From the NCBI GenBank assembly GCA_000402775.1, contig AQSC01000061.1, positions 6,496 to 70,495 on the forward strand: a stretch of 64,000 bases of DNA. The letters run 5' to 3'. The position numbers and the translations under genes were made by a program. The notes beneath the pieces are model-generated. The model ran no database searches. It worked only from the letters and a program-made list of their open reading frames with translations, and was not told the DNA's origin. This document shows, piece by piece, positions 1 through 64,000 of the stretch (the stretch's first letter is position 1; each line of letters starts with the position of its first letter). The stretch is from Euryarchaeota archaeon SCGC AAA252-I15 (GTDB lineage: Archaea > Altiarchaeota > Altiarchaeia > IMC4 > SCGC-AAA252-I15).

Positions 1-252
1 ATTGGGGGACATTCGGATGTTGGGGCGGTTATTTCTGCGACTAACAAGGGTTTCGTCGCACATCCGGATCTTGAAGGAGAGTTGGATGAGATTGAGCAAG
101 TGCTTAAGGTTAAGGGATTGTGTAGTACAGTGAATTTTGGATCCCCTTATGTTAAGGCGGGATTGATTGCGAATTCAAAGGGGTACATCGCAGGTCTTAG
201 AACCTCTGGAATCGAATTGGGGCGCGTTGACGACGCCTTCGGATTCATCTGA
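1..252 (+). CDS. eif6: Translation initiation factor 6 (aIF6/eIF6), C-terminal part; the gene begins upstream of the window
   Basis: Frame 1 translates to ...ISATNKGFVAHPDLEGELDEIEQVLKVKGLCSTVNFGSPYVKAGLIANSKGYIAGLRTSGIELGRVDDAFGFI*, which follows the repeated-subdomain pattern of aIF6 (ATNKG..HPD..E..VL.V.....GTVN.GS..V.AG..AN..G...G..TT..EL). Stop codon at 250-252. Confidence 0.65.
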   Translation: MGGHSDVGAVISATNKGFVAHPDLEGELDEIEQVLKVKGLCSTVNFGSPYVKAGLIANSKGYIAGLRTSGIELGRVDDAFGFI

Positions 253-1378
253 AATTTTCGATTATCTTTAAAAGAACCGGCTTTCTAATGTCTATTGCCT
301 TGTGAGGGCAGGTTTCATGACAACAATAGCATCTAATGCACTTTGAAAGATTCATGAATGCACGACCCTTAATTGTTATGGCGTTTACAGGGCAATTTGT
401 TTTACAGACTCCGCAGGCGACACAGTCACTGTTTGAGCGGGGGTAGGGTGTAAGCTGCCATTTCATAATCTTTTCGATTGAGTTGGGCATAAACCAGGGT
501 CGAGCAGCCTTCGCTGGGGGGGTGAAGTCGGATATGGAAAGGTCGTTGAGATTATCACCGATGATTTCAATGTCTCCGAGTTTTCCGGATGTTTTGCCCA
601 TTTTTACTGCGGCTTTTATTGTTTGAACTTCAAGGGGGTTGAACCCAACCAGTGAGGATGCGACCACGTCAACTGCAATATGGTCTTCGCCGGAAATGAT
701 TGCACCGATTTTCTTGGGGTTTCCTCCGGAAGGACCGTTTCCGTCCATGCCAACTACTGCATCCATGATGGAAAGCCGGGGTTGGACGAGTTGAAGCAGG
801 TCCAAGAGCATGGTCGAGAAATTGTCGACGTCAGTAAGCTTTGCATGGTATGCGGCTTTGGAAAGTCCCGGAACAATGCCGAAAAGGATTTTGGTTGCTC
901 CGGTCAAGTACGTGAGGGTGTGAGTCTTAAGTTTTGGTAGAGTAATCACTGCGTCAGCCCGCACAGCCTCGTCCATAACCTCGAAAGCCTTGATGAGTTT
1001 TCCGGATGGAAAGGGGACGATAGAGGATTTGGTGTTGTAAAGAAGTTTAGCGCCCGTCTCCCGTGCGACCTCAATCAAGCCAGCCTTTTCATAAGCTCTA
1101 TTAAGCATCCTCTGGTTTAAGGGTCCTCCAGGGCTGTCGAAAATAACAGGGTGGCCTCCAGCCTCCTTGACCAGTATTACGCAAGCCGCAACAATTGAGG
1201 GATGAGTAACAATCGCAGAGTCTGGAGTCGCCGGCCGAAGCAGATTAGGTTTTATGAGAACTCGCTCACCTTTTTCAACGAAAGATTCCATGCCGCCGAG
1301 AAGGTCTACGGATTGCCTAACTTTTTTCAAAACATCGTCATAAGACTTGCAGGATACTAGAGATACCTTTGATTTCAT
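245..1378 (-). CDS. DUF362-family protein with a C-terminal 2x[4Fe-4S] ferredoxin domain
   Basis: 377-aa ORF. The C-terminus carries CVACGVCKTNCP and CIRCYCCHETCP, two CxxCxxCxxxCP ferredoxin motifs. The N-terminal region has the DUF362-type architecture. Confidence 0.55.
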   Translation of the reverse strand: MKSKVSLVSCKSYDDVLKKVRQSVDLLGGMESFVEKGERVLIKPNLLRPATPDSAIVTHPSIVAACVILVKEAGGHPVIFDSPGGPLNQRMLNRAYEKAGLIEVARETGAKLLYNTKSSIVPFPSGKLIKAFEVMDEAVRADAVITLPKLKTHTLTYLTGATKILFGIVPGLSKAAYHAKLTDVDNFSTMLLDLLQLVQPRLSIMDAVVGMDGNGPSGGNPKKIGAIISGEDHIAVDVVASSLVGFNPLEVQTIKAAVKMGKTSGKLGDIEIIGDNLNDLSISDFTPPAKAARPWFMPNSIEKIMKWQLTPYPRSNSDCVACGVCKTNCPVNAITIKGRAFMNLSKCIRCYCCHETCPHKAIDIRKPVLLKIIENFR

Positions 1379-1579
1379 CGTTTTATTGAATAAGAGTAAA
1401 ATAGTTTAAAAAGAATGTTGGGTGAAATCTTATCACCTTGTTCCGGAAGGTGTTAAGGGTGTTTCAATATCGCTGGTAATATCAAAGCTTATGGGAGTGT
1501 TAGGAATATACCTTGCCGCAAAGCTATCAATTAAAATCATCTTAAGGGTTATCCGAAGGTTGATGAAGCAGTCTCAACT

Positions 1580-2206
1580 GTGGATCTTTCTGAACACAGT
1601 TACAAGGTTTCAGCGAACATTATTTCGTTTGGAATATACTTTCTCGCGGTTCTGGCAGTATTCTGGTTGTTTGGACTGCTTCCAGCATTATACACTCTTT
1701 TAACGGCTGCTGGATTTGTGGGTATTGTAATCGGATTCGGGCTTAAGGATGTTTTGTCGAATTTCGTTTCTGGAATCATCATTGCCTTAGACAGGCCATT
1801 TAGAATCGGTGATGAAATAGAGGTTAAAGAATTCGGGGGGGTAGTTGAAGACGTAAATATCAGAATGACCACAATACGAGTTTGGGACGGAAGGTTAGTC
1901 TACATGCCCAATTCGATGATGCTGAACACTCCCGTAATAAATTTGAATAGGAGCGGGAAAAGACAGGTTACTGTTGAAGTAAAGTTTGATCCCGCGGTTG
2001 ATTTGGGAAGTGTTTTGGAAGAGATAAAAAAAGTTTATGAAAAACAAAAAATCATTTTAATTGATCCTGCGCCAACAATCGTAGTAGACTCGATAACTAC
2101 GAAAGAGGTGGTCATTAGGCTTAAGTTTTGGTTTGATGTCAAAGAGACAGACTACCTCACCGTTAAATCAAAGGTTATGAAGCAGGTGGGCAAAATCATT
2201 CCATAA
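1580..2206 (+). CDS. Small-conductance mechanosensitive channel (MscS family), probably N-terminally interrupted by a frameshift
   Basis: IALDRPFRIGDEIEVKEFGGVVEDVNIRMTTIRVWDGRLVYMPNS matches the MscS beta-domain, preceded by a single TM (TM3-like). ORF 1422..1703 in another frame encodes MscS-like TM1/2 (LVISKLMGVLGIYLAAKLSIKIILRVIRRLMK). The track start is a GTG. Confidence 0.6.
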   Translation: MDLSEHSYKVSANIISFGIYFLAVLAVFWLFGLLPALYTLLTAAGFVGIVIGFGLKDVLSNFVSGIIIALDRPFRIGDEIEVKEFGGVVEDVNIRMTTIRVWDGRLVYMPNSMMLNTPVINLNRSGKRQVTVEVKFDPAVDLGSVLEEIKKVYEKQKIILIDPAPTIVVDSITTKEVVIRLKFWFDVKETDYLTVKSKVMKQVGKIIP

Positions 2207-2729
2207 GACTTTTCAACCGGGCAACTCCCCCAAACTTTTCAATGATTTTTACAGACTCGGAAGGAACGAGCTCCCTCCAAGAACCCTCCTGGGCCATAAG
2301 ATTTCTGATCCTGGTCCCGGAATAAACTTTTCTTTTAAAGTATGGGATCTCCACAACAGTGTAACCGGCTTCGGAAAACAATCGTTTCTCTATGGGACTA
2401 CTTGTATAGACGACATCAAACGAGGGGACGGAAGACAAAACATGTTCAACCCACTTCGGCTCATTGTGAATGTCGGAAACGGGAGCGATCACAATTTTAT
2501 CGAGGGAGGAACTAAAAACCATCTCAATCATTTCCTTTCGCTCATCCACAGTGAAAGGATTATCTAGCGTGTTATTGTATTGGGCGCTTCCAATGCCGAG
2601 TATGAGTTTATCGACTTCACTCAGAATGTGTTCTATCGCGCTTTTATGACCTAAATGGAGGGGTTGAAATCTCCCGATAAATAACGCAGTCACCATGTCA
2701 ATTTTTTTTAGATAGGTTATTGTGATCAA
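2196..2729 (-). CDS. nadM: Nicotinamide-nucleotide adenylyltransferase (archaeal NMNAT)
   Basis: ALFIGRFQPLHLGHKSAIEHIL is the (H/T)xGH nucleotidyltransferase motif in the archaeal NMNAT arrangement (GRFQPxHxGH). 177 aa. Confidence 0.8.
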   Translation of the reverse strand: MITITYLKKIDMVTALFIGRFQPLHLGHKSAIEHILSEVDKLILGIGSAQYNNTLDNPFTVDERKEMIEMVFSSSLDKIVIAPVSDIHNEPKWVEHVLSSVPSFDVVYTSSPIEKRLFSEAGYTVVEIPYFKRKVYSGTRIRNLMAQEGSWRELVPSESVKIIEKFGGVARLKSLME

Positions 2730-3090
2730 TGAAAGCTAGAATAACAAGGAGTATGGGTTGAAGGAACTGTTCGAACACAATAAGTAATATTTTAAGTTCT
2801 GGAACTTCAAGGTAGAATAAAATCCCGGTAAACCCTAGCAGAAGCATTCTAACGCAACCCAAAACGAGAGCGAGAATGGGACCCCAAAGGCGTCTTTTAA
2901 TAACGCCGTAAAGCGACACGATATAGAGTACTGTGAATAAGGGCGCGAAAATTAGCTCCGTCTTGTCACACTCCGCACCCATAGTGCAGTTTACGTATGC
3001 AGTATAAGAAAACCATGTGTGGAGGATAACGAAGAATAATAATACAACAGCTAGTAGTGCTTCGATTTTAAAGTTTAATTTGCTCATCAT
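2698..3090 (-). CDS. Hypothetical small integral membrane protein
   Basis: 130-aa ORF with about 4 hydrophobic helices. It overlaps the NMNAT start by ~30 nt. No recognisable motifs. Confidence 0.35.
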   Translation of the reverse strand: MMSKLNFKIEALLAVVLLFFVILHTWFSYTAYVNCTMGAECDKTELIFAPLFTVLYIVSLYGVIKRRLWGPILALVLGCVRMLLLGFTGILFYLEVPELKILLIVFEQFLQPILLVILAFIDHNNLSKKN

Positions 3091-3132
3091 GATTTTTCAA
3101 TTAATTTATTCGTAGAGTTATTTATAGATACC

Positions 3133-4671
3133 ATGCCAGACGATGTTGGACAAGTGATAGGCACGACGACTCTTCGACTCTTCCGTTTCGTCATAAAGGA
3201 GGGAAAAGAAAACTTTGTGAAAAGGGACGAGTTCGTCATAGTCCCCGAAGCTGTGACCGGGAGGGATGTTTTGGGGGTTGTAAAAGAGATCATGATTTCG
3301 AACGAACTACTTCCAGACGAGTTCGGCCGAGACCTTCGGTTAACTGACATGGTCTTATCTGAAGGGGAATACCCTATTGCAACTGTCAAGGTTTTAGGCT
3401 ATGAGGCTGAAGATGGGTTGGAGACTCCAAGGCATGGGGTTTATCCGGGAGCGAAAGTTTCTCTTGCACCTGACGAGTTGATTAAGCGCCTTCTACAGCA
3501 GGATCTTTCAAAGGCTGCGCACATTGGAAGTTTATCTACAAGGGATAGTATTCCCGTTCACATTTCGATTAATGAGCTTATTTCACGGCATTGTGCGGTT
3601 TTGGCTATGACTGGTGCGGGAAAAAGTTATACTGTCGGGGTTTTGATTGAGGAGCTTTTGGAAAAGAAGGGTTCGGTTATTGTTTTTGACCCCCACGGAG
3701 AGTATAAGGAGCTTAAGATGCCCGGATCTGAAACTAAGGTTTTCGGGGTTGACGGGGACTTAAAGATTAGGGTTGAGGTTTCAACGCTTACTTCAAGTGA
3801 TTACGCAAATCTTATTCCTGACATAACTGCGACTCAGCGGGATCTTTTAGACGAGATCGTAAGCATTGCATCGCGATTCTACGACAAGTATGACCTGAAA
3901 AATGTTTTAGATTTGTTGTCTGTGGTATATGACATGAAAAACACGGGAAACAGTCAGAATGGTGCGGCAGAAGTATTCCCGCCGGAAATCATAAAATCGG
4001 TGACAAAAAAGGTTAGTCTCTCAACTATCGGAGCGCTCATGCGAAGGCTTAGAAGGCTTGAGAGGATGGGAGTATTCAATGTTGACGGCACCTCACTGGA
4101 CGTGATTGTCGCTCCCAACCAGCTTAGCGTGATAAACTTGTCTGAAGCAGACGAGAGGATTTCGGAAACCATTATTGCAGCCACAACAAGAAACATCTTC
4201 GACGCGAGGAAAAGGTTCGTAAAAGATGAGGGTGATGGACCGCGACTTGAAATCCCGACATTCATCGTGATTGAGGAAGCGCACAACTTCGCACCGCGAA
4301 GCATGGACGAGCGACTCATACTCTCCCGCTCGATTCTTAGAAAGATCGCTAGGGAGGGTAGGAAATTCGGCGTCGGTCTTTGCATGGTAAGCCAGCGGCC
4401 GGGAAAGCTTGATAGTGATGTTTTAAGTCAGTGTAATACTCAGATTATTATGAAAATTATGAATCCGTCAGATCAGGAGTATATCCGGCAGTCTGTTGAG
4501 ACTGTGACGGAGGATATCGTGCGCGACCTTCCCAGCCTGTCTCGCGGGGAGGCTATTGTCGTGGGGTCGGCGATTAACTTGCCTGTCGCAACCAAGATTA
4601 GGGAGCGAAAGACCAAGGTTGGAGGCGGCGACATAGATTTTGTGGAGATTTGGCGTGAGAAAAGCAAATGA
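3133..4671 (+). CDS. herA: HerA-like (DUF87) FtsK/HerA-superfamily ATPase
   Basis: N-terminal HAS-barrel-like segment (VIGTTTLRLFRFVIKEG..FVIVPE..VLGVVKEI). Walker A is AMTGAGKSY and Walker B is FIVIEEAHNF. 512 aa. No NurA partner gene is adjacent. Confidence 0.7.
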   Translation: MPDDVGQVIGTTTLRLFRFVIKEGKENFVKRDEFVIVPEAVTGRDVLGVVKEIMISNELLPDEFGRDLRLTDMVLSEGEYPIATVKVLGYEAEDGLETPRHGVYPGAKVSLAPDELIKRLLQQDLSKAAHIGSLSTRDSIPVHISINELISRHCAVLAMTGAGKSYTVGVLIEELLEKKGSVIVFDPHGEYKELKMPGSETKVFGVDGDLKIRVEVSTLTSSDYANLIPDITATQRDLLDEIVSIASRFYDKYDLKNVLDLLSVVYDMKNTGNSQNGAAEVFPPEIIKSVTKKVSLSTIGALMRRLRRLERMGVFNVDGTSLDVIVAPNQLSVINLSEADERISETIIAATTRNIFDARKRFVKDEGDGPRLEIPTFIVIEEAHNFAPRSMDERLILSRSILRKIAREGRKFGVGLCMVSQRPGKLDSDVLSQCNTQIIMKIMNPSDQEYIRQSVETVTEDIVRDLPSLSRGEAIVVGSAINLPVATKIRERKTKVGGGDIDFVEIWREKSK

Positions 4672-5753
4672 AAAAAGAGATTGAGGGTTTGAGAAAGCGG
4701 ATAGATGAGATTGATGATTCAATCCTAAGTCTTTTAGAGGAGAGATTGAGTATTGTTCGAAAGGTTGGTAAGTTTAAGGCTGAAAAAGACGTTGCAATGT
4801 ATGATCCACTCCGAGAACAAGACATCCTGAAAAGGCTTACATCAGCCACAAGCCTTGACCAGTCTTTTGTGATGCGCGTATTCCGCGAGATCATATCATT
4901 TTGCAGGGGAGACGAGCAGAGGATTGAGAGGAAGGATGTTGGGGGTGGAAAAACTGCGAGGAAGACAAGCTCGAGTGTCGCAGTGTTAGGACCTGCAGGG
5001 ACTTTCACAGAGAATGCTGCAAAAAAAATCTTCGGGGATGCGAAAGTCACTTACTGTGAAAACGTCGAAGACATCTTCAAGCTCGTTGAGGACGGGCAAG
5101 TTGAGCAGGGTGTAGTCGCCATGGAAAACTCTCTTGAAGGAAGTGTGGGAAAGACTATGGAAGCTTTGATGGAATACAATACGAGCATTGTAGGAGAGCT
5201 TACACTCGACATAAACTTGTGTTTGATGACTCGGAAAGGCACAGATAAAATCGATTTGATTTTATCCCACCCTCACGCGCTCGCACAGTGTGCAGGATAC
5301 TTGAAGGAGAATTACCCTAAAGCCAGGCAGGTTAGTGCTAAAAGCACAGCACAGGCTATGAAGGATTTAAGCTCGTATGAGAATGCTGCGGCAATAGGAT
5401 TTAAGGAGGGGGCGAAAACCTATGGTTTGAATATTGTCGCTGAAAACATTCAAGACGACTTCAGCCAGACCCGATTCATCGTGATTTCGAAAGAAAAAGT
5501 CTTCGGAGGTAAGACTTCGCTCATTTTCGCCGTGAAAGACGAGCCGGGAGCGCTCTACAGTATTTTGAAGACTTTCGCGGATAAGGGGATTAATCTCACC
5601 AAGATTGAGAGCAGGCCTAGCAAGAGGAAGCTGGGTGAATACTTGTTTTTCCTGGACTTTGAGAACGTCGAATTAACTGAAAAAGAGATTGGAAGGGTTG
5701 TGGAGTCGGTGAAGCCTAAGACCACTTTCCTCAAAATCCTTGGAAGCTACTGA
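4668..5753 (+). CDS. pheA: Bifunctional chorismate mutase / prephenate dehydratase
   Basis: N-terminal AroQ chorismate mutase helix (LRKRIDEIDDSILSLLEERLSIVRKVGKFK). Central PDT domain (VAVLGPAGTFTE ... ESRP). C-terminal ACT domain. The start overlaps the herA stop (ATGA). Confidence 0.85.
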   Translation: MKKEIEGLRKRIDEIDDSILSLLEERLSIVRKVGKFKAEKDVAMYDPLREQDILKRLTSATSLDQSFVMRVFREIISFCRGDEQRIERKDVGGGKTARKTSSSVAVLGPAGTFTENAAKKIFGDAKVTYCENVEDIFKLVEDGQVEQGVVAMENSLEGSVGKTMEALMEYNTSIVGELTLDINLCLMTRKGTDKIDLILSHPHALAQCAGYLKENYPKARQVSAKSTAQAMKDLSSYENAAAIGFKEGAKTYGLNIVAENIQDDFSQTRFIVISKEKVFGGKTSLIFAVKDEPGALYSILKTFADKGINLTKIESRPSKRKLGEYLFFLDFENVELTEKEIGRVVESVKPKTTFLKILGSY

Positions 5754-5787
5754 ATTTAAAGTTTGAATTTCATATTAGTTAAGGAGT

Positions 5788-6159
5788 ATGGTTACGAAGA
5801 GGAAGCATCTGGCTTTTGAAAGGGAGATAGACAGGTACAATCGGACGCTTGACAGGTCAGGACTTGACGGGGAAACCGTCAAGGAGATTAAGGACCGGTT
5901 CGACAGGATGCACCTTGTTGTGATGCACGGGACTGATGAAGGAATAGTGGTTGAGGGAAAATACGTCCAGGATACGGAATCTGTAGAGGATACTGAGGCC
6001 ATAAACGAGCGTTTAAGCTTTCTGTGGGGAGATAGCGCAGTATTCAAATTAAAGGCGGCAGACGAGAAACCCAAGGAAATGTTCAGAGACACAGTAGCCT
6101 CCCTGAAAAACAAAAACGCATTAGTAGACGCCCTAGCCAGACAATTGAGATTAGAGTAA
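5788..6159 (+). CDS. Hypothetical protein (123 aa, charged)
   Basis: ORF with coding-like composition in a tight intergenic context. No recognisable motif. Confidence 0.4.
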   Translation: MVTKRKHLAFEREIDRYNRTLDRSGLDGETVKEIKDRFDRMHLVVMHGTDEGIVVEGKYVQDTESVEDTEAINERLSFLWGDSAVFKLKAADEKPKEMFRDTVASLKNKNALVDALARQLRLE

Positions 6160-6783
6160 TCCCAATACCCTTTCGACGTTTTTGTAGTCGTGGTCGTAGA
6201 CGTGGGCGCTAATCGACTGGGTTGTGATGGAGCCTGCTTTCGCCTTGATTTTTTTTGCGACAAACTCGTTAACGTGGTTTAAGCCGTATGCGTTGGCAGG
6301 CCACGCCCCGAACATGTCATTGGAACGGAAGACTGCGGAAGCGTCAAGCACGCCACCGCGGACCTTGAAATCAAGAAGGATGAGACACGGCACTTCAGAG
6401 GACTCCAAGTCTCTGGGCGGAATCCAAGTCGAACAAGTGGCGCGGCGTGTTGAAGCGTCCTTTTTCAAAATTTTAATGACCTCGCTAATCTGGTCGACAG
6501 GTTTTTCGATTACATCCTCACCCCACGAGCGAAGCCGCTCGCCATAAGTGTAGTCGAAGCCCGCGCGATCTGGGGAAAGGAGTTGGTCAGCGTATTTTTT
6601 AAGTTCCTCAACACCCATTGGAAACCCCGGGATTTCCCCGTCCTTAGGCTCTGCGACCCGCACAAGGAGGTTTCTAACCTCACGGGTTGCGCCGCGCTGA
6701 CTCTTAAACTCGCAACCACTATACCAGATTACCTCAAGAATCCTCCGCCACCCATCCGAAATAGTCTTAGCTCTCACAAACAT
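6151..6783 (-). CDS. thyA: Thymidylate synthase, short archaeal ThyA type
   Basis: The segment ISEVIKILKKDASTRRATCSTWIPPRDLESSEVPCLILLDFKV...RSNDMFGAWPANAYGLNHV...SAHVYDHD aligns motif-for-motif with ThyA (DSRR..SAWN....PCH.FFQF...RS.D.FLG.PFNIASY...THLY), including the catalytic Cys. Confidence 0.65.
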   Translation of the reverse strand: MFVRAKTISDGWRRILEVIWYSGCEFKSQRGATREVRNLLVRVAEPKDGEIPGFPMGVEELKKYADQLLSPDRAGFDYTYGERLRSWGEDVIEKPVDQISEVIKILKKDASTRRATCSTWIPPRDLESSEVPCLILLDFKVRGGVLDASAVFRSNDMFGAWPANAYGLNHVNEFVAKKIKAKAGSITTQSISAHVYDHDYKNVERVLGLL

Positions 6784-6794
6784 GGATATAATAT

Positions 6795-9059
6795 TTGATT
6801 GAAGTTTATAATCTATACACCATGAGCATCAAGCATCCGCTAATAAAGCCCGGGAAAGTTACTTTGAGAGCGTATCAGGAGGCTTTGATAGCCCGATCAG
6901 TCGAAAAAAACACTTTAGTAGTGCTGCCGACGGGATTGGGAAAGACCATGGTCGCGGTCATAATAGCCGTCCAAAGGTTGAGTGAGCATCCGGGTTCCAA
7001 GATTCTTTTTCTAGCACCCACCAGACCGCTCGTCGAGCAGCATAAAAAGACGTTTGATGATCTTACCAACATCACGGACTCGGTGATTTTGACTGGATTG
7101 ATTCCGGTAAAGAAAAGGGGGGAGTTTTGGAGTGAAAACACATTGATTTTCGCGACCCCGCAAACAATTGAAAACGACTTGTTGAGGGGACTGGATTTAA
7201 GTGATGTTTCACTTGTCGTATTCGATGAAGCCCACAAGGCTATGGGAGAGTATGCGTACGTGTATATTGCGGGAAAGTATGCGAAAGCGTCAAAACACCA
7301 GCTCATACTCGGTCTTACAGCGTCTCCTTCCGCTCAAAAGGAAAAGATCGATGAGATAGTTAAAAACCTGTACGTAGAGCGGATTGAGGCTAAGACCGAG
7401 CAGGATGGGGATGTGAAACCTTATGTTGCTGACGTGAAAGTCAAGTGGGTTCAAGTAGAGCTTCCCCAAGAGTTTAAGAAACTCAAGGTTAAAATCGAGG
7501 AGATTTTAAGGGATAGAGTTGGAAAACTCAAAACTTTTGAATACCTTAAAAGCGCGGACTTAAGAAAGGTTAATAAGAGAACACTTCTTGCCATTCAATC
7601 AGAAATTAGAAAGGAGATAACTCAGGGCAAGGACTCGTTTCAGCCTGCGTCCCTTGTTGCCGAAACCATAAAAGTTAACCACGCACTAGAGCTTCTTGAA
7701 ACGCAAGGACTATCCCCTTTAAACGAATATTTTGGGGGGCTTTCAAGCCAGAGGAGTAAGGCGGTAAAAAATCTTTTCGCTGACGCGAGGATGCGGGAAG
7801 TTGTGAAAATCGTACACGACCTGGTTGTGTTGGGGGTAGAGCATCCCAAGCTTGATGAGGTTGGAAGGATTGTAGCGGAATACAAGGATAGGAAGGTGTT
7901 GATTTTCAGCCAGTACCGGGATTCAGTGGAAAAGATTATTGAGCGGTTGAATGAGATGGATATTTTAGCACACGAGTTCATCGGCCAGGCTTCAAGAGGT
8001 GCGAAGTCGGGTATGAGCCAGAAAAAACAGGTTGAGGTACTGGATAAGTTCAGGAAAGGAGATTACACTGCCCTGGTTGCGACTTCAGTCGCTGAGGAGG
8101 GGCTTGACATACCGGCAGTAGACCTCGTCATATTTTACGAGCCAATACCCTCTGAAATACGCTCTATTCAAAGGCGGGGTAGGACTGGTCGCGGGCAGTC
8201 GGGGGAAGTCGTAGTTCTTATGGCCAAGGGTACGAGAGACGAAGGATACTTTTGGTCTTCGGTTCACAAGGAGAGGAAGATGGGGAAACTCGTTAAAAGC
8301 ATGAGGGATGAAGGCTTCATAGAAACGGAGAAGCAAGTAAACGTTAGGAAGGAGGATAAAATTTTTCCAGGGCAAAAAAGCCTTTTAGAGTACGGCGTCA
8401 CCTTTGGTGGTGGATTGAAAATCTATATCGACGGCCGGGAAAAAAGCAGGAAAATAATTGAATGGCTCTCCTCAAAAGCAACAATCGAAATTAGAAACCT
8501 TCCAGTCGGAGACTACCTAGTTTCGGATCGAGTCGCAATAGAGAGGAAGACGATAAACGATTTCCTCCAGTCCATGATAGATAAAAGGCTTTTATCACAG
8601 ATGAGGGAGCTTTCAAGAAACTTTGAGAATGTGATAATGATTTTGGAGGGTACGCAAAATCTTTACTCGCAAAGAAACATACATCCAAACGCAATTAGGG
8701 GGGCTCTCGCATCAATCATGATCGACTTCAAAGTGCCGATAATCTCAACCGAGGACGAACAGGATACTGCAGCCATAATTTACGCTCTCGCGAAGAGAGA
8801 GCAGGAGGCTGAAGGAAGGCTTGTGGCACTTCGGGGTGAGCGGAAACCATTAACCTTGTTTGAACGGCAAATATTTGTCGTGGAATCGCTTCCAAACGTT
8901 TCGGCTGTTTTGGCTAGAAGACTTCTCACCCACTTCGGAAGCATTGAAAATATTGTGAAGGCGGGTGAAAAAGAGCTTATCAAGGTTGAGGGGATTGGTG
9001 GCGCTAAGGCGTCTGAAATCAGGAAAGTTTTGAAAAGCAGGTTTCAAAAAAAAGTTTAG
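6795..9059 (+). CDS. hef: Hef (helicase-associated endonuclease for fork-structured DNA): SF2 helicase fused to an XPF/Mus81-type nuclease and HhH2
   Basis: N-terminal DEAD/DEAH helicase motifs (LPTGLGKT, DEAH: VFDEAHKA, helicase C with QRRGRTGR). C-terminal ERK nuclease motif GDYLVSDRVAIERKTINDFLQS. Tandem HhH at the end. 754 aa. Confidence 0.9.
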   Translation: MIEVYNLYTMSIKHPLIKPGKVTLRAYQEALIARSVEKNTLVVLPTGLGKTMVAVIIAVQRLSEHPGSKILFLAPTRPLVEQHKKTFDDLTNITDSVILTGLIPVKKRGEFWSENTLIFATPQTIENDLLRGLDLSDVSLVVFDEAHKAMGEYAYVYIAGKYAKASKHQLILGLTASPSAQKEKIDEIVKNLYVERIEAKTEQDGDVKPYVADVKVKWVQVELPQEFKKLKVKIEEILRDRVGKLKTFEYLKSADLRKVNKRTLLAIQSEIRKEITQGKDSFQPASLVAETIKVNHALELLETQGLSPLNEYFGGLSSQRSKAVKNLFADARMREVVKIVHDLVVLGVEHPKLDEVGRIVAEYKDRKVLIFSQYRDSVEKIIERLNEMDILAHEFIGQASRGAKSGMSQKKQVEVLDKFRKGDYTALVATSVAEEGLDIPAVDLVIFYEPIPSEIRSIQRRGRTGRGQSGEVVVLMAKGTRDEGYFWSSVHKERKMGKLVKSMRDEGFIETEKQVNVRKEDKIFPGQKSLLEYGVTFGGGLKIYIDGREKSRKIIEWLSSKATIEIRNLPVGDYLVSDRVAIERKTINDFLQSMIDKRLLSQMRELSRNFENVIMILEGTQNLYSQRNIHPNAIRGALASIMIDFKVPIISTEDEQDTAAIIYALAKREQEAEGRLVALRGERKPLTLFERQIFVVESLPNVSAVLARRLLTHFGSIENIVKAGEKELIKVEGIGGAKASEIRKVLKSRFQKKV

Positions 9060-9111
9060 TCCTTTAGGCCTTAAAGTCCCATTTTTTAAAATTCCTTCTA
9101 AATTAGTAATT

Positions 9112-9285
9112 ATGGAGGTTCTCAAATTCTATGTTTCTGAAGAGACCGCTGAGAAATTCAGGGAGAAGGCACTGAGGAAATACAAGTTCAAGAAGGGAGC
9201 CCTATCTAAAGCCGCTGAAATGGCGCTTTCCATGTGGATTAAAAAAAGGGAAGAGGAAGATCTGGGTGAATTATTAGATGAGTAA
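9112..9285 (+). CDS. Small ribbon-helix-helix (CopG/Arc-like) protein, 57 aa. It is not in the ORF track because it is under 60 aa
   Basis: ATG at 9112. Translation is MEVLKFYVSEETAEKFREKALRKYKFKKGALSKAAEMALSMWIKKREEEDLGELLDE*. The beta-strand then two helices pattern is typical of RHH proteins. It overlaps the start of the next gene. Confidence 0.4.
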   Translation: MEVLKFYVSEETAEKFREKALRKYKFKKGALSKAAEMALSMWIKKREEEDLGELLDE

Positions 9286-11308
9286 GAAAGTAAGCGATGA
9301 TTTGAGGGAAGAGTGGAGTTCCATCATGAGCAATGAGGGGGAGAGGAAGAAAAACTTGAGTGAAATACAAAAGATGATAGACTCAGGCTCATCCCGGAAA
9401 AAAAGTGCAAGACTTCTTTTACGGCTTATCGCATACAGCCACGAGATTTCTGTTTCCGATGCATCGAGAATTTTAGGTATGGACAAAAAAATCATTTTAA
9501 CTTGGTCTTTGTTGTTGAAAAAAAAGGGTTTCATTCAAATCTCAGGATTAAAAACAAATAACCCTGTGTTAAAGGCTGAGAGAAAGCTTTTAGAAAAAAT
9601 AAAGCCCCCCAAGGAAAAAGAGGTGGGAGAGAAAAAACCGGTTGAGAGAAAAGATGATCAAGAAGTCAAGGAGAAAACTGAAGAATTAAAGAATAAGCAA
9701 AAAGAGCTTGAGCAAGAGCGGGGAAAAAGAGCTGAACTCGAAGAACAACTTAAAAACATTGAAAAACAACTTTCTGAAGACAATAAAGACAATGACCGGC
9801 TTGAAGAGCTTCGGAATCAATTGATGAAGGAGCGTGAAGAGCGGATTAGAATAGAGGAGCGTTTAAAAAAGGAGGAGGAGGTAATATCTCAAAAGGAGGC
9901 GGAACTTAAAAAACGTGATGCAAGCTTACAGGAGAAAGACTTCGAAATCCGAAAGCGCCTTGAAAAAATAGAGGAGGAGGAGGAGGAGCTAGAGATTTTA
10001 TTCGGTGAAGAAAAAGATTTTGATAAAAAAAGAAGTAGATTAAAAAAGGAATTGAAAAAGATATCTGAAACAGAAAAAAACGTGGATAAAAAAGAGAAGG
10101 AGATAAGCGACCTTGAAGCTGAAATCTCCGAGAAAGGAAAGAAGCTTGAGAGGCTCGAACTCTCGATAAAAAGTCGGGAGGAAGGAGTAGAGAAAAAAGA
10201 GCATGAAGTCATTGAGAGGGAGGGGGATTTAGAGGGTCTTGAAGAAGAAGTATCCAAGAAACAAAATGAGTTAGTAGAGCATGAGAAGGAGTTGGAGAAG
10301 AAGGCTAAGATCTTAAGGAGGATAAAGCAGAAACTCACCCAGGAAAGAGCGGAGATAGAGGAGAAGGCGGAAGAACTTAAGAAGGCTGTGGAAGTCGTGA
10401 TGGAGGAGGGAGAGAAGTTAGAAAAACGGATCAGCGATGAGAGCAGTACCCTTCGTGAGAGGCAGAAAAAGCTTCAAATAATATTTGAGAATGAATACTC
10501 AAAACTCTCTGGCGAGGAGGAGGGTGAGCTCGAAAGTTTTGATGATGAAGTCAGTCCACCTCCACCACCTGATATTCCACCTGAAAACTCCCCCCCTTCC
10601 GGTCCGCCCGACAATGAGGGTGAAGGCGAGGAGACACAAGGAGTGGAAGGCGAAGAGATAGTGGGGGAGAAGGAGTTTGAGGAAGCTATCGAACAATCCG
10701 AAGAGAAACAGGTTGATGAGGCCTCTGAGGTTGACGTGGAAGAACCAGTGGAAAGTAAGCCACCAATACCGGTTGAAGAAGAGTTGGTAAAAACAGAGGC
10801 CGGGCAAACTCCACAAGAAACCGCCACCGTTAATATTACTTCCACGCCGGCCGAGCCAGCAAGCCCCCCAGAACCCCCTAAACCTGAAGCTCCTACTAAA
10901 GAGATACCTTCACCCGAAACCCCAAGTGTTGAACCAGATGAAAGAAGGGTTGCGGAGCTTAAGAAAAAGGAGGCTCTTGAATTCATGGATGAGAAGGTGG
11001 AGGATACTCCGGCTAAAGAACCAGATAATCCCACCCCGAAAAAGTTGTTGGAAGACCTTAAGGAAAGAGGTCCGATAAGAGTTAGCGATTACATTAGGGA
11101 GAACAACCTCGAAAAAGCGGTAGTTGACGGTTGGATTAAGGATTTGAAAGGGAAAGGCGTAATTGAACTTCAGAAACACATTATCGGTGGATTAGAGATT
11201 AAACTCACAGCTCAACCTAAACAGAAAAAAACTGAGAAGGCTGAGAGTGAGGAGATCAAGCAGATTAGGGATGAGCTTCGGCGCTTAAGAGATGAGTCTA
11301 AGGAATAA
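9278..11308 (+). CDS. Large coiled-coil protein (676 aa) with a wH-like N-terminus, a K/E-rich coiled coil, an acidic proline-rich linker and a C-terminal wH-like domain
   Basis: Long heptad-like KE-rich stretch (EELKNKQKELEQERGKRAELEEQLKNIEKQL...). Linker PPPPDIPPENSPPSGPPDNEGEGEE...PASPPEPPKPEAPTKEIPSPETPSVEP. C-terminal GPIRVSDYIRENNLEKAVVDGWIKDLKGKGVIEL. Confidence 0.5.
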   Translation: MSKKVSDDLREEWSSIMSNEGERKKNLSEIQKMIDSGSSRKKSARLLLRLIAYSHEISVSDASRILGMDKKIILTWSLLLKKKGFIQISGLKTNNPVLKAERKLLEKIKPPKEKEVGEKKPVERKDDQEVKEKTEELKNKQKELEQERGKRAELEEQLKNIEKQLSEDNKDNDRLEELRNQLMKEREERIRIEERLKKEEEVISQKEAELKKRDASLQEKDFEIRKRLEKIEEEEEELEILFGEEKDFDKKRSRLKKELKKISETEKNVDKKEKEISDLEAEISEKGKKLERLELSIKSREEGVEKKEHEVIEREGDLEGLEEEVSKKQNELVEHEKELEKKAKILRRIKQKLTQERAEIEEKAEELKKAVEVVMEEGEKLEKRISDESSTLRERQKKLQIIFENEYSKLSGEEEGELESFDDEVSPPPPPDIPPENSPPSGPPDNEGEGEETQGVEGEEIVGEKEFEEAIEQSEEKQVDEASEVDVEEPVESKPPIPVEEELVKTEAGQTPQETATVNITSTPAEPASPPEPPKPEAPTKEIPSPETPSVEPDERRVAELKKKEALEFMDEKVEDTPAKEPDNPTPKKLLEDLKERGPIRVSDYIRENNLEKAVVDGWIKDLKGKGVIELQKHIIGGLEIKLTAQPKQKKTEKAESEEIKQIRDELRRLRDESKE

Positions 11309-12621
11309 TGGACAGACCTCGTGAGGTTTTGATTTTAAAATCTGGAAGGTGCAGTTGGGGAAAGTGTATTTTCTGTGGATACGGTAGTATTTTCGGGGAT
11401 ATTGTGTGTGTTGAATCCTTGAACGTCAAGTTTGATGAGTTCTTCAAAAAGATTAAACCGGGCGTGAAAGAGGTTTGTGTTTATGGGAGTGGGAGTTTCT
11501 TTGACGAAGAGCAGGTTCCAAATGATTCTAGGGGACACTTCATCAGCCTTTGCAAGAAAAAGGGTATTGAAAAGATTACCGTTGAATCAAGACCTGAATT
11601 TTTAAGTGGAAAGTTATTGTCTGAGTTTAAGGGTTTTGACTATACAATATCCATCGGGCTTGAGGTGGCAGACGACAAAATACTTCGAAAGCTGAATAAG
11701 GGATTCAAGCTGAAAGACTTTGAAGAAGGTGCGAAGAAGATACACAATGCAGGCGGGAAAGTAAGAGCGTATCTTCCCGTCAATCCGCCGTTTGTAGGTG
11801 ACGTGGAAAAATCAATTGACAAGTCCGTGAAATACGCCTTAAAGCATGCGGATTCTGTGGTTTTGATAAACACACTCCCACATGCTAATGCACCCTTGTT
11901 CGACTTTTGGGTTCGGGGGGAATGGAACTTTCTGAGTAAAGAGGATTTCGCGAAAGTAACTTTGAAGTGGGCGGACCACCCGAAAATCGATCTTGATTTC
12001 GAGACCTTCCGTTTCACACCCAAGTTTCCGAAAAGACTTAGGAAAAAACTCGCCGGAGTCGGGGAGGAATACCTCACTCACCCATACTTTGAGGTTTGGC
12101 AGGACTGGCTTTGCAGGTGGTATAAACCCCCGGAAAAACGAAGAACCATTTTGTTTCTGTCGTGCGCGTTCAAAAAACCCTACAGCGAGTCAGAAACCCA
12201 CAAAAAAATAATCGAGGTCCTCAATGAAAGCGGGAAAAGAGGTAGTATACACGAAGTAATGCTGTCTAATGCCGGAGTAATCCCCAGAGAATTTGAAGAC
12301 CACTACCCATTCAACGACTATGACTGGAGTGAAAAAAACGAGACTCCAGAAATACGGCTCAGATACGTTGAAGTTACGGGAAAACGAATAGGAGAGTATT
12401 TAAGCGCGCACAAAACATGTTATGACAAGTTTTTATGCTACCTGAAACCCGACTCAGACTCATACAAAGCGCTTGAAATGGCAGTTAGTGAGGTTGACGG
12501 GTCAATAAAGAATTTGTTGACCGGTGAAACCTATATGAAAGTTAGGGGTGGAAGCAAACCGTTAACACAGAATGAATCTTTAAAAGACTTGGAAAAAGGA
12601 TTAGAAAATGAAGTGCGCTAA
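11308..12621 (+). CDS. Radical-SAM-like protein (Cx4Cx2C variant) with a C-terminal domain of unknown function
   Basis: N-terminal SGRCSWGKCIFCGYGS cysteine triad at the start of a TIM-barrel-sized region. The C-terminal ~200 aa contains ILFLSCAFKKPYSESE. 437 aa. Confidence 0.45.
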   Translation: MDRPREVLILKSGRCSWGKCIFCGYGSIFGDIVCVESLNVKFDEFFKKIKPGVKEVCVYGSGSFFDEEQVPNDSRGHFISLCKKKGIEKITVESRPEFLSGKLLSEFKGFDYTISIGLEVADDKILRKLNKGFKLKDFEEGAKKIHNAGGKVRAYLPVNPPFVGDVEKSIDKSVKYALKHADSVVLINTLPHANAPLFDFWVRGEWNFLSKEDFAKVTLKWADHPKIDLDFETFRFTPKFPKRLRKKLAGVGEEYLTHPYFEVWQDWLCRWYKPPEKRRTILFLSCAFKKPYSESETHKKIIEVLNESGKRGSIHEVMLSNAGVIPREFEDHYPFNDYDWSEKNETPEIRLRYVEVTGKRIGEYLSAHKTCYDKFLCYLKPDSDSYKALEMAVSEVDGSIKNLLTGETYMKVRGGSKPLTQNESLKDLEKGLENEVR

Positions 12622-13045
12622 ATTCCATTTAATCGGGGAAGACTCAGACTGGTATAAAATCCGAGTTCAAAAAGAAATTGAAGCCCACGGACTTGCAGGA
12701 AACGTCCTCGATTCAGGAGAAGGAAAACTAGTAATCGTAGTGGAAGGCGAGGAAGCAAAGATAAACTCCATGTACAACACGCTCAAGGAGGCAAGCCCAT
12801 CCAACGTCGTCTTCAGTTTGGTGGAGTACGGGAGAATCAAAAAAGAGAAGACGAGGGAAGAGGAGAAATGGGATGAAGTAACCGAACTTTTAAGAGAGAT
12901 TGAAAAGACTATGAGGCGTGTAAACAACAAGCTTGATGGACTGCAAGGAGTAGTTGTAAACTCAGATGAGCAAATGGAAGATGAACCAATTGTAAGCGAG
13001 GGGGAAGAGGAGGCTGAAAACGCCTTCGCCTTCATGTTCGGTTGA
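12608..13045 (+). CDS. Hypothetical acidic protein (145 aa)
   Basis: ORF with an acidic C-terminus (EDEPIVSEGEEEAENAFAFMFG). Overlaps the upstream stop. No motif recognised. Confidence 0.35.
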   Translation: MKCAKFHLIGEDSDWYKIRVQKEIEAHGLAGNVLDSGEGKLVIVVEGEEAKINSMYNTLKEASPSNVVFSLVEYGRIKKEKTREEEKWDEVTELLREIEKTMRRVNNKLDGLQGVVVNSDEQMEDEPIVSEGEEEAENAFAFMFG

Positions 13046-13046
13046 A

Positions 13047-13406
13047 ATGGTAAAGCTTGAAGTAGATCTTAGAAGAAAAGACTCTGAAAAGTTCATCGAA
13101 ATTTGCGGGGAAGCGAAAATCAAGCCCGATGACCTGCTTCACACTTTTATCAGTGCGGTTGTGGAATACTATTCGGAAACACCCCAGCTTTTACGTGAGT
13201 TTTCTGGCGAAAAATTTTTTCCCGCGCCGATAATGGAAACTGTTTACCGGTTTAATGAGAAAACCGGGAAGATTGAGAGGCTTGGGTTGACTGGGAAGGG
13301 AAAGCTTCTGAAACTTGAGGAGGCGACACCCAAAACCATTAAATCTGAGGTGGAATCCATGCAGGATTCTTTAAGGCATTACTTCAAATATTTAGAGGAA
13401 CAGTAA
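13047..13406 (+). CDS. Hypothetical protein (119 aa)
   Basis: ORF immediately following the previous one. No recognisable motif. Confidence 0.35.
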   Translation: MVKLEVDLRRKDSEKFIEICGEAKIKPDDLLHTFISAVVEYYSETPQLLREFSGEKFFPAPIMETVYRFNEKTGKIERLGLTGKGKLLKLEEATPKTIKSEVESMQDSLRHYFKYLEEQ

Positions 13407-13412
13407 GATAGC

Positions 13413-14129
13413 ATGAAAGTTATTCCAGCAGTAGACATTTTAGGGGGTGAATGCGTGCAGCTTGTGGGAGGAGACCCTAAAACGAAAAAATCCTATGGAG
13501 ACCCCATTGAGGTGGGATTGGGGTGGATTGAGAAAGGAGCGAGGATACTGCATATAGTTGACCTTGATGCGGCATTGGATATCGGAGAAAACCACAATAC
13601 AATAAAAGTTTTCCGGAGTAAGACGAGCGCGCCGATGTTTGTTGGAGGGGGGATCAGAGACAAAAACAGGGTGGATGAGCTCGTGCACTTAAGTGTTGAC
13701 AAGATAATTTTAGGTACCAACGCCATAGAAGACATTGGAAAAGACTTCGAGTTTTTAAAATTGGTTTGTGATTGGTACGGAAAAGAAAAATTCATAATCT
13801 CTGTAGACTCGAAAGACGGATACGTTGTTACTAAAGGCTGGCAGGAAAAGACTAAGATTAAGACTGGGGATGCCATAAGAGAGCTTGAACCATATTGTTG
13901 GGGTTTTTTATACACTGATGTTGATGTGGAAGGTCAGATGAAGGGGTCTCGAATTGAGAGAATACGAGAGGTTCTAGACGCGTCATCGCTTCCGGTGATA
14001 GCTTCAGGCGGGATTAAGAGCCAAAAAGAGATTGACGCTTTAAAGGCTGAGGGTGCTTGGGGTGTTATTGTAGGTAAGGCCTTGTATGAAGGGAAGATTC
14101 CTATAGAAGTTTTGGGTGAATACAGGTAA
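13413..14129 (+). CDS. hisA: HisA/HisF-family (beta/alpha)8 barrel, ProFAR-isomerase-like
   Basis: MKVIPAVDILGGECVQLVGGD matches the HisA N-terminal signature (IPAIDL.dG.cVrL.qGd). C-terminal phosphate-binding GG..G.....GA...VIVGKAL. Confidence 0.55.
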   Translation: MKVIPAVDILGGECVQLVGGDPKTKKSYGDPIEVGLGWIEKGARILHIVDLDAALDIGENHNTIKVFRSKTSAPMFVGGGIRDKNRVDELVHLSVDKIILGTNAIEDIGKDFEFLKLVCDWYGKEKFIISVDSKDGYVVTKGWQEKTKIKTGDAIRELEPYCWGFLYTDVDVEGQMKGSRIERIREVLDASSLPVIASGGIKSQKEIDALKAEGAWGVIVGKALYEGKIPIEVLGEYR

Positions 14130-14138
14130 AACAAAAAG

Positions 14139-14882
14139 ATGTTTGTTGACTCCCATTGTCATTTAACTTTTACTCAATTCGATGAGGATCGGGGGGAAGT
14201 AATTGAGCGTGCGGTCAAATCGGATGTTTTGATTGTGAATTCTATCGTAAGTCCCTTGGAAGTGGATGATGGATTAAAATTTTTGAGGGATTTTGATAAC
14301 GTTTATTCAACTCTGGGTTTAAGTGCCTCCTGCTTAGATGATGGTGAGGTTGAGGAGACCATCAATCTTATAAGGCAAATGCGTGAAGAAATCGTTGGTT
14401 TGGGCGAGGTTGGGTTAGATTACTATTGGGTTAAAGGTGAGGGAGAGCGAGCGGTATTGAAAGAAAATTTTGGAAAATTTATCGAACTGTCGAAAGAAGT
14501 AGACCTTCCATTGGTAGTGCATTCCAGAGATGCGGAAGCCGACTGCATAAAAATGCTCGAAAAACATGACAAGCCCGCATTAATGCATTGTTTCTCGGGA
14601 AGGCTTGAGCAAGCTTTGAATGCTATTGAATTAGGGTGTCTGATTTCAATACCAACGAATGTGGTGTATGTTAAGAAAAGGCAGGAATTGGCAGGCGAGA
14701 TTCCAGTTGAATCACTGGTTCTTGAGACTGATGCACCATACCTGTCCCCAACCCCAAAGACGAGGAACGAGCCCATAAACGTTGTCAAGGCTGCCCAGAA
14801 AATTGCCGAGATAAAGGGGATTTCAGTCGAGGAAGTTGAAGATTCCACTACAGAGAATGCGAAAAAGTTTTTCAGGATTTAA
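14139..14882 (+). CDS. tatD: TatD-family metal-dependent hydrolase/DNase
   Basis: MFVDSHCHL N-terminal HxH motif. GEVGLDYYW and VVHSRDA motifs characteristic of TatD. 247 aa. Confidence 0.8.
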   Translation: MFVDSHCHLTFTQFDEDRGEVIERAVKSDVLIVNSIVSPLEVDDGLKFLRDFDNVYSTLGLSASCLDDGEVEETINLIRQMREEIVGLGEVGLDYYWVKGEGERAVLKENFGKFIELSKEVDLPLVVHSRDAEADCIKMLEKHDKPALMHCFSGRLEQALNAIELGCLISIPTNVVYVKKRQELAGEIPVESLVLETDAPYLSPTPKTRNEPINVVKAAQKIAEIKGISVEEVEDSTTENAKKFFRI

Positions 14883-14924
14883 GCTTGCTTTTATTTCAAC
14901 GCCTCCAATAAGAATAACCTTAAA

Positions 14925-15941
14925 ATGGAAAACAATAAACCCTCAACGTATGCGAAAGCCGGAGTTGACATAAGACGCGAAGAGCTTGCAATAAAAGGCA
15001 TTAGCGGTTGGTTGGAGAAGACTTTCAAGTTTCGGGAAGGGAAAATTGGCGCAGTAATGAAGGGGATTGGAGGCTACGCAAACCTAGTTGATCTAGGCGA
15101 ATACGCGCTTGCAATGACGACGGACGGAGTTGGGAGTAAAGTACTGGTTGCTCAGGAATTGGATAAATACGATACAGTTGGTATAGACTGTATCGCCATG
15201 AACGTTAATGACCTGATTTGCGTTGGTGCCGAACCGATCGCTCTCGTAGACTACCTTGCAGTGGAAAGTGTTAATGAAAAGATTACTAGTGAGATTTCGA
15301 TAGGACTGTATGAAGGCGCCCGGCAGGCTGAAATAACAATTGTTGGGGGGGAGACTGCGACACTGCCTGACGTGATCCGGGGTGTAGACAAGAAGGGATT
15401 TGATCTGGCCGGAACCGCGGTCGGAGTAGTGAAAAAGGATAAGATAATCACCGGGGGAGACATTATTGTGGGAGACAAGGTTGTTGGAATTCGAAGTAAC
15501 GGCATACACTCAAACGGGCTTACATTAGCTAGAAAAGTCCTTCCGAAAAACATGTGGAGCCAGCTTTTAAAGCCAACCAGGATTTATGTCAGAGAGGTTT
15601 TAAGCATTATAGACGAGTTCCCAGTTCACGGGCTAGCGCACATTACGGGAAGCGCATATCTTAAGCTTCGAAGGATTACGGAACTCGGATTCATACTCGA
15701 TAACCTGCCTGAACCAGGCATGATATTCAAGAAGATACAGGAGTTGGCAAACATAACAGACGAGGAGATGTACAAGACTTTCAACATGGGCATAGGATTT
15801 TGCGTTATCACAGACGAGGAAAGCGCGAAATCGATAGTCGAGAAATACAAAAGCGAATACAAGCTGGAAATAATCGGCACAGTAGTCGAAGAACCTGAAG
15901 TAACCATAAAAAGAGGAGACCTTGAATTTAAGTTGAAGTAA
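14925..15941 (+). CDS. purM: Phosphoribosylformylglycinamidine cyclo-ligase (AIR synthetase)
   Basis: YAKAGVDIRREELAIKGI..., the DGVGSK...DCIAMNVNDL motifs, and PurM N- and C-domain organisation. 338 aa. Confidence 0.8.
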   Translation: MENNKPSTYAKAGVDIRREELAIKGISGWLEKTFKFREGKIGAVMKGIGGYANLVDLGEYALAMTTDGVGSKVLVAQELDKYDTVGIDCIAMNVNDLICVGAEPIALVDYLAVESVNEKITSEISIGLYEGARQAEITIVGGETATLPDVIRGVDKKGFDLAGTAVGVVKKDKIITGGDIIVGDKVVGIRSNGIHSNGLTLARKVLPKNMWSQLLKPTRIYVREVLSIIDEFPVHGLAHITGSAYLKLRRITELGFILDNLPEPGMIFKKIQELANITDEEMYKTFNMGIGFCVITDEESAKSIVEKYKSEYKLEIIGTVVEEPEVTIKRGDLEFKLK

Positions 15942-15970
15942 ACCGAAATATTAGACTAGGTGAGATAAAC

Positions 15971-16885
15971 ATGCCTTTAACTGAAGTCGAAAAAATATGG
16001 ATGAACGGTAAGCTCATAGACTGGGCTGATGCTAAAGTTCACGTGCTCACTCACGCCTTACATTATGGTAGCGGAGTCTTTGAGGGATTACGCTGCTATA
16101 ATGCGAAGAAGGGTCCTGCAGTATTCAGGCTAGTCGACCATATGGAAAGGTTTTTAGATTCCGCGAAAATTTATTTCATGGACTTACCTTACACTATTGA
16201 ACAATTGTGTGAGGGGGCCCGGGAGGTCGTTAGAGTCAACAAGCTTAAGGAGTGCTACATCCGCCCCATCGCATTTAGGGGTTACGGGGAGATGGGTTTG
16301 AATCCGTTAAACGCTGTCATAGACGTTGCGATTGCAGCCTGGCCTTGGGGTACTTACTTGGGTGAGGAAGGGTTGGAGACGGGAATCAGGGTTAAGATTT
16401 CCAGCTACGAAAGAATCAATGCAAACGTGATGCCGCCCGCAGCCAAGGCGACCGGACAATACATAAACTCCATACTTGCGAAAATAGAATCCTTAAAGGC
16501 GGGATACGATGAAGCGTTAATGCTCGACAACCGGGGCATGGTCAGTGAAGGACCTGGAGAAAATATTTTTATGGTTAAAGAAGGATTCCTCTACACGCCA
16601 CCCGAACACGCAAGCATACTTCCGGGAATAACCCGGGACAGCATCATACATCTCGCGGGAGACTTAAACATCCCCGCCTGCATAACCGACATAGACCGAG
16701 GCATGCTCTTAACAGCGGACGAGCTGTTTTTCACCGGCACGGCCGCGGAAGTCACACCCATCCGGGAAGTCGACGGAATAGGAATAGGAAAGCCAGGACC
16801 AATCACGAAAAAACTCCAGAAAAAGTTCTTTGAAGCCGCAAAAGGAAAAGACAAGAAACACGAAGACTGGATAGACTACGTTTGA
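15971..16885 (+). CDS. ilvE: Branched-chain-amino-acid aminotransferase (fold-type IV PLP enzyme)
   Basis: GSGVFEGLRCY, a lysine-containing core, the ...EVTPIREVDG... C-terminal motif and a ~300-aa length all fit IlvE. Confidence 0.8.
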   Translation: MPLTEVEKIWMNGKLIDWADAKVHVLTHALHYGSGVFEGLRCYNAKKGPAVFRLVDHMERFLDSAKIYFMDLPYTIEQLCEGAREVVRVNKLKECYIRPIAFRGYGEMGLNPLNAVIDVAIAAWPWGTYLGEEGLETGIRVKISSYERINANVMPPAAKATGQYINSILAKIESLKAGYDEALMLDNRGMVSEGPGENIFMVKEGFLYTPPEHASILPGITRDSIIHLAGDLNIPACITDIDRGMLLTADELFFTGTAAEVTPIREVDGIGIGKPGPITKKLQKKFFEAAKGKDKKHEDWIDYV

Positions 16886-16961
16886 AGTATAATACCACCA
16901 AAAAGAACAAAAAAGTGAGATAATTAGTGTTATCTGTAATTCCCGAGGGCGCAAAAGAAAA

Positions 16962-17717
16962 TTAACCCCATTTTTTACTATCCTTCAATCTTGTTGTTTC
17001 TTCGTCTTTTTCCGGTTTCCGGAAAACATAGAGGTGTTCGTGCATGATTAGTAGGAAGTTTGATTCTTGGGATTTTTTTTTCCAGAAGCCGGTGGCTTTG
17101 CAGTTCCATTGTTGTTTGATTATGTCTTCTTTGAGTATGAATCCTGCTTTTAGGAAGGCTTGTAGGATTCTAGCTGAAATGGGGACATAGTGTTTATGTC
17201 TCCGGGTGTCGCCGATTAGTATTCCACAATATTTTCCTGATTTTAGGACTCGAATGCTTTCCTGAGCCACGATTTTCATTTCTTCTGCGAATTCGTTTAA
17301 GTCGTGGACTGAGGATAAATCGCCTTTAACTTGTTCTTGTGTGTAAGGGATGATATTCAAATAAGGAGGGTGTGTTGCTATCAAGTCTATTGATTCGTCT
17401 GATATTTTATCGAGATTCCGAGCGTTGCCAACATATGTTTTTTGCCCTGTTTCAGGGAAGTTTTCGTCTATCGAATCAAACCTTAATCGGTCTCGCGTTA
17501 TCATTATTGCATCTGAATTGATATCTACTCCAATCCCGTTTCTTCCTAACAGCTTACATTCGATTAGTGTCGTTCCTCCGCCGACCATCTGATCTAGAAC
17601 CGTATCGCCTTCCGTAGAATAACGTAGAATAAGGTTTCTTGGTATCTCGGGGGCCCAGTTCCCCCTATAATCTCCTCTATGGGTGGCCCAATCCCCTCTT
17701 TTCGGGAAAGACCACAC
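16962..17717 (-). CDS. N6-adenine/N4-cytosine DNA methyltransferase (PF01555-like). Motif I precedes motif IV, so it is a gamma-type order
   Basis: Motif I is VLDQMVGGGTTLIEC (FxGxG). Motif IV is SIDLIATHPPYLN ((D/N/S/H)PPY). C-terminal HEHLYVFRKP is a typical ending for this family. 251 aa. Confidence 0.65.
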   Translation of the reverse strand: MWSFPKRGDWATHRGDYRGNWAPEIPRNLILRYSTEGDTVLDQMVGGGTTLIECKLLGRNGIGVDINSDAIMITRDRLRFDSIDENFPETGQKTYVGNARNLDKISDESIDLIATHPPYLNIIPYTQEQVKGDLSSVHDLNEFAEEMKIVAQESIRVLKSGKYCGILIGDTRRHKHYVPISARILQAFLKAGFILKEDIIKQQWNCKATGFWKKKSQESNFLLIMHEHLYVFRKPEKDEETTRLKDSKKWG

Positions 17718-17776
17718 TGTTGAACACTCTAGTTCGAAATCCTTTTATTTTTGATCTCCTAATCAGAGTTCATATT

Positions 17777-18553
17777 ATGGATTTACACTTGTTCAACGAA
17801 TCTATTTTTAGGCGTTATAAAAGCAATTCCCAAAGGATTAGAAGATTATCAGAGGATTGGTTTGAAGAACAGATGTATTGTCCAGCATGTAAGTGCGATA
17901 ATCTGGAATCCTTTCAGAATAACACACCTGTCGCTGATTTTTACTGCCCAAAGTGCATGAGCCAATTCCAGCTGAAGAGTCAGTCAAATCCTTTTGGAAA
18001 TCGAATTCTTGATGGAGCATATTCAAAAATGATAGAATCTATTCATAAAGGAGATCAACCCCACTTCTTCCTTTTGCACTATACACTCAATGATTGGTCT
18101 GTCTTGAATTTAGAAGTAATACCTAACTACTTTTTTTCAGAATCAATAATCGAGAAGCGTAAACCCTTAGCCCCAACAGCTAGACGGGCCGGTTGGGTAG
18201 GCTGTAACCTTCTCTTATCTAGGATTCCAGAAGACGGGAGGATTCAGACAATAACTGATTCAATAATCCATGAATCCAAAGAGGTGAGAACCAATTGGCT
18301 GAAAGTCTCATTTCTCAAGAATCAGAAATCCCCGAGTAGAGGCTGGATTACTGATATTATGTGGTGCATCAAAGACCTTGATAAAAAAGAATTCACTCTG
18401 GATGAAATTTACTCCTATAAGAACCATTTAGCCAAACTACATCCATTGAACAAGAATATTAAGCCGAAAATCAGACAGCAACTACAATTCTTGAGAGACA
18501 AAAAATACCTCAAATTCCTAGGAAGTGGGGAATACCAGCTAAAAAAAAGATAA
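17777..18553 (+). CDS. Putative restriction endonuclease, DpnI-like (methyl-directed Type IIM): N-terminal PD-(D/E)xK-type domain with a Cys4 element plus a C-terminal winged helix
   Basis: The likely true start is ATG at 17777 (MDLHLFNES...); the track ORF begins at 17639 and overlaps the divergent methyltransferase. Motifs: YKSNSQ, CPACKCDN...PVADFYCPKC, RKPLAPTARRAGWVGCN, C-terminal IRQQLQFLRDKKYL. The arrangement matches what I recall of R.DpnI, but this needs a database or HHpred check. Confidence 0.5.
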   Translation: MDLHLFNESIFRRYKSNSQRIRRLSEDWFEEQMYCPACKCDNLESFQNNTPVADFYCPKCMSQFQLKSQSNPFGNRILDGAYSKMIESIHKGDQPHFFLLHYTLNDWSVLNLEVIPNYFFSESIIEKRKPLAPTARRAGWVGCNLLLSRIPEDGRIQTITDSIIHESKEVRTNWLKVSFLKNQKSPSRGWITDIMWCIKDLDKKEFTLDEIYSYKNHLAKLHPLNKNIKPKIRQQLQFLRDKKYLKFLGSGEYQLKKR

Positions 18554-18585
18554 TAGCTTTTAAATTTAGAATCGATCTGGATCAC

Positions 18586-18786
18586 ATGAAAAGATTTCTT
18601 ATTATTGGCGATAGAGGAAAATATGGTTGGATGATAGATTTTGTAGTCCTGTGGATAGGTCAAGCAAAAAATGAGAAACACGCCTTATACCAGTTTAAAA
18701 AAATCATAAGTAGAGAACCGCATGATGTCTATAAGATAATTGAGATATGCAACGAAACTGAATTTCTATCATATAGCGGTTTCTAG
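18586..18786 (+). CDS. Hypothetical small protein (66 aa) between the nuclease and the Dam-like gene
   Basis: ORF only. It overlaps the 3' end of the convergent Dam-like gene by 18 nt. No motif. Confidence 0.25.
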   Translation: MKRFLIIGDRGKYGWMIDFVVLWIGQAKNEKHALYQFKKIISREPHDVYKIIEICNETEFLSYSGF

Positions 18787-19368
18787 TTTATACGGGTCGA
18801 AGTATACTAAATCATTCTCAGTAACCATCTTTTCGACTCCTTCAAAATCCATTAATTTAATTTCAACTCCTTGAAGTAATTCGCTGGCTTTACGTAATGC
18901 CTTTTCGTTCACGATATTGGGATTTTTGTAACGACCGAATGGTACATTAAACTCTCCCTTCGAGTTTTCTCGATATAATCCATTAAAGCAGGTTTTATTC
19001 AGATACAAAAACATGGCTGATTCCTCAATTCCCCCAGACTTTGAATTGAATCGATCACGTATTGAATAGAAATACTCCTTGGAATGGTTCTTATCATGGA
19101 TCTGAAGGAAGTCGATAATATCGCCAACCGAATCCCTAACATTAATGTAACAGTCAACAAGGGTTTTATTAGAATCGGATAAGACTATCTTTTCCGGAGA
19201 GAACTTCTGTTTAACATAATAAAAGACTGCTCCGCCTCCGATAAATGGTTCAAAATAGCTGTTAAAATCGGGGGGAAAATAATGTTCAAACTGTTTCAAT
19301 AATTGAGATTTTCCGCCCGCCCATTTTACAAAAATAGGAATTTCATATCCGTTCATATGATATATCAT
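18769..19368 (-). pseudogene. Dam-family (D12-class) N6-adenine DNA methyltransferase, C-terminally truncated a few residues after motif IV
   Basis: N-terminal IFVKWAGGKSQLL and FEPFIGGGAVF are Dam motifs X and I. The ORF ends ...LVYFDPYKLETAI*: motif IV is degenerate (DPY instead of DPPY) and the ~100 aa that follow in full-length Dam are missing. No continuation is seen in other frames downstream. Confidence 0.55.
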
Positions 19369-19714
19369 TTGTGGGGAATTCTAATAAAAACCCACAGAGT
19401 CCAATAAAAAAATAAAAATATTGTGGCTCGCAACTCTTCACCCTATCGAGCTTGATTCGACTTTTCGAGTCTTGGTTGTTTAAAAAGTGGCTAAACGGGA
19501 AATCCTTCGGATTTCCCCAAGTTTTCTCCCTACATTCGTAAACTGAGTTTACTCACATATGTTAAATCCTATCGCGGAGAGTATATCTGTTGGTAATGAT
19601 TTATTTTTTGAAAAAGTCATTGTGCTTGCTTCTATGGAATTCTCTGACGTCTTTGGTGTGGTAAGTTTTGGTCAGAAGCATGTAGCTGAAGACGAAATTG
19701 GGTTGTTTGAGTAG

Positions 19715-20392
19715 TCAGTTTATTACTGTCCCAGTAAAGGATTCCCCATTTATCACGTCTTTTAGGTTTTCTAAGTCGTGCCCGTGAAGGATTATGGTTT
19801 TTACTTTTGAGCGGATTATTGACTCTACTGCCATCTTGTCCATGAGCGCGTAGTTGCCGGGGGATTGGGGGATGCCTTCTACCAGCGTTAGTAGTTCATC
19901 GGCCGACATTTCCTCGATAAGGGTTGCGTCACTAAATTTCTTCGGGTCTTTGTTGTAGACGCCGTCGATGTTGGAGGCGTTTATGAGAAGGTCCGCGCCA
20001 ACTGTTTCGGCGAGTTGTGCGGCAACAGCGTCTGTCGAGTGTTTGGGGTCGGTCCCTCCCATAACCACGATTTCTTTCGACTTGGCCTGCGCGATCGCTT
20101 CCGCTACTGTCTGAGGTATCTGCCTGTTTGCCCGCTTCCCAATCGCAGATGAGAGTAGAAGCGCGTTCAAGCGGGTGGCGTAAATGCCAAGCCAGTCAAG
20201 AAGTTCGTCAGAGGCGTCAAGTTTTCTTGCGGCTTGCTGGTATTTCCTGGCGATTTTTCCCCCGCCCACAACCACGTAAACCTTGTGCCTTTGGGTTAAT
20301 TCCCTTAAAAACTCTGCGACTTCCTCTAGAAAACTCGGATCTATTTCATCAGGAGCTAGTATGCTTCCCCCCAGCGAGAAAACAATCTTCAT
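19715..20392 (-). CDS. pyrH: Uridylate (UMP) kinase, archaeal type
   Basis: MKIVFSLGGSIL...VYVVVGGGKIARKY...GGTDPKHSTDAVAAQLA is the amino-acid-kinase fold with the archaeal PyrH signature. 225 aa. Confidence 0.85.
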   Translation of the reverse strand: MKIVFSLGGSILAPDEIDPSFLEEVAEFLRELTQRHKVYVVVGGGKIARKYQQAARKLDASDELLDWLGIYATRLNALLLSSAIGKRANRQIPQTVAEAIAQAKSKEIVVMGGTDPKHSTDAVAAQLAETVGADLLINASNIDGVYNKDPKKFSDATLIEEMSADELLTLVEGIPQSPGNYALMDKMAVESIIRSKVKTIILHGHDLENLKDVINGESFTGTVIN

Positions 20393-20437
20393 CGTATTTT
20401 ATTAGCCTTGTGTAAATAAAATAGCGGAGAGTTTAAG

Positions 20438-21340
20438 GTGAGTGGATTACTTGATTTACTGGTTTTCGGGGATACGGCAATAGACCATTTTTATGAAGTG
20501 GACTCGTTTCCAAAGACGAACACTGCAGCTGAAATATTTAATAGTCGAAAGTTTTACGGGGGTATGGGAGCAAATACTGCCGTTGTTGCGAAATCTTTGG
20601 GTTTGAGTGTTGGTCTTGTCTCGGTTATTGGAACGGATGTTGAAGACTACCGGAGGTACTTGGATAACTTGGGGATTGAATTACATTTGAAGGGTGTTTT
20701 CGGAGACACGACTCAATCGCTTTTCTTCAAAAATAACGGCTCGCAAATCAGTTTCTTCTACAAGGGAGTGACCGAAAAACTAGATGAATTAGAGCCGGGC
20801 AAAACATTTGAAAAAGAATTGATTAAGCGAACTAGCACGGTTTATCTCGGAAGAACATACTTAAACTTGCAGAAAAAAGTTGTAAAGTCGTGCAGGAGCA
20901 AGCTTTTAGTATATAATCCGGGATATGGAGTTTTCGAGTTTACGACCATACCTGAAGACTTCAAGCAGATTTTGTCTAAGACTTCCGTCTTGATTTTAAA
21001 CCAGCATGAACTAGACCACCTTATGGCTTTAGGTTTTAAGATTGGGGGTTCTCACGGACCCAAAACAACGATTATTACCAAGGGGGCTAAAGGTTGCTCG
21101 GTTTACGGTAGAAACACTGAAGTTGATATCGGCGGTTTTAAAACGGACGTGATTGACGCTTCAGGCGCAGGTGATGCCTTTAATGCAGGCTTTATCGCCG
21201 GGCAGGTTAAGGGTTATGACATCTTCGATTCCGTAAGATTTGGGAATGCGACTGCGTCATTTATTGTTGAGGCGTGGGGTTGTCAGACAAATCTTGCCGA
21301 CTGGGATAAAGTCAAAAACAGGTTCAACAGCATAAAATGA
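20438..21340 (+). CDS. PfkB-family carbohydrate/nucleoside kinase (ribokinase-like)
   Basis: C-terminal DASGAGDAFNAGFIAG matches PfkB signature 2 (DTxGAGD). N-terminal GG...N Rossmann-like region. 300 aa. Confidence 0.75.
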   Translation: MSGLLDLLVFGDTAIDHFYEVDSFPKTNTAAEIFNSRKFYGGMGANTAVVAKSLGLSVGLVSVIGTDVEDYRRYLDNLGIELHLKGVFGDTTQSLFFKNNGSQISFFYKGVTEKLDELEPGKTFEKELIKRTSTVYLGRTYLNLQKKVVKSCRSKLLVYNPGYGVFEFTTIPEDFKQILSKTSVLILNQHELDHLMALGFKIGGSHGPKTTIITKGAKGCSVYGRNTEVDIGGFKTDVIDASGAGDAFNAGFIAGQVKGYDIFDSVRFGNATASFIVEAWGCQTNLADWDKVKNRFNSIK

Positions 21341-22347
21341 GTGAATGGATTGCGTTTGATTGTGTTGGAAAGAGTGTTGAAAAGACAATTGATTTGTTGT
21401 TCAAGTCTTTTAATCTTAAATTTTGGCTTAAGCTTGCATTAGTTGTTTTTTTAATAAATGGGAGCGTTGGAAACAGCCTTAATTTACGTTTTTATGAATT
21501 TGATTCTGGGAATTTTGATTTGATGCAGTATCTCCCCATCTTGATTGTAATTACACTATTGCTCGTATTGATTGTTGTTTTTTTCACTTTTATCGGGAAT
21601 GTGGCTGTATTTGTGTTTCTTGATTCTGTTTTGAAAAAAAGCGTTAAACTAGTGGATGGATTGCACGAGAATCTTGGCCGGGGATTAAAATTGTTTTTGT
21701 TTATGATTTGTTTGTCGTTAATTTTCATTGTTTTCACGGGAATTTTATTCATTCCATTAATACTTATTTTACAGTTACTGTCAGGTGGTTTGAAATTCGC
21801 ACTAATTTTAGTTTACGGTTTCATTGCATTCATAATTTTATTCACAGCCTTGATTTTTTTGAGTGTTGTGGGTTTATTCACGGTTGATTTTGTAGTACCC
21901 TTGATGTATAGTAAGGGGGAGGGTATCCTCGACTCTTGGAAGAGTTTGTTGAAGGTCATAAAAAAGAATCAAGGACAATTCGTGATGTATGTGATTGCGA
22001 GAATACTATTAGGGATTGCAACCGGGATTTTATCCGCAATTTCTGGTTTCATCTTGGTTTTCATTCCATTTTTCATTATCGGGATTATTGTTGCAGTTAT
22101 CTCTGAATCGGGAAACTTACTATTTTCAAATCCAGCAATACTTGTTTCTTCCGGAATGATAATATTTTTAATAGCGATGGTTTTAGGATATTTGATGTCA
22201 ATAATCCTACTTCCAATATACGTATTCTACAGGTATTTTAGCCTTATTTTCATAGGAAAAATCATTCCAGAACTTGAGTTTTTCAAAGGGGAAAAAGAGG
22301 CTGATGAACCGAAAGTAAAGAAGGAACTTTACGTTGAGGTTGAGTGA
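21337..22347 (+). CDS. Hypothetical polytopic membrane protein (336 aa)
   Basis: Very hydrophobic, with about 8 predicted TM helices rich in F/I/L. It overlaps the stop of the upstream kinase. No catalytic motifs. Confidence 0.45.
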   Translation: MSEWIAFDCVGKSVEKTIDLLFKSFNLKFWLKLALVVFLINGSVGNSLNLRFYEFDSGNFDLMQYLPILIVITLLLVLIVVFFTFIGNVAVFVFLDSVLKKSVKLVDGLHENLGRGLKLFLFMICLSLIFIVFTGILFIPLILILQLLSGGLKFALILVYGFIAFIILFTALIFLSVVGLFTVDFVVPLMYSKGEGILDSWKSLLKVIKKNQGQFVMYVIARILLGIATGILSAISGFILVFIPFFIIGIIVAVISESGNLLFSNPAILVSSGMIIFLIAMVLGYLMSIILLPIYVFYRYFSLIFIGKIIPELEFFKGEKEADEPKVKKELYVEVE

Positions 22348-23307
22348 ATGAAAGCATACGTTGTTGGAGGATCAGGTTACACGGGTCGTGAGCTTATAAG
22401 AATCCTCGAATCTCATCCGAAAGTCGAAGAGGTTAAGGTGTCCTCTACGAGATTTTCCGGGAAGAAAGTGTCTGACGTTCATAAAACTCTCACGACAAGC
22501 CTTGTTTTCGAAGAGTTTAATGCATCAAGTGCAAATAGTTGCGACGTTGCTTTCTGTTGTGTGCCGCATACTAAGGCCATGGAGATCGTAAGTGAGCTTG
22601 AAACAAAGGTTATTGATTTGAGCGCCGACTTTAGGTTGAAGGATGTTTCAGTCTATGAAAAGTTTTACGGTGTCAAACACTCGAATCCAAAACTCGTGGA
22701 AAATGCGGTTTACGGTCTTCCAGAGTATTATCGCAAGGAGATTAAGGATGCCAGGATCGTTGCAAATCCGGGGTGTTATCCCACTGCAGTAGTGTTAGCT
22801 GTGAGGCCTTTAATTGAATCCTTTGACGTGCAAAGTGTAATCGCGGATGCGAAAAGCGGGGTTTCAGGGGCGGGAATGGTTAAGGAAGATGAGTATCAAA
22901 AGTTTGTGGGAGATGAGAATTTTAAGGCTTACAAGCTTACAACACACCAGCACGCTCCGGAAATAGATCAGGAGGTGGGTTTTCCTGTTTTTTTCACGCC
23001 GCATCTCGCCCCCTTCGATCAGGGAATTTTCACAACAATACACGCCTTAACACTTGCAAATCCGCAGGAAGTTAAGAGATGCTATGAGGAAAAATACAAG
23101 GATGAACCATTTGTGAAATTAGTAAAAGAGCCTGATGTCGCCTCCGTCAGAAATACGAACATGTGCCAGATTGGGGGGTTTGAATCCGACGGGAAACGGT
23201 GTGTTATCACTTCTGCAATTGACAATCTGGTTAAGGGAGCGAGCGGACAGGCAGTGCAGAACATGAACCTGATGTTTGGATTCAAAGAGACGATTGGTTT
23301 AGTGTAA
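22348..23307 (+). CDS. argC: N-acetyl-gamma-glutamyl-phosphate reductase (ArgC/LysY family)
   Basis: MKAYVVGGSGYTGRELIRIL is the N-terminal NAD(P) Rossmann motif. The catalytic-Cys motif is ANPGCYPTA. 319 aa. Confidence 0.85.
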   Translation: MKAYVVGGSGYTGRELIRILESHPKVEEVKVSSTRFSGKKVSDVHKTLTTSLVFEEFNASSANSCDVAFCCVPHTKAMEIVSELETKVIDLSADFRLKDVSVYEKFYGVKHSNPKLVENAVYGLPEYYRKEIKDARIVANPGCYPTAVVLAVRPLIESFDVQSVIADAKSGVSGAGMVKEDEYQKFVGDENFKAYKLTTHQHAPEIDQEVGFPVFFTPHLAPFDQGIFTTIHALTLANPQEVKRCYEEKYKDEPFVKLVKEPDVASVRNTNMCQIGGFESDGKRCVITSAIDNLVKGASGQAVQNMNLMFGFKETIGLV

Positions 23308-23308
23308 G
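23272..23308 (+). repeat. Direct repeat, copy 1: the native 3' end of argC (ATGTTTGGATTCAAAGAGACGATTGGTTTAGTGTAAG)
   Basis: 37 nt encoding MFGFKETIGLV*. It recurs at 25439..25475 with two substitutions, both synonymous. Confidence 0.85.
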
Positions 23309-23452
23309 ATTAACAAAGGCGAGTAAACGAAGCTACGAGCGTAGCGAGCAGTTTGGGGAAATTTGAAGTTTCCCGTTTAGTCGCTGTTAACTGAACGAAG
23401 CCAAAGGGGTGAGGAAAGTCCCATAAGGGATGTAGAGTTGCGAGCCGCCGCC

Positions 23453-25297
23453 TTAGATTATTAATGATAGGCTGATGAGATTCCAACCTGTAAGTAATTC
23501 ACAGAGGTGGCAGCGGTATACGCAACCTGACATGATATTACTTGAATCATTGTAGTTGAAGACTGTGTTACATGTGTTATTGTCTCCTGTTGTTGCATCG
23601 CCGTCGTATATGTCGTAGTATGCACCCCCTGAGATATTGTTAAAACAAAAGTAGTTATCATACAATGCATTCCCTGTGCTGAGATTGTCAATGTAAGAGC
23701 CCCAAGTATTGTAATCTGCAGTATTGTTGATTAAAGTGTTATTAGTTGATTCTAAAATTATTATACCTGCACTGTTGTTCCTAGCTGTGTTTGATGTCAA
23801 TGTGTTGAAATTACTAGATGATATGAGGATAATCCCTCCCTCATCGTTGTTAGTTACAACATTATTAGATAGAGTATTGTTACTCGACAACTCAAAAAAC
23901 ATGCCATATTCGAAATTCGATACATTACATTTTTTAACCGTTACATTACTCACATTTAGTCCAACAATACCAAAATAAAGCCCTTTTCCTTGTATTTTAT
24001 GTCCACGACAATCTAACGTTATGCTGTCGGTTCCAACGATTAATCCCTCCAACGAATCCTTATCAGAGCAATTAAGGTCGGCATTCAAACTAATGTCGGA
24101 CGTTAAAATCTCACCGCAGGGGACACAGGGATTCACACACCCTGTCGTGTTCGTGTCATTGTATTTGTAGGTTGTGTCACAGGTGTTGTTTTCACCTAGC
24201 GTGTTACCATTTATATAGATGTCATTGTAGATAGTCCGTTGTAGATTATTAAAACAAACGCGATTACCATACAATTTATTTTCCATACTTGAATTATCAA
24301 TGGACAAACCATGACGTAGATTATAGTTGACTGTGTTATTACTAAATGTGTTATTGAAACTATATGGAATAAGTTTTATTCCAAGTCCATTATTGTTAAC
24401 TGTGTTTTCTTCGATTTGAGTATGGCTAGATGATTCGAGATATATTCCCTCATCATCATTATTGCTCACCGTGTTGTTTATTATTAAGGAATTAGTAACT
24501 GTATCGAAGAAAACACCAACATCATTTCCAATAATACTATTATTGAAAAGCTTATTGCCAGTTGACAAGAAAGAAAAAACACCATAATCGCCGTTAATAA
24601 TTGTGTTAGATATTATTGAATTGTAGTCACTTGACGGGCGCATGTATATACCTTCGTCATTATTGGATATAGTGTTATATGAAAGAATATTACCATCCGA
24701 CTCATCAATAACGATGCCATCATCGCTATTATCATTGATAAAGTTGCCAATAATCGAGTTATTGTGTGACCCAACAAGATAAATCGCTTCTGCACTCCCG
24801 TTAATAATAGTATTGTTTAAGATTGTATTGCTTTCACCCAAAAGTATCCCTATGCCTCCATTGTTATTTGTGAGAGTATTAGATGTGACATTGGTTAGAT
24901 TTGATGAAAAAATGAGGATAGTACCCTCACTAAAACTCAGAGTATTATTGTAGAGGAGACAATTATTCGATAAATCTAGGAATATGCCGTAGTCAAAATC
25001 CCGGATTACACAATTCTTTATTGTAACGTTTGAAATATTATGAAGCTGGATGCCAAAGAAGAACGGCTCACCTGAATCATTCAATGACTCATTTCTAGAA
25101 ATCAAATAACCATTACAGTCAAGTGTGATATCGTCAACACCCATTATCAAACCATGGCCACCGCAGTCAAGATTCGAAGATAAGTTAGTGTCCACAAGGA
25201 TTGTGTCTCCACAAGATACAGCATCAGCTACGGAGATAAGAAAAACAAGTAACACAATACACCTAAAGAACCTACTAGTTACGCCCATATTATCCAC
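23453..25297 (-). CDS. Secreted surface protein with two tandem parallel beta-helix (PbH1/NosD-like) domains, very rich in N-glycosylation sequons, with a C-terminal hydrophobic anchor
   Basis: Signal peptide MDNMGVTSRFFRCIVLLVFLISVADA. Two ~290-aa modules with repeated NxxxN/GIxL beta-helix rungs (NTISNNDEGIYM..NTIINGDYGVF..NSIIGNDVGVFF..NTVSNNDDEGIYL). Cys-rich caps (NNTCDTTYKYNDTNTTGCVNPCVPC / NNTCNTVFNYNDSSNIMSGCVYRCHLC). Dozens of N-x-S/T sites. Ends LISLSLII. Confidence 0.7.
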   Translation of the reverse strand: MDNMGVTSRFFRCIVLLVFLISVADAVSCGDTILVDTNLSSNLDCGGHGLIMGVDDITLDCNGYLISRNESLNDSGEPFFFGIQLHNISNVTIKNCVIRDFDYGIFLDLSNNCLLYNNTLSFSEGTILIFSSNLTNVTSNTLTNNNGGIGILLGESNTILNNTIINGSAEAIYLVGSHNNSIIGNFINDNSDDGIVIDESDGNILSYNTISNNDEGIYMRPSSDYNSIISNTIINGDYGVFSFLSTGNKLFNNSIIGNDVGVFFDTVTNSLIINNTVSNNDDEGIYLESSSHTQIEENTVNNNGLGIKLIPYSFNNTFSNNTVNYNLRHGLSIDNSSMENKLYGNRVCFNNLQRTIYNDIYINGNTLGENNTCDTTYKYNDTNTTGCVNPCVPCGEILTSDISLNADLNCSDKDSLEGLIVGTDSITLDCRGHKIQGKGLYFGIVGLNVSNVTVKKCNVSNFEYGMFFELSSNNTLSNNVVTNNDEGGIILISSSNFNTLTSNTARNNSAGIIILESTNNTLINNTADYNTWGSYIDNLSTGNALYDNYFCFNNISGGAYYDIYDGDATTGDNNTCNTVFNYNDSSNIMSGCVYRCHLCELLTGWNLISLSLII

Positions 25298-25438
25298 TAG
25301 AATTGAGGAATTTAATACTTACAAAAAAACATTTATTGTTCAGCGGTGAGTTAACATTTCAGTGAACACATAATATTCGTTAGAGTCATCGAGACTTAAA
25401 GTCGAGGATGGCTCATTTGTCGTCGGCAAACTCCGACA

Positions 25439-25475
25439 ATGTTTGGGTTCAAGGAGACGATTGGTTTAGTGTAAG
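25439..25475 (+). repeat. Direct repeat, copy 2: a displaced remnant of the argC 3' end (ATGTTTGGGTTCAAGGAGACGATTGGTTTAGTGTAAG)
   Basis: 35/37 identity with 23272..23308. Both differences are third-position and synonymous (GGA>GGG, AAA>AAG). The sequence upstream of the remnant has no argC similarity. Confidence 0.85.
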
Positions 25476-26800
25476 TGTTTTTTCTGGGTCTTCCAGCTTC
25501 CCCTTCTGAACCAGGCGACTGCAACAATAAATGCGATTAGGGATGAAAATAGTATTCCGTACCATATTCCTTGGATGCCCATGGTTCTTGAAAAAATGTA
25601 TGCTAGTGGGATATTGAATATTATCACCCTGATTATTGTTAGGGCGAGCGATGGTAGGGCGTGGCCGGAGCCTAAGAAAGCCCCTGAGATTACAATGCTT
25701 ACGCCTATGAAGAAATATGAGAGGGGTACAATCCTTAGAAAGCTGGATCCGTATGAGACGACTAGGGGATCATTGTTGAATAGCATGATAATCTGTTTTG
25801 AAAAGATTATGAAGAATAATCCGAGTATTGCCATGCAAGCAGTGGCAAGAAGCCCTGCCTTATAAGTCATTTCTTCAGCCCGCTTAAATTGCCCGGCACC
25901 CACGTTTTGACCGACTAGCGATACTACCGAGATTGAGACTCCAAGTGCTGGGAGGATTGCAAGACTATCCAGGCGGAAGCCGATCCCAAAGGCTGCGAGA
26001 GCTTCAGTCCCGAAACCGGCAACAATTATTGTTAAAAGAAACATGCCAATACTCATTGAAAGGTTCGAAATAGATGATGGTACTCCAACACTGAATATAC
26101 CCTTCACGTATTCGAGGTTGAAGGAAAACTTGTGAAGCTTTATCTTAAGCCAAGTCTTATCCATGAAAAAGTAGGCGAATATTATTAGCATCCCAAAAGC
26201 CCTAGCAGCAATAGTCGCAATAGCCGCCCCCTTAACACCCCAACCCAAAGTGAAAATGCAGATGGGATCCAAGATGATATTTAAGATGGCTGCAGCCCCC
26301 ATACCGTACATTGGAAACTTCATCTCGCCTTCACCACGGATTATGCTGTTTCCGACCATAGCCAGAAAAAAGATGGGGGAACCGAGAAGAATGATGTGGA
26401 TGTAGTCAAGTGCCAGATCATTTACGACTTCTGTCACACCCATCAAAGAGAAAAGAAAACCTGTGGAGGCAATACCACCGACCATGAAAAAAATTGAGAG
26501 GACAAATGCGAGAACAAGAGCGTGTTCCGCGACCTCACCTGCCTTGACGTAGTTTTTCGCCCCGAAACATCGGGCGATTAAGGAGGTTGAGCCGACACCC
26601 AAACCCGTTGCAAGAGAGATTATGAGAAATACTACTGGAAAACTCACACTTACCGCGGCAAGTGCGTCTGCGCTTATTTTCCCGACAAAGTATGCGTCAA
26701 CAATGTTGAAGGCGCTCTGCAATGCGAAGGCGACGACCATAGGCCATGACGTCGACAAAATAGTCAGTAAAACAGACCCTTCAGTTAGATCCTTAGCCAT
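25466..26800 (-). CDS. MATE-family efflux transporter
   Basis: 444 aa, 12 predicted TM helices with a two-fold internal repeat. The N-terminus MAKDLTEGSVLLTILSTSWPMVVAFALQSAFNIVDAYFVGKI is typical of the MATE (NorM/DinF) start. Confidence 0.75.
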   Translation of the reverse strand: MAKDLTEGSVLLTILSTSWPMVVAFALQSAFNIVDAYFVGKISADALAAVSVSFPVVFLIISLATGLGVGSTSLIARCFGAKNYVKAGEVAEHALVLAFVLSIFFMVGGIASTGFLFSLMGVTEVVNDLALDYIHIILLGSPIFFLAMVGNSIIRGEGEMKFPMYGMGAAAILNIILDPICIFTLGWGVKGAAIATIAARAFGMLIIFAYFFMDKTWLKIKLHKFSFNLEYVKGIFSVGVPSSISNLSMSIGMFLLTIIVAGFGTEALAAFGIGFRLDSLAILPALGVSISVVSLVGQNVGAGQFKRAEEMTYKAGLLATACMAILGLFFIIFSKQIIMLFNNDPLVVSYGSSFLRIVPLSYFFIGVSIVISGAFLGSGHALPSLALTIIRVIIFNIPLAYIFSRTMGIQGIWYGILFSSLIAFIVAVAWFRRGSWKTQKKHLH

Positions 26801-26830
26801 CCAAGAGAAAAGGTAGTAAGCCTTAAAAAA

Positions 26831-29800
26831 TCAGTCGTTCCTCTTAGCTTCAAGTTTCAGAAGTTTCCCGTGCAAATCCCGAAGAAGGGGTACCCCAATG
26901 TCCTCATCGATTTTCCCAGACTTGATTTTACGCTTCAAAAGCTTAATCTGCTCGGAAACCTCCCTTATCTCGTATTCAAGACCTGAAGCAACCTGTCTTT
27001 TAGTCTGCTCTTTAGGGACTTGTTTTCCGATAACATCCCAAAGCTCGGTATAAAGGTCTTTTTCACCGCTTTGTTCAAGTTGTTTTTCAGCAAGCCTATA
27101 CCAGGCGGGAAGAGTTGAAGATCGTGTATTTATAACTTCCATAAAATCCGAGAAATCCACTTTCCGTTCGGGCTTGCCCGAAAGCGCCTCAGCCCAAGGC
27201 CGCTCTAAAGCCAAATCCACGCAAGTTTTAACGTCCGCTGAAGAAAAACCCTCCATGAATCCAGACAATTTCTTGAAATCCAATCCAGTTTCAACCTGCT
27301 TGCCCTGAGTGTGTAAACTAAGAATCTCGGACCTCGTTTCAGCATCAGGGGCTGAAACAAAAACCTGTTCCGTAAACCTTCCAGCACGTCTAAGCGCAGG
27401 ATCAACAGCCCACGGAGCATTCGTGGACGCCAAAACCATGACACCATCACGGTCTTTGAATCCGTCTAATTCAGTTAGAAACTGGTTTACAAGAGTCCTA
27501 GATTTACCGGCAGCCTCTCGTCTCGGTGCTATCGCATCAATCTCATCAAAGAATATTATTGAGGGAGTGTTTCGGACAGCACGCTCAAAAATCGCGTTAA
27601 GCCTTCGCTCGCTTTCACCCACTTCTTCAGAGAGAATGTCAGTGATTTTCACGTTGAAAAAAGTTGCATTACATTCTCCGGCAGTAGCCCGCGCAAGATA
27701 TGTTTTACCGCAACCGGGGGGGCCGTAAAAGAGGATTCCGCCTCCCACATCGCGAGAGTACTTCGCGGAAAGTTTTGGTTTGGTTAAAGGGTAAACTATG
27801 GTTCTTTTGATTTTTTCCTTGGTTGAAGACAAGTCCGCAACATCCTTAAACTTTAATTTGGGCTTGATTGCAGCCTCAATACCGCCAGCATACTTCATGA
27901 TGTCTTCCAACATGTTTGAGAAAACCTCAGCCTCACCACTCTCATTAATCTGGGTTAAAGCAAGCTTAAACCAGGGTGGAAGAGAACTATTCCGCTCTTC
28001 TATTGCGGAAATAAAATCTTTTTGATTTGCCTTTCGAGCCGTCGTGCCGGAAAGAGCCTCAGCCCAAGGCTTGTCAATCGCGTCATCGCATACAGCTTTA
28101 ATGTCAGCGCTAGAGTATCCTTCAGTCAATTTTGAAAGTTGCTTGAAGTCGACGTTAGAGGATATTGGACGGTCCCGAGTATGGATTTCGAAAATCTTTT
28201 CTCGAACATCCTTCCCGGGAGGTGGAACATATATCTGGTCGGTTAAACGTCCAGCCCGCCTTAAGGCAGGATCAACATCCCAAGGAGTGTTAGTAGAAGC
28301 CAAGACCATGACACCTTCACGGTCTTTGAAGCCGTCAAGTTCTGATAAAAACTGGTTTACCAAAGTCCGGGATATTCCGGCAGACTCCCTTCTGGGAGCC
28401 AGGGCATCAATCTCGTCGAAAAATACGATTGCCGGAGTGTTTTGGTAAGCGCGTTCGAAAACATACTTAAGGTTTTTTTCAGGGTCTCCAATCTCGCTTG
28501 AAAGAATGTCGGTGACTTTGATGTTGAAGAAGGTTGCATCACATTCGCCGGCAGTAGCCCTTGCAATGTAGGTTTTCCCGCAACCAGGAGGACCGTAGAG
28601 TATGGCACCTCCACCAACCTTTTTCTTGTATTTCCTGGCAATCTCCGGTTTAACGAGAGGATTGATGATTGAGTTGGTGACCTTATCCTTGACATCCTCC
28701 ATATTCGCAACATCAATAAACCTGAGTTTGGGCTTAACCTCCTGGTCAACACCGCCCGCATGCCTTAAAATTTGACGCGACAAATCAGCAAACAACTCGA
28801 CTTCCCCGCTTTTCCTGATCTGCTTTTCAGCCTGCTTGTACCAGGCAGTCAAAGAACTAGGCCTTACACCCAAAACAATCAAGAAATCATTCATAGTCGC
28901 CTTACGCGCGGGAGCGCCCTTTAAAGCCTCCGCCCAAGGAATCTCAAGAGCATCATCACAAACAGCCTTGATATCGGCACTGGAATAACCTTCAGTAAGC
29001 TCTCCAAGCTTTTCAAGATCTACTTTAGATGAGACGGGCCGCTTTTTCGTGTTTAATTTGAAAATCTCGAGACGAGTCAAGTAATTTGGGGGGGGGATGA
29101 AAATCAGATCTGCAAATCTCCCAGGCCTTCTAAGGGCGGGATCAAGATCCCATGGAACGTTAGTGGAACCAAGAATTAGAACATTCTCGGAGTAATTTTC
29201 AACGCCATCCATCTCCATTAAAAACTGGTTCACTATAACCCTTGAACTAGATCCTGCACTGTCACGCCGCTCAGCCAACGCATCAATCTCGTCGAAAAAC
29301 AGGATGCAGGGAGCACTCTTGCTCGCTGTCGAAAAAACCTCGTGAATGTTTTTTGCTCCGGCCTCATCACCCCCTGAAATTATGTCTGAAGTGTTTATGT
29401 TAAAGAAATTTAGTCCGCATTCACCCACAGTAGCCCGTGCGATATAGGTTTTACCGCAGCCGGGAGGACCGTAAAAGAGAATCCTTCCCCCGCCCTTCTT
29501 CTCATATTTCTTAGAGACTTCAACGTGTTGGAGGGGGTAGATTATTGCTTCCCTGATCTTCTCCTTAACCTCCTTTAAATCCGCAACGTGAGAGAAGTTT
29601 ATTGTGGAGGCCTCAATCGGAACCGAACCCCCAGCACCCATCTCAGTTGAAAATGAGATGGGTTCAAGCTTCACTTCAGAGGGAAACCCAGTCTTAAGTC
29701 TCTTGTAGCCTTTCGGACAGGCGAGATATTTTATTTCCGTTGCAGGACCCTCACCGCCCTTATGCTCAATTATTGCATAGGGTAAGTACACAAGTCCCTT

Positions 29801-30463
29801 AAGTATTACTTTTCCACCGAAAAATTGGCCTAACACCTCAGCAACCCTGTCGTGGTTGAATTGAATCGGATCTTTTATGTAATCATCATCTCCCATATCG
29901 GATGTGTGCAAAGCAGCGCCTATATCATACCTTAGGTTTGAAAAAACGGGTAGGTGAAAACCCAACCGTACATAATACCGGTGCATTATTATGTCGTCTT
30001 CAAGGTAGTATCTTAAGAAATTGAACATTTGACTTGACTCCCTCTCATAAGTTTCGATAAAACCTTCATTTTTAAGTTCAGCGACCACTTCACGATCAAG
30101 TTGGTCGTAGGGAATGCTCCCATACTCGTATAATTGGCCTAATGTGGTGATTATCACGTCCTTGTAGTCGATTATTTGCCGTACTAATCCGTCTTTAACA
30201 AGCTTGGGATCCTTGAATATGCTCCCTCTTTTAGTGTAATATAGGTCACAATGTGATAAGTCGACGTAAAAATTGTTTTCTCTCCGGTCAAAAGAAGTTG
30301 TCTTGAAAAAAACCCCTTTTTTTACTTCCTCAGTCCTCAATACCTTAAAAACTCCTAAGGGTGCATAACGTTTTGTTACGGACCCTTGAGCGGATTTCAA
30401 TATTTTTTCTTCAATGTCTTCAGGTATTGTGAAGGCTTGAGTTTGAACTTTTGTAATCTTCAT
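26831..30463 (-). CDS. Giant AAA+ ATPase (1210 aa): a Cdc48-like N-terminal region followed by three tandem Vps4/meiotic-clade-like AAA modules, each with its own C-terminal helical subdomain
   Basis: Three Walker A sites (ILFYGPPGCGKTYIARATVGEC / AILYGPPGCGKTYIARATAGEC / ILFYGPPGCGKTYLARATAGEC). Three Walker B sites (FFDEIDA). Three copies of STN(V/T/A)PW.(L/V)DPALRR(P/A)GR. Three copies of TEGYSSADIKAVCDDA..PWAEAL. The modules are about 75-80% identical at nucleotide level between units 2 and 3. Confidence 0.75.
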   Translation of the reverse strand: MKITKVQTQAFTIPEDIEEKILKSAQGSVTKRYAPLGVFKVLRTEEVKKGVFFKTTSFDRRENNFYVDLSHCDLYYTKRGSIFKDPKLVKDGLVRQIIDYKDVIITTLGQLYEYGSIPYDQLDREVVAELKNEGFIETYERESSQMFNFLRYYLEDDIIMHRYYVRLGFHLPVFSNLRYDIGAALHTSDMGDDDYIKDPIQFNHDRVAEVLGQFFGGKVILKGLVYLPYAIIEHKGGEGPATEIKYLACPKGYKRLKTGFPSEVKLEPISFSTEMGAGGSVPIEASTINFSHVADLKEVKEKIREAIIYPLQHVEVSKKYEKKGGGRILFYGPPGCGKTYIARATVGECGLNFFNINTSDIISGGDEAGAKNIHEVFSTASKSAPCILFFDEIDALAERRDSAGSSSRVIVNQFLMEMDGVENYSENVLILGSTNVPWDLDPALRRPGRFADLIFIPPPNYLTRLEIFKLNTKKRPVSSKVDLEKLGELTEGYSSADIKAVCDDALEIPWAEALKGAPARKATMNDFLIVLGVRPSSLTAWYKQAEKQIRKSGEVELFADLSRQILRHAGGVDQEVKPKLRFIDVANMEDVKDKVTNSIINPLVKPEIARKYKKKVGGGAILYGPPGCGKTYIARATAGECDATFFNIKVTDILSSEIGDPEKNLKYVFERAYQNTPAIVFFDEIDALAPRRESAGISRTLVNQFLSELDGFKDREGVMVLASTNTPWDVDPALRRAGRLTDQIYVPPPGKDVREKIFEIHTRDRPISSNVDFKQLSKLTEGYSSADIKAVCDDAIDKPWAEALSGTTARKANQKDFISAIEERNSSLPPWFKLALTQINESGEAEVFSNMLEDIMKYAGGIEAAIKPKLKFKDVADLSSTKEKIKRTIVYPLTKPKLSAKYSRDVGGGILFYGPPGCGKTYLARATAGECNATFFNVKITDILSEEVGESERRLNAIFERAVRNTPSIIFFDEIDAIAPRREAAGKSRTLVNQFLTELDGFKDRDGVMVLASTNAPWAVDPALRRAGRFTEQVFVSAPDAETRSEILSLHTQGKQVETGLDFKKLSGFMEGFSSADVKTCVDLALERPWAEALSGKPERKVDFSDFMEVINTRSSTLPAWYRLAEKQLEQSGEKDLYTELWDVIGKQVPKEQTKRQVASGLEYEIREVSEQIKLLKRKIKSGKIDEDIGVPLLRDLHGKLLKLEAKRND

Positions 30464-30564
30464 GATGTGAAAGGATATTTGAGTTTGTTTTTTTATATGA
30501 CGTGATTGTATTTTTAAATTCAGGTGAAGATATTTTAAGTGTCATTGTTCTTTGAGGTTGGTTT

Positions 30565-31026
30565 ATGGAATTATTCAAGAAAAATATTGGAGATTACTTG
30601 GACGTTTTGAAGACGCCGATTGTATTGTTAATTGCTTTGTCTGTTATTCAATTTGTGGTGAGAGTAATAGGGTATTTTCTGAAAAACGGGATAATAAGAA
30701 TTCTGGGGTGGGTTATTCTAGCATTTATGGAATTGTTCTGGCTCCTCATCCTGATTTACGTTAGCTGGATAGTAGTCCACTCGAAAAGATGGGATGCAAT
30801 GAATACCCTTTTTGCGGGGGTAATTTTTGGATTAATCGGCGGATTGGTCGTAGGAATCGGCCTTGTTTTTGGAAATATTGTAGCCTTGATACTTTCCGAT
30901 AGTTGGACTCTGTTTAAAGTCGGGGTCTGGTCCCTGGCAATAACGGTTTTAATACCGATAACAATGTGTGTTTTCGGAGGGTTTATATCCGGGATAATTG
31001 GTATATTATTGGAAAACAGGGGGTAA
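30565..31026 (+). CDS. Hypothetical membrane protein (153 aa, 4 TM)
   Basis: Hydrophobic ORF with Gly-rich TM helices (GVIFGLIGGLVVGIGLVFG). Confidence 0.4.
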   Translation: MELFKKNIGDYLDVLKTPIVLLIALSVIQFVVRVIGYFLKNGIIRILGWVILAFMELFWLLILIYVSWIVVHSKRWDAMNTLFAGVIFGLIGGLVVGIGLVFGNIVALILSDSWTLFKVGVWSLAITVLIPITMCVFGGFISGIIGILLENRG

Positions 31027-31030
31027 AAAA

Positions 31031-31555
31031 ATGCATGTCGACTATGGAGTGTGTGTGAAAAAAGGAATTGATGTATTCAAGGATAATGCACTAGCTTTTA
31101 TCATAGCGACATTCATTGCTATTGTTGGTATGATACCAGTCATCACTGCACCACCTCTTATCGCAGGTCTTTTTTACATGGCAGACAAGGGAATGAAGGG
31201 TAGAAAAGTTGAGGTAAGCGATATCTTCGAGGGATTAGACTATCTTATACCATCACTTATTTATGGATTAATCGTCCTTGTAGGACTTATGGTCTTCATA
31301 GTTCCTGGCGTAGTGATACTAATCCTTGGAATCTACGCCATGCCAATACTAGTAATAGACAAAGTTGACGGGCTTACAGCTGTTAAAAAGGCCTTGAACT
31401 TTGGTAAAGAAAACTTCCTCGATGTTTTAGGAGTGTCATTTATGACAATGGTCCTCTTTATTGTAGGAGAATCCGTATTTATGGTCGGAAGCCTTATAAC
31501 GATTCCAATTGCGATTATTGCGATAACAAAGGCGTATGAAGTGTCAATGAGCTAG
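31031..31555 (+). CDS. Small polytopic membrane protein, paralog of 44228..44824
   Basis: Start placed at ATG 31031, which is preceded by AGGGGG. It shares PPLIAGLFYMADKGMKG..V..SDIFEGLDYL with the 44228 protein ([32 protein letters not shown]), then 3-4 TM helices. Confidence 0.55.
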   Translation: MHVDYGVCVKKGIDVFKDNALAFIIATFIAIVGMIPVITAPPLIAGLFYMADKGMKGRKVEVSDIFEGLDYLIPSLIYGLIVLVGLMVFIVPGVVILILGIYAMPILVIDKVDGLTAVKKALNFGKENFLDVLGVSFMTMVLFIVGESVFMVGSLITIPIAIIAITKAYEVSMS

Positions 31556-31585
31556 TTCAGCAGGGTGTTGGTTGCACCCTTATTC

Positions 31586-32389
31586 TTATTGTTTTTTGTG
31601 TTTTATTTCCACTGATTTTATTTTTCCACCTCGGTCGGCGATGGATGTTACAACTATGTTTAATGCCTGGTCTACTGCAAGCTGGCTTTTCCCGGTGACT
31701 TCGATGAACAAGTTTTTTGTTTCTTCAGTAATTCTTGTTAATTCCCCGTTAATGATTGGTGGAAATGATAGGACGTTTTGTTGCGAGTCCACGATGATTG
31801 GGTATTTTTCGGCTCCTTCAAGTGTGAATGCGTAGTCTACGCCCTTAGGGTGTTTTTCCAAGATTTCGATTAAATTCATTTCATCTTGAGTATCCAAGGG
31901 TATAAAAGAGATGCTGTCTGGTTTGACTGCCTTGTAAGTGTAGGGTGGAGTGAGTTTGTCGGAATCATGGACTCCTATCGCAACCTTAACCCTGTTTCTT
32001 CCGTGAGTTGTGTGAAGCTTTTCCTGAACGTTCATAAGAGAGCGTAACCCAAAATCGTTTATTTTAACGCCGTCTATTTGGGCTGCGCAAACAAAAGGCC
32101 TGATTTTTTCAACTGAGGGGTCAACATACAGTGTTATGTCAGATTTTAAAACTTCATAATCAATAAAGCCTTTCTCAAGGCCGAAAAAACCCTTAAACGC
32201 GCGTACGAAACCTTCTATACTTAGCATGTCAGGCCTGTTTGGAAAAACCTCTAAAACCATTTTTTCTTCATCAATTTCCTCAAGGCTTACTCCAATCATG
32301 GGGATAGATTCCTCAAGCTCGGTTAGTGACAAATCCTTTCCCCCCAGAAGGTTAAGCAAATCTTCTGTTGCGAATTCTACTGTTGGCAT
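31586..32389 (-). CDS. Phenylalanyl-tRNA synthetase beta-subunit N-terminal (B1 + B3/4 domain) homolog, a stand-alone or split gene
   Basis: Its N-terminal segment (MPTVEFATEDLLNLLGGKDLSLTELEE...EVFPNRPDMLSIEGFVRA) matches the start of archaeal PheT (B1 domain). RPFVCAAQIDGV and LSFPPIINGELTRI match the B3/4 domain. The protein stops at 267 aa, where full-length PheT continues with B5 and catalytic-like domains. Confidence 0.5.
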   Translation of the reverse strand: MPTVEFATEDLLNLLGGKDLSLTELEESIPMIGVSLEEIDEEKMVLEVFPNRPDMLSIEGFVRAFKGFFGLEKGFIDYEVLKSDITLYVDPSVEKIRPFVCAAQIDGVKINDFGLRSLMNVQEKLHTTHGRNRVKVAIGVHDSDKLTPPYTYKAVKPDSISFIPLDTQDEMNLIEILEKHPKGVDYAFTLEGAEKYPIIVDSQQNVLSFPPIINGELTRITEETKNLFIEVTGKSQLAVDQALNIVVTSIADRGGKIKSVEIKHKKQ

Positions 32390-32444
32390 TTTGTACTTTT
32401 TTTAACTCATTCAAATACATTCATATTAGGACGAGGTGATTTAA

Positions 32445-32837
32445 ATGAAGGTTCTTATCGCGGGGGGAGGGACTATGGGACGCGAAATTGCAAAAGCCCT
32501 TCCAGACCATGAAATAATAATTATTGAGGAGAATCCTGACGTATGTAACAGGGACTCAAACGAACTTAACGCGACAGTACTGTGTGGAGACTGCAATAAA
32601 GTACATATGCTCAAAGAAGCCGGCTTTGAAGATGCGGGGGCAGTGATTTCGGTGACAAACAGCGATGAAGTAAACCTTCTTTTAGCCCTTTATGCGAAAA
32701 AACACGGAAAGCATGTTATCGCCCGTGTGAAAGAAGATGAATACATTCAACTTTTCGAGGATTATGGTATTGATCACATAATCTCCCCTGAAAAACGCGC
32801 TGCATTGGATATTGCAAATAAAGTTGTGTGGGATTAA
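32445..32837 (+). CDS. trkA: TrkA-N NAD-binding regulatory subunit of the K+ transporter
   Basis: MKVLIAGGGTMGREIAKAL is a Rossmann GxGxxG. A 130-aa single RCK_N domain overlapping the start of the downstream TrkH gene. Confidence 0.75.
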   Translation: MKVLIAGGGTMGREIAKALPDHEIIIIEENPDVCNRDSNELNATVLCGDCNKVHMLKEAGFEDAGAVISVTNSDEVNLLLALYAKKHGKHVIARVKEDEYIQLFEDYGIDHIISPEKRAALDIANKVVWD

Positions 32838-34339
32838 GTCAAATGCCTCTTCTAGATTCAGAAGATTTAAAAATCGCGCTTCGAGATTTAACTGGAATAT
32901 TCAAGATTGCATGCATTATAATGCTCATACCAATCTTGTTCACAATTTATTACAGTCAGGATAAGAGCCCCCTCAATTTAGTATTAAGGTCTTTGGTTTT
33001 TACGGTGCCGTCTCTAGTTTTTCTGATGTTGTATAAATATTTTAAAAAATTTTATGTAATAGACAAGCAAACCCAGACAAAACACGCATTGATTTCAGTG
33101 TCAATAGCATGGCTAGTGTTTGCCGCAGTAGGCTCACTCCCTTTTATGATCCGGGGGACTTTGAATCCTGTAGACGCATTTTTTGAGAGTATGAGTGGTT
33201 GGTCAACTACGGGTATGACCATGATAGAATACCCTGAATTGTTGTTTGGAGGTAACGAAGACATTTTATTTTACAGGAGTTTAACACACCTTGTTGGTGG
33301 AGTTGGAATTATTGCATTAGGACTTATGATCCTGATACACTCTGGAACTGCAGCCATGACTTATTATTCCTCTGAAGTGGGATCCCATAGGATTAAGCCG
33401 GGCATAAAAAATACTGTTTACGAGACTTGGAAGATTTACCTTCTTTATACACTTGCGGGTGTTGTATTGTTTTATCTCGCAGGGATGACTCCCTTCGACG
33501 CCTTAAACCACGCTTTCGCAGCGATAGCCACTGGTGGTTTTTCAACCCACAGCAAAAGTATTGCGTATTTCGACAGCGCAATGATTGAAGTCGTGGCAAT
33601 ATTTTTAATGTTGATAGGGAGCATCAGTTTCCTAGTGCACTACAGGTTTTTCATTGGAGACTACAAGTATTTTCAAAAAAACATTGAAACAAGGTATATG
33701 TTCACCATAATCTTGATTGCTACGTCAGTCATATCATTATCTTTTTTACTATCAAACGACATTATTGGAGTTAATGTAGCATCAATCTTTGATGTGTTTA
33801 GAAAAGCTGTTTTTCAGGTCGTATCTTCAGTCTCATGCACTGGATTTTCAACGGTTAACGCTGGAGACTGGCCGCCTTTATCACAAACGGTTCTCATGGT
33901 CTTAATGTATACTGGAGGATTCTACGGGTCAACTGCGGGAGGTATAAAGCTTCTCAGGCTTGCAGTGGTGGTTAAGGCCATCCATTATACCACAATGAAG
34001 ATGGCACTGCCAAAATCTGCGGTTGTATCACTAAAAGTTTCAGAAAAAACTATTGAAGACAAAGAGATATTGTATGTCCTGGGGCTTTCAATGGCATATC
34101 TAATGATATCAATATTGGGTGCGGGAATTCTCATGGCCCTTGGATACGATGGATTAGACAGTATGAGCGTGAGTTTGTCTGCCATGGGTAATGTGGGTAT
34201 TGTGTATATCACTGGTGATTCATGGTTTAATATGCCGGCGGTTGGAAAACTTGTACTTGCGGGATTAATGTGGGTTGGAAGGCTTGAGATTTTCCCAATC
34301 CTCCTAGTCTTAAGGTCGGTTATGAATGTGAGAAGATGA
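32828..34339 (+). CDS. trkH: TrkH/KtrB-family K+ transporter membrane subunit
   Basis: 503 aa with repeated M-P-M modules and selectivity-filter-like glycine motifs (SGWSTTGM, IATGGFS, SCTGFST, TAGGIKL). Confidence 0.8.
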   Translation: MGLSQMPLLDSEDLKIALRDLTGIFKIACIIMLIPILFTIYYSQDKSPLNLVLRSLVFTVPSLVFLMLYKYFKKFYVIDKQTQTKHALISVSIAWLVFAAVGSLPFMIRGTLNPVDAFFESMSGWSTTGMTMIEYPELLFGGNEDILFYRSLTHLVGGVGIIALGLMILIHSGTAAMTYYSSEVGSHRIKPGIKNTVYETWKIYLLYTLAGVVLFYLAGMTPFDALNHAFAAIATGGFSTHSKSIAYFDSAMIEVVAIFLMLIGSISFLVHYRFFIGDYKYFQKNIETRYMFTIILIATSVISLSFLLSNDIIGVNVASIFDVFRKAVFQVVSSVSCTGFSTVNAGDWPPLSQTVLMVLMYTGGFYGSTAGGIKLLRLAVVVKAIHYTTMKMALPKSAVVSLKVSEKTIEDKEILYVLGLSMAYLMISILGAGILMALGYDGLDSMSVSLSAMGNVGIVYITGDSWFNMPAVGKLVLAGLMWVGRLEIFPILLVLRSVMNVRR

Positions 34340-34377
34340 TATTTTTTTATTTTAGCTTGAAAATTTAATTTTGTAAG

Positions 34378-35331
34378 ATGGTTTTGGATAAATTCGTCGA
34401 CGCGAGACTTCTTAGAACTCGAACAGTTTATGCAGTGCCGACCGCATTCTTCTTCGTGTTACTCGGATTCGTATCCTCAATGCTTGTTTTCTCCTCCCAG
34501 ATAAGCGTGGTCATGGTCGCATTCTCAAGCCTTCTGATACTACCTTACGTAATCAAGATATTCGAATTCGATGAATTAGATGTGGATATTGAAGGCTCAA
34601 GTTCAGATGATATAAGACAATGGGTGGTAAAGTGTTTGAGGGATGGTTACTCTCCAAAGCAGATTAAAGACAATCTAATTCGAGACAATTTGGATCGGAT
34701 AGATTCATTAATGCTGGATTTAGGCGTCATCGATGAAGTAAGAGATGAATACTTAAGTTTCTCAAACCCATTTTCAAGGCATAAGAAAACAATCCAATTT
34801 TACATAAGCCTGTTTTTCGGGATGTTTATAGCATACTCACTTCTTTACAGTGTTTTGCCAACATGGCTTAGTATTGAAGTATTCGAAAACCAACTGGACG
34901 TCCTAAGACCCGGACCCGTAGGATATTTCGGGTATGAGGGATTCTTCATGGAGATTGTGAAAAACAATTTGATTATAACGTTAGTGTGTGTACTATTATC
35001 CCTCATCTACGGGTCAGGTGCGATCTTCATCCTAAATTATAACGCATCAATTGCTGGAGTATTATACGGAAGCTCCATGCGGGCGATACTTCAGGGTGGA
35101 GGGGCATTTCTGTCAAACCCTTATGCATTCATACCGCATACCGTCATTGAAATACTCGCTTATCTCTTCGCCGCAATCGCAGGGGCAATACTCTCTAAAG
35201 CAGCCATGGGAGTCCTACCTGGAAACCCGAAAATGCTTTTAAAAGACGGGTTATTCTACTTGATGATTGCAGTAGTTCTCATCTTCGTCGGAGCAGCCGT
35301 AGAAGTAACAGTACCATTCATGTACCTTTAA
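34378..35331 (+). CDS. DUF95 / SpoIIM-like membrane protein
   Basis: C-terminal half has the GSGAIFILNYNASIAG ... IPHTVIEILAYLFAAIAGAILSKA pattern typical of the DUF95 family. 317 aa. Confidence 0.4.
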   Translation: MVLDKFVDARLLRTRTVYAVPTAFFFVLLGFVSSMLVFSSQISVVMVAFSSLLILPYVIKIFEFDELDVDIEGSSSDDIRQWVVKCLRDGYSPKQIKDNLIRDNLDRIDSLMLDLGVIDEVRDEYLSFSNPFSRHKKTIQFYISLFFGMFIAYSLLYSVLPTWLSIEVFENQLDVLRPGPVGYFGYEGFFMEIVKNNLIITLVCVLLSLIYGSGAIFILNYNASIAGVLYGSSMRAILQGGGAFLSNPYAFIPHTVIEILAYLFAAIAGAILSKAAMGVLPGNPKMLLKDGLFYLMIAVVLIFVGAAVEVTVPFMYL

Positions 35332-35458
35332 AAAAAATACGCCCCACACCACCAAAAAGAGCATAAAGCTTAATAAAATACAGGATAATTGTTGTTATAC
35401 GAAATCGTGCTACGCAGTGGCTCAAACCAAACTTTTATAAATTTATAAGAGATACAAT

Positions 35459-35788
35459 ATGAATATGAAAATACCAATCAAAAATTTTCTCAAAATAACA
35501 AAGAAAAAGGTAGTTATAACTATCATATTTCCTATTATAGCTATTTTAATCCTTTTTTCTTTTTTTGTATTTGATGAAATTCTTGGGTTAGGTGGCAATA
35601 TAATTGTCAATACAATTTGTGCATTTGAAGAATATCTTTACAATTTTATATTATTGCCACTAAATTTTGTTGATAGTGATTTCACCCCACCAATTATTTT
35701 TAAAATAGTTATTGTACTAATACCTATTTGGTGGTATTTTCTATCATGTGTATCAATATTTATAAAAGAAAAAAGATGGAAAAGATAA
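35459..35788 (+). CDS. Small AT-rich membrane protein (109 aa), part of an inserted cassette
   Basis: Coding region with a strongly lower GC fraction than its neighbours. Two or three TM helices. Preceded by an AT-rich spacer. Confidence 0.35.
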   Translation: MNMKIPIKNFLKITKKKVVITIIFPIIAILILFSFFVFDEILGLGGNIIVNTICAFEEYLYNFILLPLNFVDSDFTPPIIFKIVIVLIPIWWYFLSCVSIFIKEKRWKR

Positions 35789-36031
35789 TCACGCCACTGC
35801 TCCGCCCGACTCTGTGCTCCATTTCATTCCGCTTGAGGACGCTGCGCTTTCGCTTCACTGCGTTACGCTCACCCTCGTATAACAAAGGATAAAAGGAAAA
35901 TTGCTCGGCTCGCAATTTTCCCAAATTTTTCTTCCACTTCGTTCCAGAAAAACTTCTTTTATCCCTGATGTTAACTGTAATTACGGGGGGGGTTTTGATT
36001 TATATGGATATGTTATATATACTTATATAAG

Positions 36032-36298
36032 ATGGAAAATGTCACTGTTATGCATAGTCCAACGCTTGAATCGGTGTTGATGGTAGAGAAAGCAATCCAA
36101 AAATATAGTGCCGAAAAGGGAAAGTATCAACTTTGGAAGAAGTTACCGCGTAAAATGATGTATCAAACTTACCAAACAATATTAGACTACTTGGCTGAAT
36201 CAGGCAAGATAATAATCGACAAAGACGGTATCGTAATCTGGACATACAATCCGGAGCGGATAAAGAGGCTGATATCTGAGGATTTACTAGTAAGATGA
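36032..36298 (+). CDS. Putative antitoxin of a type II TA pair (88 aa)
   Basis: Immediately upstream of, and overlapping by 4 nt (ATGA), the RelE/ParE-like toxin gene. A TATA-like element (TTATATATACTTATATAAG) lies ~10-25 nt upstream. Confidence 0.45.
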   Translation: MENVTVMHSPTLESVLMVEKAIQKYSAEKGKYQLWKKLPRKMMYQTYQTILDYLAESGKIIIDKDGIVIWTYNPERIKRLISEDLLVR

Positions 36299-36630
36299 AC
36301 AAAGAAAGACGCGTCGGATTCATAACAAAAAAATTAAGGGTAGAATTCGACTCACTTAACAAGGGAAAAAGTAGTGATAAACAACTTTATGAATTCATCA
36401 ACAGGGCAATCGACGACTTGAAGGAAAAACCAACGTGCGGAATAAAAATTCCCAAGAAACTATGGCCTAAAACATACATAAAGAAATACGACATCACTAA
36501 CCTCTGGAAATATGATCTCCCTACTGGTTGGAGATTAATATACACTATTGAAACCGACGAGATAATGATTGTTGCAATAATCTTAGAATGGTTTGACCAC
36601 AAAAACTACAAAAAAAGATTCAACTACTGA
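36295..36630 (+). CDS. relE: RelE/ParE-superfamily toxin
   Basis: The C-terminal motif NLWKYDLPTGWRLIYTIETDEIMIVAIILEWFDHKNY matches the RelE/ParE consensus (LW.YRIGDYRIIY.I.D....V.IL.IGHRKDVY). 111 aa, basic. Confidence 0.6.
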   Translation: MNKERRVGFITKKLRVEFDSLNKGKSSDKQLYEFINRAIDDLKEKPTCGIKIPKKLWPKTYIKKYDITNLWKYDLPTGWRLIYTIETDEIMIVAIILEWFDHKNYKKRFNY

Positions 36631-36695
36631 ACGCCCCCCGCAACTCTGCGCTTCGCTTGCCTCAGCCCTACGGGCCTCGGACGGCTAACAGCGAT

Positions 36696-37910
36696 TTACG
36701 TGTAGTCGGTTAGTCTTTTTTGTTTTAGGATTTCGCTTTTTTCCGTGTATTTTTTCAAGGGTATTCGAAGGCGGGTGGCTGCGTCCTTTAATGCTTCGCT
36801 GAGTGTTTGGAATTTCTTTGGTTTGGACTTCATCGCCCACCTCACGTTTTCCCTGACTTCCCAGACGCCTACAGGCACGACATAGCCCTCGTAAATTTCC
36901 CGGAAAACAATTGCACGAGCCTGCCTTCGCATCCGATCCATTGCCTCGCACACCCCGAATCGGCCGGCATAGTAGCCTCCACCCTCATTTAACGCATAAT
37001 CCCACCTCCCTTCATGTTTCTCGTGCTCGTAAGCTATTTGAGGTTCAGTCGCACCTGACGTCCAAAATGTTTGTGGCGCCCACGCCTCGAATTGCTCAAA
37101 CTCCCAAGCGCCTGGAATAAGCAGTATTTCAAAGTGGTTTTCAAGGTAAGTGTTTGAAAAAAGTTGGAACTCGTTGATTGAAGGGTAATCTCTGATACGC
37201 TTCATCAAATGTTTTCCAAGAATATCATCCACTGCAGTAATGCTCCACCTAGTTGGAACGAGTTTTTTCTTGTCTTGTATTCCGAGGCTTCCTGAAGATA
37301 AGACCCGAGTTAGGTAGTAGACGTTAAAGTCTTTCTCAAATAAAGTCGATAGTGCATACGATGAAGTTACCTCGTCAGAAGCAATATAATCGACTTTTTG
37401 GGGAATTGTAGGGTTGGATGAAACATCAAAACTTAAAAGGTCGGCTGAAGGGCCCATGGGTTGTGAAACAGGGGAGAATGACATGGAAAATGAAGGTTTT
37501 TTCTTAAAATGCGTTTCAACATCAACAGGTTTTACAGACATTGCAATCTGCTGGTTCTCGGAAATAAACCTATTTTTCAATTTCACATTAACCCTGCTTT
37601 TCGACCGAATAAGAGAGGATCTAATGCGAATGATATCTTCAAAACCGAGACTCTGCCAGGAAGAGGGATCATCAGAGATATACACGTCATCTCCGTGCAT
37701 GGAAGTGAGCGGTCCAACAGATACATCCGGCCAGCCGCCCCATCCCACGAAAATTGAGGGGCTTGGTCCAAACATATGACTTGAAAGTTTTAATTCAGAT
37801 GGTTTTTGATATTCAACTTTCTTTAAAATCGGGCAGTAGTGTAAACCGCATAAAAGCCTTCCGCCCTTGCAAGTTAAACACATCTGTCCAGTTAAAGGCT
37901 TCAAATTCAA
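36696..37910 (-). CDS. nreA: NreA-like archaeal DNA repair protein (Nre family)
   Basis: N-terminal C4 motif CLTCKGGRLLCGLHYCP (the CxxCKGxxxLCGxxxCP pattern I recall for Nre proteins). 404 aa. Confidence 0.5.
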   Translation of the reverse strand: MNLKPLTGQMCLTCKGGRLLCGLHYCPILKKVEYQKPSELKLSSHMFGPSPSIFVGWGGWPDVSVGPLTSMHGDDVYISDDPSSWQSLGFEDIIRIRSSLIRSKSRVNVKLKNRFISENQQIAMSVKPVDVETHFKKKPSFSMSFSPVSQPMGPSADLLSFDVSSNPTIPQKVDYIASDEVTSSYALSTLFEKDFNVYYLTRVLSSGSLGIQDKKKLVPTRWSITAVDDILGKHLMKRIRDYPSINEFQLFSNTYLENHFEILLIPGAWEFEQFEAWAPQTFWTSGATEPQIAYEHEKHEGRWDYALNEGGGYYAGRFGVCEAMDRMRRQARAIVFREIYEGYVVPVGVWEVRENVRWAMKSKPKKFQTLSEALKDAATRLRIPLKKYTEKSEILKQKRLTDYT

Positions 37911-37914
37911 GACC

Positions 37915-40017
37915 CTACTTCATTGTAAAATGGTAGTAAGATAAGTTTGATGATCGGATTATATCCTTGAGCCTTGATTCGATAAACTCTGAACTCAGGC
38001 TTCGTCTGTTAAGGTAAATATTAGAAAGGGCTCCGCCGTTTACTATTTTGTGGAATGGTGATTCAACTTCAATCCGTTTTTTAGAGGATATGCGAGCGTT
38101 AGGCCTGACTTGGAATGAATTAGTGTATTTTTTTACTACAATTGAATTTTGAAATCTTTTAGAATCAACATCTGGAAATCGTATAGAAGCTGCTTCGGCA
38201 GAAGTCCTAGCTATTGTGAAAAACAATCCCGACTCCGCATTGAATTCGTCTGAAATACGCTTCATTTTCTGTATAAATCTTAAACCGAATTTTTGAGCTG
38301 ATTTTGATTCATGCAATTCTGATCCTACAGCAGTTGAAACCATTTCGTTCAGACCAACAAAGCCTATAACGTATGCTTGTTTTTCCGGGTTTAGATATGT
38401 TAGGTCGTTTCGAGCAACCTTCTGGGACATGAATGGTAGGAGATTATTTTTTAGGTTTTTTTCGAGAATCTTCTTCTTAAGTAGTAGAATGTTTTTAGCT
38501 TTTAACATTCGATTATAAAGGAGTTCTCGCATTACACTCTCCTTGCCATTTGCCTCATAAGCTATGTGGGGTAGATTAATCGAAATAAGCTGCGCTACTC
38601 CCCCGCGAAGAGTTCCGGGCCGGGCAAGATCCACTAGCATGGAATCATCCGAAGGCATGATGAACGAGCTTCCTTGAAGGCAGAGTATTTTCGGTGAGAA
38701 TTTTCGAGAGGTTATGAAGTAGGGTGTTCGGGTTTTCGCCGCTACTTGGCAGAGTTTTTCAACTATTTCTGATTGTTTTGAAACCTGTTTTTTAGTAATC
38801 CTCACGTTGAATTTAGGGAATATGAATGGTTTTTTATGGTAGTCTCCAGCCAAGTATATGTCGCATAACGTGCTGAGTAGTTGTTCTGATTCCTGAGTGA
38901 AGTCCCCGTAAGTTAAGCCTCCGCTAATACGACCTTTTGGTAAAACCGCTGGAACATCCCGGAGAAAATGCGGGATCTCGATATCACAGTCAATGCTTGA
39001 GTACACGACTTGACCTCCACGCATCCCATACATTTGACTTAACTCGAACACAAACATTTGGGCAAGCTGTTTAACCTTATCTTTAGAAAGCCCTCTAATG
39101 TATGGAGCCATGAACGTGTTGAAATAATTTAATCCTTGCCCACCACTGCAGTTTGTTTGAGCTGCAGCCAAGATTCGGCCAGCGTGTAAAAAAGCCACTT
39201 CAGCCTTTTTAGGAGGCCCAGAAATCGCTGTGTATTTTCCTGTTCCATCAGGCTTGAAACCGTTTTTCAAGAAAAATCTAAGGTCGTGTGAAAAAGAATG
39301 AGAACGCGTTGCGAAGTAATCCAAATCGTGTATGTTCAATTCGGCCTTCATGTGAGAGTCGGAAAGACTCAACGGCAAAACATTAATCAGGGTGTATTCC
39401 CTGCTAATCTGATCTCCCATAAGCTTGTGAACAGCCTCGGGATTAAACTGCCTTCCATTAGTATGCTTGAAACCACTGTCAATCAAATCATGCACGTCGT
39501 GAACAGGCATTCCAAGACGAGTATAGCGGGCACGAGTATTCTCCAAACCATGCTCTAAAAGCTTAACGTTAACGACCTCCCTGATAAGGGGTGCGGTAAC
39601 ATAATCGAGTTTAAGCTTTACAAGCTCCTTCTCAACTTCAGAGGCTACACCCTTGGCTAGATCACTGTCTAATTTAGTCTCGGAAATTAGGGAATCGACA
39701 ATACGCTTCTTATTAAAGGACTCGACGATAATCTTGGACGTCCTAACCCTAAGTCCAGTACGCCCCATATAACGCCTCGCAACAGAAGGCTTAACACTAT
39801 AAAGCTCACCATGGATTATGTCTCTGATTTTTTTAGTAGGGATTCCGTCAAATAAAATACGCCTAATCTTCCTCTCGATTTTCGCAGCCTGAGCAAGCGA
39901 AGCCCCTGAATTCATGCAAGACGTTATTAACTTATCTCGGCTGTAAGGCTCAGAGGTACCACTTGCTTTAATAACATTCATAAAAACACCCCAACTGGGG
40001 TTATTATTTGACTCCAA
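37915..40017 (-). CDS. nrdD: Anaerobic (class III) ribonucleotide-reductase-like protein with an N-terminal ATP-cone. The C-terminal glycyl-radical/Zn-ribbon motifs are not recognisable
   Basis: N-terminal ATP-cone (MNVIKASGTSEPYSRDKLITSCMNSG...KIRDIIHGEL). Central 10-stranded-barrel-like region (NIHDLDYFATRSHSFSHDL, AAQTNCSGGQGLNYFNTF). The C-terminus ...KIVNGGALSNIYLNRRS... has no CxxC pairs and no clear RVxGY. 700 aa. Confidence 0.55.
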   Translation of the reverse strand: MESNNNPSWGVFMNVIKASGTSEPYSRDKLITSCMNSGASLAQAAKIERKIRRILFDGIPTKKIRDIIHGELYSVKPSVARRYMGRTGLRVRTSKIIVESFNKKRIVDSLISETKLDSDLAKGVASEVEKELVKLKLDYVTAPLIREVVNVKLLEHGLENTRARYTRLGMPVHDVHDLIDSGFKHTNGRQFNPEAVHKLMGDQISREYTLINVLPLSLSDSHMKAELNIHDLDYFATRSHSFSHDLRFFLKNGFKPDGTGKYTAISGPPKKAEVAFLHAGRILAAAQTNCSGGQGLNYFNTFMAPYIRGLSKDKVKQLAQMFVFELSQMYGMRGGQVVYSSIDCDIEIPHFLRDVPAVLPKGRISGGLTYGDFTQESEQLLSTLCDIYLAGDYHKKPFIFPKFNVRITKKQVSKQSEIVEKLCQVAAKTRTPYFITSRKFSPKILCLQGSSFIMPSDDSMLVDLARPGTLRGGVAQLISINLPHIAYEANGKESVMRELLYNRMLKAKNILLLKKKILEKNLKNNLLPFMSQKVARNDLTYLNPEKQAYVIGFVGLNEMVSTAVGSELHESKSAQKFGLRFIQKMKRISDEFNAESGLFFTIARTSAEAASIRFPDVDSKRFQNSIVVKKYTNSFQVRPNARISSKKRIEVESPFHKIVNGGALSNIYLNRRSLSSEFIESRLKDIIRSSNLSYYHFTMK

Positions 40018-40018
40018 G

Positions 40019-40636
40019 TTAAAATACGTTTAGATTCGAAGATAGGATTACGCCGTCAGAATCCTTGAAAAGTCCTTCAACAACACCTTCCTGCCTGAAA
40101 TTATAATTTTTCAGGTGCCCTATTGTAGCTTTCTGTTTATTAGGTAGAACAGTCCAAATTTTATTTCGACCAGTCTCCTTTGCAAGAGTAGATACTGTTT
40201 CTACAAACTCACCTATTTTTTGAGGATCATCCCCGTGAACGACAGGCCCGTGCATGTAAATGCCATCTTCCTTGTCGAAAAGAGTTCCTACAAAACCCTT
40301 ACTAGATTCACCCCCCTTAAGGCAAAAAAGGCCTCCGATTAATGCTAATGCTTTGATGAAAAAGATTGATGATGGGGGGGAGAAGGCTGATTCATCCAAT
40401 TCCATGATTCGTCCAAGATCATTTTGACTGGCGAACTTTACATTAGAGTTTTCGTTAATCGAGGGTGAGTCCTCGTGTTTAGTAATATTTCTAGTTTTTG
40501 GATTTGGTTTTACAAAACCAAGGTGATTATCTGAATTACTCTTGCCACGCAAAAGTGTATTAGCCACAAAGCCTCGAGAAAAAGCATCAGATAAACCATC
40601 CGAATCATCCACAGAAACAGTGAATTCAGAATCCAT
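40019..40636 (-). CDS. GNAT-family N-acetyltransferase with a low-complexity N-terminus (205 aa)
   Basis: IMELDESAFSPPSSIFFIKALALIGG is a GNAT beta1-alpha1 start, followed by beta-strands and ...GVVEGLFKD...VILSS. The start codon lies 12 nt downstream of the 13-nt poly-G run on this strand. Confidence 0.5.
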   Translation of the reverse strand: MDSEFTVSVDDSDGLSDAFSRGFVANTLLRGKSNSDNHLGFVKPNPKTRNITKHEDSPSINENSNVKFASQNDLGRIMELDESAFSPPSSIFFIKALALIGGLFCLKGGESSKGFVGTLFDKEDGIYMHGPVVHGDDPQKIGEFVETVSTLAKETGRNKIWTVLPNKQKATIGHLKNYNFRQEGVVEGLFKDSDGVILSSNLNVF

Positions 40637-41190
40637 TGCCTCTTGTGCCCCCCCCCCCCCGAAATAAAATCTTTTGTAATGAGCAATCTGTCCACTCCAA
40701 CACCATAATCCGCAAAGCCTGTGAAATATGCAGGATAAAAATCTGATGCTTGAAAACCCATTTTATTTAAATAGCTGTTAAGTTGAGGGCCATTTCGGGG
40801 GCTAGCCAACGTGTAAAACATTCCAGAGCCGTCATGGACTGATATTTCACGTGTCCTTTCAGCCATCATAGTCCCAATTCCCATTCCCTGAAACCCTGGA
40901 TTTACAGAAGTCGAGAGGGGAAAAACTCTTTTATCACGGTCAAACAGTAAAGCCTTAACACCGGTTAATTCCTCATTTAGTCTAGTACCCAATAGTACAC
41001 CCGCTCTTGAGGCAATAAACATAGTGTGTGGAGTTTCACCGTTTCCCCCAAAGGCCGTGTCATCAACAACGGATGCGGCAAAAACAGCAGCAAGTGTTGA
41101 CAAATGTTCTACATCACAAGCCCTGTAGGATGAAGGTAAGTCCCCAACCCTATTTTTTACTTTTGACATCCTGTTTTTTTGATAATACAA
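40510..41190 (-). CDS. GNAT-family N-acetyltransferase. The genuine domain is roughly 41190..40662; the track ORF runs past a poly-G tract into out-of-frame hydrophobic read-through
   Basis: GNAT motif A (VNPGFQGMGIGTMMAER) and ...DRLLITKDFISGGGG at the poly-G (40648-40660 on the + strand are 13 C). The residues after GGGG (HKRQWILNSLFLWMIRMVYLML...) look like non-coding read-through. Confidence 0.5.
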   Translation of the reverse strand: MYYQKNRMSKVKNRVGDLPSSYRACDVEHLSTLAAVFAASVVDDTAFGGNGETPHTMFIASRAGVLLGTRLNEELTGVKALLFDRDKRVFPLSTSVNPGFQGMGIGTMMAERTREISVHDGSGMFYTLASPRNGPQLNSYLNKMGFQASDFYPAYFTGFADYGVGVDRLLITKDFISGGGGHKRQWILNSLFLWMIRMVYLMLFLEALWLIHFCVARVIQIITLVL

Positions 41191-42928
41191 GCATTGACTC
41201 AGACGTTTTAAATCTACCAGCCAACCTGTCTGGAGTTACAAGATACTTAGCAGAAAACCCAGCATTAAAAAGCATGTCAATCAACTTGTAATCATGGGCG
41301 TAAACCAACACAGACCCATTCTGAAAAACCTCATTTGAAAAATTAGATTCTTTCCCAATAAAAGGGAGGTTATGCCAATTAGGCTCAGAAGGAATATCAA
41401 AACCCAACCTCTTCTCAATAACCATCCTGTGTTTACCACGACCATAATAATCAAATAATACACGTTTACCAGAAAAACCACGCCAATTCAAATCAACAAT
41501 CATTGGAGGAAAATCACGTGTATCACAAGTCGTCCAAACCTTATTTTTATTATAAGCGAGTGCAACCTGCTCTACAAAGTCCATTAAATAATACCTAAAA
41601 TCATATTCATCATATTGCGGTGCTACGGCAACGCCATGACAAAACAAACCCCCGTTAATATCAAAGACTAATGGGACATCACCCACAATATTTCCTTTAG
41701 AGTCCTTCACACAAATCAAAAGGCCTGTCCGCATAATCCGGATGAGAGTATGCGGCTCTTCTCCCGCAACACCTTGAACTTGTTTCTCAAGATTTGATGC
41801 TTTTATAGCATCGTGAGGACCACTGGCTATGAAAGCGGATAAATCCATGAAATCAGATTTCATATTGATTAATGGGGGAGAAGGCTTCCAGGATATAGAA
41901 TGTTTTTTCGCGATAAGATCGATTCCCCCATCATCATTAATTAATCCTGAAATCTCACATCCCTGGTTAGTAACGTATTCCTCCAAATCAATTTGACTAT
42001 TAAGAGATAAATGCAGACCCTCTTTCTGATTACCCCCCACATGTCCTTGGGATTGATTTATATTGCTAGAAGGAGGACGCTGAACCAAAAGCTGATCAAG
42101 ACCCTCCCCGAAATAATTTTTTAAGTGCTCGGTAATGGTGAAACCGCCAGTAAGATACCTTCTTAGCGAGTTAATGTTACCCTCCTCAAGAGTACCCCAA
42201 AAACGTTTGTGAGGATACAAAGAAATAGCCTTCTTAAGGATTCCAGCCCCCACACCATAACCCTCAAAACCCGTCCTCACACAAATATTGAATATGTAAA
42301 AACACTCATTACGATCATAAATGAATTCTCCAAAACCAATAAGATCCCTAAACTGATCCCGCACACCCAGCAACATGCTAGTAGTCGCAAGCATTGAAAG
42401 AGAGAACATGTCTCCCGACTCAATACCAAAAAGCTCGCGATTTAATTTAAGAGCCTCAGAAACCTGAGTTGGATTAACAAGTAATTCATAGATGTAAGGT
42501 GACTTCTGTAAGCTTAAAGCCAGACTATTTTTTTCAACCCCGAATTTTTCAGAGATATAGTCTAAAGCCTGCTGTGTTGAGCCCGCCTTATGAACCATGG
42601 AGTTAAGACTATCGAGAATAAAAGTGGATTTAACAAGTGATTTAAGAACATTAGGCTCAATCCTACCCTTGTAAATACGAGCGATCACGGAGTTTAATCC
42701 CTTATACAACACCTCGTATTTATCATCTTTTAATAAGACTTTGAAAAACTTATTCGAATCCACTTGAGTGATGTGGGCTAAATCGTCAAGCTCAAGCGAT
42801 ACGAATCCGTAAGCCTGTATGCTCTCAAGCCTATCAGATACAACCTGATCAAGTACGGAATTAATACGATTAATAGTCGTAAATTCTCCGAATTCCTTCA
42901 GGCCCAAATCAGATAGTTCATCAACCAC
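41150..42928 (-). CDS. Large (592 aa) protein with an internal GNAT acetyltransferase domain and a second GNAT-like C-terminal region
   Basis: Central CVRTGFEGYGVGAGILKKAISLY (GNAT motif A). The C-terminal region has GNAT-like beta-strands (IVGDVPLVFDINGGLFCHGVAVAPQYDE). The N-terminal ~200 aa have no recognised domain. Confidence 0.45.
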   Translation of the reverse strand: MVDELSDLGLKEFGEFTTINRINSVLDQVVSDRLESIQAYGFVSLELDDLAHITQVDSNKFFKVLLKDDKYEVLYKGLNSVIARIYKGRIEPNVLKSLVKSTFILDSLNSMVHKAGSTQQALDYISEKFGVEKNSLALSLQKSPYIYELLVNPTQVSEALKLNRELFGIESGDMFSLSMLATTSMLLGVRDQFRDLIGFGEFIYDRNECFYIFNICVRTGFEGYGVGAGILKKAISLYPHKRFWGTLEEGNINSLRRYLTGGFTITEHLKNYFGEGLDQLLVQRPPSSNINQSQGHVGGNQKEGLHLSLNSQIDLEEYVTNQGCEISGLINDDGGIDLIAKKHSISWKPSPPLINMKSDFMDLSAFIASGPHDAIKASNLEKQVQGVAGEEPHTLIRIMRTGLLICVKDSKGNIVGDVPLVFDINGGLFCHGVAVAPQYDEYDFRYYLMDFVEQVALAYNKNKVWTTCDTRDFPPMIVDLNWRGFSGKRVLFDYYGRGKHRMVIEKRLGFDIPSEPNWHNLPFIGKESNFSNEVFQNGSVLVYAHDYKLIDMLFNAGFSAKYLVTPDRLAGRFKTSESMLVLSKKQDVKSKK

Positions 42929-43002
42929 AATAACAAATTGTTTTTAAGAGAGAAAAAGGTGTGGTGGGTGAATATTAATTAGCCTTCACATACTCGTAAA
43001 TC

Positions 43003-44199
43003 ATGATCGAATTGTTGGTTTTAGTTTTAATAGGTTGCATACTTGGCGTGTTGACGGGGATTACGCCGGGTATTCACGTCAACATGGTGTGTCTTTTAGG
43101 TTTTATTTTGTATAATGGTTTGGGTTTGACCTCGACTCAGTTTGCGGTTGCTATGATTTCAATGGCTGTGACGCACACTTTCCTGGATTTTATTCCTGCC
43201 ATATTTATCGGAGTGCCGGAAGAACAGACTGCCCTTTCGGTTTTGCCGGCCCACAGGATGGTTTTAGAGGGGAACGCTTATGAAGCGGTTAAAATCACTG
43301 GTTACGGTAGTATAATCGGGTTGTTTTTCGCAACCGCGTCCATTCCCGCAGCATTATATTTTGTGCCGAAAATATATTTTCTATTAAGAGGGGTGATTGT
43401 GTATGTACTCATAATTGCCGTTGCATACCTTATCTTTAGAGAAAAAACATGGAAGAAAAGATTGTGGGCGGTGACAATCTTTACTCTCGCTGGATGGTTG
43501 GGTTTTGTGGCATTCAACCAAAAAATAATTTCTGAAAACCTAATCCTCTTTCCCCTTTTCACCGGACTCTTCGGATTAAGCACTATTATTTACTCACTTC
43601 GACAGGAAAACACGTTCATACCTCAAAAGGAATACGCAATAGTTGACGTTGACAAAAATTTTGTAACTTCCGGGTTCTTAGGGGCGTTAGGAGGAATGTT
43701 GGTCGGAATTCTCCCGGCAATGAGCCCCTCCCAGGTTGGAATAATACTTACTAGATTTTACAAGGAGAGTACCAGGAACTTTTTGGTTGCGGTTTCGGCA
43801 ATAAACACTTCAGATGCCATATATTCTTTCATAGCTCTTTACACGATTCGAAATCCTAGAAGCGGAGTTGCCACAATATTGGGCAAGATAATTGATTTGG
43901 ATTACAATACACTGCTTTTATTTCTAGGTGTAATAATGTTTACTGCACCCATTGCCCTTGCATTGCATCTTAAAATCGGGAGAATCGCATTGAAATTCTC
44001 CCGAAAAATAAATTTCAGAAACCTAAATATCGCAGCCTTTGCAATCGTTGTATTCCTAGTATACTACTTGACTGGTTTTTGGGGTTTTTTATTCGCAATA
44101 ACGGCCACTGCATTAGGATTGTTGCCTATTCAAACCGGAGTTAGCAGAACACACTCGATGGGAGTATTAATTCTTCCAACAATAATATACTTTTTATAG
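43003..44199 (+). CDS. TctA-family (DUF112) tripartite tricarboxylate transporter-like membrane protein
   Basis: The N-terminal GCILGVLTGITPGIHVNM fits the TctA G-x-x-P-G signature. About 10 TM helices. 398 aa. Confidence 0.55.
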   Translation: MIELLVLVLIGCILGVLTGITPGIHVNMVCLLGFILYNGLGLTSTQFAVAMISMAVTHTFLDFIPAIFIGVPEEQTALSVLPAHRMVLEGNAYEAVKITGYGSIIGLFFATASIPAALYFVPKIYFLLRGVIVYVLIIAVAYLIFREKTWKKRLWAVTIFTLAGWLGFVAFNQKIISENLILFPLFTGLFGLSTIIYSLRQENTFIPQKEYAIVDVDKNFVTSGFLGALGGMLVGILPAMSPSQVGIILTRFYKESTRNFLVAVSAINTSDAIYSFIALYTIRNPRSGVATILGKIIDLDYNTLLLFLGVIMFTAPIALALHLKIGRIALKFSRKINFRNLNIAAFAIVVFLVYYLTGFWGFLFAITATALGLLPIQTGVSRTHSMGVLILPTIIYFL

Positions 44200-44227
44200 T
44201 TGATTCTAAGGTTATTATGTGTTGTAA

Positions 44228-44824
44228 ATGAAATCAATAGAGGTTATTATTTCAAGTTTCAAGGTCCTTTTTGATAACATAGTGGCATTTTTCCTTGCTT
44301 TTCTTATCTGGATTTTCCTCGGATTTTTTATTATTCCAATACCACCCCTATTATTCGGCTTGTATTACATGGCGAATAAGGCAATTAAAGGAGATAAACC
44401 AAGTTGGAAAGATGTGTTTAAAGGATTTGATTATCTCGTAATATCATGGGCTCTTGTAATATTAGGTTTTATAATATGTGGTATTTTAATTGGAATTTTT
44501 CTTACTATTGCATATTCAGATATTGGAGGATTTTTTATTATCCTAATATCCTTTCTCGTCACTATAATTATCGTTGGTATTATGGGTTATGTATCCAATT
44601 ATGCAATACCTGTAATAATCGAGAAAAACGTTGGATTATTCCCGGCGATAAAGGAAAGCATATCACTATTTAGGAGGAAATTCATCACCACAATAACAGT
44701 AAGTGTACTTATAATAATAATTCAATTTGCCCTAGTTATGACTGTTATAGGGATCGTAGTAGCTTATGTTATTCCAGTCGTTATTCCAGCCATTGTATTT
44801 ACAAAACTAGCAATAGAAGAGTAA
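44228..44824 (+). CDS. Small polytopic membrane protein (198 aa), paralog of 31031..31555. It sits between a host gene 3' end and that end's duplicated remnant
   Basis: PPLLFGLYYMANKAIKGDKPSWKDVFKGFDYL plus 4 TM helices. It shares this loop and the overall topology with the 31031 protein. Confidence 0.55.
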   Translation: MKSIEVIISSFKVLFDNIVAFFLAFLIWIFLGFFIIPIPPLLFGLYYMANKAIKGDKPSWKDVFKGFDYLVISWALVILGFIICGILIGIFLTIAYSDIGGFFIILISFLVTIIIVGIMGYVSNYAIPVIIEKNVGLFPAIKESISLFRRKFITTITVSVLIIIIQFALVMTVIGIVVAYVIPVVIPAIVFTKLAIEE

Positions 44825-44918
44825 TAATTCCGTCTTCATTAATATTGTGCCATACTCTCCTCTACGGATAGGAAAAACTTCGTTTACCTGCTTTTTGTTA
44901 GTTGAATTATTCTTAAAT

Positions 44919-45002
44919 ATGTTAAGGCGTTCTGATTCAGGTCTACCTCTCTCCATGGGAGTTTTAATTCTTCCCACGATAATATACTTTCTAGGATTAT
45001 GA
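44919..45002 (+). repeat. Remnant of a TctA-family 3' end. It is a 28-codon ORF ending ...SMGVLILPTIIYFLGL* and duplicates the last 13 codons of gene 43003..44199
   Basis: 44955..44990 versus 44158..44193: 32/36 identical. All four differences are synonymous third-position changes (GTA/GTT, CCA/CCC, ACA/ACG, TTA/CTA). Confidence 0.8.
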
Positions 45003-45192
45003 AAAGCCGAACGAAAGTCTTTATTGGGATATTGATTTTATTGACTGCGAAACAATTAGACACCGTTGTAGGGCCGGTATTGGAGAGTCTGATCTTGATT
45101 ATCCTGATTGTTTATGGGATTTCGATTTTAAGAGGTAGCTTCGACGTTAAGAGAATTAAATAGGTTATATTTCATAAACAACAAGGTATATC

Positions 45193-45723
45193 ATGCGCTT
45201 AATAATCACATTTTGCTTAATCGTACTACTTAGTGGTTGCGTGGGTACTGATAAGACGGGAGATGATTGGGATTTACTAATCAATGCAATAGAAGGCAAA
45301 GATGCTTCAATTTGTATTGAAATGAACAAATCGCATATGAGAGACACATGTTTTCAGCTTACTGCTCAATTATTGAAAAATTTGTCTATTTGTTTAAGAA
45401 CTGATGATGTTTGGATGGGGAATCTGTGCAAAAAAGCTGTTGCTAGGGAGACAAAGGATTTAACTTTGTGTGAAATGTTTGAGGATCCCGTATTTAAGGA
45501 TTATTGTTTGAGAGATGTGATTATAGAACAGCGGAATTCTCAATTTTGTGATAAAATACAGGATAATAGTGTTAGAGATGATTGTTACTACGCAGTGGGG
45601 ATTGATTTAAACAGGTCTTTCATATGTGATAAAATCATTGACAAATACAGGAAATATGAGTGTTATTTGAAGACTGGGGGGGAATATAAATCGTCAACCA
45701 CAATAGTTGGAAATGAAAGTTAA
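45193..45723 (+). CDS. Cys-rich secreted or lipid-anchored protein (176 aa) with five repeats of a ~30-aa Cys-containing module
   Basis: Lipobox-like N-terminus MRLIITFCLIVLLSGCVGT. Repeated (R/K)D.C(F/Y/L) motifs: RDTCFQL, GNLCKKAV, KDYCLRDV, RDDCYYAV, KYECYLK. Confidence 0.45.
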   Translation: MRLIITFCLIVLLSGCVGTDKTGDDWDLLINAIEGKDASICIEMNKSHMRDTCFQLTAQLLKNLSICLRTDDVWMGNLCKKAVARETKDLTLCEMFEDPVFKDYCLRDVIIEQRNSQFCDKIQDNSVRDDCYYAVGIDLNRSFICDKIIDKYRKYECYLKTGGEYKSSTTIVGNES

Positions 45724-46753
45724 CGGAATGATTAAGGGTTGCCTCACTGAAAGACGCATAAACAAGAAAGTATTAGAGGACATGTATAGAGATGGTTTTC
45801 TATATGCTACATTTGGGGAATATTTTAGAAGAAGCCATGGATACGAGATATTCAAGGTTCCAATGAATGCTGAATTCACATGCCCCAACTGGGACGGTAG
45901 ATTAAGCAACAAGGGGTGTATATACTGTCCAAACCTCGCCAAACAATTCACATATGAAAGCTTTCGAAGAGTGATAGGAGATGGTTTGAGGGCCCAACTC
46001 AAGGACCAAGTAGCATATTACAAGAATAAAGGTGCTGGAGACAAGGGTTTAGTATACCTTGCTTTTGGAACTAACACTTACAAGCCTGTTGACGAGTTAA
46101 AGGAGATATTTGATTTGGCTTTGAATCACCCCGACGTTGTAGGACTATCTATAGGCACGAGACCTGATTGCCTTCCAAAAGAGGTTTTAAACCTTCTTGG
46201 AGGTTATGTGAAGGAAGGTTATGAAATTTGGCTTGAATTAGGACAGCAAAGCGTACATTATCATACAACAAATCGGATAAACCGTCAGCACGGTTTAAGC
46301 GAGTCGATAAATGCGGTAAATGAAGCTAGAAAGAGGGGTATACTCACCCTAATCTTTTTGATTTTTGGCCTCCCGTATGAAACGCCGCAAGAAGTTATTG
46401 AGACTGCAAAAGTGGTTTCGCAGATGAATGTTGACGCGGTCAAACTATACCCCTGCTTGGTTATGAAAGATACAAGACTTGCGAAAGATTATTCTAATGG
46501 AAAATACAGGCCGATAAGCCGGAGAGAGTATATTAAAACAATAGTTGATTTTCTGGAAAACGTCAGCCCCCACATGTTAATACAACGAATTTCAAAAGAC
46601 TGCGGACTAGACGGTAAAATAGTTCCAAACTGGAACACACACCGTTTTATTGTGGGGCCTGAAGTGGAGAAAATAATGGAGCTTAGAAATACCAGACAAG
46701 GTAGTAAATACAACATAGGTTTGGATGTTGAAGAGCTTTCACCCTTATCATGA
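45707..46753 (+). CDS. Radical SAM protein, TIGR01212 (YhcC-like) family
   Basis: TCPNWDGRLSNKGCIYCPN matches the CPN.DG...GC.YC cysteine motif of TIGR01212. A TIM-barrel-sized core follows. 348 aa. Confidence 0.65.
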   Translation: MEMKVNGMIKGCLTERRINKKVLEDMYRDGFLYATFGEYFRRSHGYEIFKVPMNAEFTCPNWDGRLSNKGCIYCPNLAKQFTYESFRRVIGDGLRAQLKDQVAYYKNKGAGDKGLVYLAFGTNTYKPVDELKEIFDLALNHPDVVGLSIGTRPDCLPKEVLNLLGGYVKEGYEIWLELGQQSVHYHTTNRINRQHGLSESINAVNEARKRGILTLIFLIFGLPYETPQEVIETAKVVSQMNVDAVKLYPCLVMKDTRLAKDYSNGKYRPISRREYIKTIVDFLENVSPHMLIQRISKDCGLDGKIVPNWNTHRFIVGPEVEKIMELRNTRQGSKYNIGLDVEELSPLS

Positions 46754-47650
46754 AAGAATTCCAAATTCTCTGGCGCCTTCAAGTTTTAAGAAATCCTTAA
46801 GTTTATAGATTCTCCGGGATTTCTCAAGAACTTTAACACCTTCATTCAAAATTGAAAGTAAATTTGTGTTGTTCCGGTCTTGTGATTTAGAGTTCTCGCG
46901 ATAAAGGTGAGCGGTGAATCCACCCTCAACCGAGCAGGCGAGACTACCCTTGGAAATTTCCTTGATTATGTTATCACGATTCTTACTTGAAGAAGAGAGT
47001 AATGCGGACAAATTCATTGGAGAGTAGAAATTACCACGGTAAACCTCATTCCACAAAAGCTCTCGTTCATTCGACAGTACTGTTTTAAACCCCTTTTTCT
47101 TGTTTATCGGGGTTTCAATTATTTTTACTTTGAATTCTTCCATTTCACCACTTCGAAGAAGGTTTGTGTCCCTCGAAACCGCAAATCCCCCATAAAAACA
47201 GGCACATAGTTTAGCAAAAGACAAGCCTGAAATATTTGATAGTTTAAGGATGAGATTTTTTTCCAATACTCTGTCGGATACTTGGAAAAATTGTTCTCGA
47301 AGATACTTGTCAACACGCAACTCATGTATAGAGCCGTTTTTCCGTGCAATATCTCCTAAAAGAGATGCGACTGCGACAATGCATGATGATTCCAGCTCGC
47401 CGGGAAGACCAAGAAGTTTAGAATCGACGATATTAATTCGTGCACCACAACGTAGATTAAAATAATTAAGTGTGTTTTTAGCAACCTTTCGTACGAAAGA
47501 TTTAAGGTGGAGCGGTGTGTTGACGATTATTTTTTTCCCAGCAGTTACTTCTGAATCGAATATTACTTTCTGATCTAAATTGAATGCAGCACCCAAATCA
47601 CCTATAGGGGCGATTAAATCAAACGGAGTTCCAGAATTTGCCTTAGTCAT
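46748..47650 (-). CDS. GHMP-kinase-family protein, possibly the archaeal GHMP-type shikimate kinase
   Basis: Gly/Ser-rich phosphate-binding-like segment LGLPGELESSCIVAVASLLG (the P.GSGLGSSAA-like motif). 300 aa. An aromatic-pathway gene (pheA) lies in the same window. Confidence 0.4.
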   Translation of the reverse strand: MTKANSGTPFDLIAPIGDLGAAFNLDQKVIFDSEVTAGKKIIVNTPLHLKSFVRKVAKNTLNYFNLRCGARINIVDSKLLGLPGELESSCIVAVASLLGDIARKNGSIHELRVDKYLREQFFQVSDRVLEKNLILKLSNISGLSFAKLCACFYGGFAVSRDTNLLRSGEMEEFKVKIIETPINKKKGFKTVLSNERELLWNEVYRGNFYSPMNLSALLSSSSKNRDNIIKEISKGSLACSVEGGFTAHLYRENSKSQDRNNTNLLSILNEGVKVLEKSRRIYKLKDFLKLEGAREFGILS

Positions 47651-48924
47651 TTCCGATTAAATCTTACGAGTGGCTTACTTAAATGTCTTCTAGCCCGGGG
47701 AGGAACTTCAAACCACCCCAATTCAATATCCCGGAAGACCTTAGTTTTCATGACTTTTCGGATTTTATTATTGCATTTACGACATTTAAAACCCTTGTTT
47801 TTTCCTGAAGAAGTCATCTTCCGACCGCAGCATAATGGGGGAGTATCAAGAAGAATAGACTTCAGCTTTTCAATGCAAATTTTCTCTAAGTTAAGCGTGT
47901 TTGAATGCCTTCCAATACCACCGTAAACAATAATCTCATCACCAGTACACAATTGCTTCATTACATCCCTAAACTCCCCTGTTTGACGGTAGGCTCCGCA
48001 ATCGATTTCACCAGTTTCATCCATTAATTTGAAGAAAACGTGACCACCTTGAATCGTTTTTGGATTACTTGAAACTTTACCTGAAATTTTCACACAATCG
48101 AAGGGTTTAATTTCTCTTATTTTCTTCCATTTAAGATGATCATCTGAAGCTTGGTTTGTCTCAAATACTTGAATAAATTCAATTTTTTCTAAGGGTATAA
48201 TATCATTCCAGGCTTTCTTAACAACCATAGAAGACTTCCCCCTGATTCCACAAAAAATGGGGTCAGGACCGTGCGGGGTAATAAGAATTTGATTTGATAC
48301 AATATCTACACTATCAAAACATTTTGGATAAAATTTTTCATTCATAGAAAAAACACTTTGAAAATTGATTTTCCTTTCCTGTCCATAATTCCTTTTTTCC
48401 CGATACGCAATCAACTCAAATGTCTTATCATCAAGAACTGCCCCACACGCAGCTAAAGCACCGATAATTCCCCGACCATTTTTAAATTTTATTACTTCAG
48501 CCCCGATTTCAACTGCAGTATCCTCAGCTTCAATAATAGAAACATGCTCACTTACTACCTTTCGATAGAATTTTTCAAGTATTATTTGTTTTTTCCTGCT
48601 TAATTTTGGGACAAAAGCAATTCCGGGGTTTGTTTTTTTATGTGATAGATGAGAGTAAGTCGTGATGTAATCTATGACTTCTTTTCTAATTTTATGGTTA
48701 AAGTCGGTTACTATTGCAACAGCCCCATTTCCACGTGTTTTGTAGGGTATGTTTGGGTTAAGTCTAATTAGACGAAGAGTTGATTTAATTTTAAATTTTT
48801 TCTTAAGTTTCGCTGCAAGGTATGTCGTACACATTCCGTTGGGAGAATCCGTATCATCAATTCCAATAATCATGTTTTCTCTTTTATTTTTTAGGTTAAT
48901 TAATTTATAGGTTAAATAAATCAT
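47647..48924 (-). CDS. tiaS: tRNA(Ile2) 2-agmatinylcytidine synthetase TiaS
   Basis: N-terminal MIIGIDDTDSPNGMCTTYLAAKL ... LIRLNPNIPYKTRGNGAV matches the TiaS DUF1743/kinase-like start. C-terminal Zn ribbon CCGRKMTSSGKNKGFKCRKCNNK. 425 aa. Confidence 0.6.
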   Translation of the reverse strand: MIYLTYKLINLKNKRENMIIGIDDTDSPNGMCTTYLAAKLKKKFKIKSTLRLIRLNPNIPYKTRGNGAVAIVTDFNHKIRKEVIDYITTYSHLSHKKTNPGIAFVPKLSRKKQIILEKFYRKVVSEHVSIIEAEDTAVEIGAEVIKFKNGRGIIGALAACGAVLDDKTFELIAYREKRNYGQERKINFQSVFSMNEKFYPKCFDSVDIVSNQILITPHGPDPIFCGIRGKSSMVVKKAWNDIIPLEKIEFIQVFETNQASDDHLKWKKIREIKPFDCVKISGKVSSNPKTIQGGHVFFKLMDETGEIDCGAYRQTGEFRDVMKQLCTGDEIIVYGGIGRHSNTLNLEKICIEKLKSILLDTPPLCCGRKMTSSGKNKGFKCRKCNNKIRKVMKTKVFRDIELGWFEVPPRARRHLSKPLVRFNRK

Positions 48925-49127
48925 AATTATAAGTCAAGGAATATGTTATGACTTATTTTTATGACTTATTTTATTGTTTGATTTTCCGTATGATGTTTAT
49001 TTTTGAGATTAAATTGTATTTTCAAAATCGGTGATATTAAAAATTAGAATCATAGCATTTTTATATAAGTAAGTCAAATACAGTAGCATAATATAAGTCA
49101 TATGGTTTATTTTTTTGACTTACTAAG
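48925..49127. promoter_or_regulatory. AT-rich spacer with six copies of the inverted 7-mer TAAGTCA/TGACTTA. A candidate origin or operator array upstream of the Orc1/Cdc6-like gene
   Basis: TAAGTCA at 48930, 49070 and 49094. TGACTTA at 48949, 48962 and 49116. The last pair forms TAAGTCA-N15-TGACTTA ending 5 nt before the ATG at 49128. Confidence 0.5.
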
Positions 49128-50264
49128 ATGGATAGGGAATCATATTATAAAAAATTCAATTGGAACAAGAGCCCGTTTATTAAATCTACTTCAATTGATA
49201 CGCCAATAATTCGAAGAACAGAAGAATACGAAAAAGTAGTTGAATGCATTGGTGGATGGGATAGAATAATGGTTGTTACGGCTCCCATAGGATACGGTAA
49301 AACAACATTTATGAATCTTCTAATAAAAGAAAAAATACATGAAATCGACTATATCATCTCCTTTGATTCATACGATCCAGTATACGCAGTAATAAAGAAG
49401 ATACTCAGTAGTCTGCCCTTATGGAAGAGGTTATTTTCTCGAGAAGTTAACAGAAGCGAATTTGGAAAATTATTACAAAAAAAACTAGGATCGGAAAAAA
49501 TGCTCATTTTATTTGATGAAGCACAAGATTACGACGAGGAATTGTTCAGGTGGCTTAGGATAATAAACGACAGAGCCAACAATGTTTTTATGATTTTTTT
49601 TGGTTTACCTACTCTTGAGAATAAGATAACTTCTGAATCCTCTTTTAGGGATAGGAAGTCGAAATCCATTAAATTAAATCCTCTTGACTTAGATGTTATG
49701 GGGAAAATAATTCGAGAGCGTATTAAGTGGGTTGGTGGAGAGGGTATTAAACCCTTCAATGAGGGGGGTTTAAAGAGGGTTTGCGAATCTGCTAATAGTA
49801 TTCCAAGAAAGCTTCTTGAAAATGGGCAACTTGTTATTAGGGAGGCTGCTATTAGGGAAAAAATTAGTATTGATGAAACGTTTGTTGAGGGTGTTTTGGG
49901 TTGTTTTGAAGAGCCGGTAAGAGATTATGTTGAGCCTTATGAAGTTCCAAAAACAATTGAGAAAGAGTCTTCTATTGTTGATTTTTTAAGTGATTTGTCT
50001 CCAATGCAAAGAAGTATTGTTGAATTATTACAGGTTAATGAGGAGTTGAGTATTTCCGAGTTGAGTGAAGAGCTTGCAAGTGATATTCGAAGTGTTGGTT
50101 CTTTGATTAGAAAGCTTAGGGGTTTGGATAAGGATGAGTTACTTAGAAAACCTAATGTTCCTTATCCTATCGTTGTTAGGAAGGGTAAGGATAAGAGGTC
50201 GGGTAGAGTTCAATATGTTTATGGTTTATCAGATAATGTTAGGAGGTTAATTGCAAAAAGATAA
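49128..50264 (+). CDS. Orc1/Cdc6-like AAA+ ATPase with a C-terminal winged helix
   Basis: Walker A is VTAPIGYGKTTF. Walker B is LILFDEAQDY. Sensor-2-like SIPRKLLENGQLVIREAA. C-terminal wH with the wing KGKDKRSGRVQYVYGLS. 378 aa. Confidence 0.5.
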   Translation: MDRESYYKKFNWNKSPFIKSTSIDTPIIRRTEEYEKVVECIGGWDRIMVVTAPIGYGKTTFMNLLIKEKIHEIDYIISFDSYDPVYAVIKKILSSLPLWKRLFSREVNRSEFGKLLQKKLGSEKMLILFDEAQDYDEELFRWLRIINDRANNVFMIFFGLPTLENKITSESSFRDRKSKSIKLNPLDLDVMGKIIRERIKWVGGEGIKPFNEGGLKRVCESANSIPRKLLENGQLVIREAAIREKISIDETFVEGVLGCFEEPVRDYVEPYEVPKTIEKESSIVDFLSDLSPMQRSIVELLQVNEELSISELSEELASDIRSVGSLIRKLRGLDKDELLRKPNVPYPIVVRKGKDKRSGRVQYVYGLSDNVRRLIAKR

Positions 50265-50283
50265 GTCATGCTCCTTAGTTAGG

Positions 50284-50347
50284 GGTGGTTGGGTCAATCC
50301 GTCTTTGGCGCGCACACCCAACCATTTATTTTTTTAATATTTTTTTA
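50284..50347 (+). terminator. Stem-loop (10-bp stem, 50285-50294 / 50326-50335) followed by a T-run
   Basis: GTGGTTGGGT ... ACCCAACCAT, followed by TTTATTTTTTTAATATTTTTTTAT, directly after the Orc1-like stop. Confidence 0.4.
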
Positions 50348-50562
50348 TGGAAACAAAACTTGTGAGTTGTCAGGGTAAGGCGAGCCGCCTAATGTATGAG
50401 TACGTTAAGAAAAAGGTTTCTGTAAGCTATATGGAGGTTATTTGTGAGGCGGGGGTGATGGGTATTGATGAGGATACGGCTTACAGGATTATTGATTTTC
50501 TTTTGGTTTCTGGGAAGGTTTATGAGCCTGAAAGAGGTATTTTAGAGTTTGTAGATTATTAG
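50347..50562 (+). CDS. Hypothetical small protein (71 aa), possibly wH-like
   Basis: ORF downstream of the Orc1-like gene. No motif. Confidence 0.3.
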   Translation: METKLVSCQGKASRLMYEYVKKKVSVSYMEVICEAGVMGIDEDTAYRIIDFLLVSGKVYEPERGILEFVDY

Positions 50563-50668
50563 TAATATTCAGTGTACTGTAAGGTTGTTGTTTTGTCTCT
50601 TGGAAAAACCCAGAATTATGTATGAAAAGTTAGTTTTTATATATATGTGGGATATATATTGTTAATAT

Positions 50669-50830
50669 ATGAGAAAGAAAATCATGGTTACCCTTAGCGA
50701 GGAACAGTATCAACGACTTCAAGAGTTGCCTGCATTAGGGTCGACTGACTCTGAGAAACTCCGAAATGCATTCTTAATCTACGACAACCTGAAAGATTTA
50801 ATGGAGGTTATTAAGAAACTGAAGGAATAG
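50669..50830 (+). CDS. Small ribbon-helix-helix (CopG-like) protein, 53 aa. It is not in the ORF track
   Basis: ATG at 50669. Translation is MRKKIMVTLSEEQYQRLQELPALGSTDSEKLRNAFLIYDNLKDLMEVIKKLKE*. A TATA-rich region lies upstream (TTTATATATATGTGGGATATATATTG). Confidence 0.4.
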   Translation: MRKKIMVTLSEEQYQRLQELPALGSTDSEKLRNAFLIYDNLKDLMEVIKKLKE

Positions 50831-50831
50831 T

Positions 50832-52124
50832 TTACTTGAAATCCTCTTTGATGATTGTTTTTTCTGAAATCTCACCAACGAAGTTTTTTAGCATCATGGT
50901 TTTTGCTTCATCTGGTTTGTTTGTTTGAGCTAAAACCCACATTAACTTGACATACGCCGTTTCTGAAAGCATGTCTTCACAATAGATGACGCCTCTAGAG
51001 CTTACTTCTCGAAGGTTTGAGTAGACGTGGGGGTGTACGCGCCCGTTTAAACATTGAGTTGTCATTGCCATGATTACTTTTTCATTTCTTGCAGCTTCTA
51101 TTTTTGGGATTAATGTTGTTTTGGGGATTGTTGTTGGAATATGACCTAATGCCGTTCCTTCAAATACTATTCCCCTGATTTTCTTGTCTAGGTAAAAGTC
51201 GATTATTTCGGGATCCATTCCTGGATAAATTCGTATTAAGGCGACTTTTTCTTCTAAATCCAGTTTTGTTTTGGGGTGTTTTTCACCCTTATTTTGGGGG
51301 GGACCCCCCACTTCCCGTATTTTTCCATTTGGGAAAACTTTCGCGACAGGTTCGGAATTAATGGACTTGAATGCGTCCCTCCGAGTGGTGTGCATTTTTC
51401 GGACTCGGGCCCCATTGTGTGCGAAACAAAAATCGTCGTTTAGTGAACCATGCATTACCAAGTACACTCCATTGTATTTGCTGGTCGAAAAAATTGTTGA
51501 GCATAGTAGATTAAGGAATGTGTCGCTTGATCCGCGGTCGCTTGACCTTTGAGCTCCAGTGAGGATAATGGGGGTATCAGAGTTAGGTAGTAGGAAGCTT
51601 AGTGCTGCGCAAGAATAATGCATTGTGTCTGTTCCGTGTGTTAATACGACACCGTCTGCTCCAGACTTGGTTTCCGTTATAATTGATTTTGCCATTTTAA
51701 TCCAAAGTTTCGGATTCATATCCTCCGACATGACGTTCATCAAAGGGGTGGTTTTAATGTTTGCGATATCACTTAACTCGGGAATTGATGAAAAAAGATC
51801 CTCGGCAGTAAATGAAGTGTGGACTCCACCTGTTCTGTAGTCAATCTTGGATGAGATTGTTCCTCCAGTAGAAATAATTGAAATTGAGGGTTTGTCTTTA
51901 CTGTGACTTACTTTTACACCCATATTGTTTTTTTTACCTGAAATTTTTTCCAAAACCTTAATTTCCTTAATTGAGTTTTTTCCCAGGCCCATATTATAAC
52001 CACTGTCAAGTTTGATTGAGATGAATTCATCATCTGAAAGTGAAGGCCTTGGCATCAGAATCCCCTCAAAAGACTCAGAGTCTGTTTTAACGACTATTTT
52101 ATCTCCTGGATTTGGTTTAGCCAT
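50832..52124 (-). CDS. gatD: Glutamyl-tRNA(Gln) amidotransferase subunit D
   Basis: N-terminal GatD-specific domain plus an asparaginase-family core (ISIISTGGTISSKIDYRTGGV, HGTDTM). 430 aa. Confidence 0.8.
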   Translation of the reverse strand: MAKPNPGDKIVVKTDSESFEGILMPRPSLSDDEFISIKLDSGYNMGLGKNSIKEIKVLEKISGKKNNMGVKVSHSKDKPSISIISTGGTISSKIDYRTGGVHTSFTAEDLFSSIPELSDIANIKTTPLMNVMSEDMNPKLWIKMAKSIITETKSGADGVVLTHGTDTMHYSCAALSFLLPNSDTPIILTGAQRSSDRGSSDTFLNLLCSTIFSTSKYNGVYLVMHGSLNDDFCFAHNGARVRKMHTTRRDAFKSINSEPVAKVFPNGKIREVGGPPQNKGEKHPKTKLDLEEKVALIRIYPGMDPEIIDFYLDKKIRGIVFEGTALGHIPTTIPKTTLIPKIEAARNEKVIMAMTTQCLNGRVHPHVYSNLREVSSRGVIYCEDMLSETAYVKLMWVLAQTNKPDEAKTMMLKNFVGEISEKTIIKEDFK

Positions 52125-52621
52125 TTATTAAACACTTTGTAAAGTTCATCGGAATAAGCCACTAAAAAAATCTTTTCAATTGAGGAATTAGGATTGGAAT
52201 TTGAAAAACCAAAGATTGAATGTATCATAGCCTTCGACGCATCATCATAAGATAAACCACCAACACCGGTTCCCATACCGGGAAAGGCAATAGTCTTGAA
52301 TGTGCGGGAGTTAGCACGGGACAATGCCGCTGAAACTGCTTTTTTAACATTCCCAACCCCAATTTTCTCGGATGGGTTTTCCATGGTTGAAGCATGTATT
52401 ACATTACTCACTTTAAGCAACCCCCCGGTCGTTAAAACGGCAGAACCCACATGAATCGGGGCTTTAGAGCAAGCCTCCTCTTCTATTACAACCCCCCCCT
52501 TTTTTTTAATAGTGTAAGCGACTCCACCCCCCATAAATCCGAAAGAATTCGATGGATTAACAATCACTTCAACAACAATTTCAGTTAAGTCTCCCTTAAC
52601 CACCTCCACGCTGAAACCCAT
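52094..52621 (-). CDS. Macro-domain (ADP-ribose-binding / Appr-1''-p processing) protein. The start is probably at the internal Met at 52621
   Basis: VIVNPSNSFGFMGGGVAYTI ... FPGMGTGVGGL are macro-domain motifs. The track ORF extends to 52771, but that extension overlaps a convergent Zn-ribbon gene. Confidence 0.65.
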   Translation of the reverse strand: MGFSVEVVKGDLTEIVVEVIVNPSNSFGFMGGGVAYTIKKKGGVVIEEEACSKAPIHVGSAVLTTGGLLKVSNVIHASTMENPSEKIGVGNVKKAVSAALSRANSRTFKTIAFPGMGTGVGGLSYDDASKAMIHSIFGFSNSNPNSSIEKIFLVAYSDELYKVFNKWLNQIQEIK

Positions 52622-52655
52622 GATATTTATATCCAAATCGACGCATATATATCCC

Positions 52656-52811
52656 ATGGAAAAATGCTCAAGCTGCGGAATAGAAGTGTTGAGAGGATAT
52701 GTTGAATTCAATTGTCCAATGTGTAATAAACATAAAATAGTGAGATGCGAATCCTGCAGGACACTTGGCACTAAATACAGTTGTAACGACTGTGGATTTG
52801 AAGGACCCTAA
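52656..52811 (+). CDS. Small double zinc-ribbon protein (4 CxxC pairs, 51 aa)
   Basis: MEKCSSCGIEVLRGYVEFNCPMCNKHKIVRCESCRTLGTKYSCNDCGFEGP. Confidence 0.45.
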   Translation: MEKCSSCGIEVLRGYVEFNCPMCNKHKIVRCESCRTLGTKYSCNDCGFEGP

Positions 52812-52816
52812 CAAAA

Positions 52817-53089
52817 CTATTTTTTAGTCGAAACAGGTTGTTTTTCAACAAGGATAATATCACCAACCTCAAGAACTTCTTCGTAAGGAATACTCTCTTG
52901 TTGTAAAATACGTTTAACATCATCCCCTGATAAAACATCCCCTCTTAAGGGGTGGAGGCTTAACCGCATTATCTCTCCTTTCTCGAGATTTAGGATTACA
53001 TCGGAAAGCTTGCCCACAAATTGGGCTTTTTGGGTGTACATATCCATACCATAATACTCTGATAATGCCTTACTCATTGATATCACCAT
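52817..53089 (-). CDS. PRC-barrel domain protein (90 aa)
   Basis: Size and pattern (…FVGKLSDVILNLEKGEI…GDIILV…) fit archaeal PRC-barrel proteins. Confidence 0.4.
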   Translation of the reverse strand: MVISMSKALSEYYGMDMYTQKAQFVGKLSDVILNLEKGEIMRLSLHPLRGDVLSGDDVKRILQQESIPYEEVLEVGDIILVEKQPVSTKK

Positions 53090-53189
53090 TAACTATAGTG
53101 TTAATTTATGTAAGAGTATTATAAAAATGAGGGATAATTGTTTGGAGGGGTCACTTCCCGTATTTAAGACTTAAATTGGAATATAATTT

Positions 53190-54146
53190 ATGATGAGTAT
53201 TGAAGAAGTGGTATTAACGACCGGATTCCTTATTTTATCAGTTATATTAATCATTAAATCCGTTGTCATAGTTCGCCCACACGAGCGGGGAGTAGTTGAG
53301 CGTGTTGGAAAATATAATCGAACAATGACTTCAGGTTTGAATTTCGTAATCCCTGGTTTTGAATCCACGAAAAAGGTTGATATGCGAGAAACTTTAATAG
53401 ATGTTCCAGCACAAGAAGTTATCACTAAAGATAATGTTAATGTTGGAGTTGACGCCGTAATATACTTTCAAGTGATAGACCCATTCAAGGTTATTTACAA
53501 TGTCGCCTTGTTCGAGCTTGCTGCAGTTAAACTCGCTCAAACAAATTTAAGAAATATTATGGGTGATATGAGTCTTGATGAAGCTTTAGTTTCTCGTGAA
53601 AAGATTAATTTGGAGTTGCGTAGAATTCTCGATGATGCAACGGATAGGTGGGGTGTTCGAGTAACACGTGTTGAAATTCAAAAGATTGATCCCCCAACAG
53701 ATATTGTCGAGGCTATGAGCCGTCAGATGAAGGCTGAGAGGACTAAGCGGGCTGCAATACTTGAAGCTGAGGGATTGAAGCGGGCTGCAGTATTGCGGGC
53801 TGAAGGTGAAAAACAAGCTGCAATACTCAAATCTGAAGGTCAGGCGCAGGCAACATTAAAACTAGCACAAGCTGAAAGGGAAAAGAGGACTGTGGTGGCT
53901 GATGGGGAGGCGAACGCGATAAGACAGGTTTATGGTGCGATACATAAAGGAAGACCTACCAAGGACTTGCTCACAATTAAATATCTTGAGTCACTGGAAA
54001 AAATAGCGGATGGAAAGTCCACGAAAATATTCATGCCACTAGAAACAACAGGTATTCTATCCAGTGTAGCTTCACTCGGTGAAATGTTTAGAGATGGGGG
54101 TAAACTACTCCCCCCATCAAATAAACCCAATAAGAAGGGTAAATAA
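53190..54146 (+). CDS. Stomatin/prohibitin (SPFH, band-7) family protein
   Basis: N-terminal TM, SPFH core (VRPHERGVVERVGKY...IDVPAQEVITKDNVNVGVDAVIYFQV), and a coiled-coil EA-repeat tail (AAILEAEGLKRAAVLRAEGEKQAAILKSEGQAQA). Confidence 0.85.
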   Translation: MMSIEEVVLTTGFLILSVILIIKSVVIVRPHERGVVERVGKYNRTMTSGLNFVIPGFESTKKVDMRETLIDVPAQEVITKDNVNVGVDAVIYFQVIDPFKVIYNVALFELAAVKLAQTNLRNIMGDMSLDEALVSREKINLELRRILDDATDRWGVRVTRVEIQKIDPPTDIVEAMSRQMKAERTKRAAILEAEGLKRAAVLRAEGEKQAAILKSEGQAQATLKLAQAEREKRTVVADGEANAIRQVYGAIHKGRPTKDLLTIKYLESLEKIADGKSTKIFMPLETTGILSSVASLGEMFRDGGKLLPPSNKPNKKGK

Positions 54147-54224
54147 ACCCTGTAGTAAAATCTCGTTTGGGAAGGCTGAGTAATTTTTTTGATTTTTATA
54201 GAGTAATTCAATAGTTATTGTACC

Positions 54225-54512
54225 ATGGATATAAAGGATTTAAAGCCGAATGCAAGTGTAGACTCTATTTCAGGGGAGATTACCAGTGTTGAGGAGCCAC
54301 GGGAATTTACCAACTTCAGAGGTAGTGGTAGGGTTGCAAACGCCGTACTCAAGGATGATAGTGGTGAAGTAAAAATAACCTTGTGGAACGAGCAGGTTGA
54401 CCAAGTAACAATAGGATCTAAAGTTGTTATTGAAAATGGTTGGTGTAAGGAGTACCGCGGGGAGCTTCAGGTAAGTACTGGGAAATTCGGCACATTAAAG
54501 GCGATTGAATAA
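54225..54512 (+). CDS. OB-fold nucleic-acid-binding protein (95 aa)
   Basis: Beta-rich small protein with an anticodon-binding/RPA-like OB pattern (VDSISGEITSVEEPREF...GEVKITLWNEQVDQVTIGSKVVIENGW). Confidence 0.4.
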   Translation: MDIKDLKPNASVDSISGEITSVEEPREFTNFRGSGRVANAVLKDDSGEVKITLWNEQVDQVTIGSKVVIENGWCKEYRGELQVSTGKFGTLKAIE

Positions 54513-54515
54513 GCT

Positions 54516-55337
54516 TTAGGTTCCGATTTGTAGGGTTTTGTCTGAAAGTTTCTGAAGTGTGTTAAGCGCTGACAGGCAAGCCATATATGAAGTTTTTGGG
54601 TTCTGTGGTGACTGGACATTCCTAACTTCAGTAAAAAATTCACCAAAACCCCCTTTAACTCTTATTTTGTGGATTATTATCTTAGCATTAGGGTCTACTA
54701 CAACTTTTACTTTCGTTTTTTCAGCTCCGATTCCTGCAAGACTCAATGTCGCGCAAACATTAACACTCTTCGGGAAATGTTTGACTGCTTCTTTCGCAAA
54801 ACCATCAAAAACAACTGTTTTAGCTGATATTTTGCTTATGTCAACTCCTTTTTCATTCAGGAACCTGTTGTTTACAAATGCTTCTTTAGGTTTTATTGAG
54901 GTTATTTCAACTTCATAAACATTTGCGGACATTGCAGATTTCAAACCGTCTAAACCAACAACAGCTCCTGAAGGTACGTAAATTCGTGTGTTTTTCTCAC
55001 TACAAATTCTGAGTGCGTTATTCAATAATTGCTCGTCCAACAATGCTCCAACACTCATAATCAAAACGTCCGATCCGGATGTAATTATCTTATTTAGATT
55101 TTCATTAACTGCTTTCTGGGATGCCGCTTCAACAACTAAATCTAAATTATTTTCAAGTAATTGTTGTATTGATTTAGATACGAAAATTTTATTTTTTAGT
55201 TCTTCATTTAGTTTAACAACAAGAGAAGTGTTTTTATCGTAAATACAAATTAACTCCGTGTTTGAGACTTTACCATCATCTATTTTTTTCGCTACATATG
55301 ATCCTATACTTCCACACCCAAGCAACCCAACCCTCAT
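54516..55337 (-). CDS. nadX: L-aspartate dehydrogenase-like NAD(P) oxidoreductase
   Basis: MRVGLLGCGSIGSYVAKKI Rossmann start. ~270-aa length and pattern are typical of NadX / homoserine-DH-like enzymes. Confidence 0.5.
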   Translation of the reverse strand: MRVGLLGCGSIGSYVAKKIDDGKVSNTELICIYDKNTSLVVKLNEELKNKIFVSKSIQQLLENNLDLVVEAASQKAVNENLNKIITSGSDVLIMSVGALLDEQLLNNALRICSEKNTRIYVPSGAVVGLDGLKSAMSANVYEVEITSIKPKEAFVNNRFLNEKGVDISKISAKTVVFDGFAKEAVKHFPKSVNVCATLSLAGIGAEKTKVKVVVDPNAKIIIHKIRVKGGFGEFFTEVRNVQSPQNPKTSYMACLSALNTLQKLSDKTLQIGT

Positions 55338-56578
55338 TTTCCCTTATTATTATTCATTTTGTTTAATAGTTTGACCATTTCCTTTAAATTTACTCCTTGA
55401 GGTATGTATGTGGGGTAAGGGCTTTTCCCTTTCATATAATCCACCCACACCTCCTCAGTTATTAATCCCTCTTTTAAAGCGATTTTGTATATTTTAGTTT
55501 CAGGGACAATATCCGTAATCCTTACGACAAAATCATCTGCTTTCAGGCTTTTCAGAAAACGTATTGTTTCCTCCATGTCTTTTATCGTCTCCCCAGGATG
55601 ACCTAACATACCGTAGGCCCTACAGGATATGTTCAATTCCCGACAAAGCTTAAAGGTTCGTTCAATCTGGTCGTTGGAAATATTCTTCCCCACATTTACC
55701 CTCAACTCTTCAGATCCTGTTTCAACACCAAAAGATATATGTCTCAATCCAGCAGATTTCATAAGTCTTAACAGTTTTTCATCTATTAAGTCTACCCTGG
55801 TCGTACAAGCCCATTTAAATTCAATCTTCTCTCTTTTCAATTGATGGCAGAGTGTTTCAACATAATCCCTATTTTGGGTGAAGACATCATCAATGAAGTC
55901 TAAAATTCTTATTTTTGATGAGTGTATCTCTTTAAGTTCTGAAATTACATCCTCCAGCAACCTTACTCTAAAATTCGTGCAAGACATGGAACAGTAAATG
56001 CATGAAAAAGGGCATCCTCGAGAAATATTTGTTGTTGTGAATTCATACTTGTATTGATTGAACAGGTGTCTTGCTGGTGTGGGGATTTTTTCCGGGGGAA
56101 CAAACTGTCTTTCAACCTGTTTTCTCGTTTTATCCCCAATAGAAAGAATCCCATTCCCACTACCCAACTCTTTTCCTTCTGCGAGTGCACACACAAATTC
56201 CTTGAATGTTTCATCTCCTTCCCCCAAAAATCCATAATCTACACCCAAATGTGCGACACTATCCGGATCACAGGTTATGTGAGCACCCCCAACAACGATA
56301 CGATTAACACCCGCTTGCTGAAGCAATTTTATTAAAACATAAACCTTTGGAAGCGAGGCCGTCAAGGCACTTATCCCAACAATCAACGGGTTTTCACGAG
56401 ATATCTCAGCTACAACCTCGTTTAAACCCATTAAACTTGCGCATAAATCAAAGCATTTCACACTGAAACCAGATGATAAAACACTTTCACCAAGACAAGC
56501 AATACCTAACGGAATACTCCCCCCCAAACTATTTCCAAATCCCTCAACTGGCGGGTTAATCAAAACAACATCAACCAT
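55334..56578 (-). CDS. B12-binding-domain radical SAM protein
   Basis: N-terminal cobalamin-binding-like Rossmann region. ISRGCPFSCIYCSM is the CxxxCxxC motif. 414 aa. Confidence 0.7.
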   Translation of the reverse strand: MVDVVLINPPVEGFGNSLGGSIPLGIACLGESVLSSGFSVKCFDLCASLMGLNEVVAEISRENPLIVGISALTASLPKVYVLIKLLQQAGVNRIVVGGAHITCDPDSVAHLGVDYGFLGEGDETFKEFVCALAEGKELGSGNGILSIGDKTRKQVERQFVPPEKIPTPARHLFNQYKYEFTTTNISRGCPFSCIYCSMSCTNFRVRLLEDVISELKEIHSSKIRILDFIDDVFTQNRDYVETLCHQLKREKIEFKWACTTRVDLIDEKLLRLMKSAGLRHISFGVETGSEELRVNVGKNISNDQIERTFKLCRELNISCRAYGMLGHPGETIKDMEETIRFLKSLKADDFVVRITDIVPETKIYKIALKEGLITEEVWVDYMKGKSPYPTYIPQGVNLKEMVKLLNKMNNNKGK

Positions 56579-56610
56579 TGTAAAACAAATAATACGGGAA
56601 GTAAGGCCCC

Positions 56611-58074
56611 TCAGAGGTAGCTCTTATCCCCTTCAACACCCTGCAAGTTCGAAGTCTCATCACGCCGTAACGCATCCCAGTAAGACCCGTAACGCTCCTT
56701 TAATTGATGTTCTATTGAACGGGATTCCTTAATGCTTTTTTCAACATGTTTTTTCAAGATAAGATCACTTCCCTCGTGCACGGCGTAGTCACCAGCCATT
56801 CGAACCACTCCCCCCAAATCCCTAAGCCTCAACGTAAGCGAATCCCGGGTCTTGTCAAGCGCCTCAGCCATTTTCACAGACTCATCGATTATCACTTCAA
56901 CAGCATCCCCTGTGGCATGTGGTATTCGAGAGTCATTGTTAATCTCTTGAGTTATGAATTGCACGACCTTGAAACGGTTTTCATCATTATCCGGCATTGT
57001 CGTCTCCAACAAGATTTCATAACCATTTCCAACAACCCTTGAACGAAGCGGTGGCAATATATCCTTCAATTCTCGAATGTTACATGCCCCAACAAATAGG
57101 AAGTCACACGGTACATCAACGACTTTAACGGACGCGCCGGCTGACTGAGGATTCCTTCCCACAATTGGGAATTTCCTCTCCTGCATTGCAGTGAGAATAT
57201 AAGCCTGAAGGTTCCCTAGCTGAGGCAACTCATCGACAAACAAGACACCTTCATGGGCTTCGTGTATTGCCCCTGCAACAACCCGAAGATAAGCTGGAGT
57301 TCCTATTTCAGGGTGACTTCCATAAGGATCGTGGCGGACGTCTCCCAGAAGCTCAGTCTCCGAGGCACCAGTAGCGTGAACGAATGTTTTACGGTCCAAA
57401 GGCAATAAAACCATCTCCTTTAGCTTCATCCGCTCCTCTTTAATCGTGTTTATCGCTTGTTGGTCTAAAACCCGAATTTTATCGTCTTGAATTCTCTGGT
57501 AAATTAGAGTCTCCTCCGAACCTTCCTTGTTAATTCTCGTCGCATGAATCTCCCTTTCAGGCTCCTGCGGAAAAGCCTCAATAACCTCCGTAATAAGATC
57601 GCTGTACAAACTCGCACGTTTCCTCTGAGCGATCTTGCGGTACTTGTCTTCCCCGCAATTAGGGCATATTCGATCCTTGGATCTACTGGTGTTACCGCAA
57701 GTAATGCATCTGAATCCTAAGACTTCGGATACATATGTTGGGACTTCATTTGCGGTTTGGATTTTTCCAAACTCATTTACCGGGTCTTTTTCAGCTTCCG
57801 ACTCTCCTCTAGATCTAATTTTTATTAATGGTTTGTTAGTATTTTGTGGATTATCCGTGATTAAAATCTCAACAGTGGGTGGGCTTAGAAGGTCGGACAT
57901 GGCTTTAGCAAGCATTGATTTTCCAATTCCGGGAGGCCCGACCAACAAAATGTTTCTTCTTTGTTTAACGGCGAATTTAACTTTTTCGACTGCGGTATCT
58001 TGTCCGATAATCTGTTTTATTAACGTTTTTGGTGTTACAACCTCTTTGGTTGTTTCGAAATCACCCATATTCAT
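56611..58074 (-). CDS. LonB-like AAA+ ATPase lacking the C-terminal protease domain, with a Zn-ribbon insertion in place of the LonB TM insert
   Basis: IIGQDTAVEKVKFAVKQRRNILLVGPPGIGKSMLAKAMSDLL matches the archaeal LonB start. Insert CITCGNTSRSKDRICPNCGED. Walker B VLFVDELPQL. Lon-type helical lid (LRLRDLGGVVRMAGDYAV). The protein ends at 487 aa with no Ser-Lys protease domain. Confidence 0.55.
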   Translation of the reverse strand: MNMGDFETTKEVVTPKTLIKQIIGQDTAVEKVKFAVKQRRNILLVGPPGIGKSMLAKAMSDLLSPPTVEILITDNPQNTNKPLIKIRSRGESEAEKDPVNEFGKIQTANEVPTYVSEVLGFRCITCGNTSRSKDRICPNCGEDKYRKIAQRKRASLYSDLITEVIEAFPQEPEREIHATRINKEGSEETLIYQRIQDDKIRVLDQQAINTIKEERMKLKEMVLLPLDRKTFVHATGASETELLGDVRHDPYGSHPEIGTPAYLRVVAGAIHEAHEGVLFVDELPQLGNLQAYILTAMQERKFPIVGRNPQSAGASVKVVDVPCDFLFVGACNIRELKDILPPLRSRVVGNGYEILLETTMPDNDENRFKVVQFITQEINNDSRIPHATGDAVEVIIDESVKMAEALDKTRDSLTLRLRDLGGVVRMAGDYAVHEGSDLILKKHVEKSIKESRSIEHQLKERYGSYWDALRRDETSNLQGVEGDKSYL

Positions 58075-58154
58075 CGATTATTCTTTAGCATAATAGGATA
58101 AAAACAACCTACTACCTAACTCAGTTTGATTTCGAACCCACTTAAAAAAGATAA

Positions 58155-58505
58155 TCACACTATTTTTTCAATTTTTCCGTGGAACTCAACATCCTTTATA
58201 AGGCCTGAGGGGGCTATGTCATCGATAAACTCTATTTCTTTCAAGTATACGTAAACCCTATCCTCACCCGCTCCGACAGTAATCTTTAAGGATACGGAAG
58301 GTCCCTCCCTAGTGTTGAACTCGGGAATAAGTTGCTTATCCTCTAAGACCCCTGATGCAGTACCATAACATTCACTACCATCGTCTTCGTCGAGTCCAAC
58401 GTTTTGAAAGGTGAATTGAACTTCATCCACAATCCCTATCTCTCGGTCACCGTATAACACTATTCCACTCCCAAAGTGAACGGAGTCGCGATCTAAATCA
58501 ACCAT
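58155..58505 (-). CDS. Hypothetical acidic protein (116 aa)
   Basis: ORF in an operon-like position downstream of the DnaG gene. No motif. Confidence 0.35.
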   Translation of the reverse strand: MVDLDRDSVHFGSGIVLYGDREIGIVDEVQFTFQNVGLDEDDGSECYGTASGVLEDKQLIPEFNTREGPSVSLKITVGAGEDRVYVYLKEIEFIDDIAPSGLIKDVEFHGKIEKIV

Positions 58506-58506
58506 A

Positions 58507-59676
58507 TTATTTACTACTTTTATCAGTTATAATATTTACGTTCTTGGTATCTGTAACAGCAGACTTGTTAACACCTACAATATACTCAACACTTGATTTG
58601 CTTGCCGCATCAACAAGTCTCTGAGTAATAATACCGTCGAAAACCACATACTTTGGCTGAACGTCTGCGAGAGTGTTGACTAGATCCTTTATCTCAATCT
58701 CAGTAATAACTTTAACGTCCTTATCATATAATCTTGCGGTAAGCTTACCCTTAACATCCTTCAACTCATCTAAAAGCTTAGATGAAACTTCCGGAGAAGC
58801 GCTCTTTTTCGGAGCAATATAAGATTTCACAGGATAATTTTTCTCTTCAACGTGATTCGAAACCTTATCCTGCTTTGGAGGCATCTTCCTCCGGAGAGCC
58901 ATGATTACTTCCTTTTTAGTCAACTCTTCAACCTCTTTTCCTTGAGGTGCCTTAGCCACAAAATCAATATCAGCAACTGAGAGGAGTTCTTTCAATATCA
59001 TGTCGCCTCCACGATCACCATCAACGAAAGATATCGTAGTTTTGGTCTTACTAATCTCTGAAATAACTGGTGGAATGCTTGTACCACCAACAGCTAAAAC
59101 ATTCTTAATACCCTGCTTTAAAAGATTCAAAACATCAGCACGACCTTCAACGAGTATAACACTCTCAGCGGAATCAATACCCGGCCCTGCTGGAAGACCT
59201 TTATACGTGGTTATCTCACTTAACTGAACAGACTTCCTAACCTCATCAGTAAGCTCTCCACTTTCAGGGATCTCGTCATCCATAAGCTTCTTTAAAAGCG
59301 TTTTAGCACGGTCAACCATGACAATCCTCCTTTGAGTTCGAGCATCCTCAATATTCGTGACCCTGATTTTCCCGTTGCAAGGTCCAACACGGTCGACTCC
59401 TTCTATTGCAGCTGCAATAATTGAAGTTTCAACCATATCAAGGCTTGAAGGAACAGTCAAAATGCCGATAGACTTTCCTGCCTTGGTCTTAATCTCAACT
59501 TCAATTCTCCCAATCCGTCCAGTCTTCTGAAGGTCTCTAAGCTCTAATTCTTCACCTAAAAGTCCCTCAGATTGGCCGAAAACCGCGCCAACAACGTCTG
59601 GTTTCTCAACCACTCCATCAATAGTAATATCTGCGTAAATGTTGTATTTTATCGTATCAGCTGGTGCTTTAGCCAT
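58507..59676 (-). CDS. dnaG: Archaeal DnaG-type primase (Toprim)
   Basis: N-terminal KYNIYADITIDGVVEKPDVVGAVFGQSEGLLGEELELRDLQKTGRIGRI (archaeal DnaG signature). Toprim ILVEGRADVLNLLKQGIKNVLAVGG ... FVDGDRGGD. Confidence 0.85.
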   Translation of the reverse strand: MAKAPADTIKYNIYADITIDGVVEKPDVVGAVFGQSEGLLGEELELRDLQKTGRIGRIEVEIKTKAGKSIGILTVPSSLDMVETSIIAAAIEGVDRVGPCNGKIRVTNIEDARTQRRIVMVDRAKTLLKKLMDDEIPESGELTDEVRKSVQLSEITTYKGLPAGPGIDSAESVILVEGRADVLNLLKQGIKNVLAVGGTSIPPVISEISKTKTTISFVDGDRGGDMILKELLSVADIDFVAKAPQGKEVEELTKKEVIMALRRKMPPKQDKVSNHVEEKNYPVKSYIAPKKSASPEVSSKLLDELKDVKGKLTARLYDKDVKVITEIEIKDLVNTLADVQPKYVVFDGIITQRLVDAASKSSVEYIVGVNKSAVTDTKNVNIITDKSSK

Positions 59677-59875
59677 AATATCACCTCAAATATATTTTTT
59701 TTGGCTGCATTAACTAATCAAGAAAAAGTGTCACCCTGCACAATCAACCGCACAGTCTACCAAACCTATAAATCAAACACATGAATTGATATATAATCCT
59801 TAATTTCCTTGACTTAAAGTTAATGCAATGATAAACGTAAATTGTTTATTTTATAACACATCAATCAATAAAAGC

Positions 59876-60160
59876 TTATTTTTCGATTAACACATTAATC
59901 CTATCCTCAACCTCCTTTCTTGAAGTATTTTTAATAAAAACAACCTTCTTCGACGACTTAAAACCACGAATAATCTCACACTCACCGAAAATACCGCGCA
60001 GAAAACGGAGTAATCGACGATTAGCCTTACCGTCACGAGCAGGAGCTTTAACCCGAACCCTAAGAAATGATTCACCAGGATTCAAAGACAAACCATCACG
60101 AACTGCACTTGGTACAACCCTAATTGTAAGTAAAACGCCACTCGCATTCGGAACGAGCAT
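59876..60160 (-). CDS. DUF167 (YggU/UPF0235) family protein
   Basis: LTIRVVPSAVRDGLS...LRVRVKAPARDGKANRRLLRFL matches the DUF167 consensus. 94 aa. Confidence 0.65.
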   Translation of the reverse strand: MLVPNASGVLLTIRVVPSAVRDGLSLNPGESFLRVRVKAPARDGKANRRLLRFLRGIFGECEIIRGFKSSKKVVFIKNTSRKEVEDRINVLIEK

Positions 60161-60166
60161 AAACGA

Positions 60167-60445
60167 TCAGCCAATGGTGTTTGCTCGAATAACTTCCTCT
60201 AAAACCTTGAGGAAAGCTCCTTCGTCTTCCTTGGCAAGTGGGACAACGTTTCCGTCCTCTATCCTAAGGTCGTTGCCGTCGGCAACAACAACAAGAGCCC
60301 TTGACACTGGCACACCATACACTTTTTGAAGTTCTTCGTTGTCGTTTAAATCGCTTATAATATCGTCTAAAACATCCATGCGTATCCCAACCCTGTCAGG
60401 ATTAATTCGCGTTTCTTCGTTTTCTCCCATTTTATTACACCTCAA
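60167..60445 (-). CDS. Hypothetical protein (92 aa)
   Basis: ORF only. Acidic. No motif. Confidence 0.3.
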   Translation of the reverse strand: MRCNKMGENEETRINPDRVGIRMDVLDDIISDLNDNEELQKVYGVPVSRALVVVADGNDLRIEDGNVVPLAKEDEGAFLKVLEEVIRANTIG

Positions 60446-60498
60446 GTATTCTGAGCCAAAATATGTAAGTATATTAGACTTACTATATAAAACAAAGT

Positions 60499-61896
60499 TT
60501 AGCCCCTAAGTGATTTCATGTGTGCGATGCTGTTTTGAATGTGTTTTTTCGAGGCTACGTCACCTCTATTCCAAAGACCCCCCCCTTTAATGGATTCTAT
60601 CCCTTCAAGCGATTTTTCCCTTGCCTCCTCTATCGAGTCTCCAAGACCTACGCATGCTACAGTACGTGATTTCAACGAATAATTGTTGTTGTCTCGGACT
60701 TCCATTGAACCTGGGAATACCCTCAACCCTCCTCCATCACCCACAAGCTTGTATGCTGCACTCAAATCCACTACACCCCCGATTTCGTGACTGACAACCT
60801 TGTCGGGGTGTCTTTTATCGTATCCTCCATAGCTTTGGGGGACTTTGTATGTTACAACAGTGGCCTTAGGCTTCATTGACACCCTCTTTAAACTTCCTTC
60901 AAGCATTGCGTAGCACAAGTCGACGTAATCATCGGCGAGGGCGGGCATAATGTTCATTATCTCGGGGTCTCCAGGCCTTGAGTTTATCTCAAGGACTTTA
61001 GGATCGTCTTTTGTGTGTATGAATGCGACGTAAAACGGAAGTCCCAACAGACCCTTATTCCTTCCCTCACCCTTAACTTGCTTGAAAATCTTATCTACAA
61101 TATCCTCCTCCACTTCCCTATCTTTCGGAGTCATGAAAGGCAAGTGGTCACCCACATCCTTGTAGGATCCCATACCTCCCGTATTAGGGCCTATATCCCC
61201 TTCAAACGCCCGCTTATAGTCGCGGGTGTCCGGGAAAGGTGCGAGGGTCTTACCGTCACAGTAAGCCATAAACGAGGATTCTTCACCGTCAATCTTCTCC
61301 TCGACAATCACAATACCCGACTCATAATTAGACTTGAAATACTCGAAATAATCATCCTTCGAGTTAAAATGATCCCCCCAGACTCCAACACCTTTGCCGA
61401 AACCCGGCTTGTCAGGTTTCACCACGACCTGGCTTTCAAGCTCACCAAACCATTCATAAACATTATCTTTCACATTCGACAAAGACCAGTCTACGTGAGG
61501 GTCGAAGACCTTGTATCTCGGATTCGCACTCGGACAACATTCCGCTAAAAGTTCCCTCTGCTCTACCTTACTGGCTTCGATAGCGTACTCTTTCGCAGGA
61601 CATAAAACTGGAATACCCGTTTTTTCCAGCATTACGTCGTGAAGACCCTCGATTACCGGCCCCTCAGGCCCAACGACACAGAATTCGATTTCTTCTTTGT
61701 GTTTAAACGCGAAATCCGAAATAGAGTTCACATTCAAGTCCGGAACAACAACATGCTCATACGCTCTTTCAATATTGAAAGGATTTTTCTGTTTGTCGAC
61801 TATAAAAAGCCTTGTCTTATGGCTTGAACGGCACAGGGCGTCTACCATCGAGACACCTCGCGATCCATAGCTTACTACAAGTACTCCAACACTCAT
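60499..61896 (-). CDS. purD: Phosphoribosylamine--glycine ligase-like ATP-grasp enzyme
   Basis: ATP-grasp core with EINSRPGDPE (compare PurD E.N.RFGDPE) and VVKPDKPGFGKGVGV. 465 aa. Confidence 0.6.
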   Translation of the reverse strand: MSVGVLVVSYGSRGVSMVDALCRSSHKTRLFIVDKQKNPFNIERAYEHVVVPDLNVNSISDFAFKHKEEIEFCVVGPEGPVIEGLHDVMLEKTGIPVLCPAKEYAIEASKVEQRELLAECCPSANPRYKVFDPHVDWSLSNVKDNVYEWFGELESQVVVKPDKPGFGKGVGVWGDHFNSKDDYFEYFKSNYESGIVIVEEKIDGEESSFMAYCDGKTLAPFPDTRDYKRAFEGDIGPNTGGMGSYKDVGDHLPFMTPKDREVEEDIVDKIFKQVKGEGRNKGLLGLPFYVAFIHTKDDPKVLEINSRPGDPEIMNIMPALADDYVDLCYAMLEGSLKRVSMKPKATVVTYKVPQSYGGYDKRHPDKVVSHEIGGVVDLSAAYKLVGDGGGLRVFPGSMEVRDNNNYSLKSRTVACVGLGDSIEEAREKSLEGIESIKGGGLWNRGDVASKKHIQNSIAHMKSLRG

Positions 61897-61949
61897 GAAA
61901 ATTCACCCCGCTTTATTAGGTGAGATTATGTGCGTCTTCAAATAAATAT

Positions 61950-63035
61950 TTACTTCTTTCCGTAAACAACAGCACCCAAAACCAAGCCCGCTCCAACCAA
62001 AACATAGAGCATCCCTGACCTGTTCCTTGATCCTGACGCGACGACGTTTCCAGTCACTTTCCCAAGTTTTTTTATCGTCGTAGTTTGAGTGATGGTTGTT
62101 GTAGTATCACCTGTCATTGAAGTCGTTGTTGTCTTCAACTTCTCCTCAGCTAGGAAATGTGATAAAACCGTGGTGGTCGATGAACTACTCGAAGACACAT
62201 TTAGTGTTATCGAAGTTGTAGAGCTTGAAGTCGTAGTCTGTTCCACCGTAACCAGTACTGTGGCTTGTTTGTGGGGGTATCCGCGCGCCATAATCAGAAG
62301 CCGGTATTCACCCACCTCATCAAGGTTTATTCTTAATGTGCCGTTTTCATCAGCTTCAATCGTTTTTAACCACTTTAGATTTTCGTTTCTAACTTCAACA
62401 GTCACATCCTCAATAATTTTTCCCGTTTTTTCATCAAAAACATTAAATTCCATGAAATCATTAGTTGAAATGCTCATCATCTTCCCCGGAATGGGGGCTT
62501 TCCCCCCTGAAAAAACGAGGTTCCTCTCCTTCTTCGGCCTTTCCACAATCGGACAAACCTCGGAAAATTCCACATCCCCAGGGATCGAACCCCAAGGCCC
62601 AAAAGCGTACCCCAAAAGGTCTCCTTCTCGCGCGCAATAATGGCCGTCAAAAGATGTGAGATCACCATCCCAGCATGAATCACCGGCATCCCAACCCACG
62701 GGCATGTAATCCCAACCACCACCATCAGAAAAATGAAAGCTCCAGTATTCGTTAGAATTGCAATAACAGTCGTTTGCAGGGCATCCAACACTTTCAATAC
62801 CACAAAGACCATGACCCCACATTCCCCCATCACTCCAAGCCATAACAAGGCTTGTTTCCTGCATGACTTTGTAGCCGTCAGTTTCGGGTGCAACTTCCAC
62901 ACACTCCGTTTTCACAGTCCCGTCTGGGAATTCAACCACAACTCCGACGCGAACGGCGCTAGCTCCTAGTGAAATGAGCATTAATATTATTACTCCGGTA
63001 AGATTTTTCACATTATTATCCATTAATATCACCAA
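61950..63035 (-). CDS. Secreted protein with a Thr/Ser-rich linker and a C-terminal TM anchor ending in KK
   Basis: N-terminal signal/TM (VIILMLISLGASA). Cys-rich globular part. TTTSSSTTSITLNVSSSSSSTTT...TTTTITQTTTIKK linker. C-terminal GMLYVLVGAGLVLGAVVYGKK. Confidence 0.55.
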   Translation of the reverse strand: MVILMDNNVKNLTGVIILMLISLGASAVRVGVVVEFPDGTVKTECVEVAPETDGYKVMQETSLVMAWSDGGMWGHGLCGIESVGCPANDCYCNSNEYWSFHFSDGGGWDYMPVGWDAGDSCWDGDLTSFDGHYCAREGDLLGYAFGPWGSIPGDVEFSEVCPIVERPKKERNLVFSGGKAPIPGKMMSISTNDFMEFNVFDEKTGKIIEDVTVEVRNENLKWLKTIEADENGTLRINLDEVGEYRLLIMARGYPHKQATVLVTVEQTTTSSSTTSITLNVSSSSSSTTTVLSHFLAEEKLKTTTTSMTGDTTTTITQTTTIKKLGKVTGNVVASGSRNRSGMLYVLVGAGLVLGAVVYGKK

Positions 63036-63095
63036 TTACAATAAAGTTGGATAAATTATCCAACTTTTATATTCATTAACAATAATCATATAAAA

Positions 63096-63941
63096 ATGAA
63101 ATTAAAATTCAACACCATAACATGGACTGCTTGGATGCTTACTGGAGCCACCATAACCCTCCTCTCAAATAATCCCGCAAATATCATACTCTTATCCCTG
63201 ATACTTCTTGCATCCGCGAAAAAACACCACATTTCAACTTCAAACACGATAAAGGCTGCAATCTTTTTCAGCATACCGCTTCTTTTAATCAACGTGCTCT
63301 TCGTTCACGAAGGACAACATATCCTAACAGAAATACCCGCCGACATCCATCTAATTGGAATACAAATACCAATAACTCCCATCTCAGGCCCAATAACACT
63401 TGAGAGTGTTTCAGCCGCGTTTTTATTTTCAATACTTCTACTCAACACACTGCTACTGTTTACAATCTACAACAAGGAAACCTCAATCGACAACGTTCTA
63501 CGCCTAATACCCACAAGACTTTCCCACTCAACACTTCTCATCGCAATAGCACTCCGCTTCATACCCACCATAACACAAGACGCACAAGCAGTAACCGAAG
63601 CCCAACGCTGCCGAGGATTAATTTTTCAAACCGGCAGCCTAGCAAACAGGATTAAAGCAAACTCGTCGGTCATGATTCCAACATTTGTAAACTCTCTTGA
63701 AAGGTCTTACGTTTTGGCTGAAGCCCTTGAATCAAGAGGTTATTCTAAAAACAGAACTCGATATTTAAAGGAGGATTGGAGTTTAGGGGATTGGATATTG
63801 TCTTTCACTTATCTTCTTTCAATAACCTATCTTGTTTCTTCGTGGGCGGGATTCGGTTTTCCATACTGGAACAACCCTGAACTACTCTTCAGCCTCGACT
63901 TACGAGTTTTGATGACTCAAATGTTTTTACTTATCCCATGA
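63096..63941 (+). CDS. ecfT: ECF-transporter transmembrane (T) component, CbiQ family
   Basis: ...IALRFIPTITQDAQAVTEAQRCRG is the conserved EcfT A-R-G coupling motif region. 281 aa, ~5 TM. Confidence 0.65.
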   Translation: MKLKFNTITWTAWMLTGATITLLSNNPANIILLSLILLASAKKHHISTSNTIKAAIFFSIPLLLINVLFVHEGQHILTEIPADIHLIGIQIPITPISGPITLESVSAAFLFSILLLNTLLLFTIYNKETSIDNVLRLIPTRLSHSTLLIAIALRFIPTITQDAQAVTEAQRCRGLIFQTGSLANRIKANSSVMIPTFVNSLERSYVLAEALESRGYSKNRTRYLKEDWSLGDWILSFTYLLSITYLVSSWAGFGFPYWNNPELLFSLDLRVLMTQMFLLIP

Positions 63942-64000
63942 AAACCATCGAATTTAACGAAGTCTCATATTGGTATCCAAATGCGGACGAGCCCGCAATA
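63938..64000 (+). CDS. ecfA: ECF-transporter ATPase (EcfA-like ABC protein), N-terminal fragment that continues beyond the window
   Basis: The ATG overlaps the ecfT stop (ATGA). MKTIEFNEVSYWYPNADEPAI matches the start of ABC ATPases (I.f.nvsf.Y). Confidence 0.45.
   Translation, partial: MKTIEFNEVSYWYPNADEPAI

What the first reader, a model, noticed from the sequence alone, without database searches (positions are those of the whole stretch)
16962..19368. DpnI-like putative methyl-directed nuclease next to a truncated Dam-family methyltransferase and a divergent gamma-type MTase
Three DNA-modification genes are clustered. The first is a PF01555-like MTase with an unusual HPPY motif IV and motif I preceding IV. 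The second is a 259-aa protein whose motif arrangement (YKSNSQ, Cys4 element, PVADFYC, RKPLAPTARRAGWVGCN, C-terminal wH IRQQLQFLRDK) matches what I recall of R.DpnI, which cuts only G(m6A)TC. The third is a Dam-like (FVKWAGGK / EPFIGGGAVF) MTase that stops 8 codons after a degenerate DPY motif. A functional GATC-Dam and a DpnI-type nuclease cannot coexist, so a decayed Dam beside a DpnI-like gene suggests a DpnI/DpnII-style cassette switch or an anti-Dam (anti-phage-methylation) defence island. The putative catalytic (D/E)xK reads QLK here (SQFQLKS), which could mean an inactive or variant active site.
Basis: partly seen in the sequence, partly recalled or inferred. Interest (0 to 1): 0.7.

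Follow-up and report, generated by a model that had tools for sequence, protein, structure and literature searches.

The report
DpnI gene replacing DpnII restriction cassette
An uncultivated archaeon carries a nuclease gene of the kind that cuts only methylated GATC, sitting where the nuclease of a GATC restriction-modification operon used to be and leaving both methylase genes cut short: an archaeal case of the DpnI/DpnII swap known from pneumococcus and Neisseria.

Summary
17777-18553(+) encodes a full-length DpnI homologue (PDB 4esj, E 1e-69; PF06044 + PF17726). 18769-19368(-) is a Dam/DpnM-type gene that lacks its last ~85 codons. 16962-17717(-) is a circularly permuted PF01555 methylase ("M2", HPPY motif). 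New here: M2 is also truncated, at its 5' end by ~45 codons. Related archaeal and viral contigs carry the intact operon Dam -> R.DpnII -> M2. In the window, the Dam 3' end, the whole DpnII gene and the M2 5' end are replaced by a 1.05-kb core, DpnI plus a 66-codon ORFan, in inverted orientation. The same core and nearly the same junctions occur in another Altiarchaeota lineage. There, the M2 remnant is 98% nucleotide-identical to a full-length M2 lying next to DpnII, so the two alleles were exchanged recently. The stops are real: four assemblies are 99.97-100% identical. QLK is not a defect: Q and E split 60:59 among the closest homologues, and every other catalytic, zinc and methyl-pocket residue is kept. 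Most likely this is an active Gm6ATC-dependent nuclease in a Dam-minus host. It is a new (archaeal) member of a known kind. The status of M2, and of conserved Dam fragments in distant loci, stays open.

The parts
16886..19714 (.). Whole 2.8-kb island inserted between the convergent 3' ends of ilvE (15971-16885, +) and pyrH (19715-20392, -).
   Evidence: In Ca. Altiarchaeota MAG126 (L013), with the same HisA-TatD-PurM-IlvE synteny, ilvE and pyrH are 20 nt apart. In another Altiarchaeota MAG (L017) a different 5.4-kb insert occupies the site. GC falls to 0.36-0.41 inside the island, against 0.44-0.47 in the flanks.
16962..17717 (-). M2: circularly permuted PF01555 DNA methylase core, 251 codons from GTG. 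It has motif I (DQMVGGGTT) followed by ATHPPY. It lacks the first ~45 codons of its closest homologues.
   Evidence: Homologues at 80-85% identity are 296-302 aa. An AlphaFold model of a full-length homologue gives low confidence (pLDDT 39-69) for residues 1-66 and high confidence for the core that the window retains.
17718..17747 (-). Nine further M2 codons (KDFELECST, M2 codons 38-46) without a start codon, preceded by an in-frame stop (17745-17747). This is the M2-side junction of the replacement.
17743..17776 (.). Short divergent intergenic region. An A/T-rich box (TTTTATTTTT, 17743-17752) lies 24 nt upstream of the DpnI ATG and 25 nt upstream of the M2 GTG. A GATC at 17753 is conserved in the L008 lineage. 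A role as an archaeal TATA-like element for leaderless transcripts is inferred.
   Evidence: Sequence; alignment with L008. The promoter function is inference only.
17777..18553 (+). DpnI-family type IIM restriction endonuclease: PD-(D/E)XK catalytic domain with a Cys4 zinc site, plus a C-terminal winged helix. Its orientation is opposite to the ancestral operon.
18586..18786 (+). orf66: a 66-codon ORFan that travels with this DpnI core. Its last 18 nt overlap, antisense, the end of the Dam fragment. Two GATC sites (18574, 18580) lie just upstream.
   Evidence: It is intact, without indels and 79.6% nucleotide-identical in the L008/L009/L010 lineage, with dN/dS ~0.3 over 66 codons. It has no homologue outside its own cluster among 1.84 billion representatives and no Pfam, PADLOC, PHROG or Rfam hit.
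18769..19368 (-). Dam/DpnM-type methylase fragment (199 codons). It has motif I (EPFIGGGAVF) and the target-recognition region. The DPPY motif is damaged (DP-Y, three codons shorter than in full-length homologues). All of motifs V-VIII are missing. Dam-derived sequence ends at about 18781 ('LET'); the tail 'AI*' belongs to the inserted core.

Best explanation
The locus is the 'DpnI allele' of a GATC restriction cassette in an Altiarchaeota-like archaeon.

The ancestral state, still seen in related archaeal, mobile-element and viral contigs, is a three-gene DpnII-type operon: Dam-like methylase (279 aa) -> R.DpnII (308 aa) -> second, permuted PF01555 methylase M2 (~296 aa).

In the window, a 1.05-kb core (17745-~18785) carries a DpnI-family gene and a 66-codon ORFan in inverted orientation. 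It has replaced the last ~85 codons of Dam, the whole DpnII gene and the first ~37 codons of M2. One event thus removed the methyl-sensitive nuclease and killed the GATC methylase (shown). A nuclease that needs fully methylated Gm6ATC can then be kept without self-cleavage (inferred from the established dam/drg incompatibility in Neisseria).

The DpnI homologue keeps every residue known to matter in R.DpnI for catalysis, zinc binding, GATC reading and the methyl pocket. It is therefore most likely an active type IIM enzyme. It would cut incoming DNA (viruses, plasmids, DNA from sister strains) that carries Dam/DpnII-type GATC methylation and leave the unmethylated host genome alone (inferred).

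The two alleles are exchanged between strains by recombination inside the retained methylase gene segments, which act as homology arms. This exchange is shown for a sister lineage and inferred for the window lineage.

The Dam fragment is non-functional as a methylase. M2 keeps its whole catalytic core and may or may not still be expressed.
For: Identity of the genes.

Intact operon Dam->DpnII->M2:
- L007, uncultured archaeon GCA_902384455.1.
- Dam+DpnII next to an integrase in L005.
- DpnII+M2 in L006.
- M2...Dam-DpnII on IMG/VR contig L163.

Breakpoints. tblastn of the full-length proteins finds Dam residues 1-188 at 19356-18793 and M2 residues 38/39-296 at 17744-16971. It finds nothing for DpnII anywhere in the 64 kb.

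Same core in a second lineage. L008/L009/L010 (Altiarchaeota GCA_018897475.1) align with window 17388-18810 at 74.6% nucleotide identity. They carry M2 codons 43-156, DpnI, orf66 and a ~40-nt Dam tail.

Allelic exchange. L169 and L168 (the C-terminal end of DpnII, seen in L169, plus full-length M2) are 97.7-98.0% nucleotide-identical to the L008 M2 remnant over exactly those 342 nt. The homology stops at the DpnI junction. L008's M2 arm is 98% amino-acid-identical to full-length P0244 but only 88% to the window's arm.

Not an artefact. The island is 99.97-100% identical in four assemblies.

Nuclease competence (roles from PMC3424567 and PMC4117772):
- Conserved: E26, D54, K67, the four Cys, Q19, N49, R128, L131, R137, W140, G142, K231, R233, Q234.
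- Q65/E65 is 60:59 in the 119 closest homologues, while D54 and K67 are invariant.
- Synonymous sites are saturated between Q-type homologues while dN is 0.18-0.31.

History of GATC restriction. GATC is the most depleted palindromic tetramer in the window (131 observed, 251 expected, ratio 0.52).

Precedent. drg is inserted within dam, with dam truncation, and dam+ and drg+ are mutually exclusive (PMC4269198 and PMC516771).
Against: - No biochemical or methylome data are available, so absence of GATC methylation in this organism is inferred, not shown.
- Only 64 kb of the genome was seen. Another GATC methylase elsewhere cannot be excluded.
- E64A abolishes DpnI activity, and no Q-type family member known to me has been characterised.
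- The window protein also lacks the acidic residue at position 62 (DpnI E61) that 99 of 119 homologues have.
- No DpnII allele was found at the ilvE-pyrH site of the window's own lineage. The closest full-length Dam and M2 (85% identity) sit in other genomic contexts.
- The window's Dam fragment shows no excess amino-acid change relative to full-length homologues. That fits a recent swap but also fits retention by selection.
Confidence: 0.8

Rival explanations
1. The three genes form a working module in their present form. The C-terminally truncated Dam would act as a non-catalytic GATC- or AdoMet-binding accessory or regulator of DpnI, and M2 would be an active methylase with a modification compatible with DpnI (for example m4C, single-stranded DNA only, or another site). 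They would not be scars of a replacement.
For: In a distant set of DpnI loci (~50% identity), the order Dam fragment -> DpnI -> M2 recurs on one strand: L119, L126, L132, L153, L110 and L094 (the last shows the Dam fragment only).

- The Dam fragments all end shortly after DPPY ('...SFTSYTFA*').
- They share a conserved ~45-aa N-terminal extension and have no internal stops.
- Their changes concentrate at third codon positions (40/29/111; dN/dS ~0.09).
- In L110 the fragment is fused in frame to DpnI (503 aa).

Of 53 distant loci with enough flank, 12 have an apparently complete M2 directly downstream of DpnI. The window's Dam fragment is not accelerated. The M2 core is complete in the window. 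M2 relatives also live as solitary genes.
Against: - A Dam truncated after motif IV lacks motifs V-VIII, three of the seven strands of the methylase fold (established architecture of alpha-class MTases).
- In the window and in L008 the DPPY motif itself is damaged, and by different lesions.
- L008 has lost nearly all of Dam and most of M2 yet keeps DpnI and orf66.
- Seven of 53 distant loci keep only 3' remnants of M2 of varied length, as expected of decay.
- The low dN/dS of the arms is equally explained by recent residence in full-length alleles, as shown by the 98% identity of L008's arm to a full-length M2.
- In the window DpnI is inverted relative to both fragments, so there is no operon.
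Confidence: 0.12
2. The DpnI homologue is catalytically dead (QLK, and no acidic residue at 62/63/65). It would survive only as a Gm6ATC-binding protein or a decaying gene, and the locus would be a defunct restriction island.
For: E64A abolishes R.DpnI activity. The window protein has S62, Q63 and Q65 where most relatives have at least one acidic residue. A regulatory, non-nucleolytic role has been suggested for Neisseria Drg (PMC4269198).
Against: - Q at this position is found in 60 of the 119 closest homologues, and in all of the 25 closest homologues whose sequences were inspected.
- The remaining catalytic residues E26, D54 and K67 are invariant or nearly so in this same set. That would not be expected if catalysis were lost.
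- The ORF is intact in lineages separated by saturated synonymous divergence.
- From my own knowledge, not checked here: HinP1I uses E18/D62/Q81-x-K83, so a QxK strand with a helix Glu is compatible with cleavage.
Confidence: 0.07
3. The truncated reading frames are sequencing or assembly errors, and full-length Dam and M2 genes exist.
For: None beyond the general frequency of frameshifts in metagenome assemblies.
Against: - The island is 99.97-100% identical in assemblies from four samples in two repositories.
- The missing parts are absent in all frames. tblastn with full-length proteins finds nothing for Dam 189-279, M2 1-37 or DpnII.
- There is no room for them: the DpnI gene occupies the space.
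Confidence: 0.01

Closest known systems
Complementary DpnI / DpnII cassettes of Streptococcus pneumoniae (Lacks et al. 1986, cited in PMC3812788; DpnII = dpnM, dpnA, dpnB; DpnI = dpnC, dpnD)
   Same: - Alternative alleles at one locus: either a Dam-type methylase, a second PF01555-type methylase and a DpnII nuclease, or a DpnI nuclease with a small companion gene.
- The alleles are exchanged between strains by recombination.
- DpnI and DpnM are the closest solved structures to the window proteins.
   Different: - The organism is an archaeon (Altiarchaeota).
- The gene order is M1-R-M2, not M1-M2-R.
- The second methylase is a circularly permuted PF01555 with HPPY and is not a close DpnA relative (5hek matches only the motif I region).
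- The exchange boundaries lie inside the two methylase genes, so the DpnI allele carries truncated methylase genes as flanks. From my own recollection, in pneumococcus the two cassettes share no gene remnants.
- orf66 has no detectable similarity to anything, so no relation to dpnD could be shown.
Neisseria dam-replacing gene drg (NmeBII/Drg) at the leuS/dam locus
   Same: A DpnI-family nuclease is inserted within dam and truncates it. dam+ and drg+ genotypes are mutually exclusive. The island has lower GC than the genome. It sits in a recombination hot spot between conserved genes (PMC4269198, PMC516771). Pfam names PF06044 the 'Dam-replacing family'.
   Different: Here the replaced unit is a complete R-M operon (two methylases plus DpnII), not a solitary dam. 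Two methylase genes are truncated at once. The host is an archaeon. The nuclease has QxK instead of ExK.
R.DpnI, PDB 4esj/4kyw (type IIM, Gm6ATC)
   Same: The match is full-length, with 45% identity. Conserved features are the same two-domain architecture, the Cys4 zinc site, E25/D53/K66, the methyl pocket L129/R135/W138/G140, the base contacts Q18/N48/R126, and wH residues K229/R231/Q232.
   Different: E64->Q, E61->S and E228->P. The first and third are common variants in this branch of the family.
DpnII/MboI-type GATC R-M systems with two methylases
   Same: The related loci L007, L006, L005 and L163 encode PF02086 + PF04556 + a PF01555-type methylase.
   Different: In the window the nuclease PF04556 is absent and the PF02086 gene is truncated. 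The window is a derivative of such a system, not a member.

Membership tests
DpnI family type IIM endonuclease (PF06044 + PF17726) | N-terminal DpnI catalytic domain and C-terminal winged-helix domain, full length | tested here: met
   PF06044 at 8.4e-70 (3-182/183); PF17726 at 9.9e-29 (2-69/70); 4esj at 1.1e-69 over residues 1-254.
DpnI family type IIM endonuclease (PF06044 + PF17726) | PD-(D/E)XK catalytic residues E25, D53, E64, K66 of R.DpnI | tested here: inconclusive
   E26, D54 and K67 are present. E64 is Q65. Q:E is 60:59 in the 119 closest homologues, with D and K invariant. E64A kills DpnI. No Q-type enzyme has been tested.
DpnI family type IIM endonuclease (PF06044 + PF17726) | Cys4 zinc site in the catalytic domain | tested here: met
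   C35, C38, C57 and C60 align with C34, C37, C56 and C59.
DpnI family type IIM endonuclease (PF06044 + PF17726) | Methyl-binding cleft (L129, R135, W138, G140) and GATC base contacts (Q18, N48, R126) of the catalytic domain | tested here: met
   L131, R137, W140, G142, Q19, N49 and R128 are all conserved (roles from PMC4117772).
DpnI family type IIM endonuclease (PF06044 + PF17726) | Recognition-helix residues of the winged helix (E228, K229, R231, Q232) | tested here: met
   K231, R233 and Q234 are conserved. E228 is P230, as in 29 of 119 homologues; the column reads D/P/A.
DpnI family type IIM endonuclease (PF06044 + PF17726) | Cleavage dependent on Gm6ATC methylation | not testable with these tools
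   Needs enzyme assays on Dam+ and Dam- DNA.
Dam/DpnM alpha-class N6-adenine methylase (PF02086, TIGR00571) | AdoMet motif I (FxGxG) and the N-terminal half including the target-recognition region | tested here: met
   EPFIGGGAVF is present. PF02086 positions 1-183 of 253 match at 6e-47. All family-invariant columns in the covered part are kept.
Dam/DpnM alpha-class N6-adenine methylase (PF02086, TIGR00571) | Catalytic motif IV, DPPY | tested here: not met
   The window reads DP-YKLET where full-length homologues read DPPYHPLSET, three codons shorter.
Dam/DpnM alpha-class N6-adenine methylase (PF02086, TIGR00571) | C-terminal ~85 residues (motifs V-VIII) | tested here: not met
   They are absent in all frames. 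The gene is a fragment, not a functional member.
PF01555 N6/N4 DNA methylase (permuted M2 subfamily; PADLOC MTase_II PDLC03376) | Motif I and a motif IV-type xPPY, with the conserved core | tested here: met
   DQMVGGGTT and ATHPPY are present, and H is invariant in the subfamily. PDLC03376 matches at 7.6e-81 over profile 22-249/249. Permutation relative to 2zie was confirmed.
PF01555 N6/N4 DNA methylase (permuted M2 subfamily; PADLOC MTase_II PDLC03376) | Complete reading frame with the N-terminal region, including the near-invariant 'QPxxFExE' segment | tested here: not met
   Codons 1-37 are deleted. Codons 38-46 are present but lie behind a stop and have no start. The ORF starts at GTG, at the V of 'VWSFPKRG'. 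The region is of low confidence in the model, so loss of function is not established.
DpnII-type R-M system | PF04556 DpnII endonuclease gene | tested here: not met
   tblastn with three DpnII proteins finds no hit in the island or anywhere in the 64-kb window.
Allelic (intercellular) DpnI/DpnII cassette polymorphism | Near-identical flanks with alternative DpnI or DpnII cores in related strains | tested here: met
   This was met for the sister lineage. L169 and L168 (full M2; L169 also carries the DpnII end) are 97.7-98.0% nucleotide-identical to L008/L009 (DpnI core) over M2 codons 43-156, and the homology ends at the junction. For the window's own lineage no DpnII allele at ilvE-pyrH was found.

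The most novel reading that the evidence does not exclude
The C-terminally truncated Dam next to DpnI may not be a scar. It may be a recruited protein. In several distant uncultivated lineages, a ~245-aa 'Dam N-terminal half' is conserved directly upstream of DpnI. It ends just after DPPY, carries its own conserved N-terminal extension and is under purifying selection. In one case it is fused in frame to DpnI. It could act as a GATC- or AdoMet-sensing accessory subunit or regulator of a methyl-directed nuclease. A related possibility is that placing the exchange boundaries inside the methylase genes is a selected design. One recombination event would then switch a cell between 'methylate and cut unmethylated GATC' and 'do not methylate and cut methylated GATC'. 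The permuted HPPY methylase M2, kept in both alleles, would carry a modification compatible with both nucleases.
Probability: 0.2. Interest if true: 0.65.

Novelty: new member of a known kind. Interest (0 to 1): 0.4.

Why it matters
It shows that the complementary DpnI/DpnII strategy also operates in an uncultivated archaeal phylum. In that strategy, part of a population methylates GATC and cuts unmethylated DNA, while the rest does the reverse and so catches viruses that escaped with methylation. Until now the textbook cases were pneumococcus and Neisseria.

It also shows the molecular scar of the switch: two methylase genes truncated by one replacement. Truncated Dam or M2 genes beside DpnI genes recur in distant metagenomic lineages, so such swaps are probably common.

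For annotation, a 'Dam' and a 'DNA methylase' called at this locus should not be read as evidence of GATC methylation. For Altiarchaeota biology, it predicts an unmethylated-GATC host and viruses or mobile elements that carry Dam-DpnII-M2 cassettes. Both predictions are testable in existing metagenomes and methylomes.

Tried and rejected
- dN/dS on the methylase fragments was largely uninformative. Synonymous sites are saturated in most comparisons (dS not computable). I used codon-position counts, a Tajima relative-rate test and nucleotide identity to near-identical alleles instead.
- The genome-contig scan with IlvE did not return the window's own species. The best hit was 70% identical. It still gave the empty site (L013) and a differently filled site (L017).
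- No DNA was available for the contig of the 74% DpnI homologue P0003.
- The last contig look-up (P0125) showed Dam at a contig end beside small unannotated ORFs, not at pyrH. A PHROG scan of those ORFs and of the L006 neighbours gave nothing convincing, so I do not claim they are viral.
- orf66 has no Pfam, NCBIfam, PADLOC or PHROG hit and no homologue outside its own cluster.
- Rfam finds nothing in 16800-19800.
- There are no tRNA genes in 10-26 kb and no terminal direct or inverted repeats that would mark a transposon or integration site.
- The bacterial promoter and terminator scan is at chance level and not applicable to archaea.
- The HinP1I paper (PMC1074309) is not held, and two other papers did not state the QxK motif. 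That precedent therefore rests on my own knowledge.
- I considered and rejected that M2 is strictly a component of GATC systems. Two relatives at 65-66% identity are solitary genes.
- I considered and rejected that the window's junctions are identical to those of the distant Dam-DpnI-M2 loci. Orientation and exact end points differ.


Full report
**1. What is in the sequence**

The interval holds three ORFs.

The middle one, 17777-18553(+), 258 aa, is an unambiguous DpnI homologue.
- It matches Pfam DpnI (PF06044) at E 8.4e-70 and DpnI_C (PF17726) at E 9.9e-29.
- It matches the R.DpnI crystal structure sequence 4esj at E 1.1e-69, aligned end to end.
- It matches PADLOC's type II methyl-directed restriction enzyme model at 1.3e-87.

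The right-hand ORF, 18769-19368(-), 199 aa, is a Dam/DpnM-type methylase gene.
- It matches TIGR00571 at 7e-61 and DpnM (2dpm) at 3e-43.
- It covers only the first ~183 of 253-267 profile positions and ends '...VYFDPYKLETAI*'.

The left-hand ORF, 16962-17717(-), 251 aa, is a PF01555 methylase.
- Its N-terminus matches the C-terminal (motif I) part of the profile.
- Its middle (ATHPPY) matches the N-terminal (motif IV) part.
- It is therefore circularly permuted relative to beta-class enzymes such as 2zie.

**2. The organism and the site**

The nearest named DpnI homologues are from Candidatus Altiarchaeota/Altiarchaeales.

The IlvE next door finds Ca. Altiarchaeota MAG126 as its best genome hit (70%). 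That MAG has the same HisA-TatD-PurM-IlvE order, and there ilvE and pyrH are only 20 nt apart. In a second Altiarchaeota MAG, the same junction holds an unrelated 5.4-kb block of glycosyltransferase and LPG-synthase-like genes.

The 2.8 kb between ilvE and pyrH in the window (16886-19714) is therefore an island in a variable spot. Its GC is lower than that of the flanks (0.36-0.41 against 0.44-0.47).

**3. Both methylase genes are truncated, and the missing piece is a DpnII gene**

The closest relatives of the Dam fragment (78-85% identity) are all 279 aa. The window copy stops where they continue for another ~85 residues.

The closest relatives of the PF01555 gene (80-85% identity) are 296-302 aa. 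The window copy starts at the V of the conserved 'TVWSFPKRG' and so lacks ~45 N-terminal residues.

Nine more homologous codons (KDFELECST) lie upstream of the GTG. They sit behind an in-frame stop and have no start codon.

Looking up where the full-length relatives are encoded gave the key result.
- In L007 (uncultured archaeon GCA_902384455.1) the genes lie in the order Dam (279 aa) -> PF04556 DpnII endonuclease (309 aa) -> PF01555 'M2' (297 aa).
- L005 has Dam-DpnII beside an integrase.
- L006 has DpnII-M2.
- The IMG/VR contig L163 has M2, Dam and DpnII.

tblastn of these full-length proteins against the window finds three things:
- Dam residues 1-188 at 19356-18793;
- M2 residues 38/39-296 at 17744-16971;
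- no DpnII anywhere in the 64 kb.

So on the minus strand the window still has the two ends of a Dam->DpnII->M2 operon. The middle of that operon was about 1.35 kb: the Dam 3' end, the DpnII gene, the spacer and the M2 5' end. It has been replaced by about 1.05 kb carrying the DpnI gene and a 66-codon ORF on the opposite strand.

**4. The same core in a second lineage, and direct evidence for allele exchange**

Contigs L008, L009 and L010 carry a 72% identical DpnI (P0004); L009 is from Altiarchaeota MAG GCA_018897475.1.
- They align with window 17388-18810 at 74.6% nucleotide identity.
- They contain M2 codons 43-156, the same short intergenic region with its GATC and A/T box, DpnI, an intact orf66 (47 of 66 residues identical), and about 40 nt of the Dam tail.
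- An unrelated helicase gene follows.

On the Dam side, both lineages read through 'D-P-...-L-E-T' and then switch to core sequence. The DPPYHPLSET stretch is three codons shorter in both, with different lesions: DPYKLET in the window, DPPSLET in L008. The junctions are thus shared or nearly so: they lie within 15 nt of each other on the M2 side.

The M2 remnant of L008 is not closest to the window's M2 (88% amino-acid identity). It is closest to the full-length M2 proteins P0244 and P0245 (97-98%).

At the DNA level, L169 carries the C-terminal 104 codons of DpnII followed by full-length M2. L169 is 97.95% identical to L008/L009 over exactly the 342 nt of the remnant (L168: 97.66%). The homology stops at the DpnI junction.

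Two near-identical strains therefore differ by having either DpnII or DpnI at this position, whereas the DpnI cores of the two DpnI-bearing lineages are about 25% diverged. The simplest reading is allelic cassette exchange by recombination within the retained methylase segments. That is the pneumococcal 'intercellular cassette' idea, with the arms inside the methylase genes.

For the window's own lineage I found no DpnII allele at ilvE-pyrH, so the exchange there is inferred. A relative-rate test shows that the window's Dam fragment has not accumulated extra amino-acid changes compared with full-length homologues. With P0122 as the full-length homologue, the counts were 5-8 unique changes in the window fragment against 3-6 in P0122 with true outgroups, p >= 0.4. 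This fits a fairly recent swap.

**5. Is the nuclease likely to work?**

I mapped the residues named in the two DpnI structure papers onto the window protein and onto the 119 closest homologues.

Present in the window protein, and invariant or nearly so in the family:
- the helix glutamate (E26), the aspartate (D54) and the lysine (K67);
- all four zinc cysteines;
- the minor-groove and guanine contacts (Q19, N49, R128);
- the methyl cleft (L131, R137, W140, G142);
- the recognition-helix residues (K231, R233, Q234).

The one catalytic difference is Q65 for E64. In the 119 closest homologues this column is Q in 60 and E in 59. All of the 25 closest homologues whose sequences were inspected have Q. 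In 70 more distant metagenomic loci the ratio is E 54: Q 1. Q is thus the normal state of a large archaeal/DPANN-rich branch in which D and K stay invariant. It is not a private lesion.

The window protein and its two nearest relatives also lack the acidic residue at position 62 that 99 of 119 have. This is the main residual doubt.

From my own knowledge, not verified here, HinP1I cuts with an E/D/QxK constellation. I rate activity as likely, about three in four.

**6. How it most likely works**

Shown:
- the host copy of the GATC methylase is destroyed;
- the methyl-sensitive nuclease is gone;
- a DpnI-type gene is intact.

Established elsewhere: DpnI-family enzymes cut fully methylated Gm6ATC, and dam and drg are mutually exclusive in Neisseria, where drg insertion truncates dam.

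Inferred:
- The host genome is unmethylated at GATC.
- The enzyme destroys incoming DNA that carries GATC methylation. That includes elements carrying their own Dam-DpnII-M2 cassette (an integrase-linked copy and a viral contig were seen) and DNA from DpnII-allele strains.

GATC is the most under-represented palindromic tetramer in the window (ratio 0.52). This is consistent with a long history of GATC-directed restriction in the lineage.

A possible shared A/T-rich box lies 24-25 nt from both divergent start codons. It could serve leaderless transcription of DpnI and of the shortened M2, but this is speculation.

**7. Open points**

*(a) M2.* Its catalytic core is complete.
- The best PADLOC model is only 249 positions long, and the window protein covers positions 22-249.
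- In an AlphaFold model of a full-length homologue, the first 66 residues have low confidence.
- A few relatives have equally short N-termini.
- On the other hand, the near-invariant 'QPxxFExE' segment is lost.

M2 relatives also occur as solitary genes. They occur directly downstream of DpnI in 12 of 53 distant loci, with decayed remnants in 7 more. If M2 made Gm6ATC on duplex DNA it could not coexist with DpnI. So either it is silent here or its product is something else. I could not decide this.

*(b) Conserved Dam fragments elsewhere.* In loci L119, L126, L153, L132 and L110 (the latter two being variants of the L119 fragment), a ~245-aa Dam N-terminal half sits immediately upstream of DpnI.
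- It ends 'SFTSYTFA*' and carries its own N-terminal extension.
- It has no stops, and its changes concentrate at third codon positions (dN/dS about 0.09).
- In L110 it is fused in frame to DpnI.

This may reflect arms being refreshed from full-length alleles, or a real function of the fragment. It is the basis of the 'novel case'.

*(c) orf66.* It is conserved with the core but is an ORFan.

**8. Comparison and verdict**

The locus works like the pneumococcal DpnI cassette and the Neisseria dam-replacing gene, and the nuclease is a member of the DpnI family by every sequence criterion except ExK->QxK.

The Dam gene fails the membership test for a functional Dam: motif IV is damaged and motifs V-VIII are absent. 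The window is not a DpnII system, because it has no PF04556 gene.

What is new is the host (an uncultivated archaeal phylum), the visible double-methylase scar with the replaced DpnII gene, and the recurrence of similar arrangements in metagenomes. In kind it is already known, so I score interest as moderate.

Noticed in passing
L110:417-1928 (metagenome contig Ga0209542_10069385): A Dam N-terminal fragment and DpnI lie in one open frame of 503 codons, with no stop between '...SFTSYTFAF' and the DpnI start. In the related L119 and L132 loci a stop and 3 nt separate them.
   Followed up: partly
L119:3242-3985, L132:3248-3985, L110:420-1160: These Dam fragments share a conserved ~45-residue N-terminal extension (MTTKQAI.DIQ.TF.INAI.A..VF...) that is absent from the window's Dam and from DpnM. 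It has no Pfam match of its own.
   Followed up: partly
L130:2194-3189 and L132:4761-5762: The M2 reading frame downstream of DpnI carries an N-terminal nucleotidyltransferase-like segment (PF01909 at 5e-05; GS...SDLD motif). It is either a fusion or an upstream gene that runs into M2 without a stop.
   Followed up: no
L017:5969-11339 (Ca. Altiarchaeota PPR_0001): The same ilvE|pyrH junction holds a different 5.4-kb insert with two GT4 glycosyltransferases, an LPG-synthase-TM protein and three unannotated ORFs. The site is therefore a hot spot for variable content.
   Followed up: partly
window 18574-18583 and 17753-17756: Two GATC sites 2 nt apart sit just upstream of the orf66 start codon, and one GATC abuts the A/T-rich box upstream of DpnI. 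All three are conserved in the 25%-diverged L008 lineage. They may be regulatory sites for a GATC-reading protein.
   Followed up: no
window, whole 64 kb: Besides GATC (observed/expected 0.52), GTAC is also strongly depleted (0.60 by the Markov expectation). This hints at past or present GTAC-specific restriction in the lineage.
   Followed up: no
L005:1850-3067 and L163 (IMGVR_UViG_3300043932_000288): Full Dam-DpnII(-M2) cassettes occur next to a phage-type integrase and on a contig classed as viral. The DpnII-type allele therefore also travels on mobile elements. L006 additionally carries a second PF01555 methylase with an MvaI/BcnI-type nuclease.
   Followed up: partly
window 19369-19714: A 346-nt non-coding stretch lies between the Dam start and the pyrH stop. 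It contains a 9-bp GC-rich hairpin (19497-19517) followed on the minus strand by a T-rich run. Gene callers place a 51-codon ORF at 19559-19714. No Rfam match.
   Followed up: no
window 23453-25297 (-): A large Asn/Ser/Thr-rich protein (614 aa) with repeated beta-helix/NosD-type Pfam hits lies 3 kb from the island and is probably a surface protein.
   Followed up: no

Follow-up and report, generated by a model that had tools for sequence, protein, structure and literature searches.

Organization of the argC locus

The 64-kb stretch of DNA analysed here, referred to as the window, contains on its + strand an argC gene (22348..23307; Pfam Semialdhyde_dh and Semialdhyde_dhC_1) that encodes an N-acetyl-gamma-glutamyl-phosphate reductase and is the apparent target of an insertion. 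The nearest named homologs are from Candidatus Altiarchaeota, with the nearest argC only 68% identical. A stretch made up of the final 11 codons of the functional argC end, the stop codon and 1 nt beyond it (23272..23308, + strand; ATGTTTGGATTCAAAGAGACGATTGGTTTAGTGTAAG) is present a second time, in the same orientation, at 25439..25475 (ATGTTTGGGTTCAAGGAGACGATTGGTTTAGTGTAAG). The coordinates and both synonymous mismatches of this 37-nt direct repeat, first reported in a preliminary description of the sequence, are confirmed. The mismatches are GGA/GGG and AAA/AAG changes at third codon positions, with the A-ending codons in the argC-attached, attL-like copy, so that each copy translates as MFGFKETIGLV*. 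The longest block of perfect identity is 22 nt. With up to three mismatches allowed, the window contains two matches to the repeat as compared with 0.00 expected (100 shuffles), and a search for further copies of the 37-mer, suggested in that description, found none elsewhere in the window. The second, attR-like copy is an orphan argC end. It includes the stop codon (25466-25468) of a MATE efflux transporter gene (25466..26800, - strand; Pfam MatE, 1.4e-67), the ancestral convergent neighbour of argC, and retains the ancestral 9-nt overlap with that gene.

The same argC protein is encoded by 17 contigs from ENA, JGI and Logan assemblies, and in all five of the independent same-species contigs from this set that were compared the layout of the locus is the same (99.8-99.9% identity), with the insert present and the same two differences between the repeats. 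The arrangement is therefore not an assembly artefact. Source metagenomes for the species are ERZ27248936, JGI 3300028167, 3300005645 and 3300028272, and SRR8437278. Neither an empty-site variant nor a free cassette was seen among these five contigs.

The 2.1-kb insert consists of a leader of ~90 nt, a gene encoding a PbH1/NosD beta-helix protein and a structured element of ~140 nt. It had been described as carrying only an opposite-strand PbH1 gene and there is indeed a single gene, but two conserved non-coding modules are also present. The PbH1 gene (23453..25288, - strand; Pfam Beta_helix, 1.7e-58; NosD, 1.6e-51) encodes a 611-aa, predicted secreted, double right-handed beta-helix protein with a signal-peptide-like N-terminus. 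Its two beta-helix modules, an internal duplication, and its 31 N-X-S/T sequons, as compared with 18 expected, agree with the earlier view of a double beta-helix, sequon-rich surface protein. The PbH1 allele in the window and the recorded allele are two SNPs apart. The suggested comparison of the insert with its flanks revealed a lower GC3 in the cassette gene (0.36) than in argC (0.46) and the MATE gene (0.49). The leader or promoter region (25289..25379, - strand) is conserved: its identity to the sequences that precede the PbH1 homologs at loci L092 and L093 in other genomes is 82-91%. The 59-nt spacer that follows (25380..25438) is unique to the argC insertion, with no alignment to L092 or L093; direct reading of its sequence revealed a 7-bp hairpin beside the orphan copy. 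No inverted repeats were found at the ends of the cassette.

A conserved structured element within insertions

The ~140-nt element (23309..23452, + strand) begins 1 nt past the argC stop codon, is antisense to the PbH1 gene, and has homologous copies recognized by nhmmer and by a covariance model. It is predicted to fold into a three-way junction with additional hairpins after it, covariation backing helices P1 and P3, and is ~87% identical between cassettes at different targets. One of the additional copies in the window (19425..19572, - strand; profile and covariance-model match) occupies one edge of an islet (16886-19714) of DpnI/Dam restriction-modification genes. L089 and L127 lack this islet, and their Aminotran_4 and AA_kinase genes are 2 and 33 nt apart. 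A 51-aa ORF beside the AA_kinase gene was considered as a possible gene remnant and ruled out, as it derives from no neighbouring gene. A diverged copy (35800..35985, - strand; covariance model, 89.6 bits), with compensatory changes in P1 and P3, has a 109-aa ORF on one side and a YoeB/ParE-like toxin-antitoxin pair on the other; L129 has no such islet, its SpoIIM and Nre genes overlapping by 8 nt. There may also be a 3′-half element beside the Nre stop codon (36631-36700), tentatively identified with a score of 42 against a background of 38. Neither the restriction-modification islet nor the toxin-antitoxin islet, the two further element-bearing islets in the window, is flanked by repeats.

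Six strong copies of the element were found in the window and a further stretch of about 294 kb of Altiarchaeota sequence, and every one of them, like a remnant at a TctA gene, is within an insertion that relatives do not have. The adjoining cargo comprises restriction-modification genes, two toxin-antitoxin pairs and the surface protein, and cargo of these kinds is typical of mobile DNA. In both cassettes that are flanked by repeats, the TTAACA end of the element faces the repeat. With this position beside the repeat in both cases, the element is the best candidate for a cis-acting site, a role that we infer. A pattern scan of metagenomes for the element hairpin returned 27 loci, all judged to be chance matches.

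A second gene-end duplication at TctA

For each window ORF of 90 codons or more, a second copy of the C-terminal 12-mer was sought. Genuine duplicates were found only for argC and for a TctA-family permease gene (43003..44199, + strand; Pfam TctA); two further matches, located in spurious ORFs antisense to a repeated AAA gene, were dismissed. The last 14 codons of the TctA gene occur at 44154-44196 and 44951-44993, both on the + strand, with five mismatches in 43 nt, all synonymous, and a longest block of perfect identity of 12 nt. In the gene-attached copy, the functional TctA end (SMGVLILPTIIYFL) carries TCG, GTA, CCA, ACA and TTA at the differing codons and is followed by a new TAG stop, resulting in a 398-aa protein without the last two ancestral residues. 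TctA relatives are mostly 399-403 aa long, and six of the seven sequences read have the ending ...YFLG[FLI] or one close to it, ...YFMGI or ...YFLGIG. The orphan copy is part of a 27-codon mini-ORF (44919-45002) that ends ...YFLGL* and whose stop codon overlaps the ATG of a 54-aa ORF (44999-45163). Since the orphan carries the ancestral C-terminus (...GL*), incoming DNA appears to have displaced the host gene end at TctA, which bears out a proposal made previously from the argC locus.

The TctA repeat brackets an insert of 0.75 kb that contains a gene for a 198-aa membrane protein (44228..44824, + strand; GC3 0.26) and a degenerate remnant of the ~140-nt element (44825..44907, - strand) in which the 5′ motif ACAAAAAGCAGGTAAACGAAGTTT is kept. 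The remnant was recognized by the covariance model (match at 44784-44907, 21.4 bits, E 0.019 with filters off) and by a match, with three mismatches, to a 24-mer element consensus for which 0.00 matches are expected by chance. The site is empty in L130/L131, where a radical-SAM gene directly follows TctA and the 198-aa ORF is absent.

Empty sites and relocated cassettes in related genomes

The empty argC-MATE site that the preliminary description had proposed to look for in relatives is present in L090/L091 (argC 62% identical), where the two genes converge with a 9-nt overlap and nothing between them; the orphan argC copy in the window recreates exactly the overlap found in L090. In other relatives, this position is occupied by a HEAT-repeat gene or a 150-aa gene, or there is no MATE gene. 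A scan of the genome collection for argC returned only distant genes (≤51% identity).

PbH1 homologs are present at other loci in two other genomes, with 45% and 40% identity by BLASTP. In GCA_043822165.1 (L092) the unit of leader, PbH1 gene and element is located between a DnaJ and a CTP_transf_like gene, a junction that is empty in the species of the window, in which these genes overlap by 4 nt, and in L093 the unit occupies a third, different locus. Between genomes the leader and element are 82-91% identical, as compared with 46-56% for the PbH1 protein. No flanking repeats were found around the L092 or L093 PbH1 cassettes, nor around the HEAT-gene insertion in L089. In IMG/VR, neither the element nor the leader nor a degenerate pattern for the argC end returned anything beyond chance matches.

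Polarity of the repeats and origin of the insertion

It had been argued, from the argC repeat, that synonymous-only divergence indicates copies that evolved under selection in different lineages. With only two synonymous sites this argument is weak for argC alone (P about 0.10-0.15) but becomes significant when the TctA repeat is added, as all seven of the pooled differences are synonymous (P about 1-2e-3 under duplication in situ followed by drift, and about 5e-5 if only the orphans drift). At six of the seven differing sites the gene-attached copy has A or T and the orphan G or C (one-sided P about 0.06). The A/T of the gene-attached copies fits the low GC3 of the cassette genes, and it is the orphans, with G/C-ending codons and the ...GL* end, that look ancestral and the gene-attached copies that look altered.

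We consider the argC locus to be, probably, the scar left by a cassette that integrated at the 3′ end of a gene and brought with it a replacement gene end. Integration at a protein-gene 3′ end had been proposed in the preliminary description and is supported by the empty site and by the second case; the recombination mechanism we infer. A small cassette, containing the leader, the PbH1 gene and the element, would have entered the 9-nt overlap of the convergent argC and MATE genes, most likely arriving as circular or otherwise mobilised DNA with an argC 3′ end of ~37 nt of its own. The junction of such a hypothetical circle would read ...CTCCGACA + repeat + ATTAACAAAGG.... A site-specific or short-homology, Campbell-type crossover between the cassette copy and the chromosomal argC end would then leave a hybrid argC end on the gene body (copy 1), and the original host end would remain as the orphan (copy 2), still supplying the MATE stop codon and downstream region. 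In agreement with the earlier statement that there is no integrase, no integrase, transposase or other recombinase domain is present in any examined ORF of the 64-kb window, and the putative recombinase would presumably act in trans. The two repeats have no common core sequence that we could find, so a single sequence-specific integrase does not explain both sites, and the identity blocks of 22 and 12 nt are short for general homologous recombination.

Duplication of the target in situ is a quite unlikely alternative. A non-homologous insertion, through staggered breaks or repair synthesis, would have copied the 37 nt, with the copies drifting thereafter and survivors recovered only where the argC/MATE overlap had been duplicated. 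An insertion into the 9-nt overlap of two needed genes must indeed duplicate at least that overlap, two synonymous differences in the argC repeat taken alone are not unusual, and the window ORFs examined contain no recombinase. Drift is, however, difficult to reconcile with seven synonymous differences out of seven in the two repeats, and ancestral-looking orphans beside changed gene-attached copies are the opposite of what drift of the orphans predicts. Duplications of 37 and 43 nt also far exceed the target duplications of known transposons and casposons, and the terminal inverted repeats expected of such elements were not found at the cassette ends. We also regard as unlikely a single origin of cassette and repeats in a related lineage, followed by transfer through an ordinary double crossover in the flanks, with one crossover in or beside the repeat, so that the two copies are alleles of two lineages and the original insertion was a separate event. 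Such a transfer accounts for synonymous-only, compositionally polarised differences without a dedicated recombinase, and the regions downstream of argC and other gene junctions do differ between lineages. It requires, however, the same coincidence at two unlinked loci and a donor lineage that is lacking, given the 68% identity of the nearest argC, and it explains neither the origin of the repeats nor the presence of the same element beside the repeat in both cassettes.

The element might instead be an ordinary non-coding RNA gene, or a terminator or insulator of PbH1 and a few other genes, with its proximity to the repeats incidental; we regard this as possible but doubtful. The element is more conserved than the adjoining protein and shows covariation as in a functional RNA, its copies are always intergenic and often located just past the stop codon of a same-strand gene, and the strand signal is 5 G-U cells versus 3 A-C cells. 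Such a role leaves unexplained the location of six strong copies and the TctA remnant in insertions with cargo of the mobile-DNA type, and the orientation of the TTAACA end toward the repeat in both repeat-flanked cassettes. Furthermore, Rfam 15 holds no family that matches the window at gathering thresholds, a permissive search returning only a chance-level match to CRISPR-DR17 (E 9.6).

Implications

Altiarchaeota are uncultured, deeply branching archaea with compact genomes rich in overlapping genes and, to our knowledge and from a search of the literature, few mobile elements have been described for them. We tentatively suggest that they may harbour miniature gene cassettes, mobilised in trans, of a family that has not been described before. 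The family would be defined by the ~140-nt structured cis element, and its members would enter housekeeping genes at 3′ ends or overlaps, bringing replacement ends for their targets. If so, this would be an integron-like system without a fixed platform, in which the target is set by the cassette itself and for which the cargo so far consists of a surface protein, a small membrane protein, restriction-modification genes and toxin-antitoxin pairs. The loci illustrate how genes can enter compact genomes without harm to overlapping neighbours, the insert bringing a spare gene end, and the genes that enter include one for a variable, putatively glycosylated surface protein. Were the element a recombination site, it would serve as a marker by which accessory genes and horizontal transfer could be searched for across the phylum, and would suggest a recombinase for which the cassette specifies the target. 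With the covariance model built here, the idea can be tested on any Altiarchaeota assembly.

Comparison with known systems

Casposons and archaeal elements at gene 3′ ends, for example at aEF-2, resemble the insertions described here in having an archaeal host, a protein-gene 3′ end as target and a flanking duplication. Casposons have Cas1, terminal inverted repeats and duplications of about 14-15 bp, and a transposon or casposon was rejected for the present loci, which have no inverted repeats, no transposase or Cas1 domain in the ORFs examined, and duplicated stretches that measure 37 and 43 nt. RNA-guided recombination, as with the IS110 bridge RNA or the IS200/IS605 omega RNA, was rejected as there is no recombinase gene among the window ORFs examined and no target complementarity. 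The element remains ~87% identical despite different targets, and no genuine complementarity of more than 7 nt was found between either element and either target, a single 10-nt match being an artefact of overlapping test coordinates.

As short, att-flanked DNAs without a recombinase, the cassettes are similar to integrase-less elements mobilised in trans, such as cis-mobilisable elements and those that use the host Xer system, for which the enzyme is presumed to come from a gene outside the element. Xer-using and cis-mobilisable elements have, however, one fixed att or dif site, whereas the repeats here are unrelated, each being a duplicate of the gene end that was targeted.

Integron gene cassettes consist of one ORF and a folded attC, and clusters of attC without an integrase (CALINs) have been reported in nine archaeal phyla, in a study in which Altiarchaeota appear only as the root of a tree (PMC9668308). 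The units described here share with such cassettes and CALINs a single-gene organization, a structured element at the end, toxin-antitoxin cargo and the absence of an adjoining recombinase. Tandem pairs of units are present in L093 and in the toxin-antitoxin islet of the window, never more than two. An attC forms a single imperfect hairpin, 57-141 nt long, that contains an R'' box (RYYYAAC) and an R' box (GTTRRRY), whereas the element is conserved in sequence and has a three-way junction with further hairpins; a GTTRRRY-like end is present in one of the six copies, as read by eye from the alignment. No IntI-like protein, attI or long cassette array was found in the window, and recombination of attC with attI does not duplicate 37-43 nt of a target gene. 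An integron was therefore rejected on the basis of the structure, the absence of IntI and the duplication of the target on insertion.

Prophages e14 and 21 in the icd gene of Escherichia coli also insert within the 3′ end of a protein-encoding gene and leave the gene end as a direct repeat, a tyrosine-integrase att duplication in which the gene is completed by the copy that the phage supplies, leaving that of the host as an orphan (icdC). Prophage e14 differs in size (15 kb), in the length of its repeat (165 nt) and in having intE and xisE. At 0.75 and 2.1 kb, the inserts here have one gene each and no integrase or excisionase of their own, are flanked by repeats of 37-43 nt at two different target genes, and have a structured non-coding element in common. 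Bracketing gene-end repeats, empty sites, and allele-like copies with a host-end orphan are, nevertheless, present as at e14/icd, and the repeats are likewise imperfect with mostly synonymous divergence: by the same method, the e14/icd repeat has 12 differences that are synonymous in 9 of the 11 differing codons, as compared with all seven differences at argC and TctA.

The argC-end repeat and the gene it brackets

The end of argC (22348-23307) is present twice, as the last codons of the gene (copy 1, 23272-23308) and as an orphan copy detached from the gene (copy 2, 25439-25475). Translation of either copy of this 37-nt repeat gives MFGFKETIGLV*, and the two, located exactly as in the preliminary description, differ only at two third-codon positions, GGA/GGG and AAA/AAG, both synonymous. 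These are the only matches to the repeat in the window at up to three mismatches, with 0.00 expected from shuffled sequences. The copies enclose a single gene (23453-25288, minus strand), whose product is a PbH1 (Beta_helix/NosD) protein of 611 aa with an N-terminus resembling a signal peptide, two beta-helix modules homologous to each other, and 31 N-X-S/T sequons versus 18 expected from composition. Copy 2 contains the stop codon of MATE (25466-26800, minus strand). The same argC protein is encoded in 17 contigs and, because the five independent same-species contigs examined among them (ENA, JGI and Logan assemblies) all have the argC-PbH1-MATE arrangement (99.8-99.9% identity) and both repeat-copy differences, the arrangement is not an assembly artefact. 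None of these five contigs has an empty argC/MATE site. Most SNPs that distinguish the window from other same-species contigs are located in the 5′-third (29111-29951) of a neighboring gene (26831-30463), in which an internal ~870-nt repeat is present three times (27162-29491) and whose 1210-aa product has three AAA domains.

Ancestral state of the argC/MATE junction

The nearest named argC homologs are in Candidatus Altiarchaeota; outside the source species, identity to even the nearest relatives is only 62-68%. In two related loci (L090 and L091, argC 62% identical), argC and MATE are convergent and overlap by 9 nt with no intervening DNA, the empty site that had been anticipated. The 9-nt overlap recurs in the window between the orphan copy and MATE (25466-25474) and, therefore, the ancestral position is retained by the orphan relative to MATE and by copy 1 relative to argC. 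Elsewhere, a HEAT-repeat gene lies between argC and MATE (L089), a 150-aa gene is present downstream of argC (L127, L128), MATE is missing downstream of argC (L126), or the contigs end ~130 nt past argC (L086-L088, three assemblies). Given the empty site and the differing content downstream of argC in other lineages, the 2.1 kb in the window was inserted at a junction that is variable among lineages.

The three independent assemblies of the L086-L088 relative (67% identity) break at an identical point, inside the apparent start of a signal-peptide-encoding gene, suggesting that the argC junction has a gene that is repeated or varies between strains. In L089 (5067-6402; GCA_043822165.1), MATE is called as two ORFs of 285 and 177 aa beside the HEAT-repeat insertion, indicative of a frameshift, pseudogene or assembly error.

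A conserved leader and structured element

The 2.1 kb was originally described as carrying only the PbH1 gene; this is correct for genes, but a conserved leader and a conserved element are also present. The element occupies the 144 nt from the argC stop to the PbH1 stop (23309-23452), and the leader the ~90 nt that precede the start of PbH1 (25289-25379). The leader is conserved in L092 (GCA_043822165.1) and L093, in which element copies are also positioned immediately 3′ of PbH1 homologs, and the window has a further element copy at 19425-19572 and a diverged copy at ~35800-35985, both on the minus strand. Between genomes, the leader and element have 82-91% identity at aligned positions, whereas the proteins have 46-56%. 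Structure prediction gives a three-way junction for the 5′-half of the element, and 89% of the cells in its outer helix and GGGGAAAU/AUUUCCC hairpin are paired over six copies. In these helices, 8 pairs have both-sided changes versus 2.7 in shuffles (none of 500 reached 8) and only 1-3 in slid controls. The element, of which either strand may be the functional one, has no match to an Rfam family, and the 64-kb window contains no tRNA genes and no Rfam families at gathering score.

A second gene-end duplication at TctA

A covariance model of the element, built in this analysis, has a weak match at 44784-44907 (minus strand) whose 5′-motif has 3 mismatches in 24 nt relative to the consensus (0.00 expected by chance). 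This match is enclosed, together with an ORF for a 198-aa membrane protein, by two direct copies of a 43-nt sequence (44154-44196 and 44951-44993). Copy 1 terminates a TctA-family gene (43003-44199), and copy 2 is an orphan within a 27-codon mini-ORF; all five mismatches are synonymous, and the peptide encoded by either copy is SMGVLILPTIIYFL. The site is empty in L130 and L131. When the C-terminal 12-mers of every window ORF with 90 codons or more were scanned, only those of argC and TctA had a genuine second copy. TctA relatives are mostly 399-403 aa, and six of seven sequences read end ...YFLG[FLI] or in a close variant. The source-species protein, at 398 aa, ends ...YFL*, with the orphan running on to ...YFLGL*. 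Judged from this ancestral-type end and the shortened gene, the orphan would be the original host end and the gene-attached end would have arrived with the insert, in line with the earlier proposal that incoming DNA displaces the host gene end.

Two GNAT-domain genes between NrdD and TctA (40510-42928), and 54-aa and 176-aa ORFs between TctA and a radical-SAM gene (44999-45723), are all missing from L129 and L130, and so these junctions have also gained genes.

Origin of the repeats

With the argC-end repeat considered by itself, two synonymous differences are not surprising under duplication and drift (P ~0.10-0.15), and the original argument from synonymous-only divergence against a local duplication is weak; it becomes significant with both sites combined, as seven of seven differences are synonymous (P ~1-2e-3, or ~5e-5 with drift in the orphans only). 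Six of the seven sites have A/T in the gene-attached copy and G/C in the orphan and, as the suggested composition check revealed, GC3 is lower in the inserted genes (PbH1, 0.36; 198-aa ORF, 0.26) than in argC (0.46), MATE (0.49) and TctA (0.42). Because of the synonymous-only differences, this polarity and the low cassette GC3, an imported, cassette-borne gene end fits better than in situ duplication, although the target may have been duplicated in place, under the constraint that both overlapping genes stay intact. Alternatively, a cassette already flanked by repeats may have been imported through ordinary homologous recombination. The element, for its part, may simply be a non-coding RNA or terminator. 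For an imported gene end, the most likely step would be a Campbell-type crossover between the cassette-borne copy and the chromosomal gene end, a scheme in which a recombinase, some form of incoming DNA and any part played by the element are inferred.

Consistent with the reported lack of an integrase, the window ORFs examined revealed no integrase, transposase or Cas1 domain. There is no core sequence common to the argC-end and TctA-end repeats, no guide-like complementarity of the element to either target, no inverted repeat at the cassette ends and no free form of the cassette in IMG/VR.

Cassettes and elements at other junctions

In ~294 kb of Altiarchaeota DNA searched, window included, all six strong element copies and the TctA-site remnant are in DNA missing from relatives. 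In GCA_043822165.1, a leader-PbH1-element unit is located between DnaJ and a CTP_transf_like gene, a junction that is empty in the source species, with a 4-nt gene overlap; the PbH1 cassette moves between gene junctions. In L093, the unit is preceded by a NUDIX gene and by 42 codons of an H+-pyrophosphatase C-terminus, an orphan fragment, and followed by a HicA toxin-antitoxin pair and an additional, partial element. The fragment (1423-1551), intact and directly upstream of the leader, may be a third orphan gene end with its partner copy beyond the contig end. L093 also has a tRNA-Val gene (227-301, minus strand) whose 5′ 35 nt are duplicated 105 nt away (372-406; 89% identity), which looks like a tRNA-associated integration scar.

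In the window, a restriction-modification islet (16886-19714) between convergent Aminotran_4 and AA_kinase genes encodes an N6_N4 methyltransferase, a DpnI-like endonuclease, a 66-aa ORF and a Dam-type methyltransferase, has low GC3 and has an element copy at its AA_kinase edge. The islet is missing in L089, L127 and L128, with 2 nt between the flanking genes in L089 and 33 nt in L127. A second islet (35332-36695), between SpoIIM and Nre, has a 109-aa ORF with a GC3 of only 0.16, the diverged element copy and a YoeB/ParE-like toxin-antitoxin pair; in L129, SpoIIM and Nre overlap by 8 nt with no islet. A possible 3′-half element remnant (36631-36700) abuts the Nre stop codon. No flanking repeats are present at the other element-carrying insertions examined, the restriction-modification islet included. 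The structured element may mark a family of cassettes, mobilised in trans, to which these insertions would belong.

Comparison with known systems

Integron cassettes are similar in having a single gene and folded site, toxin-antitoxin cargo and short tandem arrays, but this assignment was rejected because the folded site does not conform to attC, no IntI or attI was found, and insertion here duplicates the target, unlike that of integron cassettes. A study that reported integrons from nine archaeal phyla includes Altiarchaeota only as the root of its tree (PMC9668308). The classic analogue is e14, the prophage in the 3′-end of E. coli icd. In the E. coli K-12 record, the icd 3′-end and the icdC pseudogene, the orphan host end, share a 165-nt repeat with 12 differences, and 9 of the 11 differing codons are synonymous. 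An element-encoded integrase, as in the e14/phage 21-icd type, was sought and not found at argC and TctA, whereas three defining features of this type that were tested are present at these insertions, which resemble it in both logic and footprint.

Follow-up and report, generated by a model that had tools for sequence, protein, structure and literature searches.

The window, a 64,000-nucleotide stretch of contig AQSC01000061.1 from the altiarchaeal genome SCGC AAA252-I15, carries on its minus strand an ATG-initiated complete coding sequence whose translation is 1210 residues long (Table 1), and this ORF is a genuine, conserved Altiarchaeota gene. The protein consists of an N-terminal domain (domain X), three AAA modules in tandem (M1, M2 and M3) and a helical C-terminal tail. 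An A/T-rich box precedes the start codon, and we take it, on the pattern of archaeal promoters, as a candidate TATA-like element that would give the gene its own promoter and a very short leader; the run of six T residues past the stop codon is a possible oligo-T terminator of the archaeal type. The neighbours are a MatE gene and genes for small membrane proteins. The downstream MatE gene starts at 26800 and is not adjacent in orthologous loci, and no informative conserved neighbour was found at the loci compared.

Table 1. Features of the three-module AAA gene and its flanks (coordinates of the window)
Feature	Position	Strand	Residues and remarks
Candidate TATA-like box	30488..30499	-	A/T-rich, CATATAAAAAAA; some 31 nt before the ATG; read directly
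Complete CDS	26831..30463	-	1210 aa: domain X, AAA modules m1, m2 and m2', helical tail
N-terminal domain X	29612..30463	-	aa 1-284, including the conserved linker GSVPxE (aa 279-284)
AAA module M1, class m1	28742..29611	-	aa 285-574; profile and motif evidence
M1 Walker A	29447..29470	-	GPPGCGKT, aa 332-339
M1 pore-loop-1 equivalent	29363..29371	-	G365-D366-E367; alignment
AAA module M2, class m2	27875..28741	-	aa 575-863; residue-level alignment to VAT D2
M2 Walker A	28571..28594	-	GPPGCGKT, aa 624-631
M2 pore-loop-1	28487..28495	-	E657-I658-G659; VAT D2 counterpart is W-V-G
AAA module M3, second class m2 copy	27008..27874	-	aa 864-1152
M3 Walker A	27701..27724	-	GPPGCGKT, aa 914-921
M3 pore-loop-1	27617..27625	-	E947-V948-G949; alignment
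C-terminal helical tail	26831..27007	-	aa 1153-1210 plus stop codon; helices 1161-1181 and 1187-1199
T6 run	26825..26830	-	directly past the TGA stop; read directly; candidate terminator

The earlier note, made from the letters alone, had described a 1210-residue protein with three tandem AAA modules, and the profile searches agree: Pfam AAA matches three stretches (1.6e-119; PF00004 three times plus AAA_lid_3), and Walker A and Walker B each occur three times. Besides Walker A, each module has Walker B as FFDEID (residues 393, 685 and 975) and the stretch STNxPW..DPALRRxGR (residues 433, 723 and 1013, with the variants STNVPW, STNTPW and STNAPW). The hallmarks of the classic AAA clade (Walker A and B, the sensor-1 Asn, a second region of homology (SRH) with two Arg fingers, and a helical lid) are all found here, and the Walker, sensor-1 and Arg-finger residues are intact in all three modules; the Walker A Lys, the Walker B DE, the sensor-1 Asn and the Arg fingers (RR..R) are also invariant across the family described below. 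A helical stretch of about 120 residues was predicted to follow each module, and the AlphaFold2 (AF2) model has it, as a four-helix lid with two extra helices, the post-lid helices lying at residues 537-552, 828-842 and 1118-1132. Two further motifs ascribed to every module hold in two of the three: TEGYSSADIKAVCDDA is exact in M1 and M2 and is replaced by MEGFSSADVKTCVDLA in M3, and S(S/T)LP(A/P)W(Y/F) is found as SSLPPWF in M2 and STLPAWY in M3, with M1 deviating as SSLTAWY. The architecture had also been called unusual. Three complete, apparently active modules do share one chain, and a full-text literature search found no published account of a classic-clade protein with three complete AAA modules per chain.

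The protein belongs to a family (X-AAA) found so far in Altiarchaeota only, whose members have a domain X of about 285 residues, then one, two or three AAA modules, then the conserved helical tail (family motif G(E/K)IDE..(Y/F)..L..D(Y/L)EK.LI.LE). Domain X and the tail are common to the one-, two- and three-module forms, and the two- and three-module forms occupy the same chromosomal position. In a neighbour-joining tree of modules (rooted on Cdc48 D1, 200 bootstraps, built without Vps4, PAN or FtsH sequences) the X-AAA family and Cdc48 D2 form a clade in 200 of 200 bootstraps, and distinct m1 and m2 classes have been maintained over long times. M1 clusters with the first module of one- and two-module relatives, and the best non-orthologous match of M3 is the second module of two-module proteins (63% to m2 of P0010). 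M2 and M3 of clade B group together with m2 of P0065 (96% bootstrap), and M3 of clade A and M3 of clade B group in none of the 200 bootstraps. Judged from the module sequences, the third module was gained independently in two lineages.

Each module has CDC48 as its top profile (204-214 bits), with PAN/FtsH at 173-188 and CdvC at 169-180 bits. For M1 and M2 the best-matching part of the CDC48 profile is its D2 half, the best stretch of M3 is in the D1 half at a similar score, and the closest solved structures of the modules are VAT D2 and p97 D2. The likeness to Cdc48/VAT/p97 extends to the GPPGCGKT and DEID motifs, to the SRH, whose Arg-finger region RR(P/A)GR(F/L) includes the GR(F/L) of LRPGR(F/L) seen in the Cdc48 sequences compared, to the lid with its post-lid helix, and to the superposition of tandem modules on D1-D2. 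Cdc48/VAT has two modules, D1 and D2, whereas the altiarchaeal protein has three and lacks a distinct D1-type signature; CDC48_N, with its double-psi barrel and beta-clam, is replaced by domain X, and in place of the Cdc48 pore aromatics and HbYX end there are non-aromatic pore loops and a conserved helical, weakly SHOCT-like tail (SHOCT, PF09851, matched 2 of 25 family tails with a best E of 1.5e-4; the tail of the 1210-residue protein itself had no Pfam match). The three-motor protein is thus an unusual, uncharacterised variant of the Cdc48/p97-type protein-remodelling machine, and a standard Cdc48 D1/D2 pair plus a degenerate third unit, which the earlier note had named as an alternative, does not describe it: all three modules are complete.

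The pore loops differ from those of Cdc48, where pore loop 1 follows an aromatic-hydrophobic-Gly pattern in D2 and, in archaea, also in D1. Aromatic residues at the pore-loop-1 position were found in 0 of 77 m1 and 0 of 89 m2/m3 modules (0 of 166 family modules) and in all six Cdc48 control modules; Glu occupies the position in 54 of the 89 m2/m3 modules. To our knowledge, loss of the aromatic in every ring has no precedent among stacked classic-clade unfoldases, and the pore might not be used at all. An aromatic at this position is described as almost universal among other AAA proteins (PMC5511170).

Our preferred reading, which we hold as somewhat probable, is a lineage-specific Cdc48/VAT paralogue with D2-like modules throughout that works as a hexameric remodeller of several stacked tiers, its pore being non-canonical. 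The protein would most likely form a homo-hexamer of stacked coaxial rings, one per module, like those of the closest solved relatives, giving a four-tier particle with a collar of X domains, three ATPase rings and the C-terminal helical tail. ATP binding and hydrolysis are predicted for all three rings; the third arose when the second module was duplicated in place long ago, and the Altiarchaeota-specific domain X would select the target. Since the pore aromatic is missing from every ring, the usual paddle-type grip on the substrate is improbable, and with Glu as its main replacement the machine may work through X as a remodeller or segregase that does not thread, or may deal with a special, for instance basic, substrate via an acidic pore. 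The full-length AF2 monomer model has a pLDDT of 81 and a pTM of 0.47, which makes the relative placement of its modules uncertain; it aligns to p97, CDC48A, Rix7 and NVL chains over 580-675 columns (TM 0.55-0.68, target-normalised), with two consecutive modules on the D1-D2 tandem. The superposition on p97 D1-D2 is suggestive only of a stacked type II hexamer, and the module arrangement may echo p97 in the training data.

A bolder form of the stacked-ring reading, which we put forward as a doubtful possibility, is that the family offers machines of one, two and three rings as a natural series, the three-ring form invented twice, whose catalytically intact rings with acidic pore residues represent a new working mode for the classic clade, targeted by X. 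That mode would be either the threading of basic substrates via an acidic pore or pore-free remodelling, and its targeting domain, structurally new, is also coupled to Mrr-type nucleases and a membrane phosphatase in the same phylum. Classic-clade AAA unfoldases have one ring (PAN, Vps4, FtsH) or two (Cdc48/p97, NSF, Pex1/6), and the reason for the second ring and its contribution are still debated. The repeated addition of an intact ring with head and tail unchanged would be a natural experiment on ring stacking, and the complete lack of the aromatic calls into question the hand-over-hand threading usually pictured for the clade. With the organisms uncultivated, practical use is limited at present; recombinant expression of the three-module protein is nonetheless possible. 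Three consecutive P-loop ATPase modules in one chain, thought to stack as hexameric tiers, are also present in EccC of type VII secretion, which differs in belonging to the FtsK/HerA superfamily (not AAA), in its membrane anchor and in having no sequence relationship to the present protein. The 'three-tiered' hexamers of Yta7/ATAD2 place a bromodomain above two AAA tiers, of which the second is inactive (PMC9898759). They are alike in that a tier without ATPase function caps a stack of AAA tiers (PMC9898759), and the altiarchaeal protein would differ in having three active AAA tiers below X.

The modules could instead close a single planar pseudo-hexamer with a non-threading centre, built from two three-module, three two-module or six one-module chains, which we regard as unlikely. 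The module numbers in the family (1, 2 and 3) all divide six, so that one planar six-module ring fits them equally. In dynein, midasin/Rea1 and RNF213 several AAA modules of one chain form one planar ring whose centre does no aromatic-paddle threading; these proteins have six modules, belong to another AAA+ clade and have several degenerate modules, whereas the altiarchaeal modules are three, near-equal, fully intact and of the classic clade. Loss of the aromatics from all modules would be expected if no polypeptide is threaded, the conserved tail could mediate oligomerisation, and the low pTM leaves the module arrangement open. Against a planar ring, every one of the closest relatives is a stacked type II AAA protein, two modules of the model superpose on the p97 tandem, and the m1 and m2 classes stay distinct in the long term, as expected of separate rings. 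Its stoichiometry of X and tail would moreover shift from six to three to two between orthologous forms at the same locus, whereas stacking would keep it constant as tiers are added.

Domain X is a previously undescribed domain, new at the level of the fold and apparently restricted to one phylum. No Pfam or NCBIfam family (CDC48_N included) matched residues 1-284, a PDB profile search gave no match, the best Foldseek E against PDB and BFVD was about 0.18, and hhalign with the Cdc48 N-domain profile gave a probability of 0.2%. According to the AF2 model (pLDDT 88.7, pTM 0.83) the domain consists largely of beta structure, including two very long hairpins, and contains a helical insert at about residues 93-155. 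A profile search of 1.84 billion representatives returned 121 matches only, which are X-AAA, Mrr_cat-X and Mrr_cat-X-PAP2 proteins of Altiarchaeota. The partner of X, once found, would indicate Altiarchaeota-specific biology. In about 60-80 Altiarchaeota protein clusters X lies C-terminal to Mrr_cat (PF04471), which favours a conflict- or defence-related or nucleic-acid-associated ATPase: X, in common with Mrr-type restriction nucleases, would serve for sensing or DNA binding, and the AAA rings would be the effector or remodeller for a nucleoprotein target. We give this reading a low probability. The helical insert could be read as a winged helix in the model, yet neither Foldseek nor the HMM search found a winged-helix match for X. 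In the X-AAA proteins X is basic (median pI 8.9, net charge +5.5). Some Mrr_cat-X proteins carry a membrane PAP2 domain at the C-terminus, not a pointer to DNA. The PADLOC IetA models match across the three modules at 324 bits, but the similarity is to generic AAA and lies below the CDC48 score and the NCBIfam IteA cut-off (NF042959, 294.5 against 510 bits), and PADLOC has no match on X itself. The orthologues, 41-69% identical, keep a conserved housekeeping position and do not lie in a variable island. The anti-phage ATPase IetA/IteA, tried as an identity for the protein, was itself rejected, given the generic AAA similarity, a score below that of CDC48, and neighbours (MatE and small membrane proteins) that do not include the partner protease IetS expected beside it.

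If the protein were simply a Cdc48/VAT-type unfoldase with an added ring, threading substrates into the 20S proteasome, the best profile and structure matches (CDC48, VAT, p97) and the intact ATPase motifs would be accounted for, but we consider this improbable. CDC48_N is absent, the whole-protein TIGR01243 (CDC48) score over three modules is 618.3 bits, below the cut-off of 802.65, and no ring has an aromatic pore loop. The C-terminus lacks HbYX, by which archaeal members dock to the 20S, as well: the protein terminates in ...LEAKRND, and the Cdc48 controls terminate in LYM, YIG or AYG. True CDC48 genes are present in Altiarchaeota MAGs; the canonical Cdc48 in two other MAGs of the phylum scores 1093 bits and has YYG/MWVG pore loops and an AYG C-terminus, so the X-AAA family is probably an additional paralogue.

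The modules had been assigned to the Vps4/katanin (meiotic) type in the earlier note, which the profiles and the module tree (with Cdc48 D1 and D2 as references) contradict, placing all three next to Cdc48 D2. A Vps4/CdvC-like ATPase acting on ESCRT-like or cytoskeletal polymers is correspondingly very improbable. The likeness is limited to the TNxPW motif after sensor 1, present in all modules, and to the post-lid helix, which can be aligned with the C-terminal portion of the CdvC profile, reaching position 351-354 of its 370, and is not diagnostic for Vps4, being common to Cdc48 D2. No classic-clade profile scores lower than CdvC on any module, the NF041006 (Vps4/CdvC) total of 509.6 bits lies below the cut-off of 650, and the Arg-finger region contains the Cdc48-type GR(F/L). 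Vps4/CdvC has a single AAA module with MIT, a beta-domain and a KWxG-type pore loop; the altiarchaeal protein is multi-module, its Pfam search gave no MIT or Vps4_C match, its lids are all-helical in the AF2 model with no beta insertion, and it has no KWxG-type loop.

On their identities, the three modules are a repeat far beyond chance, yet old. M1-M3 share 48-56% protein and 56-62% DNA identity, with longest exact DNA runs of 15-20 nt. Units 2 and 3 had been put at 75-80% DNA identity, and this is approached only in the ATPase core (blastn, 74.4% over 375 nt); for the complete units M2 and M3 the figure is 62%, with 44% at third codon positions and a longest exact run of 15 nt. The proposed recent duplication or gene conversion fails on a comparison of species: orthologous modules between species are 66-70% identical in amino acids, against 56-57% for M2 and M3 within the protein. 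Mis-assembly of a two-module gene, or its tandem duplication in very recent times, is refuted: although tandem repeats can be mis-assembled (P0085, an unrelated match with two motif-identical modules, may be such a case), the DNA of the modules is too divergent, an identical protein exists in a public collection, four full-length 1210-residue variants (at least 90% identity) occur on at least nine contigs from five sources, and the three-module architecture recurs in at least 16 clusters from NCBI, JGI, ENA and Logan, in orthologues down to 41% identity. The antisense ORFs 27309..27728 and 28044..28448 mirror each other as the earlier note had observed; they share one antisense frame, the former in M3 and the latter in M2, and are 67% identical over 75 residues.

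The 1210-aa product of the studied gene consists of an N-terminal head domain (X), three AAA modules (M1, M2 and M3) and a helical tail, and belongs to a family (X-AAA) in which the head is followed by one, two or three AAA modules and then the tail. According to the Pfam search, PF00004 (AAA) matches the protein in three stretches with a total E-value of 1.6e-119, and AAA_lid_3 is matched as well. The motifs that the earlier note had listed were found in all three modules (see the table), the catalytic residues are invariant across the family, and no hydrophobic segment was found in the protein.

Coordinates of the X-AAA gene, its motifs and other genes of the window (nt, window position; aa, position in the 1210-aa product, given for M1, M2 and M3 in this order)
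Feature	Position	Strand	Remark
X-AAA gene	26831..30463 nt	-	1210 aa, ATG start
Module borders as set here	aa 285-574, 575-863, 864-1152		M1, M2, M3
Walker A, GPPGCGKT	aa 332, 624, 914		M1, M2, M3
Walker B, FFDEID	aa 393, 685, 975		M1, M2, M3
STNxPW..DPALRR(P/A)GR(F/L)	aa 433, 723, 1013		M1, M2, M3
G(Y/F)SSAD	aa 496, 786, 1076		M1, M2, M3
S(S/T)L..W(Y/F)	aa 540, 830, 1120		M1, M2, M3
Small four-TM protein gene, first	30565-31026 nt	+	Divergent from AAA gene; no Pfam family
Small four-TM protein gene, second	30998-31555 nt	+	Overlaps the first; divergent from AAA gene; no Pfam family
NosD/right-handed beta-helix protein	23453-25297 nt	-	614 aa, downstream of MatE
PfkB kinase, DUF7544, aspartate-semialdehyde dehydrogenase	20438-23307 nt	+	Trio
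ORF	9278-11308 nt	+	676 aa; no Pfam match at E <= 1e-5
ORF	41150-42928 nt	-	592 aa; no Pfam match at E <= 1e-5

When the modules were scored singly against NCBIfam, each scored highest with the CDC48 profile (204-214 bits per module), then with the PAN and FtsH profiles (173-188 bits), and lowest with CdvC, the archaeal Vps4 (169-180 bits). Neither MIT nor Vps4_C (nor CDC48_N) was matched by Pfam in the protein and the lid is all-helical in the predicted structure; the likeness to Vps4/meiotic-clade modules proposed in the earlier note is not supported. The half of the CDC48 profile that was matched is D2 for M1 and M2, and D1 for the best stretch of M3, with a similar score; among solved structures, M2 is closest to VAT D2 (200 bits) and p97 D2. 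The whole protein falls under every curated cut-off (CDC48, 618 vs 802.65; CdvC, 510 vs 650; IteA, 294 vs 510). The Walker A motif GPPGCGKT and the GR(F/L) of the RR(P/A)GR(F/L) Arg-finger region are shared with the Cdc48 modules read here, among which the Walker A Cys is typical of D2, while the likeness to Vps4/katanin consists of the Trp of TNxPW and a post-lid helix that is also present in Cdc48 D2. Module relationships were studied with a neighbour-joining tree of 177 modules and then a 69-module subset (200 bootstraps, rooted on Cdc48 D1), in which the X-AAA family and Cdc48 D2 form a clade in 100% of the replicates. We conclude that M1-M3 are diverged Cdc48-D2-type modules and not of the meiotic clade, the reference sequences in the tree behind this conclusion being those of Cdc48 D1 and D2 only.

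All named relatives are from Candidatus Altiarchaeota/Altiarchaeales, except one 'uncultured archaeon' and one 'Methanobacteriota archaeon'. Every relative, named or not, has an X head (about 285-310 aa), between one and three AAA modules with TNxPW, and a 60-100-aa tail with the family motif G(E)IDE..(Y/F)..L..DYEK.LI.LE. Most common is the form with two modules (about 950 aa). It and the three-module form are positional orthologues: among the compared loci (the window, P0002 and P0021 with three modules each, and P0010 and P0011 with two), Asd lies a few genes downstream at all five, flanked by DUF7544 and PfkB at all but P0010; B3_4 lies upstream at all except P0021, joined by TrkA/TrkH at three of them (the window, P0002 and P0010). 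Otherwise the window carries ordinary archaeal chromosomal genes (Hef, HerA, NrdD, GatD, TiaS, TrkAH, Asd), and no second AAA or X gene was found within the 64 kb. Some Altiarchaeota carry tandem X-AAA paralogues, e.g. a two-module gene followed by a one-module gene with a 14-nt overlap (L006:10001-14891, a JGI 3300031862 contig), or two two-module genes 2.8 kb apart (L005:2685-5510 and 8289-11168); such tandems suggest hetero-oligomers or specialised machines.

An internal duplication of units 2 and 3 at 75-80% DNA identity, and a recent one, had been proposed in the earlier note. That identity is nearly reached in the ATPase core alone (74.4% over 375 nt by blastn), and the whole unit is 62% identical, with a best 90-nt window of 83% and a longest exact run of 15 nt. 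The codon-aligned DNA identities of M1/M2 and M1/M3 are 60% and 56%, third codon positions are 39-44% identical between modules, and at the protein level the modules share 54% (M1/M2), 48% (M1/M3) and 56% (M2/M3) identity. Between species, orthologous modules are closer (66-70% for M2 and 65-69% for M3) than are M2 and M3 of the same protein (56-57%), so the duplication predates the divergence of these species and is not recent. The mirrored antisense ORFs do exist; M3 and M2 carry them in one and the same antisense frame, they share 67% identity over 75 aa, and they are a by-product of the repeat. At a DNA identity of just 62% between repeats, assembly collapse or expansion cannot realistically account for the three modules. 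An identical protein is present in a public collection; four full-length variants of 1210 aa fall in its 90% cluster, spread over nine or more contigs (NCBI, Logan, JGI, ENA and GEM; the longest contig is 147 kb), and 16 more protein clusters (41-69% identity, 95-100% coverage) have the same three Walker A/Walker B/TNxPW sets at the same spacing.

In the module tree, 72-80% support backs a split between first modules (class m1) and all those that follow (class m2), and one-module proteins carry an m1 module. Within clade A (the window lineage, P0001-P0005), all M2 form one clade and all M3 another, both at 100%; the two fall among second modules from the nearest two-module proteins, and a clade uniting them has only 40% support. 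In clade B (e.g. P0007, P0008, P0013 and P0021), M2, M3 and the m2 of one two-module protein form a clade at 96%, and M2 and M3 are 63-71% identical to each other. The third modules of the two clades were grouped in 0 of 200 replicates. Identities of the X head agree with the tree: the X of the window protein shares 41-54% identity with that of two-module proteins and only about 24% with that of the clade B triples. Taken together, the tree and the head identities show a general architecture X-m1-(m2)n-tail (n = 0, 1 or 2), in which n = 2 arose at least two times. Fusion with an adjacent one-module paralogue (an arrangement seen in L006) was rejected as the source of M3, because one-module proteins are of class m1 and M3 is of class m2. 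In two further relatives, P0045 (1303 aa) and P0089 (1004 aa), a TPR head replaces X in front of three or two TNxPW modules, respectively; P0045 is possibly a third independent three-module case.

The head has no match in Pfam, NCBIfam or PADLOC, its HMM gave no match below E 0.79 against PDB sequences, and hhalign against the Cdc48 N-domain profile returned a probability of 0.2%. An AF2 model of aa 1-286 (51 sequences; pLDDT 88.7, pTM 0.83) is rich in beta strands, two pairs of which (28-49/55-68 and 218-236/239-246) form very long hairpins, and has a helical insert around aa 93-155; Foldseek found no relative of it in PDB (best E 0.18, TM <0.2) or BFVD. Searching 1.84 billion representative proteins with the X profile gave 121 matches only. 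Besides X-AAA proteins, these include proteins of about 370-490 aa with an N-terminal Mrr_cat restriction-endonuclease domain followed by X, and Mrr_cat-X proteins of about 580-680 aa with an added C-terminal membrane PAP2 phosphatase, all from Altiarchaeota wherever named (Mrr_cat-X handles fall in P0135-P0232, e.g. P0158 in L004:6001-7470, P0178, P0191 and P0215). The same positions are conserved in the alignment throughout (RY.P, N.FYVDL..LYY, a helical L..L...G......L......L...G.I, P.F....Y.L and YLPY..C.Y), hence X is a genuine domain, with three architectures and seen in this phylum alone in these searches. X is basic in the X-AAA family (median pI 8.9) and neutral in the Mrr_cat fusions. 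From the alignment and secondary structure we infer that the helical insert could be a winged helix, a reading that no tool supported, and X may conceivably bind nucleic acid.

All three pores of the window protein depart from the usual pattern. In a residue-level alignment, K-W-V-G of VAT D2 pore loop 1 corresponds to S-E-I-G in M2, and the equivalents are E-E-V-G in M3 and G-G-D-E in M1. Across the X-AAA family, an aromatic residue was found at this position in 0 of 77 m1 and 0 of 89 m2/m3 modules, as compared to F, Y or W in 6/6 Cdc48 control modules; Glu occupies it in 54 of the 89 m2/m3 modules and the next position in 43, and in class m1 even the Gly of the loop is lost. SKYVGE or SKWVGE loops are retained only in the TPR-headed relatives, in their later modules and not in the first. 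No stacked classic-clade AAA protein is known to us that lacks the aromatic in every ring. PMC5511170 describes the pore aromatic as nearly universal in AAA proteins, with Cdc48 D1 as the known deviation.

The full-length monomer model (pLDDT 81, pTM 0.47) aligns over 580-675 columns to p97, CDC48A, Rix7 and NVL chains (TM 0.55-0.68 relative to the target), which places two consecutive modules roughly as D1 on D2. Each of the closest relatives forms a homo-hexamer in which every module contributes one ring. The one-, two- and three-module orthologues are most simply reconciled if tiers are added while six heads and six tails stay constant. These three points favour, with modest confidence, a stacked hexamer of about 820 kDa, in which six chains would form an X collar, three active ATPase rings (one per module) and a helical tail. 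The main rival, a planar ring of six modules contributed by two chains, fits module numbers of 1, 2 and 3 as well as a dispensable pore; we regard it as improbable. For the stacked hexamer, loss of the aromatic paddles and the Glu at equivalent positions lead us to expect one of two modes: the target would be held by X and remodelled without threading, or an unusual, perhaps basic, substrate would be translocated.

A genome scan with the generic peptide YGPPGCGK listed mostly ordinary Cdc48 loci, and two of the matches listed are from Altiarchaeota MAGs (L017:1936-4095 and L020:51-2222). Their products (719 and 723 aa) score 1093 bits on TIGR01243. The complete L017 protein was read and shows KYYG and MWVG as its pore loops and AYG at the C-terminus. 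On the basis of these two other Altiarchaeota MAGs, the X-AAA family is probably an additional paralogue in the phylum and not its Cdc48. Chains with several AAA modules occur elsewhere in metagenomes too: P0093 has CDC48_N followed by three Walker A motifs, P0120 of the cyanobacterium Xenococcus (1635 aa) has five AAA modules, and P0085 has CDC48_N and three modules, the first two identical at every motif and pore-loop stretch compared (possibly an assembly expansion). A literature search found nothing on the X-AAA family or on three-AAA classic-clade proteins. What is new is that a three-module form, conserved and evolved twice, is combined with intact modules throughout, non-canonical pores in all of them, and a new head domain that nuclease and phosphatase fusions share.

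The tail (two predicted helices) lacks the terminal hydrophobic-Tyr-X motif that the Cdc48 controls have; SHOCT (PF09851) matched 2 of 25 family tails (best E 1.5e-4), and the tail of the window protein was unmatched. A TATA-like CATATAAAAAAA precedes the ATG by about 31 nt, and a T6 run directly follows the stop codon; both suggest that the gene is monocistronic. MatE follows 30 nt downstream; an operon with it was rejected, given this T6 run and the lack of adjacency at orthologous loci. Clade A keeps both divergent four-TM genes (57% and 70% identity in the contig locus L002), and small four-TM proteins recur upstream of the gene in other lineages without detectable homology between lineages, so a conserved upstream partner was also rejected. 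The NosD gene has a GC content of 0.36, below that of its neighbours, and is missing at the orthologous loci examined. The trio with the uncharacterised DUF7544 is kept beside the X-AAA locus in several Altiarchaeota contigs.
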